Assembly: GCF_055900595.2 (NCBI RefSeq)
Contig: NZ_CM148325.1
Length of the DNA stretch: 64,000 bases
Direction: 5' to 3' (one strand)
Positions within the stretch are counted from its first letter, which is position 1, and every line of letters begins with the position of its first letter. The translations under genes and the position numbers were made by a program. Shown here in pieces: positions 1 through 64,000 of this stretch. Under the pieces are notes generated by a model. That model ran no database searches. It had not been told where the DNA came from and saw only the letters and a list, made by a program, of their open reading frames with translations.

Positions 1-254
1 GTAGGATCGCACACCACATGCGTGGATGCCACAGCCATTGGCGTGATGTTAGCGCCAAACAGAAATGCTTCTCCATCACGTAGAAGGACGTAGCTGTCGC
101 TGATATTGGCTTTTCCTGCGCGCAGGGATTTAACCTCCCAGCCTTGCAGGGCAAGTCCCGCTTCGAACTCTTCTTCGATAAAGTATTCGTGACGGGCGCG
201 CTTGTTAAGCGCGATGGTCGCTGAACCAGGTTTATGTGCTTTTTTCTTCGTCAT
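1..254 (-). CDS. smpB: SsrA-binding protein SmpB, partial (N-terminal part only; gene runs off the window start)
   Basis: Minus-strand reading from ATG at 254-252 gives [24 protein letters not shown]..., the SmpB N-terminus; no stop before position 1. Confidence 0.85.
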
Positions 255-385
255 AAGCGTCGTGAATCATCGGTAATCTGAAATCGAAAACACCCCATAT
301 CAATCCTGCGGGGGACAAGGCTCTATCTTAGCATGAACCCGATGTTACCCAGCGCCGGGATAGCGTTTTTTTTACAGCAGGATAA

Positions 386-862
386 ATGATATTATTTGTT
401 GGATTTTTGTTGATGGAAATTGTTATGCCTCAGATTAGCCGGACCGCACTGGTACCCTACAGCGCGGAGCAAATGTATCAGTTAGTGAATGACGTTCAGT
501 CTTATCCTCAGTTTTTGCCGGGTTGTACCGGAAGTCGGATTCTGGAGTCCACTCCTGGGCAGATGACCGCGGCGGTAGATGTCTCTAAGGCTGGGATCAG
601 CAAAACGTTTACTACCCGCAACCAGTTGACCAGTAACCAAAGTATTCTTATGAATCTGGTGGATGGGCCGTTCAAGAAATTGATCGGTGGATGGAAGTTT
701 ACGCCGCTGAGCCAGGAGGCGTGTCGTATCGAGTTTCATCTCGACTTTGAGTTTACCAATAAGTTGATTGAACTCGCCTTTGGCCGCGTGTTTAAAGAGC
801 TGGCGGCTAATATGGTCCAGGCTTTTACGGTTCGTGCGAAAGAGGTTTACAGTGCCAGGTAA
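386..862 (+). CDS. ratA: Ribosome association toxin RatA (SRPBCC/polyketide cyclase-like)
   Basis: ORF track 158 aa matches RatA/YfjG; an alternative internal start (MPQISRT, ~pos 425) is possible. Confidence 0.9.
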
Positions 863-1142
863 AATTGCCGTTGAGGTGGCTTATGCTCTACCTGAGAAGC
901 AGTACCTGCAGCGCGTGACGCTGCAGGAGGGCGCGACGGTTGAAGAAGCTATTCGCACCAGTGGCTTGCTGGAATTGCGTACCGATATCGATTTAACTAA
1001 AAACAAAGTCGGCATTTACAGCCGTCCGGCAAAACTGAGCGATACCGTGCATGATGGCGATCGGGTGGAGATTTATCGTCCTCTCATTGCCGATCCGAAA
1101 GAGCTTCGCAGGCAACGAGCAGAAAAATCAGCGAATAAATAA
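852..1142 (+). CDS. ratB: RatB (YfjF), small protein downstream of ratA
   Basis: In-frame GTG at 852 gives [16 protein letters not shown]... (96 aa); overlaps ratA 3' end by 11 nt; the ORF-track 768 start is an upstream extension. Confidence 0.8.
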
Positions 1143-1203
1143 CAGACAGAAAAAAGGTGCTCATTGAGCACCTTTTTTAACGTCTTTGAGAGCAACTTTA
1201 TTA

Positions 1204-1545
1204 TTAGTTACCACTCAGCGCAGGTTTGTTATCAATGTTGGTCAACACCCCGCTACTGTTAAAGGTCAGCGTCAGCGTTTGCTGCGTTACACCTTCATGA
1301 CCTGGTTGCTGGCGGAAGACATAGAACCAGGTATTCGTACCAAATGGATCGGACATCAGCGGTGTACCCAATGCGTACGCAACTTGTTGTTGCGTCATGC
1401 CAACACGTATTTTGGATACGTCGTTAGCGGTCAGATAGTTCCCCTGGTTGATGTCAGGACGGTAAACCACTCGCTCCAGAGTGGAACAGCCTGCGGTCAA
1501 CATCAATAGTACTGCTGCTGCAGCAGTCAGCGTTTTACAGCGCAT
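1204..1545 (-). CDS. bamE: Outer membrane protein assembly factor BamE (SmpA) lipoprotein
   Basis: 113-aa ORF with lipobox (LTAGC) and BamE sequence. Confidence 0.93.
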
Positions 1546-1693
1546 AGTGATTTGATTCCTTTTCGGGCCCGAGCAGTACGTGGCTCATCTGTAATATGCC
1601 GATGATAATAGACCTTTCATCACTTTAAAACCTTTTGCTTTCCGGTCTTACGGCGTTTTGCTGTTTACTCTGACCGTGAAGCAGGAAAAAAGT

Positions 1694-3355
1694 TTACGCC
1701 GCAAGCAGTTCTTTCGCATTCGCCAGTGTGTTACGTGTGACTTCACTGCCACCAAGCAGGCGCGCCAGCTCTTGTAACCGCGCTTTTTTGTCCAGCGACT
1801 CCATATGCGTTTCTGTCATCGCACCATCGGTTTCTTTGCTGACAAAATAGTGTTGATGACCACATCCCGCGACTTGTGGCAGGTGGGTAACACACATCAC
1901 CTGAGTTGATTCGCCGAGTTGACGCAGCAGTTTGCCGACAACTGCCGCTGTTGGACCGCTAATCCCTACATCCACTTCATCAAAAATCAGTGCCGGGGTT
2001 TCCATTTTACGCGCTGTGATGACCTGAATTGCCAATGCGATGCGGGACAATTCACCACCAGATGCGACTTTGGCAATAGGCTGCATTGGCTGACCTGGGT
2101 TGGTGGTTACCCGAAACTCAATACGATCAGCGCCGTCAGCGCCCAGGTGATGCTCGTCAAATTTAACATCAATCGTAAACTGCCCATGCGGCATAGAGAG
2201 TGCATGCATACTGTCGGTGATCAGCTGTGCCAACTCATTTGCATAATGCTGGCGTTGCTGGTGTAACGCGCGCGCCGTTTCCAGTGCCTGCTGATGATGT
2301 TTCGTTACCGCCAGCGCGAGCGTTTCTTGTGAGTCGGCCTGATCGTCCAGTTGCTGCTGCTCTTCCAGTAGCGACTGGTAATACTGTGGCAATACCTCAG
2401 GGCTGACGTGATGTTTACGTGCCAGCGAAATCTGTTTTGAGATGCGCTGTTCAAGTTCAAACAGTCGGTTGGGATCGAGATCCAGACGATCGCAGTAGTG
2501 GCGCAGTTCGTCGCTGGCTTCAACAATCTGGATGGTAGCTTCTTCCAGCATATCAAGTACGCCGGACAGTTTGCTGTCCATGCCAATCAATTCGCTCACC
2601 AGTTGTTTAGCCGTGTAAAGCTGGCTTTGCAGGTTTGCGTCTTCGCCGTCGGCCATTAATGCCAATGCATTCTGGCTGGTGGTCAGTAATTGACCGCTGT
2701 TCGCCAGACGTTTGTACTCTTCGTCGATTTGCTCAAACTCTCCGGGCTGCGGATTAAATTCGTTAAGTTCTTTTAATTGGTATTGCAGCAGCTCCGCACG
2801 AGCGGCGCGTTCCTGACTTAACTGTTGATGATGAGCGAGGTCGCGGCAGCTTTGATGCCACAACTGATAACGTGCGGTCATTTCCTGAAGCAGAGAGGTT
2901 TCATTAGCATAGCCATCAAGCAGGAATTTTTGGTGCTCGGGTTTGGTGAGTAATTGATGGGCGTGCTGACCATGGATCTGAATGAGCAACTGGCCCAGTT
3001 CGCGCAGTTGTGACAGTGGAACAGCTGTACCGTTGATAAAACCACGAGAGCGACCATCGCTACTGATTACGCGACGAAGCAGGCATTCACGGCCATCTTC
3101 CAGTTGGTTTTCTTCCAGCCAGCGCAGTGCTGCGGGTGTATCTTTCAGAGAAAAACGGGCGCACAGATCTGCGCGAGCAGCTCCGGTACGCACCATGTCG
3201 GCTTCAGCGCGACCGCCGAGACAAAGGCCCAGGGCATCTATTGCAATAGATTTACCCGCGCCAGTCTCGCCGGTGATTACGGTCATGCCGCTGTGAAAAT
3301 CAATCTCAAGCTCACGAACGATAGCAAAGTTGCTGATGGTCAGTTGTGCCAACAT
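1694..3355 (-). CDS. recN: DNA repair protein RecN (SMC-like ATPase)
   Basis: 553-aa ORF, Walker A GETGAGKS at N-terminus, RecN sequence. Confidence 0.95.
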
Positions 3356-3381
3356 AGTTGTTTTCCTGTATGAAAAACCAT

Positions 3382-3423
3382 TACTGTTATTGTGTACAGT
3401 ATAAACTGGTTTTATATACAGTA
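3382..3423 (-). promoter_or_regulatory. Two tandem LexA (SOS) boxes in the recN promoter
   Basis: tactgttattgtgtacagta (3382-3401) and actggttttatatacagta (3405-3423) fit CTGT-N8-ACAG, immediately upstream of recN start. Confidence 0.8.
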
Positions 3424-3440
3424 AAGAGGCTGGCGTAAAA

Positions 3441-5036
<1,596 letters not shown>

Positions 5037-5054
5037 TTTCTGCTTTCGTAATAA

Positions 5055-5085
5055 ATCACGGCCCAGCATGCGAATGCCGGGCCGT
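5055..5085. terminator. Bidirectional hairpin between convergent grpE and yfjD
   Basis: acggcccagcatgcgaatgccgggccgtttt: GC stem with flanking T-run. Confidence 0.6.
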
Positions 5086-5090
5086 TTTCG

Positions 5091-6353
5091 TTACTCCGCC
5101 ACACTCTCACGCAGCGGTTTCACAGGAAAAACTTTTACCTGCTTAATCATATTGTCCTGTACATCGAGAATATCGATATCGTACTCGCCAATACGCACGC
5201 GAGTTCCTGCGACAGGAATTTCTTCCAGTACTTCAAGAATGACGCCATTAACCGTGCGGGCATCATCTTCCGGTAGATGCCAGTTAAAGGCTTTGTTGAT
5301 TTCCCGCACGTTGGCAGTGCCATCGATAATCACCGAACCGTCGTTTTGCGGCGTGACCTCTTCGGCGAGCGTTGGCGACATCGACGTGGTGAAATCACCA
5401 ACAATCTCTTCGAGAATATCTTCGACCGTCACCAGCCCCTGAATGTCTCCATACTCGTTGACGACCAGGCCGACTTTCTTTTTGTTACGCTGAAACTTCA
5501 CCAACTGTGTGCTGAGCGGCGTACCCTCCGGGACAAAATAGATCTCGTCCGCGGCGCGTAGCATGGTTTCTTTGGTGAACTCTTTTTTCTCCGACATGAG
5601 TCGCCAGGCTTCACGCACACGCAGCATACTGATGGCGTCGTCCAGCGAGTCACGGTAGAGCACGATGCGTCCGTGAGGTGAGTGGGAGAGTTGGCGGAGA
5701 ATCGATTTCCAGTCATCGTTGATATCAATACCGATAATTTCACTACGTGGCACCATGATGTCATCGACGGTCATTTTTTCCAGATCGAGTACCGACAACA
5801 GCATATCCTGATTGCGACGGGAAATTTGTGACCGCGATTCGTGCACAATGGTGCGTAATTCTTCTTTGCTTAAAGAGCCACTGACCACGATATCGGTTTT
5901 GATGCCCATCATGCGCATTAACATGCGGGTAATAGCGTTTAGCAACCAGACCAGCGGCATCATCAAAATTTGCAGCGGTGCCAGCAGAAAACTACTTGGA
6001 TAGGCGACTTTTTCCGGGTACAGCGCGGCAATGGTTTTCGGCAATACTTCAGCAAAAACCAGTACGACAAAAGTAAGCACACCAGTCGCAATTGCCACGC
6101 CCGCATCCCCGTACAAACGCATCCCCACAATAGTGCCGAGCGCGGAGGCAAGAATATTGACCAGGTTATTGCCGATTAACACCAGGCTTATCAGGCGGTC
6201 TGGCTTACGCAGCAATTTTTCGACACGTTTGGCCGAGCGATTACCCTGTTTCGCCATATGCCGCAGACGATAGCGGTTGAGGGTCATCATTCCGGTTTCG
6301 GACCCGGAAAAATAGGCTGAAATGACCACCATGATGATCAGAATAATGATCAA
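5091..6353 (-). CDS. yfjD: Inner membrane protein YfjD (DUF21 transmembrane + CBS pair + CorC/HlyC transporter-associated domain)
   Basis: 420-aa ORF, hydrophobic N-terminus, recognised YfjD/CorB-like sequence. Confidence 0.88.
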   Translation of the reverse strand: MIIILIIMVVISAYFSGSETGMMTLNRYRLRHMAKQGNRSAKRVEKLLRKPDRLISLVLIGNNLVNILASALGTIVGMRLYGDAGVAIATGVLTFVVLVFAEVLPKTIAALYPEKVAYPSSFLLAPLQILMMPLVWLLNAITRMLMRMMGIKTDIVVSGSLSKEELRTIVHESRSQISRRNQDMLLSVLDLEKMTVDDIMVPRSEIIGIDINDDWKSILRQLSHSPHGRIVLYRDSLDDAISMLRVREAWRLMSEKKEFTKETMLRAADEIYFVPEGTPLSTQLVKFQRNKKKVGLVVNEYGDIQGLVTVEDILEEIVGDFTTSMSPTLAEEVTPQNDGSVIIDGTANVREINKAFNWHLPEDDARTVNGVILEVLEEIPVAGTRVRIGEYDIDILDVQDNMIKQVKVFPVKPLRESVAE

Positions 6354-6397
6354 CGTGGTAGTAGATATGTGTTCCAGGGGAAACTCCTTTTCTGGGG

Positions 6398-7189
6398 TTA
6401 GCTGATTAACTGCTGGACAATTCGGCTACCGAAGTAGGCCAGTGTCAGAATGACCGCTCCCGCAACGTTAAACCAGACGACGCGGCGTCCACGCCATCCT
6501 TCATGATAATGTCCCCACAGCAGCACAATATAGACAAACCACGCCACGATAGAGAGCACGGCCTTGTCGATATTTTCCATGCTAAATAAGTTGTGCATGT
6601 AGAAGAGACCAGTGCAAAGAGTGAGCGTTAACAGCACCACGCCAATCTGCGTGATGTGGAACATTTTACGCTCGATACTCATCAACGGCGGCATTTCTTG
6701 GTTAAACGCCAGCTTCTTGTTCTTCAGTTGGTAATCAATCCACGCCAGTTGTAATGCATACAGAGCGGCGATAATCAGCGTGGCATAGGAAAAGAGCGAT
6801 AAGCCAATGTGAACCAGCATCCCAGGCGTTGCTTCCAGATGGGTGATGTATTCATTGGGCATAAAGGTGGCCAGCGCCAGGTTGATAAGCGCAAAGGCAT
6901 AGACAATGGGTAGCAGTAACCAGCCACGATTGCGGGAAGCCACGATGGTCATTACCGTACAGATCATCAAACTGACCAGCGAACCAACGTTCAGTAAGCT
7001 GAGGTTTTGTCCGCTATCACCGTCGGGCAAGATACGGGCTTCCAGAGCGATTGCGTGGCAGACCAGCGCGATGACCGCAGAAATAATAGCCATGCGCCGC
7101 CAGCCGCCGTTTTTTTGCAGCAGACCGGGAACAATCAGCGCAAGACTGACGGAGTAGGCGACAAGCGCGAGCAGAGCAAAAACGGGCAT
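6398..7189 (-). CDS. ypjD: Inner membrane protein YpjD (cytochrome c assembly protein-like family)
   Basis: Polytopic membrane ORF; start taken at MPVFALLALV (263 aa); ORF track extends to 7264. Confidence 0.8.
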   Translation of the reverse strand: MPVFALLALVAYSVSLALIVPGLLQKNGGWRRMAIISAVIALVCHAIALEARILPDGDSGQNLSLLNVGSLVSLMICTVMTIVASRNRGWLLLPIVYAFALINLALATFMPNEYITHLEATPGMLVHIGLSLFSYATLIIAALYALQLAWIDYQLKNKKLAFNQEMPPLMSIERKMFHITQIGVVLLTLTLCTGLFYMHNLFSMENIDKAVLSIVAWFVYIVLLWGHYHEGWRGRRVVWFNVAGAVILTLAYFGSRIVQQLIS

Positions 7190-7355
7190 AGTAATGTCGA
7201 CAGTTTGAGCAATAAGAAAGAGAAGCAGTATAGCGTCAGGTGAACGCTGCTCCAACCGTTGCATAACAACAAAGACGCCTTCATGTTATACTGCGGCAAA
7301 ATACTGATGATGTGTCGCGATTGCGGCCAACCGTTTCCACCCCAGGCGAGAGACA

Positions 7356-8717
7356 ATGTTTGATAATTTAACCGATCGTTTGTCGCGCACGCTGCGCAAT
7401 ATCAGTGGCCGTGGACGCCTCACTGAAGACAACGTAAAAGATACGCTGCGCGAAGTGCGCATGGCGCTGCTGGAGGCGGACGTCGCCCTGCCGGTAGTGC
7501 GTGAGTTTATCAATCGCGTAAAAGAGAAAGCGGTTGGTCATGAAGTTAATAAGAGCCTGACGCCGGGGCAGGAGTTCGTCAAAATCGTCCGTAACGAACT
7601 GGTTGCGGCGATGGGCGAAGAGAACCAGACCCTGAATCTGGCTGCGCAACCGCCAGCGGTGGTACTGATGGCGGGCCTGCAAGGTGCCGGTAAAACAACC
7701 AGCGTGGGCAAGCTCGGTAAGTTCCTGCGTGAGAAGCACAAGAAAAAAGTGCTGGTGGTTTCTGCCGACGTTTATCGTCCGGCGGCAATCAAACAGCTGG
7801 AGACGCTGGCAGAGCAGGTGGGCGTTGATTTCTTCCCTTCTGATGTTGGTCAGAAGCCGGTTGATATCGTTAACGCGGCGCTGAAAGAAGCCAAACTGAA
7901 ATTCTACGACGTGCTGCTGGTGGATACCGCCGGTCGTCTGCACGTTGACGAAGCGATGATGGACGAGATCAAACAGGTCCATGCATCGATTAATCCGGTT
8001 GAAACCCTGTTTGTGGTTGATGCCATGACTGGTCAGGATGCGGCCAATACGGCAAAAGCATTCAATGAAGCGTTACCGCTGACCGGTGTGGTACTGACTA
8101 AAGTCGACGGCGATGCTCGTGGCGGTGCGGCGCTCTCGATTCGTCACATCACTGGCAAACCGATCAAATTCCTCGGTGTTGGCGAGAAAACCGAGGCGCT
8201 GGAGCCGTTCCATCCGGACCGCATCGCTTCCCGTATTCTCGGCATGGGCGACGTACTGTCGCTGATCGAAGATATCGAAAGCAAAGTTGACCGCGCGCAG
8301 GCAGAGAAATTAGCCAGCAAGCTGAAAAAAGGTGACGGCTTCGATCTCAACGATTTCCTTGAGCAACTGCGCCAGATGAAAAATATGGGCGGCATGGCTA
8401 GCCTGATGGGCAAACTGCCGGGCATGGGGCAGATCCCGGATAACGTCAAGTCGCAGATGGACGATAAAGTGCTGGTGCGTATGGAAGCCATCATCAACTC
8501 GATGACGATGAAAGAGCGCGCTAAGCCAGAAATCATCAAAGGTTCGCGTAAACGCCGTATCGCTGCCGGTTGCGGTATGCAGGTGCAGGACGTTAACCGT
8601 CTTCTGAAACAGTTCGACGACATGCAGCGCATGATGAAGAAAATGAAGAAGGGCGGGATGGCGAAGATGATGAGAAGTATGAAGGGGATGATGCCGCCGG
8701 GATTTCCTGGTCGCTAA
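7356..8717 (+). CDS. ffh: Signal recognition particle protein Ffh
   Basis: 453 aa, GTPase motifs (GLQGAGKTT, DTAGR, TKVDG) and Met-rich C-terminal M domain. Confidence 0.96.
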   Translation: MFDNLTDRLSRTLRNISGRGRLTEDNVKDTLREVRMALLEADVALPVVREFINRVKEKAVGHEVNKSLTPGQEFVKIVRNELVAAMGEENQTLNLAAQPPAVVLMAGLQGAGKTTSVGKLGKFLREKHKKKVLVVSADVYRPAAIKQLETLAEQVGVDFFPSDVGQKPVDIVNAALKEAKLKFYDVLLVDTAGRLHVDEAMMDEIKQVHASINPVETLFVVDAMTGQDAANTAKAFNEALPLTGVVLTKVDGDARGGAALSIRHITGKPIKFLGVGEKTEALEPFHPDRIASRILGMGDVLSLIEDIESKVDRAQAEKLASKLKKGDGFDLNDFLEQLRQMKNMGGMASLMGKLPGMGQIPDNVKSQMDDKVLVRMEAIINSMTMKERAKPEIIKGSRKRRIAAGCGMQVQDVNRLLKQFDDMQRMMKKMKKGGMAKMMRSMKGMMPPGFPGR

Positions 8718-8775
8718 ATGACCTTATGCGACAGAGTTATTAACTGCTGATTGCATTTTCTCCAGAAATCAGTAA

Positions 8776-9102
<327 letters not shown>

Positions 9103-9120
9103 TCTGTCACGGTGGTCATG

Positions 9121-9669
9121 ATGAGCAAACAACTCACCGCGCAAGCACCTGTTGATCCCATCGTTTTGGGAAAAATGGGTTCGTCTTACGGTATTCGTGG
9201 GTGGCTCAGAGTGTTTTCTTCCACCGAAGACGCCGAAAGCATTTTTGACTATCAGCCCTGGTTTATCCAGAAGGCGGGTCAGTGGCAGCAAGTCCAGCTG
9301 GAAAGCTGGAAGCACCACAATCAGGACATGATCATCAAGCTGAAAGGCGTTGACGATCGTGATGCGGCGAACCTGCTGACGAATTGTGAAATTGTCGTGG
9401 ATTCATCGCAGTTGCCTCAGCTTGAAGAGGGTGACTACTACTGGAAAGACCTGATGGGCTGCCAGGTAGTAACCACTGAAGGCTACGATCTCGGTAAAGT
9501 CGTCGATATGATGGAAACCGGATCTAATGACGTTCTCGTCATTAAGGCAAACCTGAAAGATGCGTTTGGTATCAAGGAACGTCTCGTACCGTTCCTCGAT
9601 GGGCAGGTTATCAAGAAAGTCGATCTCACTACTCGTTCAATCGAAGTAGATTGGGATCCTGGTTTTTAA
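9121..9669 (+). CDS. rimM: Ribosome maturation factor RimM
   Basis: [28 protein letters not shown]... 182 aa. Confidence 0.94.
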
Positions 9670-9699
9670 ACCACCGGATAAACGGTAAAAGACGGCGCT

Positions 9700-10467
9700 A
9701 TGTGGATTGGCATAATTAGCCTGTTTCCTGAAATGTTCCGCGCAATTACCGATTACGGGGTAACTGGCCGGGCAGTTAAAAATGGCCTGCTGAGCATCCA
9801 GAGCTGGAGTCCTCGTGACTTCACGCATGACCGGCACCGTACCGTGGACGATCGTCCTTACGGCGGCGGACCGGGGATGTTAATGATGGTGCAACCTTTA
9901 CGGGACGCCATTCATGCAGCAAAAGCCGCGGCGGGTGAAGGCGCAAAGGTGATTTATCTGTCACCGCAGGGGCGCAAGCTTGATCAAGCAGGCGTCAGCG
10001 AACTGGCAACGAATCAAAAATTGATTCTGGTGTGCGGTCGCTACGAAGGTATAGATGAGCGCGTGATCCAAACCGAAATTGACGAAGAATGGTCAATCGG
10101 CGATTACGTTCTCAGTGGTGGTGAGTTACCAGCAATGACGCTGATTGACTCCGTTTCCCGGTTTATTCCGGGAGTACTGGGACATGAAGCCTCGGCAACG
10201 GAAGATTCCTTTGCTGAAGGATTGCTGGATTGCCCGCACTATACGCGGCCTGAGGTGTTAGAAGGGATGGAAGTTCCGCCAGTGTTACTGTCGGGCAACC
10301 ATGCCGAGATACGTCGCTGGCGTTTGAAACAGTCGCTGGGCCGTACCTGGCTTAGAAGACCTGAACTTCTGGAAAACCTGGCTCTGACTGAAGAGCAAGC
10401 AAGGTTGCTGGCGGAGTTCAAAACGGAACACGCACAACAGCAACATAAACATGATGGGATGGCGTAA
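9700..10467 (+). CDS. trmD: tRNA (guanine37-N1)-methyltransferase TrmD
   Basis: [13 protein letters not shown]... 255 aa. Confidence 0.96.
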
Positions 10468-10505
10468 GCCCCCGAGATATCAGTTTACCCAGGATAAGAG
10501 ATTAA

Positions 10506-10856
<351 letters not shown>

Positions 10857-10884
10857 GATTTCGCTTAAGCGACATCCTGTTAAG

Positions 10885-10916
10885 AAGGGCTGGCCAATTG
10901 GCTGGCCCTTTTTTTA
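10885..10916 (+). terminator. Rho-independent terminator of the rpsP-rimM-trmD-rplS operon
   Basis: gggctggccaattggctggccc hairpin followed by ttttttt. Confidence 0.75.
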
Positions 10917-10932
10917 TCTGTTTGCTCGTGTT

Positions 10933-11415
10933 TTAAGGGGTAGTAATCACTACTGCGACGCGGCGGTTCTCGGCGCGGCCCTGGGCGGTCTTGTTACTGG
11001 CTATGGGATATTTTTTTCCTAAACCCTGTGTGGTGAGGTTGCTGCGCGAAATTTGTCCACCTATAGCCCATGCATCGGCCACAACATTCGCCCGTTTCAA
11101 TGATAAGGCTTCGTTGTAACTGTCTTCACCATAGTTGTCGGTGTGTCCATCCATACGGGCATGCGTTAGCCCTGTCGAGGCCAATTTGGCTGCCATGGTT
11201 TGGATCTGTTGCTGGCTTTCCGGGAGCAATTTGTAGTCATTTTTTGCGAACAGAATGGCATCTGATAATCCCAGCGACCAGTCGCCGGCGGATTCAGTAA
11301 ATCCATAAGATTGCATAGCGGCAACTTGCTCAGGAGTAAACTTTCCCTGAGGGGACTGGCAGCCAGTCAGTACTAGCGAGGTGAAAATCAGGGGTGCTAC
11401 CAGGTGCTTTATCAT
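10933..11415 (-). CDS. yfiB: OmpA-family outer membrane lipoprotein YfiB (activator of DgcN)
   Basis: 160 aa, lipobox LTGC, OmpA-like C-terminal domain (NRRVAVVI). Confidence 0.92.
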   Translation of the reverse strand: MIKHLVAPLIFTSLVLTGCQSPQGKFTPEQVAAMQSYGFTESAGDWSLGLSDAILFAKNDYKLLPESQQQIQTMAAKLASTGLTHARMDGHTDNYGEDSYNEALSLKRANVVADAWAIGGQISRSNLTTQGLGKKYPIASNKTAQGRAENRRVAVVITTP

Positions 11416-11430
11416 ATCGATATATCCTTG

Positions 11431-12657
11431 TTATCTCACCAGCTTTTCGGCACGCTGGTGTTTGGCCTGATACATATTGTGATCGGCCAGCTCTTGTAAT
11501 TTTTCCGCAGAGGCATGCTCAATGGTCATCGCGTAACCAATGCTTAATGTCATGGTGGTCTGATGACCATTATGAAGATCAAACGGGCGATTAAAGATTT
11601 GTGTCAGTGCTGAGCATATCCGCTGCACTTCAGATTCCGACTGTACACCATAGAGCACCATCGCGAATTCATCGCCGCCTATGCGGTATGCTTTATGTTG
11701 CAGCCCGCCAAATTCTGCTAACCGTTTTGCTACCTCAATCAAGACCCGATCGCCCGTCGCATGACCCCAGGTATCGTTGATATATTTAAAATTATCGCCA
11801 TCAAGAAACAGTAACGCCGACGTTTTTCTGGCGTCGGAACTGCTCATCAACGTGTTGATGCCGCTACGAAACGCAGCCCGGTTCGCCAGCCCGGTTAATG
11901 GGTCATGTAGCGCGGTACGTAGCAGCTGCGCATTTTTAGCCTGTAAGCGAAGCTGCCACTCTTCCATTTCATCCAGCAGACTGTTGAAGTCGAGAGCGAA
12001 GCGGTGAAACTCAGCGATACGTTCTTCCGAAACTCGTCGGGAAAAATTGCGGTTGGAACGCACATCATGTACGACATCGGTGATATTTTTCAGCGCTTCC
12101 ACCAGGCCATTGTGCAAATGGCGGGTGAGGGTAATTGCGATGCCTGATGCCAGCAGAATACAACCGGTCAGGACAGCGAGCGAAAACCAGATAAAATGGC
12201 TGATTGAACTGTCGCGAGCGGTTAAGCGTACTTCGCCAATGGTTTCACCATTGTGACGAATCGGCTGAGTGATGGGGGCAGGGAAGAGCCAGTGGCTTAT
12301 GAAATTGCTGAAAGTATCGCCTGGATCCTTACGGGTGTAATGCCAGGATGCCAGAATATTTTGCTGCTTATCACGCACTTCTGCAGTTGAAAATTGCCCT
12401 TGCTTCCCCAGCGCTGCCAGTGTTTGAGTTGCTGCAGGGCCATCGGCAAAAACGACCGCTGCTTCCAGACTGTAAGTCATTGTTGCTGCTGTCAGTGCCA
12501 GGTTTTTTTGCGCGTACTGTTTCAGGGTCAGCACCGAGGTCACGGAAAGCAGCAACCAGATCAGCATCATAGTGATAAATATGCTGGTCATACTGATGTT
12601 GCGTAATGCTCTTTTAAACGTGGGGCGCTTATTAAGAGAATTATCGTTATCCATCAT
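11431..12657 (-). CDS. dgcN: Diguanylate cyclase DgcN (YfiN), membrane-bound, HAMP + GGDEF
   Basis: 408 aa with RIGGDEF active-site motif. Confidence 0.93.
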
Positions 12658-13165
12658 TTTTCTTCCGTGCGAGCATTAAGACATCTGGGTTCACCTTTAC
12701 ACCGCTACGCGATAAGGCATCCAGGTTTACGGCAAATCTGACGTCATTATTGTGGATGATCAGACAAAAGGCGCTGCCAATAATGCACTCGGCATTTTGT
12801 TCGGCAATTAATAATAACGCCTTTGACGGATATTGTTCGGTTAATTCCATCTGGAATGTTGGTGACTCGTTGCCAAAATAAAAACCATTGCAGCCTGATA
12901 TCATCGCCTCTTGTTGAGAGTGAATGATGACAGGCAGATAAGGCAAAGATGTCGCGCCATTCTCTTGTAGGGCGGTACTAAAACGTGAAGATGAAAAGAT
13001 ACATAACTTTGGTAGGCCTGATAGCGCAGGCCAGCGAGTGTAACTGACAATACCGGAAACCATCGTACGCACGTTTTTCGCAACGTCTGAAGGTTCCTGA
13101 GCGAGTATTGGTGCTCCCGTCAGGAGGAGAATCAGCAGTAAGAACAGACGATGAGAAAAACGCAT
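12647..13165 (-). CDS. yfiR: Periplasmic repressor of DgcN, YfiR
   Basis: 172 aa with signal peptide; overlaps dgcN start by 11 nt (operon yfiR-dgcN-yfiB). Confidence 0.9.
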
Positions 13166-13315
13166 TCAGGGATCCTCACCATCTTCGCTTGCAATGCATC
13201 GATAATTTTTCAGAATGCTCATTAAAATATCATTTTTTTATGCAGTCGTCATCAGAGTGGGAAATAAAAAATAATAAGTAAAATCTCATGTTTAATTTAT
13301 TGTTGGGGGGGTTAA

Positions 13316-13681
13316 TTAATTTAATCGTATTGTGCTGGCATTCTCATCAGCCCCTTTTTGCCATACTTCATGCAGTTGGCTGGCATTTTCAACATTGTTG
13401 CAGCTGGCAGGAAAGCTTTTACCGGAAAGTCCTCGGGCATAAGTAAAATCGGTCTGGCAAGTTTTCTTTTGTCCTTCGGCATATCCTTTAAGGTATAGAC
13501 CGCGATCCGCCTGTGAATCGCTAAATGCATCGTCATCTTTTATGGCGTTGCCCGATATCGCATCTTCCATACCAACATCATACCAGTCGGTGCTGGTCAA
13601 GGTTGGCGCGTGAGTATAAGGATCAATCTGACATCCGCTAACCAGTAAAGCCAACAAGGGGGCGATAAACTTTTTCATCAT
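13316..13681 (-). CDS. yfiL: Lipoprotein YfiL
   Basis: MMKKFIAPLLALLVSGC lipobox; start taken at the MM pair (121 aa); ORF track extends to 13720. Confidence 0.8.
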   Translation of the reverse strand: MMKKFIAPLLALLVSGCQIDPYTHAPTLTSTDWYDVGMEDAISGNAIKDDDAFSDSQADRGLYLKGYAEGQKKTCQTDFTYARGLSGKSFPASCNNVENASQLHEVWQKGADENASTIRLN

Positions 13682-13726
13682 TTCTTTCTCCTTTTTCAAA
13701 GCATAGCGGATTGTTTTCAAAGGAGG

Positions 13727-13796
13727 TGTAAATTTATTTATACATAAACAAGGGTTAAAAGCGCGAATAAATTGCCTGTGTAAAGAAAAATGTACG
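13727..13796 (+). promoter_or_regulatory. TyrR boxes in the aroF promoter
   Basis: TGTAAATTTATTTATACA (13727-13744) and TGTAAAGAAAAATGTACG (13779-13796) fit TGTAAA-N6-TTTACA. Confidence 0.7.
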
Positions 13797-13890
13797 ATAT
13801 ATGGATTGAAAACTTTACTTTATGTGTTATCGTTACGTCATCCTCGCTGAGGATCAACTATCGCAAACGAGCATAAACAGGATCGCCATC

Positions 13891-14961
13891 ATGCAAAAAG
13901 ACGCGCTGAATAACGTACATATTACCGACGAACAAGTTTTAATGACTCCGGAACAACTGAAGGCCGCTTTTCCATTAAGCCTGCAACAGGAAGCCCAGAT
14001 TGCTGACTCGCGTAAAACCATTTCAGATATTATCGCCGGGCGGGATCCTCGTCTGTTGGTAGTATGTGGTCCTTGTTCCATTCATGATCCGGAAACTGCT
14101 CTGGAATATGCTCGTCGATTTAAAGCCCTTGCCGCAGAGGTCAGCGATAGCCTCTATCTGGTAATGCGCGTCTATTTTGAAAAACCCCGTACCACTGTCG
14201 GCTGGAAAGGGTTAATTAACGATCCCCATATGGATGGCTCTTTTGATGTAGAAGCCGGGCTGCAGATCGCGCGTAAATTGCTGCTTGAGCTGGTGAATAT
14301 GGGACTGCCACTGGCGACGGAAGCGTTAGATCCAAATAGCCCGCAATACCTGGGCGATCTGTTTAGCTGGTCAGCAATTGGTGCTCGTACAACGGAATCG
14401 CAAACACACCGTGAAATGGCCTCCGGGCTTTCCATGCCGGTTGGTTTTAAAAACGGCACCGACGGCAGCCTTGCAACGGCTATTAACGCTATGCGCGCCG
14501 CCGCCCAGCCGCACCGTTTTGTTGGCATTAACCAGGCAGGGCAGGTTGCGTTGCTACAAACTCAGGGGAATCCGGACGGGCATGTGATCCTGCGCGGTGG
14601 TAAAGCGCCAAACTATAGCCCTGCGGATGTTGCGCAATGTGAAAAAGAGATGGAACAGGCGGGACTGCGCCCGTCTCTGATGGTAGATTGCAGCCACGGT
14701 AATTCCAATAAAGATTATCGCCGTCAGCCTGCGGTGGCAGAATCCGTGGTTGCTCAAATCAAAGATGGCAATCGCTCAATTATTGGTCTGATGATCGAAA
14801 GTAATATCCACGAGGGCAATCAGTCTTCCGAGCAACCGCGCAGTGAAATGAAATACGGTGTATCCGTAACCGATGCCTGCATTAGTTGGGAAATGACCGA
14901 TGCCTTGCTGCGTGAAATTCATCAGGATCTGAACGGGCAGCTGACGGCTCGCGTGGCTTAA
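13891..14961 (+). CDS. aroF: DAHP synthase, Tyr-sensitive (AroF)
   Basis: [30 protein letters not shown]... 356 aa. Confidence 0.95.
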
Positions 14962-14971
14962 GAGGTTTATT

Positions 14972-16093
14972 ATGGTTGCTGAATTGACCGCATTACGCGA
15001 TCAAATTGATGAAGTCGATAAAGCGCTACTGAATTTATTAGCGAAGCGTCTGGAACTGGTTGCTGAAGTTGGCGAGGTGAAAAGCCGCTTTGGACTGCCT
15101 ATTTATGTTCCGGAGCGCGAGGCATCTATGCTGGCCTCGCGGCGTGCAGAGGCGGAAGCTCTGGGTGTACCGCCAGATCTGATTGAGGATGTTTTGCGTC
15201 GGGTGATGCGTGAATCTTACTCCAGTGAAAACGACAAAGGATTTAAAACGCTTTGTCCGTCTCTGCGTCCGGTGGTTATCGTCGGTGGTGGCGGTCAGAT
15301 GGGACGTCTGTTCGAGAAGATGCTGACGCTCTCGGGTTATCAGGTGCGGATTCTGGAGCAACATGACTGGGATCGAGCGGCTGATATTGTTGCCGATGCC
15401 GGAATGGTGATTGTTAGTGTGCCCATTCACGTTACTGAACAAGTTATTGGCAAATTACCGCCTTTACCGAAAGATTGTATTCTGGTCGATCTGGCATCGG
15501 TGAAAAATGGACCATTACAGGCCATGCTGGCGGCGCATGATGGTCCGGTGCTGGGGTTACACCCGATGTTCGGCCCGGACAGCGGTAGCCTGGCAAAGCA
15601 AGTTGTGGTCTGGTGTGATGGACGTAAGCCGGAAGCATACCAATGGTTTCTGGAGCAAATTCAGGTCTGGGGCGCTCGGCTGCATCGTATTAGCGCTGTC
15701 GAGCACGATCAGAATATGGCGTTTATTCAGGCACTGCGCCACTTTGCTACTTTTGCTTATGGGCTGCACCTGGCAGAAGAAAATGTTCAGCTTGAGCAAC
15801 TTCTGGCGCTTTCTTCGCCGATTTACCGCCTTGAGCTGGCGATGGTTGGGCGACTGTTTGCCCAGGATCCGCAACTGTATGCCGACATTATTATGTCGTC
15901 AGAGCGTAATCTGGCGTTAATCAAACGTTACTATAAGCGTTTCGGCGAGGCGATTGAGTTGCTGGAGCAGGGCGATAAGCAGGCGTTTATTGACAGTTTC
16001 CGCAAGGTGGAGCACTGGTTCGGCGATTACGCACAGCGTTTTCAGAGTGAAAGCCGCGTGTTATTGCGTCAGGCGAATGACAGTCGCCAGTAA
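14972..16093 (+). CDS. tyrA: Bifunctional chorismate mutase / prephenate dehydrogenase (T-protein)
   Basis: 373 aa TyrA sequence, 10 nt after aroF stop. Confidence 0.95.
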
Positions 16094-16100
16094 TAATCCA

Positions 16101-16133
16101 GTGCCGGGTGGCGTGTTTCACCCGGCACGATTT
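16101..16133. terminator. Bidirectional terminator between convergent tyrA and pheA
   Basis: gtgccgggtg ... cacccggcac hairpin with flanking T-runs. Confidence 0.75.
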
Positions 16134-16135
16134 CA

Positions 16136-17296
16136 TTATGCCGGATCGACTGGTACCACATTCTCGCTTGGGTAACAGCCCAGGACTTTCATCGAGCGAG
16201 TGATTTCACCTAGCTCTTTCAACGCCTGTTGCATTTCCGCTGATTCCAGATTGGCCTGAATATCCAGATAAAACATCTCTTCCCACGGGTTTCCGTGAAT
16301 CGGGCGTGATTCCAGACGGGTCATAATCAGACTGTGATTGCGCAGTACCAGCAACGCTTCAACCAGTGCACCAGCATGTTGTCCGGTCGCCATTAACAAC
16401 GTCGTTTTCGCCGGAACCTGGTCAGAAACGTTAATGGCTTTACGTGCCAACACCACAAATCGGGTGAAGTTTTGTCGCTGATTCGCTTCAATACGCTCCA
16501 GTACCTGCAAACCGTACAAAGTGCCGCCAGCTTCGCTTCCCAACGCAGCAACATGCGGTGATTTTGCCTGTGCAACCTTTTCCATTGCCGCAGACGTACT
16601 TTCGGTATATTCAATCTTCCAGTGCGGATAACGATTAAGGAATTTGCTGCATTGCTGGAATGGCTGCGGATGGCTGTAGACCGTATTGATGGCGGATAAA
16701 TCAGTAGTGCCGGAGACCAACAAACAATGATCGATAGTTAACGTCATCTCGCCAACAATCGACAAACTGGTATGTTGCAGCAGATCGTAAACGTCGTTTA
16801 TGGCACCGGAGCTGGTATTTTCAATCGGTACGACGGCATAGTCGGCCTGGCCGGTTTCCACCTGATTAAAAATATCGGCAAATTTGGCGCAGCCACTTTC
16901 AATGAATTGCTCAAAGTGACGCGCAGCGTACTGACGAGCGGCAAGATGTGAATAGGAGCCTTTGGGGCCGAGAAAAGCGATGCGTGCTGAGTGCGGATTA
17001 ATTTGATTGAGATGTTGCTGGAGCAGTGCCTGCTGAGTTAATACGGAATCTTCAATGATGAGCTGGAACAGGCGAGTAATGTAATGGGCGTCCAGATGGT
17101 GCGCTTTACCGAGCGTAATTAATCTTTCCAGCAAATCGCGTTCGCGATCAATATCACGTACCGGGCGATGAGAGAGCAGTTTGGCTTTTCCCACCTCGAC
17201 GGCCAGTTCGCGCCGCTCTGCCAGTAATGCTAATAATTTTTCATCCAGCGCGCTGATTTTCTCTCGCAGCGCCAGTAACGGGTTTTCCGATGTCAT
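16136..17296 (-). CDS. pheA: Bifunctional chorismate mutase / prephenate dehydratase (P-protein)
   Basis: [22 protein letters not shown]... 386 aa. Confidence 0.95.
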
Positions 17297-17318
17297 AGTG
17301 TTGCCTTTTTGTTATCAA

Positions 17319-17349
17319 TAAAAAAGGCCCCCCGGTTTGGGAGGCCTTA
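17319..17349 (-). terminator. pheA attenuator terminator
   Basis: Minus-strand RNA AAGGCCTCCCAAACCGGGGGGCCTTTTTT between pheL and pheA. Confidence 0.8.
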
Positions 17350-17394
17350 TTGTTCGTCTTCGCATTCTGTTTCACACGACGAAACGCCTCCCAT

Positions 17395-17442
17395 TCAGGG
17401 GAAGGTAAAAAAGAATGCGAAGAAAAACGGTGTGTGTTTCAT
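17395..17442 (-). CDS. pheL: pheA leader peptide PheL (15 aa, Phe-rich)
   Basis: Minus-strand ATG at 17442 encodes [15 protein letters not shown]; not in ORF track because it is under 60 aa. Confidence 0.85.
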   Translation of the reverse strand: [15 protein letters not shown]

Positions 17443-17497
17443 GTTTGTTTCCTTAAGTGACTTCAGTACAGTACCCGTACTGTTTTCACGCTGTCAA

Positions 17498-17522
17498 CAA
17501 AAAACGCGCCCGAAGGCGCGTT
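17498..17522 (-). terminator. Rho-independent terminator downstream of raiA
   Basis: cgcgcccgaaggcgcg hairpin with U-run on the minus-strand transcript. Confidence 0.7.
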
Positions 17523-17545
17523 GGCGATACACTCAATATAAAGGA

Positions 17546-17941
<396 letters not shown>

Positions 17942-18120
17942 TCAAAATGTGTGATGGAAATCTCATAATTTTGTCACTTTTTGTCAACGAATCTTTTTTG
18001 TGAGAAATCGCAGGAAGAGGTGTTTTTTTACTTGAGGAATATCTCAAAGCGAGCCATATTTGATGAGATCGATAGTGACTAAATCGCTTCAGTTTCACAA
18101 CTAACAGAATAAAAAAACGG

Positions 18121-18133
18121 CAGCTCAAGGCTG
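18121..18133. repeat. Left copy of the direct repeat flanking the IS4 element (putative target-site duplication)
   Basis: cagctcaaggctg here versus cagctcaagggctg at 19655-19668 (one G difference). Confidence 0.6.
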
Positions 18134-18146
18134 TAATGCCAGTCAG

Positions 18147-18858
18147 TTAAGCAACTGACTGGCTCTTTTTCGGGGCTGTGGGGTATTTCCAGGGCCTCTC
18201 CTTTACCACTCTCGGGAAGGCCCTTTCCCTTCTTGTCGGTAATTTCACTGGTTGTCCCATACTTGCAAGATCGCGCATCAGCTCCGGTATACGTCCCGGT
18301 GAAGCGCATGGCGTCCGTCATCGACGTCAGCAGATGGCTGGTCAGTTCCATCTGGCAGACCATTTTGACCTGCGGGTAGAGCGCCGGGTTCTCGGCATGT
18401 GTCTGGCGGGGGAAGGCTGCATCGTTCTCTGGTGTATCCGGTGTGCGCCAGAACACACCATCGATGGCCAGCAGGGTCAGGCCGCACCAGTGCGGATGCA
18501 GCGTGGCGTTATGCCAGAGCTGCGCTGTTTTCGTGAACACGCGTCGGACAGCCTCACTTCCCAGGCGCTGGCGGGCCTGAATAACGGCACTGGGGGCAAC
18601 GAAGGGGCGATTGCCTGGCAGCATGATGTCCAGGCGATTCACAATCTGGTGAAGAGGTTCTTTACGCTCAAGCGCCATGCCAACAATACACCAGACCATC
18701 ATTTCGAGGGGAAGACGGCGCTTGCGTAGCGTTACAGTACCTGATTCGGCAAGGCAACGAGAGATGAGTTCGGGGTCGAGGTAATCCCCCAGAAAAGTCA
18801 GTGGGTTACGCAGAGAATCGTAACGGGATACCAAATCAAGGGCCTGTCCAATGAGCAT
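18147..18858 (-). pseudogene. IS4 transposase (InsG-like) pseudogene: N-terminal ~175 aa intact, then internal deletions and frameshift
   Basis: MLIGQALDLVSRYDSLRNPL...HLLT then jumps to SMTDAMRF and loses frame; 259-aa ORF versus 442 aa for intact IS4 transposase (length recalled from memory). Confidence 0.75.
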
Positions 18859-18894
18859 AAATAAATATCCTCCGGCATAGCCGGAGGTTTTTCA

Positions 18895-19607
18895 AATGCG
18901 CCTGTAAGGCTCTGTTACCAGCCGCGCCCTAACAGGCGCATACGATCTGACATTTGCATTCAACTTCGTTACTTACGGCCCGTAAACGGGCTGCCCGGAT
19001 ATGGAATCGATAACTGCTCCCCCATTTTATCCTCTTCAAGCTGGTGCTTTATGTAGTCCTGTATCTTCGCCGTGTTCTTACCCACCGTATCGACATAGTA
19101 CCCTCGGCACCAGAACTCCCTGTTTCTGTATTTGAATTTCAAATCCCCAAACTGCTCGTAAAGCATCAGACTGCTTTTCCCTTTCAGATATCCCATAAAG
19201 CCGGATACGCTCATTTTGGGTGGGATTTCCACAAGCATATGGATATGATCTGCGCAGCACTCTGCTTCCAGAATCCGTACGCTTTTCCACTCACACAGCT
19301 TTCTCAAAATACTGCCTATCGCCCTACGCTTCTCTCCGTAAAACGCCAGTCTTCGGTATTTCGGCGCAAAAACTATGTGATATTTACAGTTCCAGCGGGT
19401 GTGCGCTAAGCTCTTTTCGTCCCCCATTGGGACCCCCTTTTGATTTCTTGTTTGACACTTGCAGTTGCCAGACCGCAAGGTGTTTTAACAAATCAAAAGG
19501 GGTTTTAATAACTGGCTCAAAGCTGAAAGCTTTCCGGAACCCCCAGCCTAGCTGGGGGTTTTCTGTGCACAAAAAAATCCGGAAACGAGTGAGCGTTTCC
19601 GGATTCT
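18895..19607 (-). mobile_element. IS200-like element (IS200/IS605 family), approx. 0.71 kb, boundaries +/- ~20 bp
   Basis: Contains Y1/HUH transposase tnpA, a terminator-like perfect palindrome near the left end (19577-19603), a 5'-UTR palindrome (19540-19558) and a 10-bp inverted repeat after the stop (18896-18905 / 18932-18941); extent inferred from expected IS4 leader length. Confidence 0.7.
18969..19427 (-). CDS. tnpA: IS200 transposase TnpA (Y1 HUH single-strand transposase)
   Basis: MGDEKSLAHTRWNCKYHIVFAPKYRR...HIHMLVEIPPK... 152 aa; the HxH (HIHML) motif is directly visible; ORF-track start at 19478 is an upstream extension. Confidence 0.9.
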   Translation of the reverse strand: MGDEKSLAHTRWNCKYHIVFAPKYRRLAFYGEKRRAIGSILRKLCEWKSVRILEAECCADHIHMLVEIPPKMSVSGFMGYLKGKSSLMLYEQFGDLKFKYRNREFWCRGYYVDTVGKNTAKIQDYIKHQLEEDKMGEQLSIPYPGSPFTGRK

Positions 19608-19654
19608 TACACAGCCACTGAATCGGTCAACTGATCCTTAACTGATCGGCATTA

Positions 19655-19668
19655 CAGCTCAAGGGCTG
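19655..19668. repeat. Right copy of the direct repeat flanking the IS4 element
   Basis: cagctcaagggctg; with the left copy reconstructs an uninterrupted aaaaaaacggcagctcaagggctgccgttttttt terminator hairpin. Confidence 0.6.
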
Positions 19669-19692
19669 CCGTTTTTTTATTTCAATCTTCTG

Positions 19693-20430
19693 TTATGTAT
19701 TGCTGCTGTTAGCAGCGATAATCTTCGCTACCTTTTCAGCTTGCGCATTCATCTGCATCTGACGGTATGCATTTTCCATCAGCGGCAGCGCATCACGCGT
19801 AGCCTGGGTATCCGGATAGTCGCGCAACATGCCTTCTACGCGGTTAACGACAGCAACCCATGCACCACGTTCTGTATAATACTCGGCAACGGAGTATTCA
19901 TATTTCGCCAGACGATCTTTCAGGAATACCAGACGTTTGGTGGCATCGGTGGTGTACTGACTGTTCGGATAGCCGCGCACCAGTTTGGAAAAGTCACTAA
20001 ACGCAGCTCGTGCATGTTGAGGATCGCGATCGCTACGGTCAACGCCAAAGAACCCTTGCAGCGCACTGTCATCCAGCGCCATATTGGTCAGGCCACGCAT
20101 GTACATGACATAATCGATATTCGGATGGGTCGGGTTAAGGCGAATAAAACGATCGATGGCAGCCTGTGCTAACGGCAAATCGGCGTTTTTATAGTAGGCG
20201 TAGATGAGATCCAGCTGCACCTGCTGCGAATACGGACCAAACGGATAGCGATTATCTAACGCTTCCAGTTGCGTTATTGCCTGTCTCCAGTTACCGTCCT
20301 GCAGCTTTTGTTGTGCAGTCGCGTAAATTTCATTTGGCGGATTATCAGGTACTTCTTCCTTTGACCCCGAGCAACCCGCCAAAAACAGGCTTAGTGTGGC
20401 GGCTGCCACCAGATATTTCATGCGCGTCAT
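19693..20430 (-). CDS. bamD: Outer membrane protein assembly factor BamD (YfiO) lipoprotein
   Basis: [22 protein letters not shown]... 245 aa, TPR-like. Confidence 0.95.
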
Positions 20431-20564
20431 GACGTTTTGACTTTCCTCAAAATGTAATACGGGAGATTCTCTGTTCCTGCTCCCGGTTAAGACCAGCTAC
20501 AATAGCACACTATATTAAACGGCAAAGCCGTAAAACCCCAACGATAAACGAAGAAGCAGTATAT

Positions 20565-21545
20565 ATGGCACAACGAGTACAGCTCACTGCAACGGTGTCC
20601 GAAAACCAACTCGGTCAACGCTTAGATCAGGCTTTGGCCGAAATGTTCCCGGATTATTCACGTTCGCGAATAAAAGAATGGATCCTCGACCAGCGCGTGC
20701 TGGTTAACGGCAAAGTTTGTGATAAGCCGAAAGAAAAAGTATTGGGTGGCGAGCAGGTGGCCATCAACGCTGAGATTGAAGAAGAAGCGCGTTTTGAACC
20801 GCAGGATATCCCGCTGGATATCGTCTATGAAGATGAAGATATCATCGTCATTAATAAACCACGCGACCTGGTGGTACATCCTGGCGCGGGTAACCCGGAT
20901 GGCACGGTACTGAATGCGTTGCTTCATTATTATCCGCCCATTGCCGATGTACCGCGTGCGGGCATCGTCCATCGTCTGGATAAAGACACCACCGGCCTGA
21001 TGGTTGTGGCAAAAACCGTTCCGGCTCAGACGCGTTTAGTCGAATCTTTGCAACGGCGTGAAATTACTCGTGAGTATGAAGCGGTGGCAATTGGTCATAT
21101 GACCGCTGGCGGTACAGTAGATGAACCAATCAGCCGCCACCCGACCAAACGTACTCACATGGCGGTGCATCCGATGGGTAAACCGGCGGTCACTCACTAT
21201 CGCATCATGGAACACTTCCGTGTGCACACGCGTCTGCGGTTGCGTCTGGAAACCGGACGTACGCACCAGATCCGCGTGCATATGGCCCATATCACTCATC
21301 CGCTGGTGGGCGATCCGGTTTATGGCGGCCGTCCGCGTCCGCCAAAAGGTGCTTCGGAAGCGTTTATCTCCACGCTGCGTAAGTTTGACCGCCAGGCGCT
21401 TCATGCAACCATGCTGCGTCTTTATCACCCGATCTCCGGCATCGAAATGGAATGGCATGCGCCTATTCCACAAGATATGGTGGAGCTGATTGAGGTGATG
21501 CGCGCCGATTTCGAAGAGCATAAGGATGAAGTGGACTGGTTATGA
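20565..21545 (+). CDS. rluD: 23S rRNA pseudouridine synthase RluD
   Basis: 326 aa, S4 domain plus HRLDKDTTG catalytic motif. Confidence 0.95.
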   Translation: MAQRVQLTATVSENQLGQRLDQALAEMFPDYSRSRIKEWILDQRVLVNGKVCDKPKEKVLGGEQVAINAEIEEEARFEPQDIPLDIVYEDEDIIVINKPRDLVVHPGAGNPDGTVLNALLHYYPPIADVPRAGIVHRLDKDTTGLMVVAKTVPAQTRLVESLQRREITREYEAVAIGHMTAGGTVDEPISRHPTKRTHMAVHPMGKPAVTHYRIMEHFRVHTRLRLRLETGRTHQIRVHMAHITHPLVGDPVYGGRPRPPKGASEAFISTLRKFDRQALHATMLRLYHPISGIEMEWHAPIPQDMVELIEVMRADFEEHKDEVDWL

Positions 21546-22273
21546 GTAAGCTGATTGTCCCGCAGTGGCCGCTGCCAAAAGGTGTTGCGGCCTGTAGCTC
21601 TACCCGTATCGGCGGCGTGAGCTTGCCGCCGTATGACTCGCTCAACCTCGGTGCCCATTGTGGCGATAACCCGGATCACGTCGAGGAAAATCGTAAGCGA
21701 CTTTTTGCTGCGGGCAATTTGCCTTCAAAACCGGTCTGGCTTGAGCAGGTACACGGCAAAGATGTGCTTAATCTTACTGGCGAACCTTATGCCTCAAAAC
21801 GAGCGGATGCCTCTTATAGCAATACGCCCGGCACGGTTTGCGCCGTGATGACGGCTGACTGCCTCCCTGTGCTGTTTTGCAATCGAGCGGGAACGGAAGT
21901 CGCCGCCGCTCATGCTGGCTGGCGTGGACTGTGCGCAGGCGTGCTGGAAGAGACGGTTTCCTGTTTTGCTGATAATCCCGAAAACATTCTCGCCTGGTTA
22001 GGGCCGGCAATTGGTCCACGCGCGTTTGAAGTGGGAGCGGAGGTTCGCGAGGCGTTTATGGCAGTAGACGCCAAAGCGAGTGCAGCTTTCATTCAGCATG
22101 GAGATAAATATCTGGCGGATATTTATCAGCTTGCCCGGCAGCGTCTGGCGAACGTTGGTGTTGAGCAAATTTTCGGCGGCGACCGTTGTACATATACGGA
22201 AAATGAGACATTCTTCTCTTATCGTCGCGACAAGACCACCGGTCGTATGGCAAGTTTCATTTGGCTGATATAA
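21542..22273 (+). CDS. yfiH: YfiH/PgeF (DUF152, purine nucleoside phosphorylase / peptidoglycan editing factor family)
   Basis: 243 aa; overlaps rluD stop by 4 nt. Confidence 0.9.
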   Translation: MSKLIVPQWPLPKGVAACSSTRIGGVSLPPYDSLNLGAHCGDNPDHVEENRKRLFAAGNLPSKPVWLEQVHGKDVLNLTGEPYASKRADASYSNTPGTVCAVMTADCLPVLFCNRAGTEVAAAHAGWRGLCAGVLEETVSCFADNPENILAWLGPAIGPRAFEVGAEVREAFMAVDAKASAAFIQHGDKYLADIYQLARQRLANVGVEQIFGGDRCTYTENETFFSYRRDKTTGRMASFIWLI

Positions 22274-22334
22274 CCTAAAGAATCAAGACGATCCGGTACG
22301 CGTGATTTTCTTTTCACATTAATCTGGTCAATAA

Positions 22335-22364
22335 CCTTGAATAATTGAGGGATGACCTCATTTA
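22335..22364 (+). promoter_or_regulatory. Sigma-32 promoter of clpB
   Basis: ccttgaa (-35, 22335-22341) and cctcattta (-10, 22356-22364). Confidence 0.75.
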
Positions 22365-22402
22365 ATCTCCAGTAGCAACTTTGATCCGTTATGGGAGGAG
22401 TT

Positions 22403-24976
22403 ATGCGTCTGGATCGTCTTACTAATAAATTCCAGCTTGCTCTTGCCGATGCCCAATCACTTGCACTCGGGCACGACAACCAATTCATCGAACCACTTCA
22501 TTTAATGAGCGCCCTGCTGAATCAGGAAGGGGGTTCGGTTAGTCCTTTATTAACATCCGCCGGCATCAATGCTGGTCAGTTGCGCACAGATATCAATCAG
22601 GCATTAAATCGTTTACCGCAGGTTGAAGGCACTGGCGGCGATGTCCAGCCCTCACAGGATCTGGTGCGCGTTCTTAATCTTTGCGACAAGCTGGCGCAAA
22701 AACGTGGTGATAACTTTATCTCGTCAGAACTGTTCGTTCTGGCGGCACTTGAGTCTCGCGGCACGCTGGCCGACATCCTGAAAGCAGCAGGGGCGACCAC
22801 CGCCAACATTACTCAAGCGATTGAACAAATGCGTGGAGGTGAAAGCGTGAACGATCAAGGAGCTGAAGACCAACGTCAGGCTTTGAAAAAATACACTATC
22901 GACCTCACCGAACGAGCCGAACAAGGCAAACTCGATCCGGTGATTGGCCGTGATGAAGAAATTCGCCGTACCATTCAGGTACTGCAACGTCGTACTAAAA
23001 ATAACCCGGTGCTGATTGGTGAACCAGGCGTTGGTAAAACAGCCATCGTTGAAGGTCTGGCTCAGCGTATTATCAATGGCGAAGTGCCGGAAGGGTTGAA
23101 AGGCCGCCGCGTACTGGCGCTGGATATGGGCGCGCTGGTGGCTGGGGCGAAATATCGCGGTGAGTTTGAAGAGCGTTTAAAAGGCGTGCTTAACGATCTT
23201 GCCAAACAGGAAGGCAACGTCATCCTGTTTATCGACGAATTACATACCATGGTCGGCGCGGGTAAAGCCGATGGCGCAATGGATGCCGGCAACATGCTGA
23301 AACCGGCGCTGGCGCGTGGTGAATTGCACTGCGTAGGTGCCACGACACTGGACGAATATCGCCAGTACATCGAAAAAGATGCTGCGCTGGAACGTCGTTT
23401 CCAGAAAGTGTTTGTTGCCGAGCCAACCGTGGAAGACACCATTGCTATTCTGCGTGGCCTGAAAGAACGTTACGAACTGCACCACCATGTGCAAATTACT
23501 GACCCGGCAATTGTTGCAGCTGCGACATTATCTCATCGCTACATTGCTGACCGTCAGCTGCCGGATAAAGCCATCGACCTGATCGATGAAGCAGCATCCA
23601 GCATTCGTATGCAGATTGACTCAAAACCAGAAGAACTCGACCGACTCGATCGTCGTATCATCCAGCTCAAACTGGAACAACAGGCGTTAATGAAAGAGTC
23701 TGATGAAGCCAGTAAAAAACGCCTGGATATGCTCAACGAAGAACTGAGCGACAAAGAACGTCAGTATTCCGAGTTAGAAGAAGAGTGGAAAGCTGAGAAA
23801 GCGTCGCTTTCTGGTACGCAGACCATTAAAGCGGAACTGGAACAGGCGAAAATCGCCATTGAACAGGCTCGCCGTGTGGGTGATCTGGCGCGGATGTCTG
23901 AACTGCAATATGGCAAAATTCCAGAACTGGAAAAGCAACTGGAAGCCGCAACGCAGCTCGAAGGCAAAACTATGCGTCTCTTGCGTAATAAAGTGACCGA
24001 CGCCGAAATTGCTGAAGTGCTGGCGCGTTGGACGGGGATTCCGGTTTCTCGCATGATGGAAAGCGAGCGCGAAAAACTGCTGCGTATGGAGCAAGAGCTG
24101 CACCATCGCGTTATTGGTCAGAACGAAGCGGTTGATGCGGTATCTAACGCTATTCGTCGTAGCCGTGCGGGGCTTGCTGACCCGAATCGCCCGATTGGTT
24201 CATTCCTGTTCCTCGGCCCAACGGGTGTGGGGAAAACTGAGCTTTGTAAGGCGCTGGCGAACTTTATGTTTGATAGCGACGAGGCGATGGTCCGTATCGA
24301 TATGTCCGAGTTTATGGAGAAACACTCGGTGTCTCGTCTGGTTGGTGCGCCTCCGGGATATGTCGGTTATGAAGAAGGTGGCTACCTGACCGAAGCGGTG
24401 CGTCGTCGTCCGTATTCCGTCATCCTGCTGGATGAAGTGGAAAAAGCGCATCCGGATGTCTTCAACATTCTGTTGCAGGTACTGGATGATGGGCGTCTGA
24501 CTGACGGGCAGGGGAGAACGGTCGACTTCCGTAATACGGTTGTCATTATGACCTCTAACCTCGGTTCCGATTTGATTCAGGAACGCTTCGGTGAACTGGA
24601 TTATGCGCACATGAAAGAGCTGGTACTCGGTGTGGTAAGCCATAACTTCCGTCCGGAATTCATTAACCGTATCGATGAAGTGGTGGTCTTCCATCCGCTG
24701 GGTGAACAGCACATTGCGTCGATTGCGCAGATTCAGTTGAAACGTCTGTACAAACGTCTGGAAGAACGTGGTTATGAAATCCACATTTCTGACGAGGCGC
24801 TGAAACTGCTGAGCGAGAACGGTTACGATCCGGTCTATGGTGCACGTCCTCTGAAACGTGCTATCCAGCAGCAGATCGAAAACCCGCTGGCACAGCAAAT
24901 ACTGTCTGGTGAATTGGTTCCGGGTAAAGTTATTCGCCTGGAAGTTAATGAAGACAGGATTGTCGCCGTCCAGTAA
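22403..24976 (+). CDS. clpB: Chaperone ClpB (Hsp100 disaggregase)
   Basis: [27 protein letters not shown]... 857 aa, two AAA+ modules; ORF-track 22391 start is 4 codons upstream. Confidence 0.96.
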
Positions 24977-24981
24977 TGATA

Positions 24982-25008
24982 AAACGAGTCCTTCGGGGCT
25001 CGTTTTTG
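24982..25008 (+). terminator. clpB terminator
   Basis: aaacgagtccttcggggctcgttttt hairpin plus T-run. Confidence 0.7.
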
Positions 25009-25090
25009 TCTATAAATTAGACGGAAAAGACTATATTCAAGATGTTTTGCCTGAAAAATGAGCGAACGATAAAGTTTTTATATTTTTCGC

Positions 25091-25118
25091 TTGTCAGGCC
25101 GGAATAACTCCCTATAAT
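25091..25118 (+). promoter_or_regulatory. rRNA operon promoter P1
   Basis: ttgtca -N16- tataat followed by GC-rich discriminator gcgccacc; AT-rich UP-element-like sequence upstream. Confidence 0.8.
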
Positions 25119-25208
25119 GCGCCACCACTGACACGGAACAACGGCAAACACGCCGCCGGGTCAGCGAGATTCTCCTGAGAATCTCGACAGAGAAAAGCAA
25201 AAAAATGC

Positions 25209-25236
25209 TTGACTCTGAAGCGGGAAAGCGTATTAT
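25209..25236 (+). promoter_or_regulatory. rRNA operon promoter P2
   Basis: ttgact -N16- tattat followed by GC-rich discriminator. Confidence 0.8.
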
Positions 25237-25273
25237 GCACACCCCGCGCCGCTGAGAAAAAGCGAAGCGGCAC

Positions 25274-25286
25274 TGCTCTTTAACAA
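25274..25286 (+). promoter_or_regulatory. rrn leader boxA antitermination element
   Basis: tgctctttaacaa matches boxA consensus TGCTCTTTAACAA. Confidence 0.8.
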
Positions 25287-25417
25287 TTTATCAGACAATC
25301 TGTGTGGGCACTCGAAGATACGGATTCTTAACGTCGCAAGACGAAAAATGAATACCAAGTCTCAAGAGTGAACACGTAATTCATTACGAAGTTTAATTCT
25401 TTGAGCATCAAACTTTT

Positions 25418-26959
<1,542 letters not shown>

Positions 26960-27044
26960 CCTTAAAGAACTGTTCTTTGCAGTGCTCACACAGATTGTCT
27001 GATAGAAAGTGAAAAGCAAGGCGTCTTGCGAAGCAGACTGATAC

Positions 27045-27120
27045 GTCCCCTTCGTCTAGAGGCCCAGGACACCGCCCTTTCACGGCGGTAACAGGGGTTC
27101 GAATCCCCTAGGGGACGCCA
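27045..27120 (+). tRNA. gltW: tRNA-Glu (UUC) in the 16S-23S spacer
   Basis: GTCCCCTTCGTCTAGAGGCCCAGGACACCGCCCTTTCACGGCGGTAACAGGGGTTCGAATCCCCTAGGGGACGCCA. Confidence 0.97.
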
Positions 27121-27314
27121 CTTGCTGGTTTGTGAGTGAAAGTCGCCGACCTTAATATCGTTAAAGATGACTTACGAGTCATGTTTAAGATATTTGCTCT
27201 TTAAAAATCTGGATCAAGCTGAAAATTGAAACACTGAACAATGAAAGTTGTTCGTGAGTCTCTCAAATTTTCGCAACACGATGATGAATCGAAAGAAACA
27301 TCTTCGGGTTGTGA

Positions 27315-30219
<2,905 letters not shown>

Positions 30220-30312
30220 ACAACGCCGAAGATGTTTTGGCGGATTGAGAGAAGATTTTCAGCCTGATACAGATTAAATCAGAACGCAGAAGCGGTCTGA
30301 TGAAACAGAATT

Positions 30313-30432
30313 TGCCTGGCGGCCTTAGCGCGGTGGTCCCACCTGACCCCATGCCGAACTCAGAAGTGAAACGCCGTAGCGCCGATGGTAGTGTGGGGTC
30401 TCCCCATGCGAGAGTAGGGAACTGCCAGGCAT
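30313..30432 (+). rRNA. rrfG: 5S ribosomal RNA
   Basis: TGCCTGGCGGC...GGAACTGCCAGGCAT, 120 nt. Confidence 0.97.
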
Positions 30433-30446
30433 CAAATTAAGCAGAA

Positions 30447-30474
30447 GGCCCAGTCGGAAGACTGGGCCTTTTTG
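30447..30474 (+). terminator. rRNA operon terminator
   Basis: ggcccagtc ggaa gactgggcc hairpin followed by ttttt. Confidence 0.85.
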
Positions 30475-30492
30475 CATGGTGCAGAAAACCAT

Positions 30493-30528
30493 GCCGGATG
30501 CGACGCTGGTGCGTCTTATCCAGCCTAC
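30493..30528. repeat. REP (repetitive extragenic palindromic) element
   Basis: gccggatgcgacgctggtgcgtcttatccagcctac matches REP consensus GCCGGATGCGGCG...CTTATCCGGCCTAC. Confidence 0.75.
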
Positions 30529-30762
30529 GCTCCCACATAAGCTAGATTCAACAGCGAATACGGCTTCCCCAAATTGCCCACTTAAATACTTCCTCCTTAC
30601 CAGAAATCTATCCTTAAGCTCCTTAATAACCATTTTCCTGCTAACTAAATTCATGGTTAAGGTTGCATAATGATACGCAACAAATGTATAACATTTTCTT
30701 TACCAAAAAATAAACAACAGCGACCGACAAAAGCATCGGATTACGGCAGGAGACATAATGGC

Positions 30763-32061
30763 ATGGCTGAAAGTACTGTAACGGCAGACAGCAAACTGAC
30801 AAGTAGTGATACTCGTCGCCGCATTTGGGCAATTGTGGGGGCCTCTTCAGGTAATTTGGTCGAGTGGTTCGATTTCTATGTCTACTCGTTCTGTTCACTC
30901 TACTTCGCCCACATCTTCTTCCCTTCCGGAAACACGACGACTCAACTACTGCAAACAGCAGGTGTTTTTGCTGCGGGATTTCTGATGCGCCCAATAGGCG
31001 GTTGGCTATTTGGCCGCATAGCCGATAAACATGGTCGCAAAAAATCGATGCTATTATCGGTGTGTATGATGTGTTTCGGCTCACTGGTTATCGCCTGTTT
31101 GCCAGGCTACGAAACAATCGGTACCTGGGCTCCGGCATTATTGCTTCTCGCTCGTTTATTCCAGGGATTATCCGTTGGCGGAGAATATGGCACCAGCGCC
31201 ACCTATATGAGTGAAGTTGCCGTTGAAGGGCGCAAAGGTTTTTACGCATCATTTCAGTATGTGACGTTGATCGGCGGGCAACTGCTAGCTCTACTGGTTG
31301 TCGTGGTTTTACAACACACCATGGAAGACGCTGCACTCAGAGAGTGGGGATGGCGTATTCCTTTCGCGTTAGGAGCTGTGTTAGCTGTTGTGGCGTTGTG
31401 GTTACGTCGTCAGTTAGATGAAACTTCACAACAAGAAACACGCGCTTTAAAAGAAGCTGGATCTCTGAAAGGATTATGGCGCAATCGCCGTGCATTCATC
31501 ATGGTTCTCGGTTTTACCGCTGCGGGCTCCCTTTGTTTCTATACCTTCACCACTTATATGCAGAAGTATCTGGTAAATACTGCGGGAATGCATGCCAACG
31601 TGGCGAGTGGCATTATGACTGCCGCATTGTTTGTATTCATGCTTATTCAACCACTTATTGGCGCGCTGTCGGATAAGATTGGTCGTCGTACCTCAATGTT
31701 ATGTTTCGGTTCTTTGGCAACCATTTTTACCGTTCCTATTCTCTCAGCATTGCAGAACGTATCTTCGCCTTATGCCGCTTTTGGTCTAGTGATGTGCGCC
31801 CTGCTGATAGTGAGTTTTTATACTTCAATCAGTGGAATACTGAAGGCTGAAATGTTCCCGGCCCAGGTTCGCGCATTAGGTGTTGGTCTGTCGTATGCCG
31901 TCGCTAATGCGATATTTGGTGGCTCAGCAGAGTACGTAGCGTTGTCGCTGAAATCAATAGGAATGGAAACAGCCTTCTTCTGGTATGTGACCTTGATGGC
32001 CGTGGTGGCGTTTCTGGTTTCTTTGATGCTACATCGCAAAGGGAAGGGGATGCGCCTTTAA
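30763..32061 (+). CDS. kgtP: Alpha-ketoglutarate permease (MFS transporter)
   Basis: [28 protein letters not shown]... 432 aa; ORF-track 30670 start is an upstream extension. Confidence 0.93.
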
Positions 32062-32381
32062 TTATGCGCCAACTGCCAGACGGTATAGCCAGTAGTTGCA
32101 CCGGCGACATCCCAGGTAAAATCTTTCCAGCTCCAGCCGCTCCCCTCGGGGCGGCTATCCCAAAGTTCTTTTGACGCGCCCAGCCCAACAGAGAACATTA
32201 GCCCGAAAGTGGCACTGCGATCGCGACTCATCCCCTGATGCTGTGAATATTCATTTCCGGCAGCGGAAAGCATCGCCGAGGCGATAAAGTGTTGAGCTTT
32301 ATCCTGCCCGCTCCAGCTATCGTTAGCCATATGGCTGCATCCAGAAAGTAACAATAGCGAACAGACAAAAAGAATACGCAA
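32058..32381 (-). CDS. yfiM: Lipoprotein YfiM
   Basis: [18 protein letters not shown]... 107 aa; 3' end overlaps kgtP stop by 4 nt (convergent). Confidence 0.88.
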
Positions 32382-32425
32382 AACGTGGCCTCCAAAAACA
32401 AACCCCGTACAGGACGGGGTTGTGA

Positions 32426-33781
32426 TTACAGGATGCGGCTAATTAATCGGTCGATGCGGATACGGCGCAAACGGCGAATGAGTTTACGAACCTTCACCGG
32501 ATAATCGGCAATACTTTGCAGATCGCGATAGTGCTTAACGATGGTGGTATGCTCGCGGATCAGCTCCAGTTCTTTCTCTCGCTGTGGCGCAAGCTCCAGT
32601 TGCGGATCGTGAATCAAAATGGCGTTTTCCAGATCCAGACGCCAGGCGCGTGGGTTCAGGTTATTGCCGGTGATCAGCATCCACTTATCATCAACCCACA
32701 TCCCTTTCAGGTGATAGGTGTTGTCGTCGTCTTTCCATAACCGAACCACTAACTGGTCAGTGTTGACGTAATACTGTAAACGGCTCAGGAAACGACGCAG
32801 ATTGATCTCATAGAGATAAGGCAATGCGCCAATTATCTTGAAAGGTTCATCTTCCGGAATGTAGAAGTCATTCGCGGTTTTATCACCAACAATAATTTCG
32901 ACCTTTTTCCCTTCGCGCAGCAACTGGATGATATTGCGCACAAGGATTGCTGGCAGGTTGAAGTATGGCGTACAGATGGTTAGTTTCTGCTCGGCACAAG
33001 GCATAAGGTGGAAAATGGTCTTGTTCAACAGACTCGATTTCCCCAGACCTACCAACGGCGTTACGGAAAGCTGATCGTTGTCAGCATCGCCCTGGAAATG
33101 ATAAGCGGCATCACGCAGCTCCTGGCGGAACAGACGAATATCGTTCTTGATTTCCGGGCTTTTTGGCCGATTAACATCATCCAGACGATTAACGCCGCGG
33201 CCATTCATAATATTCTGTGTAACCCATTCAAACATAATGTCTGACATCTTACGGTTACGGATCAGATGATAACGGTCGTAGCGATATTTATCGTGCTGAT
33301 GCAGGTAAACATCGTTCAGGCTGGCACCGCTATAAAGTACGCTATCGTCGATGATAAAGCCTTTAAAGTGCAGAACACCAAGGGCCTCACGGGTATTGAT
33401 TGGAACGCCATAAACTGGAACATCTACGCCCGGATTTTCCTGTGCCATGCGGCAGTACCAGTCAGCGTTAGTGTTAGATGCCGCAGCGCCAATGCGTCCA
33501 CGTTGTGCACGATGCCAGTCGACCAGCACCCGTACATCCAGTTCCGGACGCTGCCTTTTAGCCTCATACAACGCGTTCAGAATGCCTTTGCCACCGTCAT
33601 CCTGTTCGAGATACAGGGCGACAATGCAAATGCGCTGCTTCGCGCTGGCTATTTTTTCCAGCAGCGTCTCCCGGAAGTCGGCGGGAGCGTAAAAGAAATC
33701 GACATCATCAACTGATTGAGAAATCTTGGGTAGTTGGGCAAGGTGTTGTTGATGTTTATTACGCTTAAATTTTGACAACAT
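32426..33781 (-). CDS. pssA: CDP-diacylglycerol--serine O-phosphatidyltransferase (phosphatidylserine synthase)
   Basis: [19 protein letters not shown]... 451 aa, PLD-like. Confidence 0.94.
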
Positions 33782-33894
33782 CACAGTGCATTTCTTCTCT
33801 GTTCATTGAAGGGTCCTCTGTGCAATGCAGACGACATAAGCGGGCAATAATAACACCAGTCCCGATTAAGTGGTCAACATTTCCAGTACCTTAC

Positions 33895-36555
33895 TCATGA
33901 TTCCTCGCGCTGGGCAAGATTTAGCGTAAGCCCAACGATCCCCTCTTCGAGCTGGATATCAACGTTAAACCCGAGCTTGCGGGCCAGCGCCACCATGCCA
34001 CGATTGTTTGGCATCGTAATACCATTCAGACGTTGCAGTCCGTGATCTCGCGTATAGGTAATCAACTTTTCCATTAAGCGTCGACCTAAGCCTAACCCTT
34101 TGAGATCCGAGCGAACCAGCACGGCAAATTCGGCATCGATGTTATCAGGATCGGAGATCGCACGCGTGACGCCGAGGATCTCTTCCGTTTGATCAATACG
34201 TCGTACCGCTACAAACGCCATTTCCCGATCGTAGTCGATCTGCGTCATGTTGGCTAAATCTTCATGGGTAAATTCGTTGATCTCGCTAAAGTAGCGGTAA
34301 TAAAGATCTTCTTTGGTGACTCGCGAAATGAATTGCTGAAGCTGTGGCTCATCTTCCGGCAAAATCGGGCGGAACAAGCAACGTTCGCCGTTTTTCAATT
34401 CTACCCATTCTTCCAGCTGATGAGGATAAGGGCGCACAGCCAGGCGACTCTCGTTATCGCCTTCAAACGGAGCGATATCCAGCGTGACATCAAGCGCGGT
34501 AAATTCATTGCCGGAAGCCAGCAAAGGATGAATATCCAGCCTCTGAATCTCCGGACAATCAACAATCAAGTTAGAAACCTGCACCAGTAACTGGCTTAAT
34601 CCCGCCACATCCAGCGGGCGTAGCGCACTACGCGCACGAATCTTTTTACTTTTGATCCCCTGAATGACCAGATAACGTGCCAGGTTCATGTTCAGCGGCG
34701 GTAGTGCGACGACGGCTTGATCTTCAGGACGCCACTCCACACCGCCTTCGCCCAGCATGATCAACGGTCCGAAAACCGGATCGTGCTCAACCACTACTCG
34801 CAACTCCTGAGCGCCAGCACGGTTAGCCATACTTTGTACCAGCAGGCCGTGGATACTCGCCTGCGGCCAGGCCATTTTTACGCGATCGAAAATAGCATTT
34901 GCGGCTTGCTGGACTTCATTGGCTGTACGCAAGTAGAGCATGACGCCCTGAACTTCTGATTTATGTGGAATATCCGGCGAGCGTAATTTTAGTGCCACCG
35001 GATAACCAATCTGTTCGGCAATATGCACAGCCTCGGTGCTGTCAGTGGCAATCCAGGTGGGGAGTGTGTTCATGCCGTACGCTTGCAGGATAGGCTGAAC
35101 TTCATGGGTATCGAGCGACGTTGCCCCTTCGACAATGGCCTGTTGCAACAGAAGATGCGCTTCTGCGGTATTAGAGGTCAGATTGCTGGGCAACGCCGGC
35201 GTTTCGCGTAGTTGCTTCTGATTACGCCGGTACTCCACCATATGCATAAAAGCGGTGATGGTTCCTTCCGGGGTGCGGTAGGTCGGCAGCCCGGCTTCGC
35301 TGAATAAACGTCGTGCCTCTTGCGAGGAGTGCTCGCCGCACCAGTTCGTCAGCAGAGAAACATACTTGCTGCGGGGATGATGCTTTACCGCTTCAATTAA
35401 TGCATGTGCGCTTTCTGTTGCGGGGGCAGCGGCGCTGGGCGAATGAATAACCATCAGCGCATCAAAATCCTGACTGTGGAGCAGAATATCCAGCGTTTTA
35501 ATATAATGCTCACTACTGGCGTCATCACGAAGATCGAGCGGGTTAGAGATTGCCACATGTTCTGGCAGTGCATCGCGCAATTTTTGGCAGGTTTCTTCAC
35601 TGAGCGTAGCCAGCTTGCCATTGCGTGACCATAAGGCATCCAGCGCCAGTGCGGCAGGTGCTGCACCGTTGCTGATAATCATCAGCCGCTCTCCACGTAG
35701 CGGGCGCATATGGCTAAGGGTTTCGACTGCCGAAAACAGCTCGTGGGTATCCTGTACTCGCAACAAACCGGCGCGCTGAATAGCTGCATCCCAAGCAGGA
35801 TCCATTCCTGCCGTGGTGTTCAGTAGTCGTTGCGCCGCCGGGCTACGTCCACTTTTAATCACCAGAATCGGTTTATTACGTGAGGCGCTACGTGCAGCCG
35901 AAACAAAACGTCGCGCATCACTTAATTGTTCGAGGTAGAGCAGGATTGCACTGGTTTTGCTGTCGCGCGCCAGATAATCGAGCAATTCATCAACGTCGAT
36001 ATCCAGGCTGTCGCCGAGAGCAATAAAGTAGGAAAAGCCCATTTCCCGCTGTTGTGCCCAGTCGAGGATGGTATTGGAGACGGCGGCAGACTGCGAAATA
36101 AACGCCAGTTTGCCGCGTTTAATCGGTACCGGCGAAAAGCTGGCATTCAGGCCTTGCCAGGGGGCCAGTAATCCCAGACTGTTTGGCCCCAGCAGACGCA
36201 TGTTATGGCGCAGGGCGCAGGCACGGAGATCTTCGTGCTGCGATGCCGGGGCGGAAAGAATAATGCAGGTTTTACAGCCTTTCTCGCCGAGCTCTTCCAG
36301 AAGAGTAAGATTGCGGCTGGCATTGGTACATAAAACCGCAAGATCGGGTGTAAAGGGCAGGCTGGCAATATCCGGCCAGGCCAACACACCCAACACCGCT
36401 TTCCAGGCAGGCGTCACCGGGAGTACCGGCCCGTTAAATCCCCCCGCCAGCAGGTTACGCATCATCAGATAACCTGCGCGATTGGGTTTCATCGATGCGC
36501 CAATTACCGCAATCGATTTTGGTCGCAGTAATGCTTCCAGTCCTCGCTGACTCAT
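33895..36555 (-). CDS. patZ: Protein lysine acetyltransferase PatZ/Pka (YfiQ), CoA-binding + ATP-grasp + GNAT
   Basis: 886-aa ORF with C-terminal GNAT domain. Confidence 0.92.
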   Translation of the reverse strand: MSQRGLEALLRPKSIAVIGASMKPNRAGYLMMRNLLAGGFNGPVLPVTPAWKAVLGVLAWPDIASLPFTPDLAVLCTNASRNLTLLEELGEKGCKTCIILSAPASQHEDLRACALRHNMRLLGPNSLGLLAPWQGLNASFSPVPIKRGKLAFISQSAAVSNTILDWAQQREMGFSYFIALGDSLDIDVDELLDYLARDSKTSAILLYLEQLSDARRFVSAARSASRNKPILVIKSGRSPAAQRLLNTTAGMDPAWDAAIQRAGLLRVQDTHELFSAVETLSHMRPLRGERLMIISNGAAPAALALDALWSRNGKLATLSEETCQKLRDALPEHVAISNPLDLRDDASSEHYIKTLDILLHSQDFDALMVIHSPSAAAPATESAHALIEAVKHHPRSKYVSLLTNWCGEHSSQEARRLFSEAGLPTYRTPEGTITAFMHMVEYRRNQKQLRETPALPSNLTSNTAEAHLLLQQAIVEGATSLDTHEVQPILQAYGMNTLPTWIATDSTEAVHIAEQIGYPVALKLRSPDIPHKSEVQGVMLYLRTANEVQQAANAIFDRVKMAWPQASIHGLLVQSMANRAGAQELRVVVEHDPVFGPLIMLGEGGVEWRPEDQAVVALPPLNMNLARYLVIQGIKSKKIRARSALRPLDVAGLSQLLVQVSNLIVDCPEIQRLDIHPLLASGNEFTALDVTLDIAPFEGDNESRLAVRPYPHQLEEWVELKNGERCLFRPILPEDEPQLQQFISRVTKEDLYYRYFSEINEFTHEDLANMTQIDYDREMAFVAVRRIDQTEEILGVTRAISDPDNIDAEFAVLVRSDLKGLGLGRRLMEKLITYTRDHGLQRLNGITMPNNRGMVALARKLGFNVDIQLEEGIVGLTLNLAQREES

Positions 36556-36586
36556 ATCGGTCTCCCGCAGAAGTGACCGAATGATT

Positions 36587-37285
36587 TTAAACGCTTTCTA
36601 ACTGTTCTGCTGTGATGCTACCCAGATGTTGCGTTTTTCCTGCCAGATAGCGTGTTTTAAAGCGGGTGAAATGCTCGCCTAGACCTGCCGCCGCTTCGGT
36701 ATCGCCGGCCATATCTAACAGTGCGATGGCAACTTCGGCAGTGCAGTATTGGCCTTCAGCCTGGGCTTCACGCAGGCGATAGGCAGATAGCCGGGAAAGA
36801 TCGACGGAAATGACGGGAAGATTATCCAGATAAGGACTTTTACGAAACATCTTGCGAGCTTCCGGCCAGGTACCATCGAGCATGATAAACAGCGGTGGCT
36901 TACCAGCAGGTGGTGTAAAAATCACTTCCCGTTGTTCATTAGCATATGAGGCAGGGAAGACCACCATCGGTTGATAATCCGGGTTTTGTACCAGAGCTAG
37001 CAAATCCTGCGAGGGTTCGGTACGGGACCATTGAAACGCGACGGTATTTGGCAAGATATCGGCAATCAGACGCCCGGTGTTACTGGGCTTCATTGGCTCG
37101 GTGTCGAACATCAGCAAACAAAAGCGACTTTTAGCTTCCGCTGGAGTAATTGTCGAACAGAGACATAATTTCTCTGGCAAAAGACAGCGTTGGCAGCGAC
37201 GAACGCGATTACCGCGGGCAAGAAAAGGACGTGTTGCGCGCGCAATACGCTCGGCGCGTAACTGGAGAACAACGTTTTCGGTCAT
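36587..37285 (-). CDS. yfiP: DTW-domain protein YfiP (tRNA-uridine aminocarboxypropyltransferase family)
   Basis: MTENVVLQLRAERIAR... 232 aa with DGTW motif (FIMLDGTWPEA); ORF track extends to 37351. Confidence 0.85.
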   Translation of the reverse strand: MTENVVLQLRAERIARATRPFLARGNRVRRCQRCLLPEKLCLCSTITPAEAKSRFCLLMFDTEPMKPSNTGRLIADILPNTVAFQWSRTEPSQDLLALVQNPDYQPMVVFPASYANEQREVIFTPPAGKPPLFIMLDGTWPEARKMFRKSPYLDNLPVISVDLSRLSAYRLREAQAEGQYCTAEVAIALLDMAGDTEAAAGLGEHFTRFKTRYLAGKTQHLGSITAEQLESV

Positions 37286-37353
37286 AAGAGAGCGTCGAAA
37301 AAACGCCATTGTCGCAGAGGAGAAAACGGGGCACAAGATGCACCCCGACAAGA

Positions 37354-37773
37354 TTAAAGCGATTCGTTCAGCCAGCTATCGAAAGGTGCTTTTGGTACTG
37401 CGCCATTAAGCATGTCGACAACCTGACCGTTTTTGAAAATCATGATTGTCGGAATGCTACGAATACCAAAGCGGCTGCTTAATTCACGTTCAGCTTCGGT
37501 ATTCACTTTCACAAAGCGCACTTTACCGCTACGCTCTTGCGCAACATCTTCAAAAATTGGTGCGAAATTACGGCAGGGGCCGCACCACGGCGCCCAGAAG
37601 TCGATCACCACAGGCAGATCATCTTTCAGCAATTTGTCGAGCATTTCACCGGTCGCATTAATCACCTCTCCGTCAAACAAGTCGTGACCGCAGCGTCCGC
37701 ATTTTGCCGCATCTTCGAGCCGATCGTCGGGAATGCGATTGATGGCCTGACAATGGGTACAAACGGTATTCAT
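37354..37773 (-). CDS. trxC: Thioredoxin 2 (N-terminal zinc-finger extension + WCGPC active site)
   Basis: [15 protein letters not shown]...CGRCGH...FWAPWCGPC, 139 aa. Confidence 0.95.
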
Positions 37774-37979
37774 AACTAACCTCGGGATGAGTAAGGAGAC
37801 TTATCGGCAACGACGCCGGTATGTTTCTAATATGTTACATATTATCGGGGACATTGTTCCAGACAACAATCTGTTTTATTCAATAGGTATGATAGTCGCA
37901 GGCTTTGGTACGAAATCATGGCGAACCGCGCGCACTTCGGGTAATCTGCGCGCTTCGCGCAGCGCTGGTGGAGAAAAGC

Positions 37980-39017
37980 ATGAACGATGAGATGAAAGGT
38001 AAAAGCGGCAAGGTCAAAGTGATGTATGTCCGCAGTGATGATGATTCTGATAAACGTACCCATAACCCGCGTACCGGGAAAGGGGGCGGGCGTCCAGGAA
38101 AATCTCGTGCCGACGGTGGCCGTCGCCCCGCCCGCGATGACAAACAAAGTCAGCCCCGTGACCGCAAGTGGGAAGAGTCTCCGTGGCGCACGGTTTCCCG
38201 CGCGCCGGGTGATGAGACGCCGGAAAAGGCCGATCACGGTGGCATCAGTGGTAAAAGTTTTATTGATCCGGAAGTTTTGCGTCGTCAGCGTGCGGAAGAA
38301 ACCCGCGTCTACGGCGAAAACGCCTGTCAGGCACTGTTCCAGAGCCGCCCCGAAGCGATTGTTCGCGCTTGGTTTATTCAGAGCGTAACGCCACGTTTTA
38401 AAGAAGCATTGCGCTGGATGGCGGCAAACCGCAAAGCGTATCATGTGGTGGATGAAGCGGAACTGACCAAAGCGTCAGGCACGGAACATCACGGCGGCGT
38501 TTGCTTCCTGATCAAAAAGCGTAACGGTACAACCGTGCAGCAGTGGGTAAGTCAGGCAGGTGCGCAGGATTGTGTACTGGCACTGGAAAACGAATCTAAC
38601 CCGCATAACCTGGGCGGCATGATGCGCAGTTGCGCACACTTCGGCGTGAAAGGCGTTGTGGTGCAGGATGCGGCGTTGCTGGAATCCGGTGCGGCTATCC
38701 GTACCGCAGAAGGCGGTGCAGAGCATGTCCAGCCGATTACTGGCGACAACATTGTTAACGTGCTGGATGACTTCCGTCAGGCGGGTTACACCGTAGTGAC
38801 CACTTCCAGCGAGCAGGGTAAACCGCTGTTCAAAACCAGTCTGCCAGAGAAAATGGTGCTAGTGCTGGGTCAGGAATATGAAGGGTTACCGGATGCCGCA
38901 CGCGATCCGAACGATTTGCGCGTGAAGATTGACGGAACTGGCAATGTTGCCGGGCTGAATATCTCTGTTGCAACCGGCGTTTTGCTTGGCGAATGGTGGC
39001 GTCAGAACAAAGCCTGA
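37980..39017 (+). CDS. yfiF: SpoU/TrmH-family RNA methyltransferase YfiF
   Basis: [26 protein letters not shown]... 345 aa, basic N-terminus then SpoU methylase fold; ORF track begins 25 codons upstream. Confidence 0.88.
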
Positions 39018-39064
39018 TAAATCAGCCGGGTGGCAATTCTGCCATCCGGCGTTTTCCCTCAAAT

Positions 39065-39754
39065 TTACTCACTCTCTGCCGGTAATACTGGCATCCAGTC
39101 AATCGGTTTCTCGCCACGTTGTTCCAGCCACTGATTTGCCAGCACAAAATGATTGCAGCCAAAGAATCCACGATGTGCAGAAAGCGGCGATGGATGCGGC
39201 GCTTTCAGTACGTGATGGCGTTGCTTATCTATAATCGCTCCTTTCTTTTGCGCATGTGATCCCCACAACAAAAACACCACGCCTTCGCGGTGCTGGTTAA
39301 TCAGGCTGATGACTTTGTCGGTGAAGGTCTCCCAACCGAGGCTGGCGTGGGAATGCGCCTGACCTGCGCGAACCGTCAAGACGGTATTGAGCAGCAGAAC
39401 GCCCTGACGCGCCCAGCTTTCAAGATAACCATGATTAGGGCGGGTGAAGCCGGGAATAGTATTTTCGAGCTCTTTATACATATTCAGCAGTGACGGCGGT
39501 GTCGCAATGCCGGGGCGAACGGAAAATGCCAGACCATGCGCCTGTCCCGGTCCGTGATAAGGATCCTGACCGAGGATCACCACTTTAACGTCACCCAACT
39601 CTGTAAAGCGGAAGGCGTTAAAGACATCTTTTTGTGGTGGATAGATAGTGACGCCGGACTGCCGCTCGCTGGCGACGGTCTGAAGGGTATTAAGAAAATA
39701 GGGTTGCTGCTTCTCTTCAGCCAGCACATCATGCCAGGTTAATTCGTTAGCCAT
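39065..39754 (-). CDS. ung: Uracil-DNA glycosylase
   Basis: [20 protein letters not shown]...[18 protein letters not shown], 229 aa. Confidence 0.96.
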
Positions 39755-39884
39755 CTCGCTCTCCTGCGAATCTTCAATCCGCCTAGCTTAACTGCTTCTT
39801 TCTACAGAACAAAACCAAGCTCATTTTTTAGACTTTAATGAGTGCAAAAAAATGTAAATTGGTAAAATTTCACACCCGTATAAG

Positions 39885-39951
39885 TTGATGTAAAACAATA
39901 AAATCCATTTGCGAGCACACTTGATGCGTGGTTTTTATTGATTTAAATCAA
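39885..39951 (+). promoter_or_regulatory. Two FNR/CRP-family binding sites in the grcA (yfiD) promoter
   Basis: ttgatgtaaaacaa (39885-39898) and perfect ttgatttaaatcaa (39938-39951), TTGAT-N4-ATCAA, centres 53 bp apart. Confidence 0.75.
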
Positions 39952-40058
39952 AGAATCAAGGGTGTTTGAGGAGTATATATACACTCAAGCAACAATGGTT
40001 TTACCAATTGGCCGCGACAGGCTAAACAAATCAAATAATTTTGCCGGGGAGGCATCAC

Positions 40059-40442
40059 ATGATTACAGGTATCCAGATTACTAAAGCTGCTAATGACGAT
40101 CTGCTGAACTCTTTCTGGCTGCTGGACAGCGAAAAAGGCGAAGCGCGTTGCATCGTTGCGAAAGCAGGTTTTGCAGAAGACGAAGTGGTTGCAGTAAGCA
40201 AACTGGGTGACATTGAATACCGTGAAGTTCCAGTAGAAGTTAAACCAGAAGTTCGCGTTGAAGGTGGTCAGCACCTGAACGTAAACGTTCTGCGTCGTGA
40301 AACTCTGGAAGATGCAGTTAAGCATCCGGAAAAATATCCGCAGCTGACCATCCGTGTATCCGGTTATGCAGTTCGCTTTAACTCTCTGACTCCGGAACAG
40401 CAGCGCGATGTTATCGCTCGTACCTTTACTGAAAGCCTGTAA
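40059..40442 (+). CDS. grcA: Autonomous glycyl radical cofactor GrcA (YfiD)
   Basis: [28 protein letters not shown]...[13 protein letters not shown], 127 aa; ORF-track start at 40041 is a TTG upstream. Confidence 0.95.
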
Positions 40443-40497
40443 GGTTTAAGTAGCAAGTTACTAAGCGGAAGAGGGCGACCTCTTCCGCTTTTTTTCA

Positions 40498-41085
40498 TTA
40501 ACAGAAAATGCGCACCGCGCAATAGACCAGCAACAACGCCAGCACGATATTTAACTGGCGACCATACTGGCGAAACAATCGCTGAAACAGGTGCCCCGCC
40601 AGCGCCCAGCACACATTGCCAAAGGTCCCAATCATTGCCAGCAAAACGCTGACGCCAATCACCCAGCTTAACGCCTGCGTTTGTGGCAGGACAAATGTCG
40701 ACAGTGCTGTAATGCCGTACAAAATAATTTTGACGTTCACAAACTGCAAAGCAAAGCTGGCCCAAAAGCTGATCGGTTTGGCCTGAAGTCCGTCTTCCTT
40801 GGTTGGACTGGTAGCGATTTTCCACGCCAGCCAGACAATATATGCTGCTCCTGCCCAACTCAAAAGGTGCACCGCTGCCGGGTCGATAACAGCCAGTGAA
40901 AATGAAATTCCTGCACACAGTAACATCACAATCAAAAATCCCAGACTCATCCCTGCCAGCACGCGGGTACTCCGACGAAATCCATGCGACGTGGCAGAGC
41001 TAAGAGCGAGTATATTGTTTGGTCCTGGCGTCAGGGCGGTAATCAGGGTGTAGGTCCAAAAAGCACTTAAAAGGGTCGGTGTCAC
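40498..41085 (-). CDS. eamB: Cysteine/O-acetylserine efflux protein EamB (YfiK), LysE/RhtB family
   Basis: 195-aa polytopic membrane ORF. Confidence 0.9.
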   Translation of the reverse strand: MTPTLLSAFWTYTLITALTPGPNNILALSSATSHGFRRSTRVLAGMSLGFLIVMLLCAGISFSLAVIDPAAVHLLSWAGAAYIVWLAWKIATSPTKEDGLQAKPISFWASFALQFVNVKIILYGITALSTFVLPQTQALSWVIGVSVLLAMIGTFGNVCWALAGHLFQRLFRQYGRQLNIVLALLLVYCAVRIFC

Positions 41086-41187
41086 TTGTTATCTCCTCTG
41101 TTTTGGTAGACAGTACCCGACACGAAACATTTAAAAAAATGAATGTTTTCACATTCTAAATTCGATATTTTCGATAGGTTTGGAGTT

Positions 41188-42069
41188 ATGGATCTGCGCC
41201 GTTTTATTACGCTTAAAACCGTGGTGGAAGAGGGTTCCTTTTTGCGAGCTTCGCAAAAATTGTGTTGCACACAATCGACGGTGACTTTTCATATTCAGCA
41301 GCTTGAACAGGAGTTCTCAGTACAATTGTTTGAGAAAATTGGCCGACGGATGTGCCTCACTCGCGAAGGCAAAAAGTTGCTGCCGCACATCTATGAACTC
41401 ACCAGAGTGATGGATACGCTTCGTGAGGCTGCCAAAAAAGAGTCTGATCCGGACGGAGAACTGCGCGTTGTTTCAGGCGAAACGCTGCTCTCTTACCGAA
41501 TGCCGCAGGTGTTGCAGCGTTTTCGGCAACGTGCACCAAAAGTGCGTTTATCACTGCAGTCGCTGAACTGTTACGTGATCCGTGATGCTCTACTGAATGA
41601 TGAGGCCGATGTCGGTGTTTTTTATCGCGTAGGAAATGATGATGCTCTGAATCGACGAGAATTGGGTGAACAATCGCTGGTGCTGGTGGCTTCACCGCAA
41701 ATTGCAGATGTCGATTTTACTCAGCCTGGAAGACATAACGCCTGTAGCTTTATTATCAACGAACCACAATGTGTCTTCCGGCAGATATTTGAGAGCACGC
41801 TGCGCCAGCGGCGGATCACGGTGGAAAATACCATTGAGCTTATAAGCATTGAAAGCATCAAGCGTTGTGTCGCGGCGAATATCGGGGTCAGTTACCTGCC
41901 GCGCTTTGCAGTGGCAAATGAACTTGCGAGTGGCGAATTAATCGAATTGCCTTTTGGCGAACAGTCGCAGACCATTACGGCAATGTGCGCTCACCATGCC
42001 GGGAAAGCGGTTAGCCCGGCGATGCACACTTTTATTCAGTGTGTTGAAGAGTGTTTTTTGCCGGGATAA
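41188..42069 (+). CDS. yfiE: LysR-family transcriptional regulator YfiE
   Basis: MDLRRFITLKTVVEEGSFLRASQKL... HTH N-terminus, 293 aa; divergent from eamB. Confidence 0.88.
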   Translation: MDLRRFITLKTVVEEGSFLRASQKLCCTQSTVTFHIQQLEQEFSVQLFEKIGRRMCLTREGKKLLPHIYELTRVMDTLREAAKKESDPDGELRVVSGETLLSYRMPQVLQRFRQRAPKVRLSLQSLNCYVIRDALLNDEADVGVFYRVGNDDALNRRELGEQSLVLVASPQIADVDFTQPGRHNACSFIINEPQCVFRQIFESTLRQRRITVENTIELISIESIKRCVAANIGVSYLPRFAVANELASGELIELPFGEQSQTITAMCAHHAGKAVSPAMHTFIQCVEECFLPG

Positions 42070-42075
42070 AAATAA

Positions 42076-42272
42076 TGCCGGGCTTAAACCCGGCACCTAA
42101 CTTGTCGACGAAGTGCGTTTTGTTCATGCCGGATGCGGCGTGAACGCCTTATCCGGCCTACAAGATCGTGCAAATTCAATATATTGCATGAGCCATGTAG
42201 GCCTGATAAGCGTAGAGCATCAGGCAGTTTTGCGTTTGCCAGCACTTTTAATTCCGGGCTTAAACCCGGAAT
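42076..42272. repeat. BIME: two inverted REP elements flanked by near-identical ccgggcttaaacccgg palindromes
   Basis: REP gccggatgcggcgtgaacgccttatccggcctac (42128-42161), inverted REP gtaggcctgataagcgtagagcatcaggc (42197-42225), palindromes at 42078-42093 and 42255-42270. Confidence 0.75.
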
Positions 42273-42277
42273 TAAGA

Positions 42278-43612
42278 TCACTCTTCTGTCGTTTGCGGTG
42301 GCACGCCCGTTCCGCTTGGTTTACGGCGCTTACCAATATTTTTGGTGTCGCGATGGCGTTTTTTCACCCGCGGCTTCTCTTTCTCTTTAGCCTTTTTCTT
42401 CTCGGCGCGTTTTGCCAGTACTTTCTTCGATGGCTTGCCGGTCTGCTTCTCACTTGGCGCACGCGTTTTCGGGCGTAACTCATCAATTACGCGAGCTTTA
42501 ATTGGCTCTTCAATATAACGGCCTACTTTGCCCAGCAGCAGATGGTCATGAGCTTCAACCAGTGAAATCGCGGTTCCCTTACGACCAGCGCGAGCAGTAC
42601 GTCCGATACGGTGTAAATAAGTATCGCCACTGCGTGGCATATCGAAGTTAAAAACATGGCTGACATCCGGAATGTCGATACCGCGCGCGGCAACATCGGT
42701 GGCAACCAGTACGTTTACGCGACCTTCGGTCAGACGTTTAATCGCTTCGTTACGCTTACCTTGTACCATCTCGCCTTCGAGATAGCAGTTGTTGATGCCC
42801 GCTTCGCGCAGCCAGTTTGCCAGCTCATGCACACGCTCACGCTTACGCACAAATACGATTGAGCGAGTCGCTTCCGGCTGTTTTAACAGGTGCACCAGCA
42901 ACGCGGTTTTATGTTCCAGGTCATCGGCGCGGTAATACCACTGATGAATCTTTTTGCGCTCACGGGTGGATGGATTCGCAGAAACTTCCACCGGATCTTC
43001 AAGCAGACGCTCGGCAAAATCCTGAATGGCATCGCCTTCAAGCGTTGCCGAGAAGAGCAGGGTCTGTTTACGCCAGCGCGTTTCGCCTGCAATATGTTCG
43101 ATATCCTGAGCAAAACCCATATCCAGCATACGGTCTGCTTCGTCGAGGATCAGCGTTTCAACCGCGCGGCAATCGAAGTTCTCTTCTTTTATGTATTGCA
43201 GCAGACGTCCGGTCGTGGCAACCACGATATCCTGGTTTTCGCTGAATACTTCCGCGTGGTTCATATAGGCTACGCCGCCGGTGATGGTGGCGATATCCAG
43301 ATGCGTATGTTTCGCCAGTTCGCGGGCATGATCGGCCACCTGCATCGCCAGTTCGCGAGTCGGGGTGAGGATCAAAATACGCGGCGGACCGGATTTCTTA
43401 CGGGGGAAATCGAGCAGGTGCTGCAACGCTGGCAGCAGATACGCCGCCGTTTTACCGGTGCCTGTCGGCGCAGAACCGAGTACATCACGGCCATCGAGCG
43501 CAGGCGGAATGGCGGCAGCCTGAATGGCGGTCGGGCGAGTGAAACCTTTATCCTGGAGGGCTTCCAGCAGGCTTTCGTCGAGTTCAAGTTCGGAAAAAGT
43601 CGTTACAGTCAT
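42278..43612 (-). CDS. srmB: ATP-dependent DEAD-box RNA helicase SrmB
   Basis: 444 aa with [17 protein letters not shown] motifs and basic C-terminal tail. Confidence 0.95.
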
Positions 43613-43743
43613 GTTCTACCTCTGTGTGGGGCGCTGATTATAGACGTTACGGCTGCAATCTTCATCTGTTTGTATGGATATCGCTTCTCGGGTATTGTTC
43701 TCACCCGGTGCTATCGCCGTTTTTCCTGCAAGGTTTTATTTTC

Positions 43744-46130
<2,387 letters not shown>

Positions 46131-46384
46131 TCATGTTGTGCGATTAAACACCTGCTATTTTAATTTTTGTTACAGAGGCTAAACAGACCGAATCACGGCG
46201 ACGAGAAAACGAGAAGTTACTGGCTGGCGAAGGATTATGTGGTGAAATAAAAAGGCCGTTGGGTTACTCTTCAGGCAGTTAAATGGGCATTTCTACACAG
46301 ATAATGCGATGTTCAGATTCTGTAGACTTATAATGATAGATAATGATCCGTCTACAGCATGACAAACAAAAACAGATGCGTTAC

Positions 46385-46412
46385 GGAACTTTACAAAAAC
46401 GAGACACTCTAA
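46385..46412 (+). promoter_or_regulatory. Sigma-E-dependent promoter (rpoE P2, autoregulated)
   Basis: ggaactt (46385-46391) -N16- tctaa (46408-46412) matches sigma-E consensus GGAACTT / TCnAA. Confidence 0.75.
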
Positions 46413-46494
46413 CCCTTTGCTTGCTCAAATTGCAGCTAATGGAGTGGCGTTTCGATAGCGCGTGGAAATTTGGTTTGGGGAGACTTTACCTCGG

Positions 46495-47070
46495 ATGAGC
46501 GAGCAGTTAACGGACCAGGTCCTGGTTGAACGGGTCCAGAAGGGAGATCAGAAAGCCTTTAACTTACTGGTAGTGCGCTATCAGCATAAAGTGGCGAGTC
46601 TGGTTTCCCGCTATGTGCCGTCGGGTGATGTTCCCGATGTGGTACAAGAAGCTTTTATTAAAGCCTATCGTGCGCTGGATTCGTTCCGGGGAGATAGCGC
46701 TTTTTATACATGGCTGTATCGGATTGCTGTAAATACAGCGAAAAATTACCTGGTTGCTCAGGGACGCCGTCCACCTTCCAGTGATGTGGATGCCATTGAA
46801 GCTGAAAACTTCGAAAGTGGCGGCGCGTTGAAAGAAATTTCGAACCCTGAGAACTTAATGTTGTCAGAAGAACTGAGACAGATAGTTTTCCGAACTATTG
46901 AGTCCCTCCCGGAAGATTTACGCATGGCAATAACCTTGCGGGAGCTGGATGGCCTGAGCTATGAAGAGATAGCCGCTATCATGGATTGTCCGGTAGGTAC
47001 GGTGCGTTCACGTATCTTCCGAGCGAGGGAAGCTATTGATAACAAAGTTCAACCGCTTATCAGGCGTTGA
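46495..47070 (+). CDS. rpoE: RNA polymerase sigma-E factor (ECF, sigma-24)
   Basis: MSEQLTDQVLVERVQKGDQKAFNLLVVRYQHKV... 191 aa. Confidence 0.96.
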   Translation: MSEQLTDQVLVERVQKGDQKAFNLLVVRYQHKVASLVSRYVPSGDVPDVVQEAFIKAYRALDSFRGDSAFYTWLYRIAVNTAKNYLVAQGRRPPSSDVDAIEAENFESGGALKEISNPENLMLSEELRQIVFRTIESLPEDLRMAITLRELDGLSYEEIAAIMDCPVGTVRSRIFRAREAIDNKVQPLIRR

Positions 47071-47102
47071 CGATAGCGGGATACTGGATAAGGGTATTAG
47101 GC

Positions 47103-47753
47103 ATGCAGAAAGAACAACTTTCCGCTTTAATGGATGGCGAAACGCTGGATAGTGAGCTGCTTAACGAACTGGCTCATAACCCAGAAATGCAGAAAACCTG
47201 GGAAAGCTATCACTTAATCCGTGACTCAATGCGGGGTGATACTCCCGAGGTGCTCCATTTCGATATCTCTTCACGCGTAATGGCCGCCATTGAAGAAGAG
47301 CCAGTACGTCAACCGGCGACACTGATCCCAGAGGCCCAGCCTGCGCCGCATCAATGGCAGAAAATGCCATTCTGGCAGAAAGTACGTCCATGGGCAGCAC
47401 AGCTTACCCAAATGGGCGTAGCAGCATGCGTATCGCTTGCAGTTATCGTTGGCGTCCAGCACTATAATGGGCAATCTGAAACGTCCCAGCAGCCCGAAAC
47501 GCCAGTATTTAATACACTGCCGATGATGGGTAAAGCCAGCCCGGTTAGCCTGGGAGTACCTTCTGAAGCGACTGCAAATAATGGTCAACAGCAGCAGGTA
47601 CAGGAGCAGCGTCGTCGCATTAATGCAATGTTGCAGGATTACGAACTGCAACGTCGACTCCACTCTGAACAGCTTCAGTTTGAGCAGGCCCAAACACAGC
47701 AAGCCGCTGTACAGGTGCCAGGAATTCAAACTTTAGGAACGCAATCGCAGTAA
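47103..47753 (+). CDS. rseA: Anti-sigma-E factor RseA
   Basis: MQKEQLSALMDGETLDSELL... 216 aa with single transmembrane segment. Confidence 0.95.
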   Translation: MQKEQLSALMDGETLDSELLNELAHNPEMQKTWESYHLIRDSMRGDTPEVLHFDISSRVMAAIEEEPVRQPATLIPEAQPAPHQWQKMPFWQKVRPWAAQLTQMGVAACVSLAVIVGVQHYNGQSETSQQPETPVFNTLPMMGKASPVSLGVPSEATANNGQQQQVQEQRRRINAMLQDYELQRRLHSEQLQFEQAQTQQAAVQVPGIQTLGTQSQ

Positions 47754-48709
47754 TGAAGCAACTTTGGTTTGCCATGTCATTAGTGACAGGTAGCCTGTTA
47801 TTCTCTGCTAACGCCTCGGCCACTCCCGCGTCCGGGGCGTTATTACAGCAGATGAACCTGGCCAGTCAGTCACTGAATTACGAGCTGTCATTCATCAGCA
47901 TCAATAAACAGGGTGTTGAGTCTCTGCGTTATCGACATGCACGCCTCGATAACCGTCCTCTTGCACAATTGTTGCAAATGGATGGCCCGCGCCGGGAAGT
48001 GGTACAGCGCGGCAATGAAATCAGCTACTTTGAACCGGGCCTTGAACCGTTCACGCTTAATGGCGATTACATTGTTGATTCTCTGCCATCGCTCATCTAT
48101 ACCGATTTCAAACGCCTTTCTCCTTACTACGACTTTATCTCCGTGGGACGCACGCGTATTGCTGATCGTCTTTGCGAAGTCATTCGCGTGGTGGCCCGTG
48201 ATGGCACACGCTACAGCTACATCGTGTGGATGGACACCGAATCGAAATTACCGATGCGGGTTGATCTCCTTGATCGCGATGGTGAAACGCTGGAACAATT
48301 TCGCGTGATTGCTTTTAACGTTAATCAGGATATCAGCAGCAGTATGCAGACGCTGGCGAAAGCAAATCTGCCGCCGCTGCTTTCTGTTCCTGTAGGTGAA
48401 AAAGCTAAATTCAGCTGGACGCCAACCTGGTTGCCACAGGGGTTTAGTGAAGTTTCCAGCAGCCGACGTCCGTTACCGACGATGGACAACATGCCTATCG
48501 AATCACGTCTCTATTCCGACGGATTATTCAGCTTCTCGGTAAACGTTAACCGCGCTACGCCATCGAGCACCGATCAGATGTTGCGCACCGGACGCAGAAC
48601 CGTCAGTACAAGCGTACGTGATAACGCCGAAATCACCATTGTCGGCGAACTGCCGCCGCAAACGGCGAAACGCATTGCCGAGAATATTAAGTTCGGGGCA
48701 GCGCAATGA
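47753..48709 (+). CDS. rseB: Sigma-E regulatory protein RseB
   Basis: 318 aa with signal peptide. Confidence 0.95.
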   Translation: MKQLWFAMSLVTGSLLFSANASATPASGALLQQMNLASQSLNYELSFISINKQGVESLRYRHARLDNRPLAQLLQMDGPRREVVQRGNEISYFEPGLEPFTLNGDYIVDSLPSLIYTDFKRLSPYYDFISVGRTRIADRLCEVIRVVARDGTRYSYIVWMDTESKLPMRVDLLDRDGETLEQFRVIAFNVNQDISSSMQTLAKANLPPLLSVPVGEKAKFSWTPTWLPQGFSEVSSSRRPLPTMDNMPIESRLYSDGLFSFSVNVNRATPSSTDQMLRTGRRTVSTSVRDNAEITIVGELPPQTAKRIAENIKFGAAQ

Positions 48710-49185
48710 TCAAAGAGTGGGCTACGGTCGTCTCCTGGCAAAACGGGCAGGCGCTGGTCAGTTGTGATGTTAAAGCCTCATGCAGCAGCTGTGCTTCCCG
48801 TGTCGGTTGCGGTAGCCGCGTGCTGAATAAACTTGGCCCACAAACCACGCATACCATTGTCGTACCCTGTGATGAACCGTTAGTACCGGGGCAAAAAGTG
48901 GAATTAGGAATCACCGAAGGCAGCCTGCTTAGCTCCGCATTACTGGTTTATATGTCGCCGTTGGTGGGATTATTCCTCATCGCTTCGTTATTTCAGCTAC
49001 TCTTTGCTTCAGATCTTGCAGCATTATGCGGTGCGATTCTCGGCGGCGTTGGTGGATTCCTGATTGCACGCAGCTACTCGCGAAAGTTTGCTGCCCGGGC
49101 AGAATGGCAACCGATCATCTTAAGCGTGGCATTGCCGCCAGGCCTTGTGCGATTTGAAACATCTTCGGAAGACGCGAGCCAGTGA
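48706..49185 (+). CDS. rseC: Sigma-E regulatory protein RseC
   Basis: 159 aa membrane protein; overlaps rseB stop by 4 nt. Confidence 0.93.
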   Translation: MIKEWATVVSWQNGQALVSCDVKASCSSCASRVGCGSRVLNKLGPQTTHTIVVPCDEPLVPGQKVELGITEGSLLSSALLVYMSPLVGLFLIASLFQLLFASDLAALCGAILGGVGGFLIARSYSRKFAARAEWQPIILSVALPPGLVRFETSSEDASQ

Positions 49186-49382
49186 TTTCACTGGCTTTGT
49201 TGCATTTTGCATAACAAATGCGAGGACGTTTCCAGATACCACAATCCATACCGTATGAACATTTCCTCGCCTCAATGTTGTAGTGTAGAATGCGGCGTTT
49301 CTATTAATACAGACGTTAAGCTCAGAACAGCGACTTCTAAAAGCCTGGTTAACCGGGCATTAAGGCACAATAATCATACTTT

Positions 49383-51182
<1,800 letters not shown>

Positions 51183-51197
51183 CCCTTAGGAGTTGGC

Positions 51198-52172
51198 ATG
51201 GCGAATATGTTTGCCCTCATTCTGGTGATTGCCACACTGGTGACGGGCATTTTATGGTGCGTGGATAAATTCTTTTTCGCACCTAAGCGACGGGAACGTC
51301 AGGCAGCGGCTCAAGCGGCTGCTGGTGACTCACTGGATAAAGCAACGCTGAAAAAAGTTGCACCGAAGCCAGGTTGGCTGGAAACCGGGGCTTCTGTTTT
51401 TCCAGTGCTGGCTATTGTATTGATTGTGCGTTCGTTTATTTATGAACCGTTCCAGATCCCGTCAGGTTCGATGATGCCGACTCTGTTAATCGGTGACTTT
51501 ATTCTGGTAGAAAAGTTTGCTTACGGCATTAAAGATCCTATCTACCAGAAAACGCTGATCGAAACCGGTCATCCGAAGCGTGGCGATATCGTGGTCTTTA
51601 AATACCCGGAAGATCCAAAGCTTGATTACATCAAGCGTGCGGTGGGTTTACCGGGCGATAAAGTCACTTACGATCCGGTTTCAAAAGAGCTGACGATTCA
51701 GCCGGGATGCAGTTCCGGTCAGGCGTGTGAAAACGCGCTGCCGGTCACCTACTCAAACGTGGAACCGAGCGATTTCGTTCAGACCTTCTCGCGCCGTAAT
51801 GGTGGGGAAGCAACCAGCGGATTCTTTGAAGTGCCGAAAAACGAAACCAAAGAAAATGGAATTCGTCTTTCCGAGCGTAAAGAGACTCTGGGTGATGTGA
51901 CGCACCGTATTTTGACAGTGCCGATTGCGCAGGATCAGGTGGGGATGTATTACCAGCAGCCAGGGCAACAACTGGCAACCTGGATTGTTCCACCGGGCCA
52001 ATACTTCATGATGGGTGACAACCGTGACAACAGCGCGGACAGCCGTTACTGGGGCTTTGTGCCGGAAGCGAATCTGGTAGGTCGGGCAACGGCTATCTGG
52101 ATGAGTTTCGATAAGCAAGAAGGCGAATGGCCGACTGGTGTGCGCTTAAGTCGTATTGGCGGCATCCATTAA
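51198..52172 (+). CDS. lepB: Signal peptidase I
   Basis: 324 aa; catalytic serine (SGSMMPTL) is directly visible. Confidence 0.96.
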   Translation: MANMFALILVIATLVTGILWCVDKFFFAPKRRERQAAAQAAAGDSLDKATLKKVAPKPGWLETGASVFPVLAIVLIVRSFIYEPFQIPSGSMMPTLLIGDFILVEKFAYGIKDPIYQKTLIETGHPKRGDIVVFKYPEDPKLDYIKRAVGLPGDKVTYDPVSKELTIQPGCSSGQACENALPVTYSNVEPSDFVQTFSRRNGGEATSGFFEVPKNETKENGIRLSERKETLGDVTHRILTVPIAQDQVGMYYQQPGQQLATWIVPPGQYFMMGDNRDNSADSRYWGFVPEANLVGRATAIWMSFDKQEGEWPTGVRLSRIGGIH

Positions 52173-52318
52173 TAGCTTATCTTCGTTCACGTTGTCGCCG
52201 TTATGGCGACAACGTGAATTATTTATGAGATAAATCCCCCGTGGCTAACGACATCCCCCGTCGTTGTGTATAGAATATTCCCCCGAAGTTTAAGGTTGGC
52301 ACCTCCAGGTTGCCACGG

Positions 52319-52410
52319 CACACGAAACAGCGTTGGTCCCCATATACCGGTAAACTGAAACTGCAGCGAAGCAGTTAGCAGAGCCATGTATATCAGGTCT
52401 GTTTCGTGTG
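52319..52410 (+). promoter_or_regulatory. rnc leader long stem (RNase III autoregulatory processing structure)
   Basis: 12-bp perfect inverted repeat cacacgaaacag (52319-52330) / ctgtttcgtgtg (52399-52410) in the 5' UTR of rnc. Confidence 0.65.
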
Positions 52411-52414
52411 CTGA

Positions 52415-54027
<1,613 letters not shown>

Positions 54028-54158
54028 TTAGCATACTCTATGACTTTCGAGGTGCAGGAAGGCGGCAAGACCGTGAATCCCTGGGAGCTTACTAAAGTAA
54101 GTGACCAGGGTGAACGGGTGCAGCCAAGGCACCTGCAACTTGAAAGGCGACGAGTATG

Positions 54159-54887
54159 ATGGAAGGCTGGCAGCGCGCATTCGTATTGCATAGTCGCCCG
54201 TGGAGCGAAACCAGCCTGATGCTGGACGTCTTCACGGAGGAATCGGGTCGCGTGCGTCTGGTTGCCAAAGGCGCACGCTCTAAACGCTCTACTCTGAAAG
54301 GTGCATTACAGCCTTTCACCCCTCTCTTGCTACGTTTTGGCGGGCGTGGCGAAGTCAAAACGCTGCGCAGTGCCGAAGCTGTCTCGCTGGCGCTGCCATT
54401 AAGCGGTATCACCCTTTACAGTGGTTTGTACATTAACGAACTTCTCTCCCGCGTGCTGGAATACGAGACGCGCTTCTCTGAACTCTTTTTCGATTACTTG
54501 CACTGCATTCAGTCTCTTGCAGGTGCCACTGGTACGCCAGAACCCGCGCTGCGCCGCTTTGAACTGGCACTGCTCGGTCATCTGGGTTATGGCGTCAATT
54601 TTACCCATTGTGCGGGTAGCGGCGAGCCGGTAGATGACACCATGACGTATCGTTATCGCGAAGAAAAAGGGTTTATCGCAAGCGTCGTTATCGACAATAA
54701 AACGTTCACTGGAAGGCAGTTAAAAGCGTTAAACGCGCGGGAATTTCCTGACGCAGACACACTACGCGCCGCGAAACGCTTTACCCGTATGGCGCTTAAG
54801 CCGTATCTTGGCGGTAAACCATTAAAGAGCAGGGAACTGTTCCGGCAGTTTATGCCTAAGCGAACGGTGAAAACACATTATGAATGA
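54159..54887 (+). CDS. recO: DNA repair protein RecO
   Basis: [38 protein letters not shown]... 242 aa. Confidence 0.95.
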
Positions 54888-54898
54888 TGAGGATTGTC

Positions 54899-55630
54899 AT
54901 GGCTGAATTACTGTTAGGCGTCAACATTGACCATATTGCAACGCTGCGTAACGCACGTGGTACTGCTTACCCGGATCCGGTGCAGGCGGCGTTTATTGCT
55001 GAGCAGGCGGGGGCGGATGGCATTACCGTGCATCTACGTGAAGATCGTCGCCACATTACCGACCGCGACGTGCGCATCCTGCGTCAGACGCTGGATACCC
55101 GCATGAATCTGGAGATGGCGGTGACCGAAGAGATGCTGGCGATCGCCGTTGAAACAAAGCCGCATTTTTGCTGCCTGGTACCGGAAAAGCGTCAGGAAGT
55201 AACAACCGAAGGCGGCCTGGACGTCGCTGGACAGCGTGAAAAAATGCGCGATGCCTGCAAACGTCTGGCGGAGGCCGGGATCCTGGTTTCTCTGTTTATC
55301 GACGCCGATGAAGAGCAGATCAAAGCTGCGGCAGAGGTTGGCGCACCGTTTATCGAGATCCACACCGGTTGCTATGCTGATGCCAAAACTGACGCCGAAC
55401 AGGCGCAAGAGCTGGCGCGTATCGCCAAAGCCGCGGCCTTTGCCGCAAGTCTCGGTCTGAAAGTTAACGCTGGTCACGGTCTGACCTATCACAACGTGAA
55501 AGCCATTGCCGCCATTCCTGAGATGCACGAACTGAATATCGGTCATGCCATTATTGGTCGTGCAGTGATGACCGGACTGAAAGATGCGGTGGCAGAAATG
55601 AAGCGTTTGATGCTGGAAGCGCGTGGCTAA
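54899..55630 (+). CDS. pdxJ: Pyridoxine 5'-phosphate synthase
   Basis: [21 protein letters not shown]... 243 aa. Confidence 0.95.
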
Positions 55631-56010
55631 TGGCAATATTAGGTTTAGGCACGGATATCGTGGAGATCGCTCGCATAGAAGCGGTGATCGCCCGATCCGG
55701 TGAGCGCCTGGCTCGCCGCGTATTAAGCGATAACGAATGGGAAATCTGGAAAACGCACCACCAGCCAGTGCGTTTTCTGGCGAAGCGCTTTGCCGTAAAA
55801 GAAGCCGCAGCAAAAGCGTTTGGCACCGGGATCCGCAATGGTCTGGCGTTTAATCAGTTTGAAGTATTTAACGATGAGCTTGGTAAGCCACGGCTGCGAC
55901 TGTGGGGCGAGGCATTAAAACTGGCGGAAAAGCTCGGCGTTGTAAATATGCATGTAACGCTGGCAGATGAACGCCACTATGCTTGCGCCACGGTAATTAT
56001 CGAAAGTTAA
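55630..56010 (+). CDS. acpS: Holo-[acyl-carrier-protein] synthase
   Basis: [32 protein letters not shown]... 126 aa. Confidence 0.96.
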
Positions 56011-56029
56011 AATAATACCGTTCTCTTTA

Positions 56030-56072
56030 AAAAGTAAAACCCCCGAACTGGTAAGGAACGGGGGTTTTACTT
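56030..56072. terminator. Terminator hairpin downstream of acpS
   Basis: aaaacccccgaactggtaaggaacgggggtttt flanked by A/T runs. Confidence 0.7.
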
Positions 56073-56429
56073 TACAACTTTAATTTTGTGCAGCACACGA
56101 TTCCAACAAAAATGATTATGGATCAATTTAGTTATCCTGTACAAGCAACTTGCAATCTTTAGCATAAAAACTCGAGCCTTTACGAAGAAATCGATATTGA
56201 TGAAAAGATTAACGTGACCGCTTTTTGATAAGTACATTAGAATCGGCGTCGTTATTGGATATTTTGCTGTGTTCTACGCCATGCCACTGAATTCCCCCAT
56301 TGAAACGAGTGGTGTCGTCAAAGCTCTGGTGTGGAGTGCGGCACTCGATTCCAATAACTCGCACGTTCAGTTTTGGGGAGATGTAAGGGCTAATCTGAAC
56401 GGCTGCATTCCTTGTTTAAGGAAAAACGA

Positions 56430-56510
56430 ATGACTGATTGCCGATACCTGATTAAACGGGTCATTAAAGTCGTCATTGCTGTTTTACAGCTGATCCTTCT
56501 GTTCTTGTAA
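56430..56510 (+). CDS. shoB: Type I toxin ShoB (26-aa hydrophobic membrane peptide)
   Basis: atg...taa encodes MTDCRYLIKRVIKVVIAVLQLILLFL*, matching ShoB; absent from ORF track because it is under 60 aa. Confidence 0.8.
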   Translation: MTDCRYLIKRVIKVVIAVLQLILLFL

Positions 56511-56703
56511 CACCAGGAAACGTACTTAAGGCGCGTCAGGTTAACCAGCCAGGCGCGCCTTTAATAATTATAAATAAATGTCTGGGCAGATATTATATAA
56601 ATTCATTTGGTGAATAATTATGCTAATGTCATCAATTAAATAAATATAATGGCGTTAAGGCTTTCCTGTAAAATATTTAATACTCTACTTCCAGAGCAAA
56701 ATA

Positions 56704-57000
<297 letters not shown>

Positions 57001-57019
57001 TTATACGCGCATTCTTTAC

Positions 57020-57114
57020 TCAAACCAGTTTTTTCACCAACGCTTCACTATGACGAATACGTTCTGGTGCCAGCTCCAGATCCTGCTGAATCAGCGCAAT
57101 GAACAGTAAATCCG
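57020..57114 (-). pseudogene. yfhH: Displaced 3' end of yfhH (last ~28 codons) separated from the gene body by IS1
   Basis: Joining minus-strand sequence across the IS1 plus one TSD copy restores an in-frame tail ...LFIALIQQDLELAPERIRHSEALVKKLV*. Confidence 0.7.
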
Positions 57115-57129
57115 GGTAATGACTCCAAC

Positions 57130-57633
57130 TTATTGATAGTGTTTTATGTTCAGATAATGCCCGATGACTTTGTCATGCAGCTCCACCGATTTTGAGAACG
57201 ACAGCGACTTCCGTCCCAGCCGTGCCAGGTGCTGCCTCAGATTCAGGTTATGCCGCTCAATTCGCTGCGTATATCGCTTGCTGATTACGTGCAGCTTTCC
57301 CTTCAGGCGGGATTCATACAGCGGCCAGCCATCCGTCATCCATATCACCACGTCAAAGGGTGACAGCAGGCTCATAAGACGCCCCAGCGTCGCCATAGTG
57401 CGTTCACCGAATACGTGCGCAACAACCGTCTTCCGGAGCCTGTCATACGCGTAAAACAGCCAGCGCTGGCGCGATTTAGCCCCGACATAGCCCCACTGTT
57501 CGTCCATTTCCGCGCAGACGATGACGTCACTGCCCGGCTGTATGCGCGAGGTTACCGACTGCGGCCTGAGTTTTTTAAGTGACGTAAAATCGTGTTGAGG
57601 CCAACGCCCATAATGCGGGCAGTTGCCCGGCAT
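57130..57633 (-). CDS. insB: IS1 InsB reading frame (expressed as InsAB' transposase by -1 frameshift)
   Basis: 167-aa ORF overlapping insA 3' end in the -1 frame. Confidence 0.9.
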
Positions 57634-57827
57634 CCAACGCCATTCATGGCCATATCAATGATTTTCTGGTGCGTACCGGGTTGAGAAGCGGTGTAAGTGA
57701 ACTGCAGTTGCCATGTTTTACGGCAGTGAGAGCAGAGATAGCGCTGATGTCCGGCGGTGCTTTTGCCGTTACGCACCACCCCGTCAGTAGCTGAACAGGA
57801 GGGACAGCTGATAGAAACAGAAGCCAC
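57552..57827 (-). CDS. insA: IS1 protein InsA
   Basis: [43 protein letters not shown]... 91 aa. Confidence 0.93.
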
Positions 57828-57877
57828 TGGAGCACCTCAAAAACACCATCATACACTAAATCAGTAAGTTGGCAGCA

Positions 57878-58645
57878 TCACCGTAAATCCGTTAACATTC
57901 CCTGAGCGTGACAAGCAGAGATTGCAGCACTGTTTGTCGCTTGTTCTTCGGCAATGGTATACAGGCAATGAGAAGCACGCTGTTGCAGGGCATTGGGAGT
58001 AAAGCCGGTAATCGCCAGCACTTTTCCGCCCACTCGCAGCATCTCATCTGCCGCCAGGTTTAACTCGCGTCGTACACCGGTGTAGGAAATGGCTAATAAC
58101 AGATCGTCAGGGGACGACGCCTGTACTGTAGCGAGTAGCGCATGCATATCGCGCACTGCGGCAGCATTGAAGCCAATCTTCATCAGCTTCCAGGCAAAGT
58201 TTTGCGCCACCAGACCCGAAGCGCCAATACCGGTCAGAATTATCCGCCGTGCAGAGCGCAACATTGTTACGCATTCATGCAGTTTCTCTTCACTATTAAC
58301 ATTTAGCGTTGCGTACATAGCGGCAGTATTTTCTTTAATCAGTTTTTCGCCGACCAGCCGTAACGGATCATCACCGCGGATTTGGTTATGAATGGGCACG
58401 GAGGGAGATTCCGGCTGGCTTGCCAGCGCTTCACTCAACGCCAACTTAAGTGCCGGAAAACCTTTATAGCCGAGTTTTTGCGCGAACTTCACGACGCTGG
58501 ACTGACTGACTCCGGCTTCGTTGGCCAGTTGCTGAGAGCTTAAATGGCGCGCCGTATCAGGTTGTAGCAGCAGATAGTCCGCCAGTTTTTTATCACTCTG
58601 GGCAAGCCCCTGGTAACGCTGACGGATACGAAGTAAGCCGTTCAT
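57878..58645 (-). pseudogene. yfhH: RpiR-family (HTH + SIS domain) regulator YfhH, C-terminally truncated by IS1
   Basis: MNGLLRIRQRYQGLAQSDKKLADYLL... reads ...GMLTDL then enters IS1 and stops after one codon (R*). Confidence 0.8.
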
Positions 58646-58853
58646 ATCTTTCCTCGCGATGAAATAGTGGCGACAACAGGCAATATGAGACAAACGCGGG
58701 TGAATTTTATATTCCATTGCCGCTAATTGCCATGAATTAAAAATTCCAGTTAGCCATGATGCGGTCGATTGTTGCCGGAAAAGTGATGATCTATCTGTTA
58801 GGCTATGTAGTAGCGAAAATTAATCAGGATGTTTCAGTCCAGAGGAGTATGGT

Positions 58854-59489
58854 TTGGCAACTCACGAGCGTCGTGTGGTGTTTTTTGACTTAGATGGAAC
58901 ATTGCATCAGCAGGATATGTTCGGCAGTTTTATGCGTTATTTACTGCGTCGCCAACCGCTGAATGCATTACTTGTCCTGCCGTTGTTGCCGGTCATTGCC
59001 ATCGCGTTATTGATAAAAGGTCGTGCAGCACGATGGCCGATGAGTCTGCTTCTTTGGGGATGCACTTTTGGTCACAGTGAAGCGCGTTTACAGGCGTTGC
59101 AGGCCGATTTTGTGCACTGGTTTCGCGACAATGTTACCGCTTTTCCGCTTGTCCAGGAGCGTTTGACTACCTACCTGTTAAGTTCCGATGCGGATATTTG
59201 GTTGATCACAGGCTCTCCGCAGCCGCTGGTTGAAGCGGTTTATTATGATACGCCCTGGTTGCCGCGGGTTAATCTTATTGCCAGTCAGATCCAGCGGGGT
59301 TATGGCGGTTGGATATTGACGATGCGTTGTCTGGGACATGAAAAGGTCGCACAACTGGAGCGCAAAATTGGCACGCCGCTGCGGCTGTACAGTGGCTATA
59401 GCGACAGTAATCAGGACAACCCGCTGCTTTATTTCTGCCAGCATCGCTGGCGGGTAACCCCGCGTGGTGAACTCCAGCAACTGGAATAG
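58854..59489 (+). CDS. pgpC: Phosphatidylglycerophosphatase C (HAD-like), PgpC/YfhB
   Basis: MATHERRVVFFDLDGTLHQQD... HAD motif I, 211 aa. Confidence 0.92.
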   Translation: MATHERRVVFFDLDGTLHQQDMFGSFMRYLLRRQPLNALLVLPLLPVIAIALLIKGRAARWPMSLLLWGCTFGHSEARLQALQADFVHWFRDNVTAFPLVQERLTTYLLSSDADIWLITGSPQPLVEAVYYDTPWLPRVNLIASQIQRGYGGWILTMRCLGHEKVAQLERKIGTPLRLYSGYSDSNQDNPLLYFCQHRWRVTPRGELQQLE

Positions 59490-59501
59490 AGTAAAGCATA
59501 G

Positions 59502-61603
<2,102 letters not shown>

Positions 61604-61768
61604 TTAGTTAATTCTCTGTGTCGTGCGCATCCCAGCTTGAAAAAACGTAATAATAGTGAAAGGTTTACTCATAAATGAGCGGCATTTTGCGTAAACCAGC
61701 GCCAGTTGGCAACTTATTACAGCCATTGGCGGCACGCGTTGCTAATTCACAATGGTGATTTTATTTCC

Positions 61769-61784
61769 ACGCAAACGGTTTCGT
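61769..61784 (+). promoter_or_regulatory. PurR operator (PUR box) upstream of purL
   Basis: acgcaaacggtttcgt matches PurR box consensus ACGCAAACGTTTTCGT; tataat at 61802-61807 downstream. Confidence 0.8.
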
Positions 61785-61860
61785 CAGCGCATCAGATTCT
61801 TTATAATGACGCCCGTTTCCCCCCCTTGGGTACACCGAAAGCTTAGAAGACGAGAGACTT

Positions 61861-64000
61861 ATGATGGAAATTCTGCGTGGTTCGCCTGCATTGTCGGCAT
61901 TCCGAATCAACAAACTGCTGGCACGTTTTCAGGCTGCCAGGCTCCCGGTTCACAATATTTACGCCGAGTATGTCCATTTTGCTGACCTCAATGCGCCGTT
62001 AAACGATGATGAGCACGCACAACTTGAACGCCTGCTGAAATATGGCCCGGCACTCGCCAGCCACGCCCCGCAAGGCAAACTCCTGCTGGTGACTCCGCGT
62101 CCTGGTACCATCTCTCCCTGGTCTTCGAAAGCGACCGATATCGCCCATAACTGCGGGCTGCAACAGGTAAACCGCCTTGAGCGCGGCGTTGCTTACTATA
62201 TAGAAGCCGGTACGCTGACCCATCAACAATGGCAGCAGGTGACCGCTGAACTGCACGACCGCATGATGGAAACGGTCTTTTCTGCTTTAGATGATGCAGA
62301 GCAGCTGTTTGCACACCATCAACCGACTCCGGTCACCAGCGTTGATTTGCTGGGGCAGGGCCGTCAGGCGCTAATCGACGCTAACCTGCGTCTTGGCCTG
62401 GCACTGGCGGAAGATGAAATTGACTATCTGCAGGATGCGTTCACAAAGCTGGGTCGTAACCCGAACGACATCGAGCTGTATATGTTCGCCCAGGCGAATT
62501 CTGAGCACTGCCGCCACAAAATTTTTAACGCCGACTGGATTATCGACGGAGAACAACAGCCGAAATCGCTGTTCAAGATGATCAAAAACACCTTCGAAAC
62601 CACGCCGGATCACGTTCTCTCGGCTTATAAAGATAACGCCGCCGTAATGGAAGGTTCTGAAGTGGGCCGCTACTTTGCTGACCACGAAACGGGCCGCTAC
62701 GATTTCCATCAGGAACCGGCGCACATTCTGATGAAAGTCGAAACCCACAACCACCCAACGGCGATTTCTCCGTGGCCGGGCGCAGCTACCGGTTCCGGCG
62801 GTGAAATTCGCGATGAAGGTGCCACCGGCCGCGGCGCGAAGCCGAAAGCTGGCCTGGTCGGTTTCTCCGTATCCAACCTGCGTATTCCTGGCTTTGAACA
62901 ACCGTGGGAAGAAGATTTCGGTAAGCCTGAGCGCATTGTCACCGCGCTGGACATCATGACAGAAGGTCCGCTGGGCGGCGCGGCATTTAACAACGAATTT
63001 GGTCGTCCGGCACTGAACGGCTACTTCCGTACCTATGAAGAAAAAGTGAACAGCCACAACGGCGAAGAGCTGCGCGGGTATCACAAACCGATCATGCTGG
63101 CGGGTGGGATCGGCAACATTCGCGCCGATCACGTACAAAAAGGTGAGATCAACGTCGGTGCGAAACTGGTCGTTCTCGGCGGCCCGGCAATGAACATCGG
63201 TCTTGGCGGCGGCGCGGCGTCTTCCATGGCGTCTGGTCAGTCTGATGCCGACCTCGACTTTGCTTCCGTACAGCGCGATAACCCGGAGATGGAGCGTCGC
63301 TGTCAGGAAGTGATCGACCGTTGCTGGCAGCTTGGTGATGCTAACCCAATTCTGTTTATCCACGACGTCGGCGCAGGCGGTCTTTCTAACGCGATGCCGG
63401 AACTGGTGAGCGACGGCGGACGCGGCGGTAAATTCGAACTGCGCGATATTCTGAGCGACGAACCGGGCATGAGCCCGCTGGAAATCTGGTGTAACGAATC
63501 CCAGGAACGCTACGTGCTGGCGGTTGCTGCCGATCAGTTACCGCTGTTTGACGAACTGTGTAAGCGTGAACGCGCGCCCTACGCGGTGATTGGTGAAGCG
63601 ACCGAAGAACTGCATCTTTCTCTGCACGATCGTCATTTTGATAATCAGCCGATCGATCTGCCGCTGGACGTCCTGCTTGGTAAAACGCCGAAGATGACCC
63701 GCGATGTGCAAACGCTGAAAGCGAAAGGCGACGCGCTGGCCCGTGAAGGGATCACCATTGCAGACGCGGTGAAACGTGTGCTGCATCTGCCGACTGTGGC
63801 GGAAAAAACCTTCCTGGTGACCATTGGCGACCGCAGCGTAACCGGTATGGTGGCGCGCGATCAGATGGTGGGGCCGTGGCAGGTGCCGGTCGCTAACTGC
63901 GCGGTCACTACCGCCAGCCTCGACAGCTACTACGGCGAAGCGATGGCAATTGGCGAACGTGCGCCGGTTGCACTGCTGGATTTCGCCGCCTCTGCCCGTC
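61861..64000 (+). CDS. purL: Phosphoribosylformylglycinamidine synthase PurL, partial (runs off the window end)
   Basis: [30 protein letters not shown]...; open to the window end so absent from ORF track. Confidence 0.93.

Follow-up and report, generated by a model that had tools for sequence, protein, structure and literature searches.

We have found that the gene yfhH, coding for a regulator of the RpiR family, is interrupted by an IS1 element in the window under study (the whole 64-kb stretch of DNA that was analyzed), and the comparisons presented here make it very probable that the interruption was produced by a single, recent and simple transposition. An intact IS1 of the IS1A type entered the gene after codon 254 and left a duplication of its 9-bp target GTAAATCCG; this would have taken place not long ago, within this strain or the clone to which it directly belongs. 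By analogy with the regulator RccR, the protein would have lost helices that contribute to the subunit interface and close the effector pocket of the neighbouring subunit. The expected outcome would be a misfolded, non-oligomerising or effector-blind YfhH, i.e., a loss-of-function allele of a non-essential regulator.

The IS1 element and the interrupted frame

The element is located at positions 57115–57882 on the minus strand, with its insA and insB genes read in the same direction as yfhH, and is 768 bp long. Direct reading and a script check placed it between two copies of GTAAATCCG, the left one at 57106–57114 (in gene orientation, codons 252–254 of yfhH plus the first base of codon 255) and the right one at 57883–57891. 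These are the only two occurrences of the 9-mer in the 64-kb window, with exactly 768 bp in between, and the probability of finding the same 9-mer at both ends by chance is 4^-9, about 4e-6. IS1 is characterized by a length of 768 bp, imperfect inverted repeats, the genes insA and insB with an A6C motif, and an 8- or 9-bp target duplication (PMC12428005). All of these features, namely the length and near-identity, the inverted repeats, insA and insB with the A6C motif leading to the InsAB' product, and a target duplication of 8 or 9 bp, were found in the element described here.

The comparison with the IS1A copy of K-12 (NC_000913.3, 19796–20563) gave a gap-free alignment with 766 of 768 positions identical. 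The two elements have in common the 768 bp, the inverted repeats, insA, insB, the -1 shift at the A6C motif, the 232-aa InsAB' and the 9-bp target duplication, and differ by two bases, one of which alters residue 130 of InsAB' (R here, S in IS1A), the single amino acid difference between both products. The terminal inverted repeats are imperfect, 23 nt long and 78% complementary; the right one, GGTAATGACTCCAACTTATTGAT, is found at 57115–57137, and the left one, given here as its reverse complement GGTGATGCTGCCAACTTACTGAT, at 57860–57882, where it provides the TGA (57878–57880) that ends the yfhH frame. Both transposase genes are on the minus strand and overlap: insA (91 aa, GTG start) was identified at 57552–57827 as an open reading frame with a match to the NCBIfam IS1 transposase model NF033558, and the insB frame (167 aa) spans 57130–57633. 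The motif AAAAAAC is found at 57570–57576 (IS position 307), and a -1 frameshift there joins both into the 232-aa InsAB'. Both parts matched NF033558, the insB part with 145.6 bits (cut-off 100), while in the profile search insA matched the N-terminal part of this model and the IS1/IS1595 zinc-binding domain. A site resembling an insA promoter by its match to the consensus, CTGCCA-16-TATGAT, lies in the left end of the element (57875–57848, minus strand). Judged from their sequence, the coding regions and the ends of this copy are all intact. No second copy of IS1 was found elsewhere within the 64-kb window. In K-12, transposition of IS1 is increased by transcription coming from the flanking DNA (PMC12428005). 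As the element is co-oriented with yfhH, transcription from the yfhH promoter would run into it, and the K-12 precedent raises the possibility that transposition of this particular copy is increased.

The interrupted yfhH frame runs on the minus strand from 58645 to 57878, beginning with MNGLL and ending with GMLTDL-R-stop, and consists of 254 native codons followed by CGG and TGA, so that the product has 254 native residues plus one Arg (255 aa). The CGG codon takes its C from the last base of the duplicated target and its two Gs from bases 1–2 of the IS1 left end, and the TGA corresponds to bases 3–5 of the element. When 57020–57114 was joined to 57892–58645, a gene of 849 nt (282 codons plus stop) was restored, and the truncation thus removes 28 codons. 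The orphaned 3' remnant, codons 255–282 with the native TGA (57020–57106, minus strand), is still in frame and has no mismatches to the related genome E200086; it has not decayed. A longer start (MEYKIH..., 279 aa) was considered and rejected, the corresponding product being absent from the records and the conserved start being MNGLL, as in K-12.

The identity of the gene is clear from several comparisons. The restored protein scored 572 bits against the NCBIfam YfhH equivalog NF008590 (cut-off 355) and aligned over positions 1–282 of 282, while the truncated product scored 516 bits and covered only profile positions 1–254. Compared with YfhH of K-12 (b2561), which lies at the syntenic position among the same neighbours, the restored protein has the same 282 aa with 281 of them identical, the sole difference being A241 here against S, whereas the actual sequence has a single Arg in place of the final 28 residues. 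The gene order, mltF-tadA-pgpC / yfhH-yfhL / shoB-ohsC-acpS, with pgpC divergent and yfhL downstream, coincides with the order in K-12 and in the nearest relatives. A first-pass annotation of this DNA had proposed a complete 768-bp IS1 between perfect 9-bp repeats, interrupting yfhH at the cost of 28 codons, with a single Arg and a stop inside the IS1 end, and had set the outer limits at 57020 (native stop) and 58645 (start codon). The direct reading, the alignment to IS1A, the reading frames and the frameshift bear out its description of the element, the equivalog score and the syntenic b2561 its naming of the gene, and its numbers and coordinates are all right.

Age and distribution of the insertion

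We have searched 5,426 complete genomes of E. coli using the whole interrupted gene as query, counting only IS1 copies in the same orientation, and the insertion was found in none of them (0/5,426), while 5,418 of them contain the 3' region of yfhH. There were 14 places with at least 80% of the query covered, all with record spans of 1,757–2,619 bp instead of the 1,626 of the query. That these hits represent the same insertion was rejected, as the spans and the four annotations that were fetched put IS1 downstream of an intact 849-bp yfhH. The intact gene has 849 bp also in K-12, SMS-3-5 and the nearest relatives. A natively short YfhH was discarded on the grounds of this common length and of the conserved tail found across the family, and the comparison with K-12 and other strains that the first-pass annotation had proposed thus showed that the native protein extends past the cut.

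The eight complete genomes that best matched the window between 42000 and 64000 (99.9–100.0% identity, 97% of the query covered) correspond to seven human isolates, including E200086 (human stool, Mali), E400634, 100117 and E600003, and one dog isolate. In the four best genomes the record span was exactly 21,224 bp, that is, the query minus 777 bp. Once IS1 and one copy of the repeat were removed, the remaining 21,224 bp were colinear with E200086 with 3 mismatches, and the empty site of E200086 contains a single GTAAATCCG. A deletion or rearrangement (inversion) mediated by IS1 was rejected because, with the element excised, the flanks match E200086 in exact colinear order. This colinearity and the empty site point to a simple insertion, younger than the split from these relatives, and together with the absence of the insertion from the 5,426 complete genomes they lead us to read it as a recent, strain-specific and simple transposition. 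The recent origin had already been put forward from the perfect repeats and the intact element, and is now backed by E200086, the closest complete genome fetched, with its empty site and 3 base differences in the 21,224-bp flank. Within the collections searched, this particular allele is new.

The exact 255-aa truncated product is recorded on one other contig only, from a short-read assembly (SRR27886137). This contig is identical to the window from 57854 to 61645 and terminates 29 bp within the left end of IS1; short-read assemblies usually break at repeats in this way. It supports the right junction independently, and may stem from the same isolate. We have considered whether the IS1 could be an artefact, a repeat misplaced by the assembler, in view of the multiple copies that the element has in this lineage (4–15 matching places per chromosome in the relatives) and of the fact that the independent data show the right junction only and not the left one at 57114/57115. 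However, a perfect 9-bp duplication at the exact ends of IS1 is a signature of transposition that a misplacement would not yield, and the independent contig stops within the left end of IS1, at the very same junction, and encodes the same ...TDLR-stop, so that an assembly artefact is scarcely credible.

The surroundings of yfhH have received IS1 on other occasions. In the 14 of 5,426 complete genomes mentioned above, an IS1 in the same orientation is located within ~1 kb downstream of yfhH (around window positions 56000–57000). Among the four that were fetched (F404, CP61_Sichuan, 2452 and NMBU_W05E18), IS1 was found in the yfhL-shoB-ohsC-acpS spacer in two, overlapped the 3' end of yfhL in another, and the remaining one had no annotated yfhL; for the other ten, the position downstream of yfhH comes from the record span only. 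All 14 keep yfhH intact at 849 bp, and the spans imply at least five different IS1 positions. This looks like a hotspot for IS1 in the neighbouring AT-rich spacer, beside the present insertion and not at it.

All three differences between the window and E200086 along the 21,224 bp (window positions 57895, 58345 and 58374) fall inside the 849 bp of yfhH. One is synonymous, at codon 251, and the other two give K101 here against E and G91 here against D. At these sites the window agrees with K-12 and SMS-3-5, and the derived state is that of the relatives (WP_032303575.1); Z0117EC0005 has the same three substitutions, and the same protein WP_032303575.1, as E200086. A recombination patch of K-12 type as the source of this cluster of three sites was rejected, since the intervening lineage-specific sites are shared. 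In an unrelated assembly (Logan SRR33796108, L011:1501-3209) we detected a 1-bp deletion at codon 245/246 of yfhH, leading to a product of 250 aa that ends in ...ISACTLREC. The deletion is absent from the complete genomes of E. coli, and the exact 250-aa sequence occurs on one contig only, indicating a single independent case. A widespread frameshift lineage, as the protein cluster of this product (P0010, 250 aa, with "365 member sequences") could suggest, was rejected given that the exact sequence is on that one contig. This contig also has foreign DNA interrupting yfhL after ~16 codons, and past that point an ORF of 120 residues extends to the contig end; the ORF has no Pfam hit on record and resembles a site-specific invertase by eye.

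Farther from yfhH, the comparison of the window between 18859 and 42500 with E200086 revealed 37 differences, 35 of them in or beside the rRNA operon (~25169–30930) and only two outside. The concentration of differences fits an exchange between copies of the rRNA operon rather than point divergence. Across position ~18859 (bamD side) the window is colinear with the K-12-type order. In E200086 the match to window 1–19500 (100.0% identity) is found ~120 kb away and inverted, with an IS200/IS605 transposase gene at the breakpoint, what appears to be an inversion in E200086. The genomes E400634, E600003 and 100117 match window 1–19500 on the plus strand, at record positions consistent with colinearity.

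The truncated regulator

The restored protein has a HTH_6 domain (PF01418) at residues 1–77 and a SIS domain (PF01380) at residues 128–258, the latter matching the whole Pfam model. The first-pass annotation had located the lost segment after the SIS domain, a claim that did not hold, because the cut after residue 254 lies within it. The truncated product lacks the last four SIS profile positions (127 of 131 are kept) and both terminal helical segments. These segments were delimited with an AlphaFold2 model (mean pLDDT 93.7, and 93–98 in the 10-residue blocks from residue 241 on), built on an alignment of 99 near-full-length family members obtained from a search of representative proteins. In the model, the cut falls inside a helix that spans residues 239–262 and is followed by a terminal helix at 266–281. 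The protein would thus lose the last 8 residues of the former and the whole of the latter, keeping the HTH (1–77) and most of the SIS domain. Conservation among the 99 family members also singles out the place of the cut, which is at a D253-x-L-F motif, with D253 conserved in at least 90%, L255 in 81% and F256 in 63%. Past the cut column these 99 proteins carry at least 15 further residues (median 29); they were selected for near-full length and are therefore biased to long tails.

YfhH shares the two-domain plan of MurR (PDB 7en5/7en6/7en7) and RccR (8ju9/8k3b), both repressors of the RpiR family that sense phosphosugars. Its effector domain is 33% identical to that of MurR over residues 89–280, and the phmmer alignment to MurR continues through ...TDLLFvgLvQ... 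up to residue 280. When the model was superimposed on the effector domain of E. coli MurR as solved by crystallography, the TM-score was 0.97 and the rmsd 1.2 Å over 191 columns, and the MurR structures include counterparts of both C-terminal helices. YfhH scores 169 bits against the MurR equivalog NF012026, below its cut-off of 408, and is for this reason a paralogue of MurR and not MurR itself. In RccR the SIS domain was defined as residues 91–280, helix alpha14 is located in the dimer interface, and alpha15 (260–280), contributed by the other subunit, helps to enclose the phosphosugar and transmits its binding to the DNA-binding domain (PMC11014249). By the same token, helices 239–262 and 266–281 of YfhH are to be counted as part of the SIS domain, as they are in MurR and RccR, and from the position and order of the helices we infer that the cut removes the end of the alpha14 equivalent and all of the alpha15 equivalent.

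A cut inside the SIS domain makes a loss or alteration of function likelier than the earlier note implied. We consider that the function has probably been lost, by analogy with MurR and RccR, in that the effector domain would fold poorly or fail to oligomerise. On the other hand, the HTH and the region of the conserved phosphate-binding Ser/Thr are kept, so that some DNA binding could survive, and the apo-MurR construct 7en6, which ends ~5 residues past the equivalent of YfhH residue 262, is still folded, suggesting that the very last helix is dispensable for the fold; the cut in YfhH is 8 residues further in. If the truncated YfhH still bound DNA and no longer responded to its effector, it would act as a constitutive or dominant regulator and not as a null. 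The retention of HTH_6 (1–77) and of 127 of 131 SIS profile positions, the crystallisation of the MurR apo construct as a folded domain without the last helix, and the role of the RccR terminal helix as a mobile relay of ligand binding, the loss of which could uncouple sensing from binding (PMC11014249), all speak in its favor. However, the cut lies within the preceding long helix, at the conserved D-x-L-F motif, the helix that corresponds to it sits in the dimer interface of RccR (PMC11014249), and 99 of 99 full-length family members keep at least 15 residues past the cut (median 29, in a set selected by length and biased to long tails). An effector-blind regulator seems to us decidedly unlikely, and loss of function the better account.

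Downstream of yfhH, in the same orientation and 55 bp after its native stop, is yfhL (56704–56964, minus strand), which codes for a 4Fe-4S dicluster ferredoxin (NF033683 equivalog, 136 bits, cut-off 86). The main consequence of the insertion could then be polar, either by decreasing the transcription into yfhL or by creating at the IS1 ends new transcription into the neighbours. IS1 insertions are generally polar in both orientations. The co-orientation of both genes, with a gap of 55 bp in which no terminator-like site was found, is compatible with such an effect, and so is a hybrid promoter-like site on the plus strand (57869–57898), formed by TTGGCA from the left end of IS1, a spacer of 18 nt and TAACAT from yfhH, and directed towards pgpC. 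Against this, promoter activity has been reported 5' of yfhL in E. coli (PMC2984482), and the insertion leaves intact the 150 bp of native DNA that precede yfhL. The promoter scan provides consensus matches only, and the 8 found compare with 4.8 ± 2.2 expected; besides, several complete genomes have an IS1 in or beside yfhL itself, which suggests that disruption of yfhL is tolerated. A polar effect on yfhL could occur, as could effects on pgpC, but as the main consequence we find it unlikely. The hybrid site matches 9 of 12 consensus positions and points across the 5' part of yfhH, antisense to the gene, in the direction of pgpC (58854–59489). The gene for the OhsC antitoxin sRNA (Rfam RF02495, 101.7 bits) was found intact at 56031–56107 on the minus strand, in the acpS-yfhL spacer, as in K-12, where OhsC pairs with the shoB toxin gene.

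Significance for YfhH

YfhH has been described as the only uncharacterised regulator of the RpiR family in E. coli (PMC4797297), and is also named as an uncharacterised member of the family elsewhere (PMC9308461). A yfhH::Kan strain was employed as a genetic marker (PMC2909356), hence the gene is non-essential. Genomic SELEX listed binding of the RpoH and RpoE holoenzymes in the yfhB(pgpC)/yfhH spacer (PMC5493296). As for its function, the literature consulted offered only lists, expression lists included, and guesses. Homologues with ~40% identity to YfhH (four loci, L013–L016) adjoin genes for MurQ-like SIS etherases, and in three of them (L014–L016) there are also a BadF/BcrA-type kinase-like protein, a MurA-like enzyme and a peptide-binding protein. 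These are settings of cell-wall sugar recycling, and yfhH in E. coli is two genes away from the lytic transglycosylase gene mltF. Such neighbourhoods may hint at the kind of effector of YfhH, or the homologues may merely be MurR-like paralogues, and for the latter reason no conclusion about the function of YfhH was drawn from them.

That a resident IS, flanked by a perfect target duplication, truncates a non-essential gene is textbook biology and involves no new principle. Nothing new is learned from it about IS1 or about gene inactivation, and it has little import beyond the annotation of the strain, in which the IS1 junction is a clone-specific marker for typing the lineage. If the allele coded for a protein that binds DNA and is blind to its effector, it could represent an adaptive rewiring of a phosphosugar regulon, and the MurR-like fold together with mltF two genes away suggest that a link of the YfhH regulon to cell-wall turnover might hold. 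Three observations would fit a yfhH that changes repeatedly in E. coli associated with hosts and is not just a random casualty, with such a rewiring behind it: the IS1 cut described here, the three yfhH substitutions of E200086 and Z0117EC0005, two of which change amino acids (G91D and K101E), and the 1-bp deletion of the unrelated assembly, where the protein ends at almost the same point. We nevertheless consider this reading very unlikely. What the strain carries is probably a natural null allele of yfhH, the gene for the one RpiR-family regulator of E. coli still uncharacterised (PMC4797297); together with the near-identical relatives that have the empty site, this allele could be a ready-made comparison for the targets and the regulon of YfhH.

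What the first reader, a model, noticed from the sequence alone, without database searches (positions are those of the whole stretch)
61769..61784. PurR operator upstream of purL
acgcaaacggtttcgt is a near-consensus PUR box between a possible -35 region and tataat (61802-61807), consistent with purine repression of purL.
Basis: partly seen in the sequence, partly recalled or inferred. Interest (0 to 1): 0.15.

Follow-up and report, generated by a model that had tools for sequence, protein, structure and literature searches.

The report
Known PurR operator of purL
This 16-base sequence is the already characterised binding site of the purine repressor PurR at the E. coli purL promoter, so it is a correct but ordinary, textbook feature.

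Summary
ACGCAAACGGTTTCGT lies at 61769-61784 and TATAAT at 61802-61807, in the mltF/purL divergent intergenic region of an E. coli chromosome. From about 20 bp upstream of the box to the purL ATG the sequence is identical to K-12 MG1655. The 16-mer is the exact reverse complement of the purL PurR motif in the K-12 ChIP-chip study (Cho 2011).

A PurR matrix built from 27 other ChIP-supported sites scores it 22.1 bits. The next best site in the window scores 12.6, and 0 of 300 simulated windows reach 22.1.

In a PurL-anchored sample of 80 genomes, all 67 Enterobacterales loci with upstream DNA carry the same box exactly 17 bp upstream of the -10 (TATAAT in 65, TATACT in 2 Rosenbergiella). The spacer between them varies freely.

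One detail needs correcting. The box is not between a -35 and the -10; it covers the -35 position. With the published TSS (G61815) it spans -46 to -31. The most likely mechanism is that the PurR-hypoxanthine/guanine dimer sterically excludes RNA polymerase.

Verdict: already known, low interest. The side observations (conserved GC-rich discriminator, G-T3-4-C4-7 transcript start, invariant GAAGACGAGAGA before the ATG) are unexplained but minor.

The parts
61769..61784 (.). PurR operator (PUR box). It reads ACGCAAACGGTTTCGT on the + strand and ACGAAACCGTTTGCGT on the - strand. It is a 16-bp imperfect palindrome with a central CpG at 61776-61777, spans -46 to -31 and is centred at -38.5 relative to the TSS.
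   Evidence: Sequence read. Identical to K-12. Same 16-mer as the purL ChIP-chip motif and a listed cognate PurR site. Scores 22.1 bits with a purL-excluded matrix and is unique in the window. Present in 67 of 67 Enterobacterales loci with upstream DNA, with 14 of 16 positions invariant.
61779..61784 (+). The -35 position of the purL promoter (TTTCGT, 2 of 6 matches to TTGACA), lying inside the operator.
   Evidence: Inferred from the fixed 17-bp spacing to TATAAT. The promoter scan calls no + strand promoter because this -35 is poor. Mendoza-Vargas 2009 class the promoter as '-10 only'.
61802..61807 (+). The -10 hexamer TATAAT of the purL promoter.
   Evidence: TATAAT in 66 of the 68 aligned sequences (the window plus 65 loci) and TATACT in the other 2, always 17 bp after the box. 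Assigned as the sigma-70 -10 of the mapped purL TSS in Mendoza-Vargas 2009, suppl. file 3.
61808..61814 (+). GC-rich discriminator GACGCCC between the -10 and the TSS.
   Evidence: Moderately conserved as G/A-N-C-G-C-C-C across Enterobacterales. Its function is inferred only.
61815..61815 (+). purL transcription start (G), 46 nt upstream of ATG 61861.
   Evidence: Mendoza-Vargas et al. 2009 (PMC2760140), suppl. file 3: purL TSS at -46, found by 454 sequencing and supported by one read. The mapping onto the window is my own arithmetic. The evidence is weak but agrees with the position of the -10.
61815..61860 (+). 46-nt purL 5' UTR. It starts GTTTCCCCCCC (61815-61825) and ends with the Shine-Dalgarno region GAAGACGAGAGA (61846-61857).
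   Evidence: conservation. No Rfam family matches. The E. coli leader is less structured than shuffled sequences, z = +1.9. No consensus fold.
61861..64000 (+). purL coding sequence (phosphoribosylformylglycinamidine synthase), 5' part, which runs off the end of the window. This is the gene the operator represses.
   Evidence: Annotated as purL under the match in E. coli genomes and in K-12. The PurL N-terminus is conserved in 80 genomes.
61757..61768 (+). AT-rich block GATTTTATTTCC directly upstream of the operator (-58 to -47), at the position of a distal UP-element subsite.
   Evidence: Moderately conserved (mean information 0.72 bits against 0.29 further upstream). A role as an UP element is inference only.

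Best explanation
The 16-bp sequence at 61769-61784 is the operator through which the purine repressor PurR (LacI/GalR family) represses purL, the gene for step 4 of de novo purine synthesis. When hypoxanthine or guanine is abundant, the corepressor-bound PurR dimer binds this imperfect palindrome. Each helix-turn-helix reads one half-site in the major groove, and the hinge helices open the minor groove at the central CpG (61776-61777). The operator spans -46 to -31 relative to the purL start site (G61815). It therefore covers the weak -35 hexamer and the adjoining upstream DNA of a promoter that relies on a perfect TATAAT -10. Bound PurR should keep sigma-70 region 4 (and probably an alpha C-terminal domain) off the DNA and so block transcription initiation. 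What is shown here: the sequence, its identity to the K-12 site, its statistical uniqueness, its fixed spacing to the -10, and its conservation. What is taken from the literature: PurR occupies this site in vivo in K-12 in an adenine-dependent way, purL belongs to the PurR regulon, and the TSS position. What is inferred: steric exclusion of RNA polymerase as the mode of repression.
For: Exact sequence and coordinates. The locus is mltF/purL in 5425 of 5426 complete E. coli genomes. The window is identical to K-12 MG1655 from 61752 through the purL ATG. Cho 2011 Table 1 gives a purL PurR ChIP-chip peak (log2 1.88, seen only with adenine) with motif ACGAAACCGTTTGCGT, the exact reverse complement of the window 16-mer. 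The coordinates agree with my mapping once the U00096.2 to U00096.3 offset is applied. The same 16-mer appears among cognate PurR sites in PMC2585596. A matrix built without purL scores it 22.14 bits, which ranks 8th when placed among the 27 training sites. The next best site in the window scores 12.63, and 0 of 300 null windows reach 22.14. In a sample chosen by PurL protein similarity and not by the box, 67 of 67 Enterobacterales loci with upstream DNA have [A/G]CGCAAACGGTT[T/A]CGT exactly 17 bp before TATAAT (65 loci) or TATACT (2 Rosenbergiella loci). Mean information is 1.93 bits in the box and 1.97 in the -10, against 0.79 in the spacer and 0.29 upstream. The purL TSS is at -46 with a TATAAT -10 and no recognisable -35. 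The 70-bp core is identical in 5387 of 5425 E. coli genomes. purR is present in 5424 of 5426 E. coli genomes. Solved PurR-operator structures exist, including 1PNR and 1QPZ.
Against: No experiment was done on this strain. The primary footprinting paper (He et al. 1990) could not be read here, so in vitro binding rests on secondary citation. The TSS rests on a single 454 read, and I could not find it in three other TSS data sets as held. The repression mechanism (occlusion rather than, for example, trapping of RNA polymerase) is inferred from position alone. The invariance of all positions, including non-consensus ones such as G61778, is more than PurR binding alone requires. The DNA may therefore carry a second constraint from RNA polymerase contacts.
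Confidence: 0.97

Rival explanations
1. The match is a chance resemblance to the PUR box with no regulatory role.
For: At a loose threshold (<=3 mismatches to one consensus string) the window holds no more matches than shuffled sequence: 2 matches, both at this one site, against 0.96 expected.
Against: At 1 mismatch the expectation is about 0.0015 per window. The matrix score of 22.1 bits was reached in 0 of 300 simulations. The site is identical to the ChIP-supported K-12 site. It is invariant across 67 Enterobacterales loci while the neighbouring spacer varies.
Confidence: 0.005
2. The conserved 16-mer is mainly a promoter element (the -35 and UP-proximal DNA contacted by RNA polymerase), and its likeness to a PUR box is secondary.
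For: The box covers the -35 position at a fixed 17 bp from the -10. Non-consensus positions of the box are also invariant, which suggests a constraint beyond PurR binding.
Against: The -35-position hexamer TTTCGT matches TTGACA at only 2 of 6 positions, and published promoter calling found no -35. The conserved block has the exact length, symmetry and central CpG of a PurR site. PurR occupies the site in vivo. The two roles do not exclude each other, and dual use is the likely situation.
Confidence: 0.02
3. The operator also, or instead, controls the divergent gene mltF through a minus-strand promoter that overlaps the box.
For: A sigma-70-like match lies on the - strand across the box (CTGACG, 18 bp, TAAAAT; 61787 to 61758), and a second lies at 61712 to 61684. 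mltF starts 165 bp away at 61603.
Against: The region holds 2 promoter-like hits against 0.8 +/- 1.0 expected by chance. The CTGACG -35 lies in the variable spacer and is not conserved (positions 61785-61787). No yfhD/mltF TSS is present in the Mendoza-Vargas supplement. Cho 2011 assign this peak to purL only.
Confidence: 0.05
4. The site is used by another LacI-family repressor, for example RbsR, the closest PurR paralogue, in place of or alongside PurR.
For: RbsR is the closest solved relative of PurR (322 bits). A review cites cross-regulation of purine synthesis by RbsR in E. coli (Shimada 2013, cited in PMC13328217). LacI-family operators share a CG-centred palindrome (established knowledge).
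Against: The published RbsR targets cited are not purL. The site fits the PurR matrix at the level of strong PurR sites and is occupied by PurR in vivo.
Confidence: 0.03

Closest known systems
E. coli K-12 purL PurR operator (pur regulon, He et al. 1990; RegulonDB; Cho et al. 2011 ChIP-chip)
   Same: The 16-mer is identical, as are the spacing to TATAAT, the leader and the flanking genes. This is the same element in another E. coli strain.
   Different: Nothing within the operator or promoter differs. There are four substitutions elsewhere in the 257-bp intergenic region relative to MG1655; the one nearest the box is at 61752, 17 bp upstream.
Other PUR boxes of the PurR regulon (purF, purMN, purHD, purC, purEK, purT and others)
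   Same: A 16-bp imperfect palindrome with consensus ACGNAAACGTTTGCNT and a central CpG, located at the core promoter of a nucleotide-biosynthesis gene. The purL site matches 13 of 14 specified consensus positions and scores 22.1 bits, within the range of the strong sites (25.1 to 12.1 bits).
   Different: It has one non-consensus base in a half-site (C instead of A at position 7 of ACGAAACCGTTTGCGT, which is G61778 on the + strand), and that base is invariant across Enterobacterales. Here the box lies over the -35. In purB and purR the operators lie downstream of the start site and act as roadblocks (Cho 2011 text).
LacI/GalR-family operators in general (lacO, galO, the RbsR operator, cre sites for CcpA)
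   Same: A homodimeric repressor, a pseudo-palindromic operator centred on CG, and hinge-helix insertion at the central step. PurR's solved relatives include RbsR and CcpA.
   Different: PurR needs a corepressor (hypoxanthine or guanine) to bind, whereas LacI is released by an inducer. The half-site sequence is specific to PurR.

Membership tests
PurR operator (PUR box) of the enterobacterial pur regulon | 16-bp imperfect palindrome | tested here: met
   ACGCAAACGGTTTCGT compared with its reverse complement ACGAAACCGTTTGCGT agrees at 12 of 16 positions, that is 6 of 8 symmetric pairs (counted by hand).
PurR operator (PUR box) of the enterobacterial pur regulon | Central CpG step, the site where the PurR hinge helices insert | tested here: met
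   C61776-G61777 lie at positions 8-9 of the 16-mer and are invariant in all 68 aligned sequences. The structural role of the CpG is established knowledge from the PurR-DNA structures (1PNR family).
PurR operator (PUR box) of the enterobacterial pur regulon | Match to the consensus or matrix of validated PurR sites | tested here: met
   13 of 14 specified positions of ACGNAAACGTTTGCNT match. The site scores 22.14 bits with a matrix of 27 other ChIP-supported sites, and 0 of 300 simulated windows reach that score.
PurR operator (PUR box) of the enterobacterial pur regulon | Located at or just downstream of the promoter of a nucleotide-metabolism gene | tested here: met
   The box ends 17 bp upstream of the purL -10 and 76 bp before the purL ATG. 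It spans -46 to -31 relative to the published TSS.
PurR operator (PUR box) of the enterobacterial pur regulon | Occupied by PurR in vivo or in vitro | not testable with these tools
   Binding cannot be assayed here. For the identical K-12 sequence, ChIP-chip shows an adenine-dependent PurR peak with this motif. The in vitro footprint paper (He 1990) is cited by PMC10912719 and PMC3548332 but could not be read.
PurR operator (PUR box) of the enterobacterial pur regulon | Cognate purR gene present in the organism | tested here: met
   purR is not in the 64-kb window, but it is present in 5424 of 5426 complete E. coli genomes, and the window is E. coli.
PurR operator (PUR box) of the enterobacterial pur regulon | Purine (hypoxanthine/guanine) dependent repression of the downstream gene | not testable with these tools
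   From the literature only. purL is listed among genes repressed by PurR-hypoxanthine (Cho 2011) and in the title of Meng et al. 1990.
PurR operator (PUR box) of the enterobacterial pur regulon | Conserved at the orthologous promoter in related species | tested here: met
   67 of 67 Enterobacterales loci with upstream DNA carry the box at the same 17-bp spacing to the -10. Two Vibrionaceae carry ACGCAAACGGTTGCGT in a different arrangement. Aeromonas has a degenerate box at the same spacing. Pseudoalteromonas, Shewanella and the other distant taxa have no good site.

The most novel reading that the evidence does not exclude
The purL promoter may carry a second control layer that does not depend on PurR. 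Across Enterobacterales the transcript begins with a conserved G-U(3-4)-C(4-7), preceded by a conserved GC-rich discriminator, and all 16 operator positions are frozen, including non-consensus ones. The T-run at +2 to +4 resembles, from my memory of the literature, the carAB P1 initially transcribed GTTTGCC, where UTP-sensitive reiterative transcription operates. A GC-rich discriminator is typical of ppGpp/DksA-sensitive promoters. If either applies, purL initiation would sense pyrimidine NTP pools or the stringent response directly, in addition to sensing purine bases through PurR.
Probability: 0.12. Interest if true: 0.35.

Novelty: already known. Interest (0 to 1): 0.05.

Why it matters
It matters little as a discovery, because this is a textbook operator of the E. 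coli purine regulon that has been known since about 1990 and was confirmed genome-wide in 2011. Its use here is as a positive control: the first-stage reader recognised a genuine, experimentally validated transcription-factor site from sequence alone. The only refinement is geometric. The operator sits on the -35 position of a promoter dominated by its -10, which fits repression by excluding RNA polymerase. The cross-species sample also shows how rigid the box-17 bp-TATAAT architecture is across a whole bacterial order.

Tried and rejected
1. Rfam scan of 61400-62100 at E <= 1 found no RNA family, so there is no known riboswitch or leader.
2. Folding the E. coli purL leader showed it is less structured than shuffled sequences (z = +1.91), and RNAalifold on 38 leaders gave no consensus structure. 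The idea of a structured leader was dropped for this window.
3. A hairpin seen in other genera is supported by covariation, but that segment is absent from Escherichia, so it is not relevant here.
4. Comparison within E. coli alone was uninformative for a footprint, because the intergenic region is at least 97.7% identical in all genomes.
5. The search for an experimental TSS failed in several places. He et al. 1990 and Thomason 2015 are not held. There was no purL entry in the held supplements of the Cappable-seq paper, Kim 2012 or the Shigella TSS paper. Cho 2011 and RegulonDB v8 have no supplements held. Only Mendoza-Vargas 2009 gave a TSS.
6. The generic promoter scan calls no + strand promoter because the -35 is too weak. 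Its two - strand hits are at chance level and their hexamers are not conserved.
7. An 'IHF site' listed for purL in Mendoza-Vargas suppl. file 6 (TAACTCATTGATTTTAAT) does not occur in the window and was disregarded.
8. Other matrix hits in the window (best 12.63 bits, at 7041-7056) are below the chance maximum of 15.45 and were not pursued.

Full report
**Observation.** One search shows acgcaaacggtttcgt at exactly 61769-61784 and tataat at exactly 61802-61807 on the + strand. The ORF list shows a 518-aa ORF on the - strand ending its N-terminus at 61603, and an open frame running off the window end from ATGATG at 61861. A 401-bp query across the region matches 5425 of 5426 complete E. coli genomes at 95% identity or more. 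The features under the match are annotated as mltF (membrane-bound lytic murein transglycosylase F) and purL (phosphoribosylformylglycinamidine synthase). The window is therefore E. coli chromosome, and the finding lies in the 257-bp mltF/purL divergent intergenic region.

**Is it more than chance?** At a loose threshold (up to 3 mismatches to ACGCAAACGTTTTCGT) the window has only this site, read on both strands, which does not exceed shuffled sequence. At its actual quality of 1 mismatch, the iid expectation on both strands of 64 kb is about 0.0015 (my calculation).

I built a log-odds matrix from the 27 other motif-bearing PurR ChIP-chip regions in Cho et al. 2011, leaving purL out. The site scores 22.14 bits on the - strand (16.09 on the +), which ranks 8th when placed among the 27 training sites. 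The next best hit in the window scores 12.63 bits. Simulated first-order Markov windows have a mean maximum of 15.45 and an overall maximum of 21.71, so 0 of 300 reach 22.14. The exact iid P is 2e-8 per position.

**Comparison with K-12.** The MG1655 copy (L001) aligns without gaps. It has four substitutions in the intergenic region, all upstream of 61753. The sequence is identical from 61753 through the box, spacer, -10, leader and start codon.

Cho et al. 2011 (PMC3159470, Table 1) list a PurR-binding region assigned to purL. Its log2 enrichment was 1.88 with adenine and no peak was called without it. Its motif is ACGAAACCGTTTGCGT at 2,693,642-2,693,657. That motif is the exact reverse complement of the window 16-mer. 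The coordinates equal my mapping (window x = 2,757,404 - x in U00096.3) after the roughly 1978-bp offset between genome versions.

The same 16-mer heads the list of cognate PurR sites in PMC2585596, Table 2. Reviews and the RegulonDB evidence paper cite He et al. 1990 and Meng et al. 1990 for PurR control of purL. I could not read He 1990 itself.

**Geometry.** Exactly 17 bp (61785-61801) separate the box from TATAAT. The last six bases of the box (TTTCGT) therefore occupy the -35 position for a canonical 17-bp spacer, and they match TTGACA at only 2 of 6 positions. This explains why the generic promoter scan reports no + strand promoter.

Mendoza-Vargas et al. 2009 (PMC2760140, suppl. file 3) map a purL TSS at -46 from the start codon. 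They assign it the -10 'attcTTTATAATgacg' and no -35 (class '10_S70'), on the basis of one 454 read. Position -46 from A61861 is G61815. That gives a 7-nt discriminator (GACGCCC) and places the operator at -46 to -31, centred at -38.5.

The operator covers the -35 position, and nothing upstream of it could serve as a -35 for this -10, because it would be at least 33 bp away.

**Cross-species test.** To avoid selecting on the box itself, I anchored on the first 200 residues of PurL and fetched 80 loci from species-representative genomes. They range from Escherichia (96% identity) to Shewanella, Pseudoalteromonas and Aeromonas (62-64%).

Scanning 400 bp upstream of each with the purL-excluded matrix gave a clear result. 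Every Enterobacterales locus with upstream DNA (67 of 67; L013 is truncated) has [A/G]CGCAAACGGTT[T/A]CGT as its best hit, scoring 20.0-22.1 bits. This holds from Escherichia, Citrobacter and Enterobacter through Pantoea, Erwinia, Serratia, Yersinia, Dickeya and Hafnia to Photorhabdus, Providencia and Budvicia.

In all 67 the box is followed after exactly 17 bp by TATAAT (65 loci) or TATACT (2 loci, both Rosenbergiella). Ungapped column statistics over the 67 loci plus the window (68 distinct sequences) are as follows:
- Box: mean information 1.93 bits, with 14 of 16 positions invariant.
- -10 hexamer: 1.97 bits.
- Spacer: 0.79 bits, with its first ten positions essentially free.
- DNA further upstream: 0.29 bits.

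This is a classic phylogenetic footprint. Outside the order the pattern changes:
- Two Vibrionaceae carry ACGCAAACGGTTGCGT 155 bp upstream of purL, without TATAAT at +17.
- Two Aeromonas keep the box-17 bp-TATAAT layout with a degenerate box (AGAAAAACGTTTGTTC and TGAAAAACGTTTGTCC).
- Pseudoalteromonas, Shewanella, Alkalimonas and Catenovulum have no good site.

Comparative conservation of the PurR regulon in gamma-proteobacteria has been described before (Ravcheev 2002, cited in PMC13328217). Within E. coli, the 70-bp core 61757-61826 is identical in 5387 of 5425 genomes.

**Trans factor and mechanism.** purR is not in the window, but it is present in 5424 of 5426 E. coli genomes. PurR has many solved structures, including operator complexes (1PNR, 1QPZ, 1BDH, 2PUA and others).

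From established knowledge of those structures and the pur regulon, a PurR dimer loaded with hypoxanthine or guanine binds the pseudo-palindrome and kinks it at the central CpG (here 61776-61777). Bound at -46 to -31, it should block sigma-70 region 4 and upstream alpha-CTD contacts, and so prevent initiation.

The adenine-dependent ChIP signal at purL fits corepressor-dependent occupancy. Occlusion as the mode of repression is my inference from position and was not tested here.

**Rivals.** Chance is excluded. A purely promoter-element reading is unlikely, because the -35-position hexamer is poor and the conserved block has the exact size and symmetry of a PurR site. Dual constraint is still plausible and could explain why even non-consensus positions (for example G61778) are invariant.

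Control of divergent mltF is not supported. The - strand promoter-like match over the box is at chance level (2 found against 0.8 +/- 1.0 expected). Its -35 lies in the variable spacer. No mltF/yfhD TSS is in the one supplement that gave a purL TSS.

Cross-binding by the paralogue RbsR cannot be excluded but has no support for purL. No Rfam family matches. The E. coli leader is unstructured (z = +1.91) and has no consensus fold, so an RNA-based explanation for the region is not supported.

**Side observations.** Downstream of the -10, several elements are conserved across the order:
- a GC-rich discriminator;
- a transcript start G-T(3-4)-C(4-7), with T61817 in 68 of 68 and C61820 and C61821 each in 67 of 68;
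- GAAGACGAGAGA just before the start codon, almost invariant even in Photorhabdus.

Many genera also carry a hairpin between these elements that has good covariation support: 88.5% of cells paired against 22-46% for slid controls, and 7 of 7 pairs with compensatory changes. Escherichia and Citrobacter lack that segment. I found no literature linking purL to reiterative transcription or discriminator-based control. These observations remain unexplained and are recorded as leads only.

**Verdict.** The element is the already known purL PurR operator. Novelty: already known. Interest: low.

Noticed in passing
window 61815-61825: The purL transcript start G-T3-C7 (GTTTCCCCCCC) is strongly conserved as G-T(3-4)-C(4-7) across 67 Enterobacterales loci (T61817 in 68/68 aligned sequences, C61820 and C61821 each in 67/68). 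The C-run length varies between species and even within Escherichia (C6 in L003, C7 here). From memory it resembles the carAB P1 initially transcribed GTTTGCC, where UTP-sensitive reiterative transcription occurs. I found no literature linking this to purL.
   Followed up: partly
window 61808-61814: A conserved GC-rich discriminator (GACGCCC; consensus G/A-N-C-G-C-C-C) lies between the perfect -10 and the TSS. This is the type associated with ppGpp/DksA-sensitive promoters. It was not tested.
   Followed up: no
window 61846-61857: GAAGACGAGAGA immediately upstream of the purL start codon is nearly invariant from Escherichia to Photorhabdus (AAGATGAGAGAA). That is more conservation than a weak GAGAG Shine-Dalgarno alone would seem to need. 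No structure or known RNA family explains it.
   Followed up: partly
L005-L056 etc., alignment A2 columns 27-47 (no counterpart in the window; the gap falls near 61841): Most non-Escherichia Enterobacterales carry an extra hairpin (AAGCGYC...GRCGCTT and variants) in the purL leader, with good covariation support (88.5% paired, 7/7 pairs with compensatory changes). Escherichia and Citrobacter lack the segment entirely.
   Followed up: yes
window 61861-61866: purL begins ATGATG. Distant orthologues (Photorhabdus, Providencia, Budvicia, Hafnia) align from the second codon only and have a single ATG. The second ATG (61864) may therefore be the ancestral or true start, and it has better spacing from GAGAG.
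   Followed up: no
window 61758-61787 (- strand) and 61684-61712 (- strand): Two sigma-70-like matches point toward mltF, and one of them overlaps the PUR box (CTGACG-18-TAAAAT). The count is at chance level, the -35 is not conserved across species, and no mltF TSS was found in the one supplement searched. The mltF promoter remains unlocated.
   Followed up: partly
L070, L071 (Vibrionaceae); L078, L080 (Aeromonas): Vibrionaceae have a near-identical PUR box (ACGCAAACGGTTGCGT) 155 bp upstream of purL, without TATAAT at +17 but followed about 20 nt later by a T-run/C-run (TTTTTTCCCC). Aeromonas keeps the box-17 bp-TATAAT layout with a degenerate box (AGAAAAACGTTTGTTC, 7.4 bits). This suggests the architecture is older than the Enterobacterales, with drift in PurR specificity.
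   Followed up: no
window 61600-61752: The window is not K-12. It has four substitutions relative to MG1655 in the mltF-proximal part of the intergenic region (window 61629, 61698, 61706, 61751/2). It is 100% identical over 401 bp to strains such as Z0117EC0005 and E200086.
   Followed up: yes
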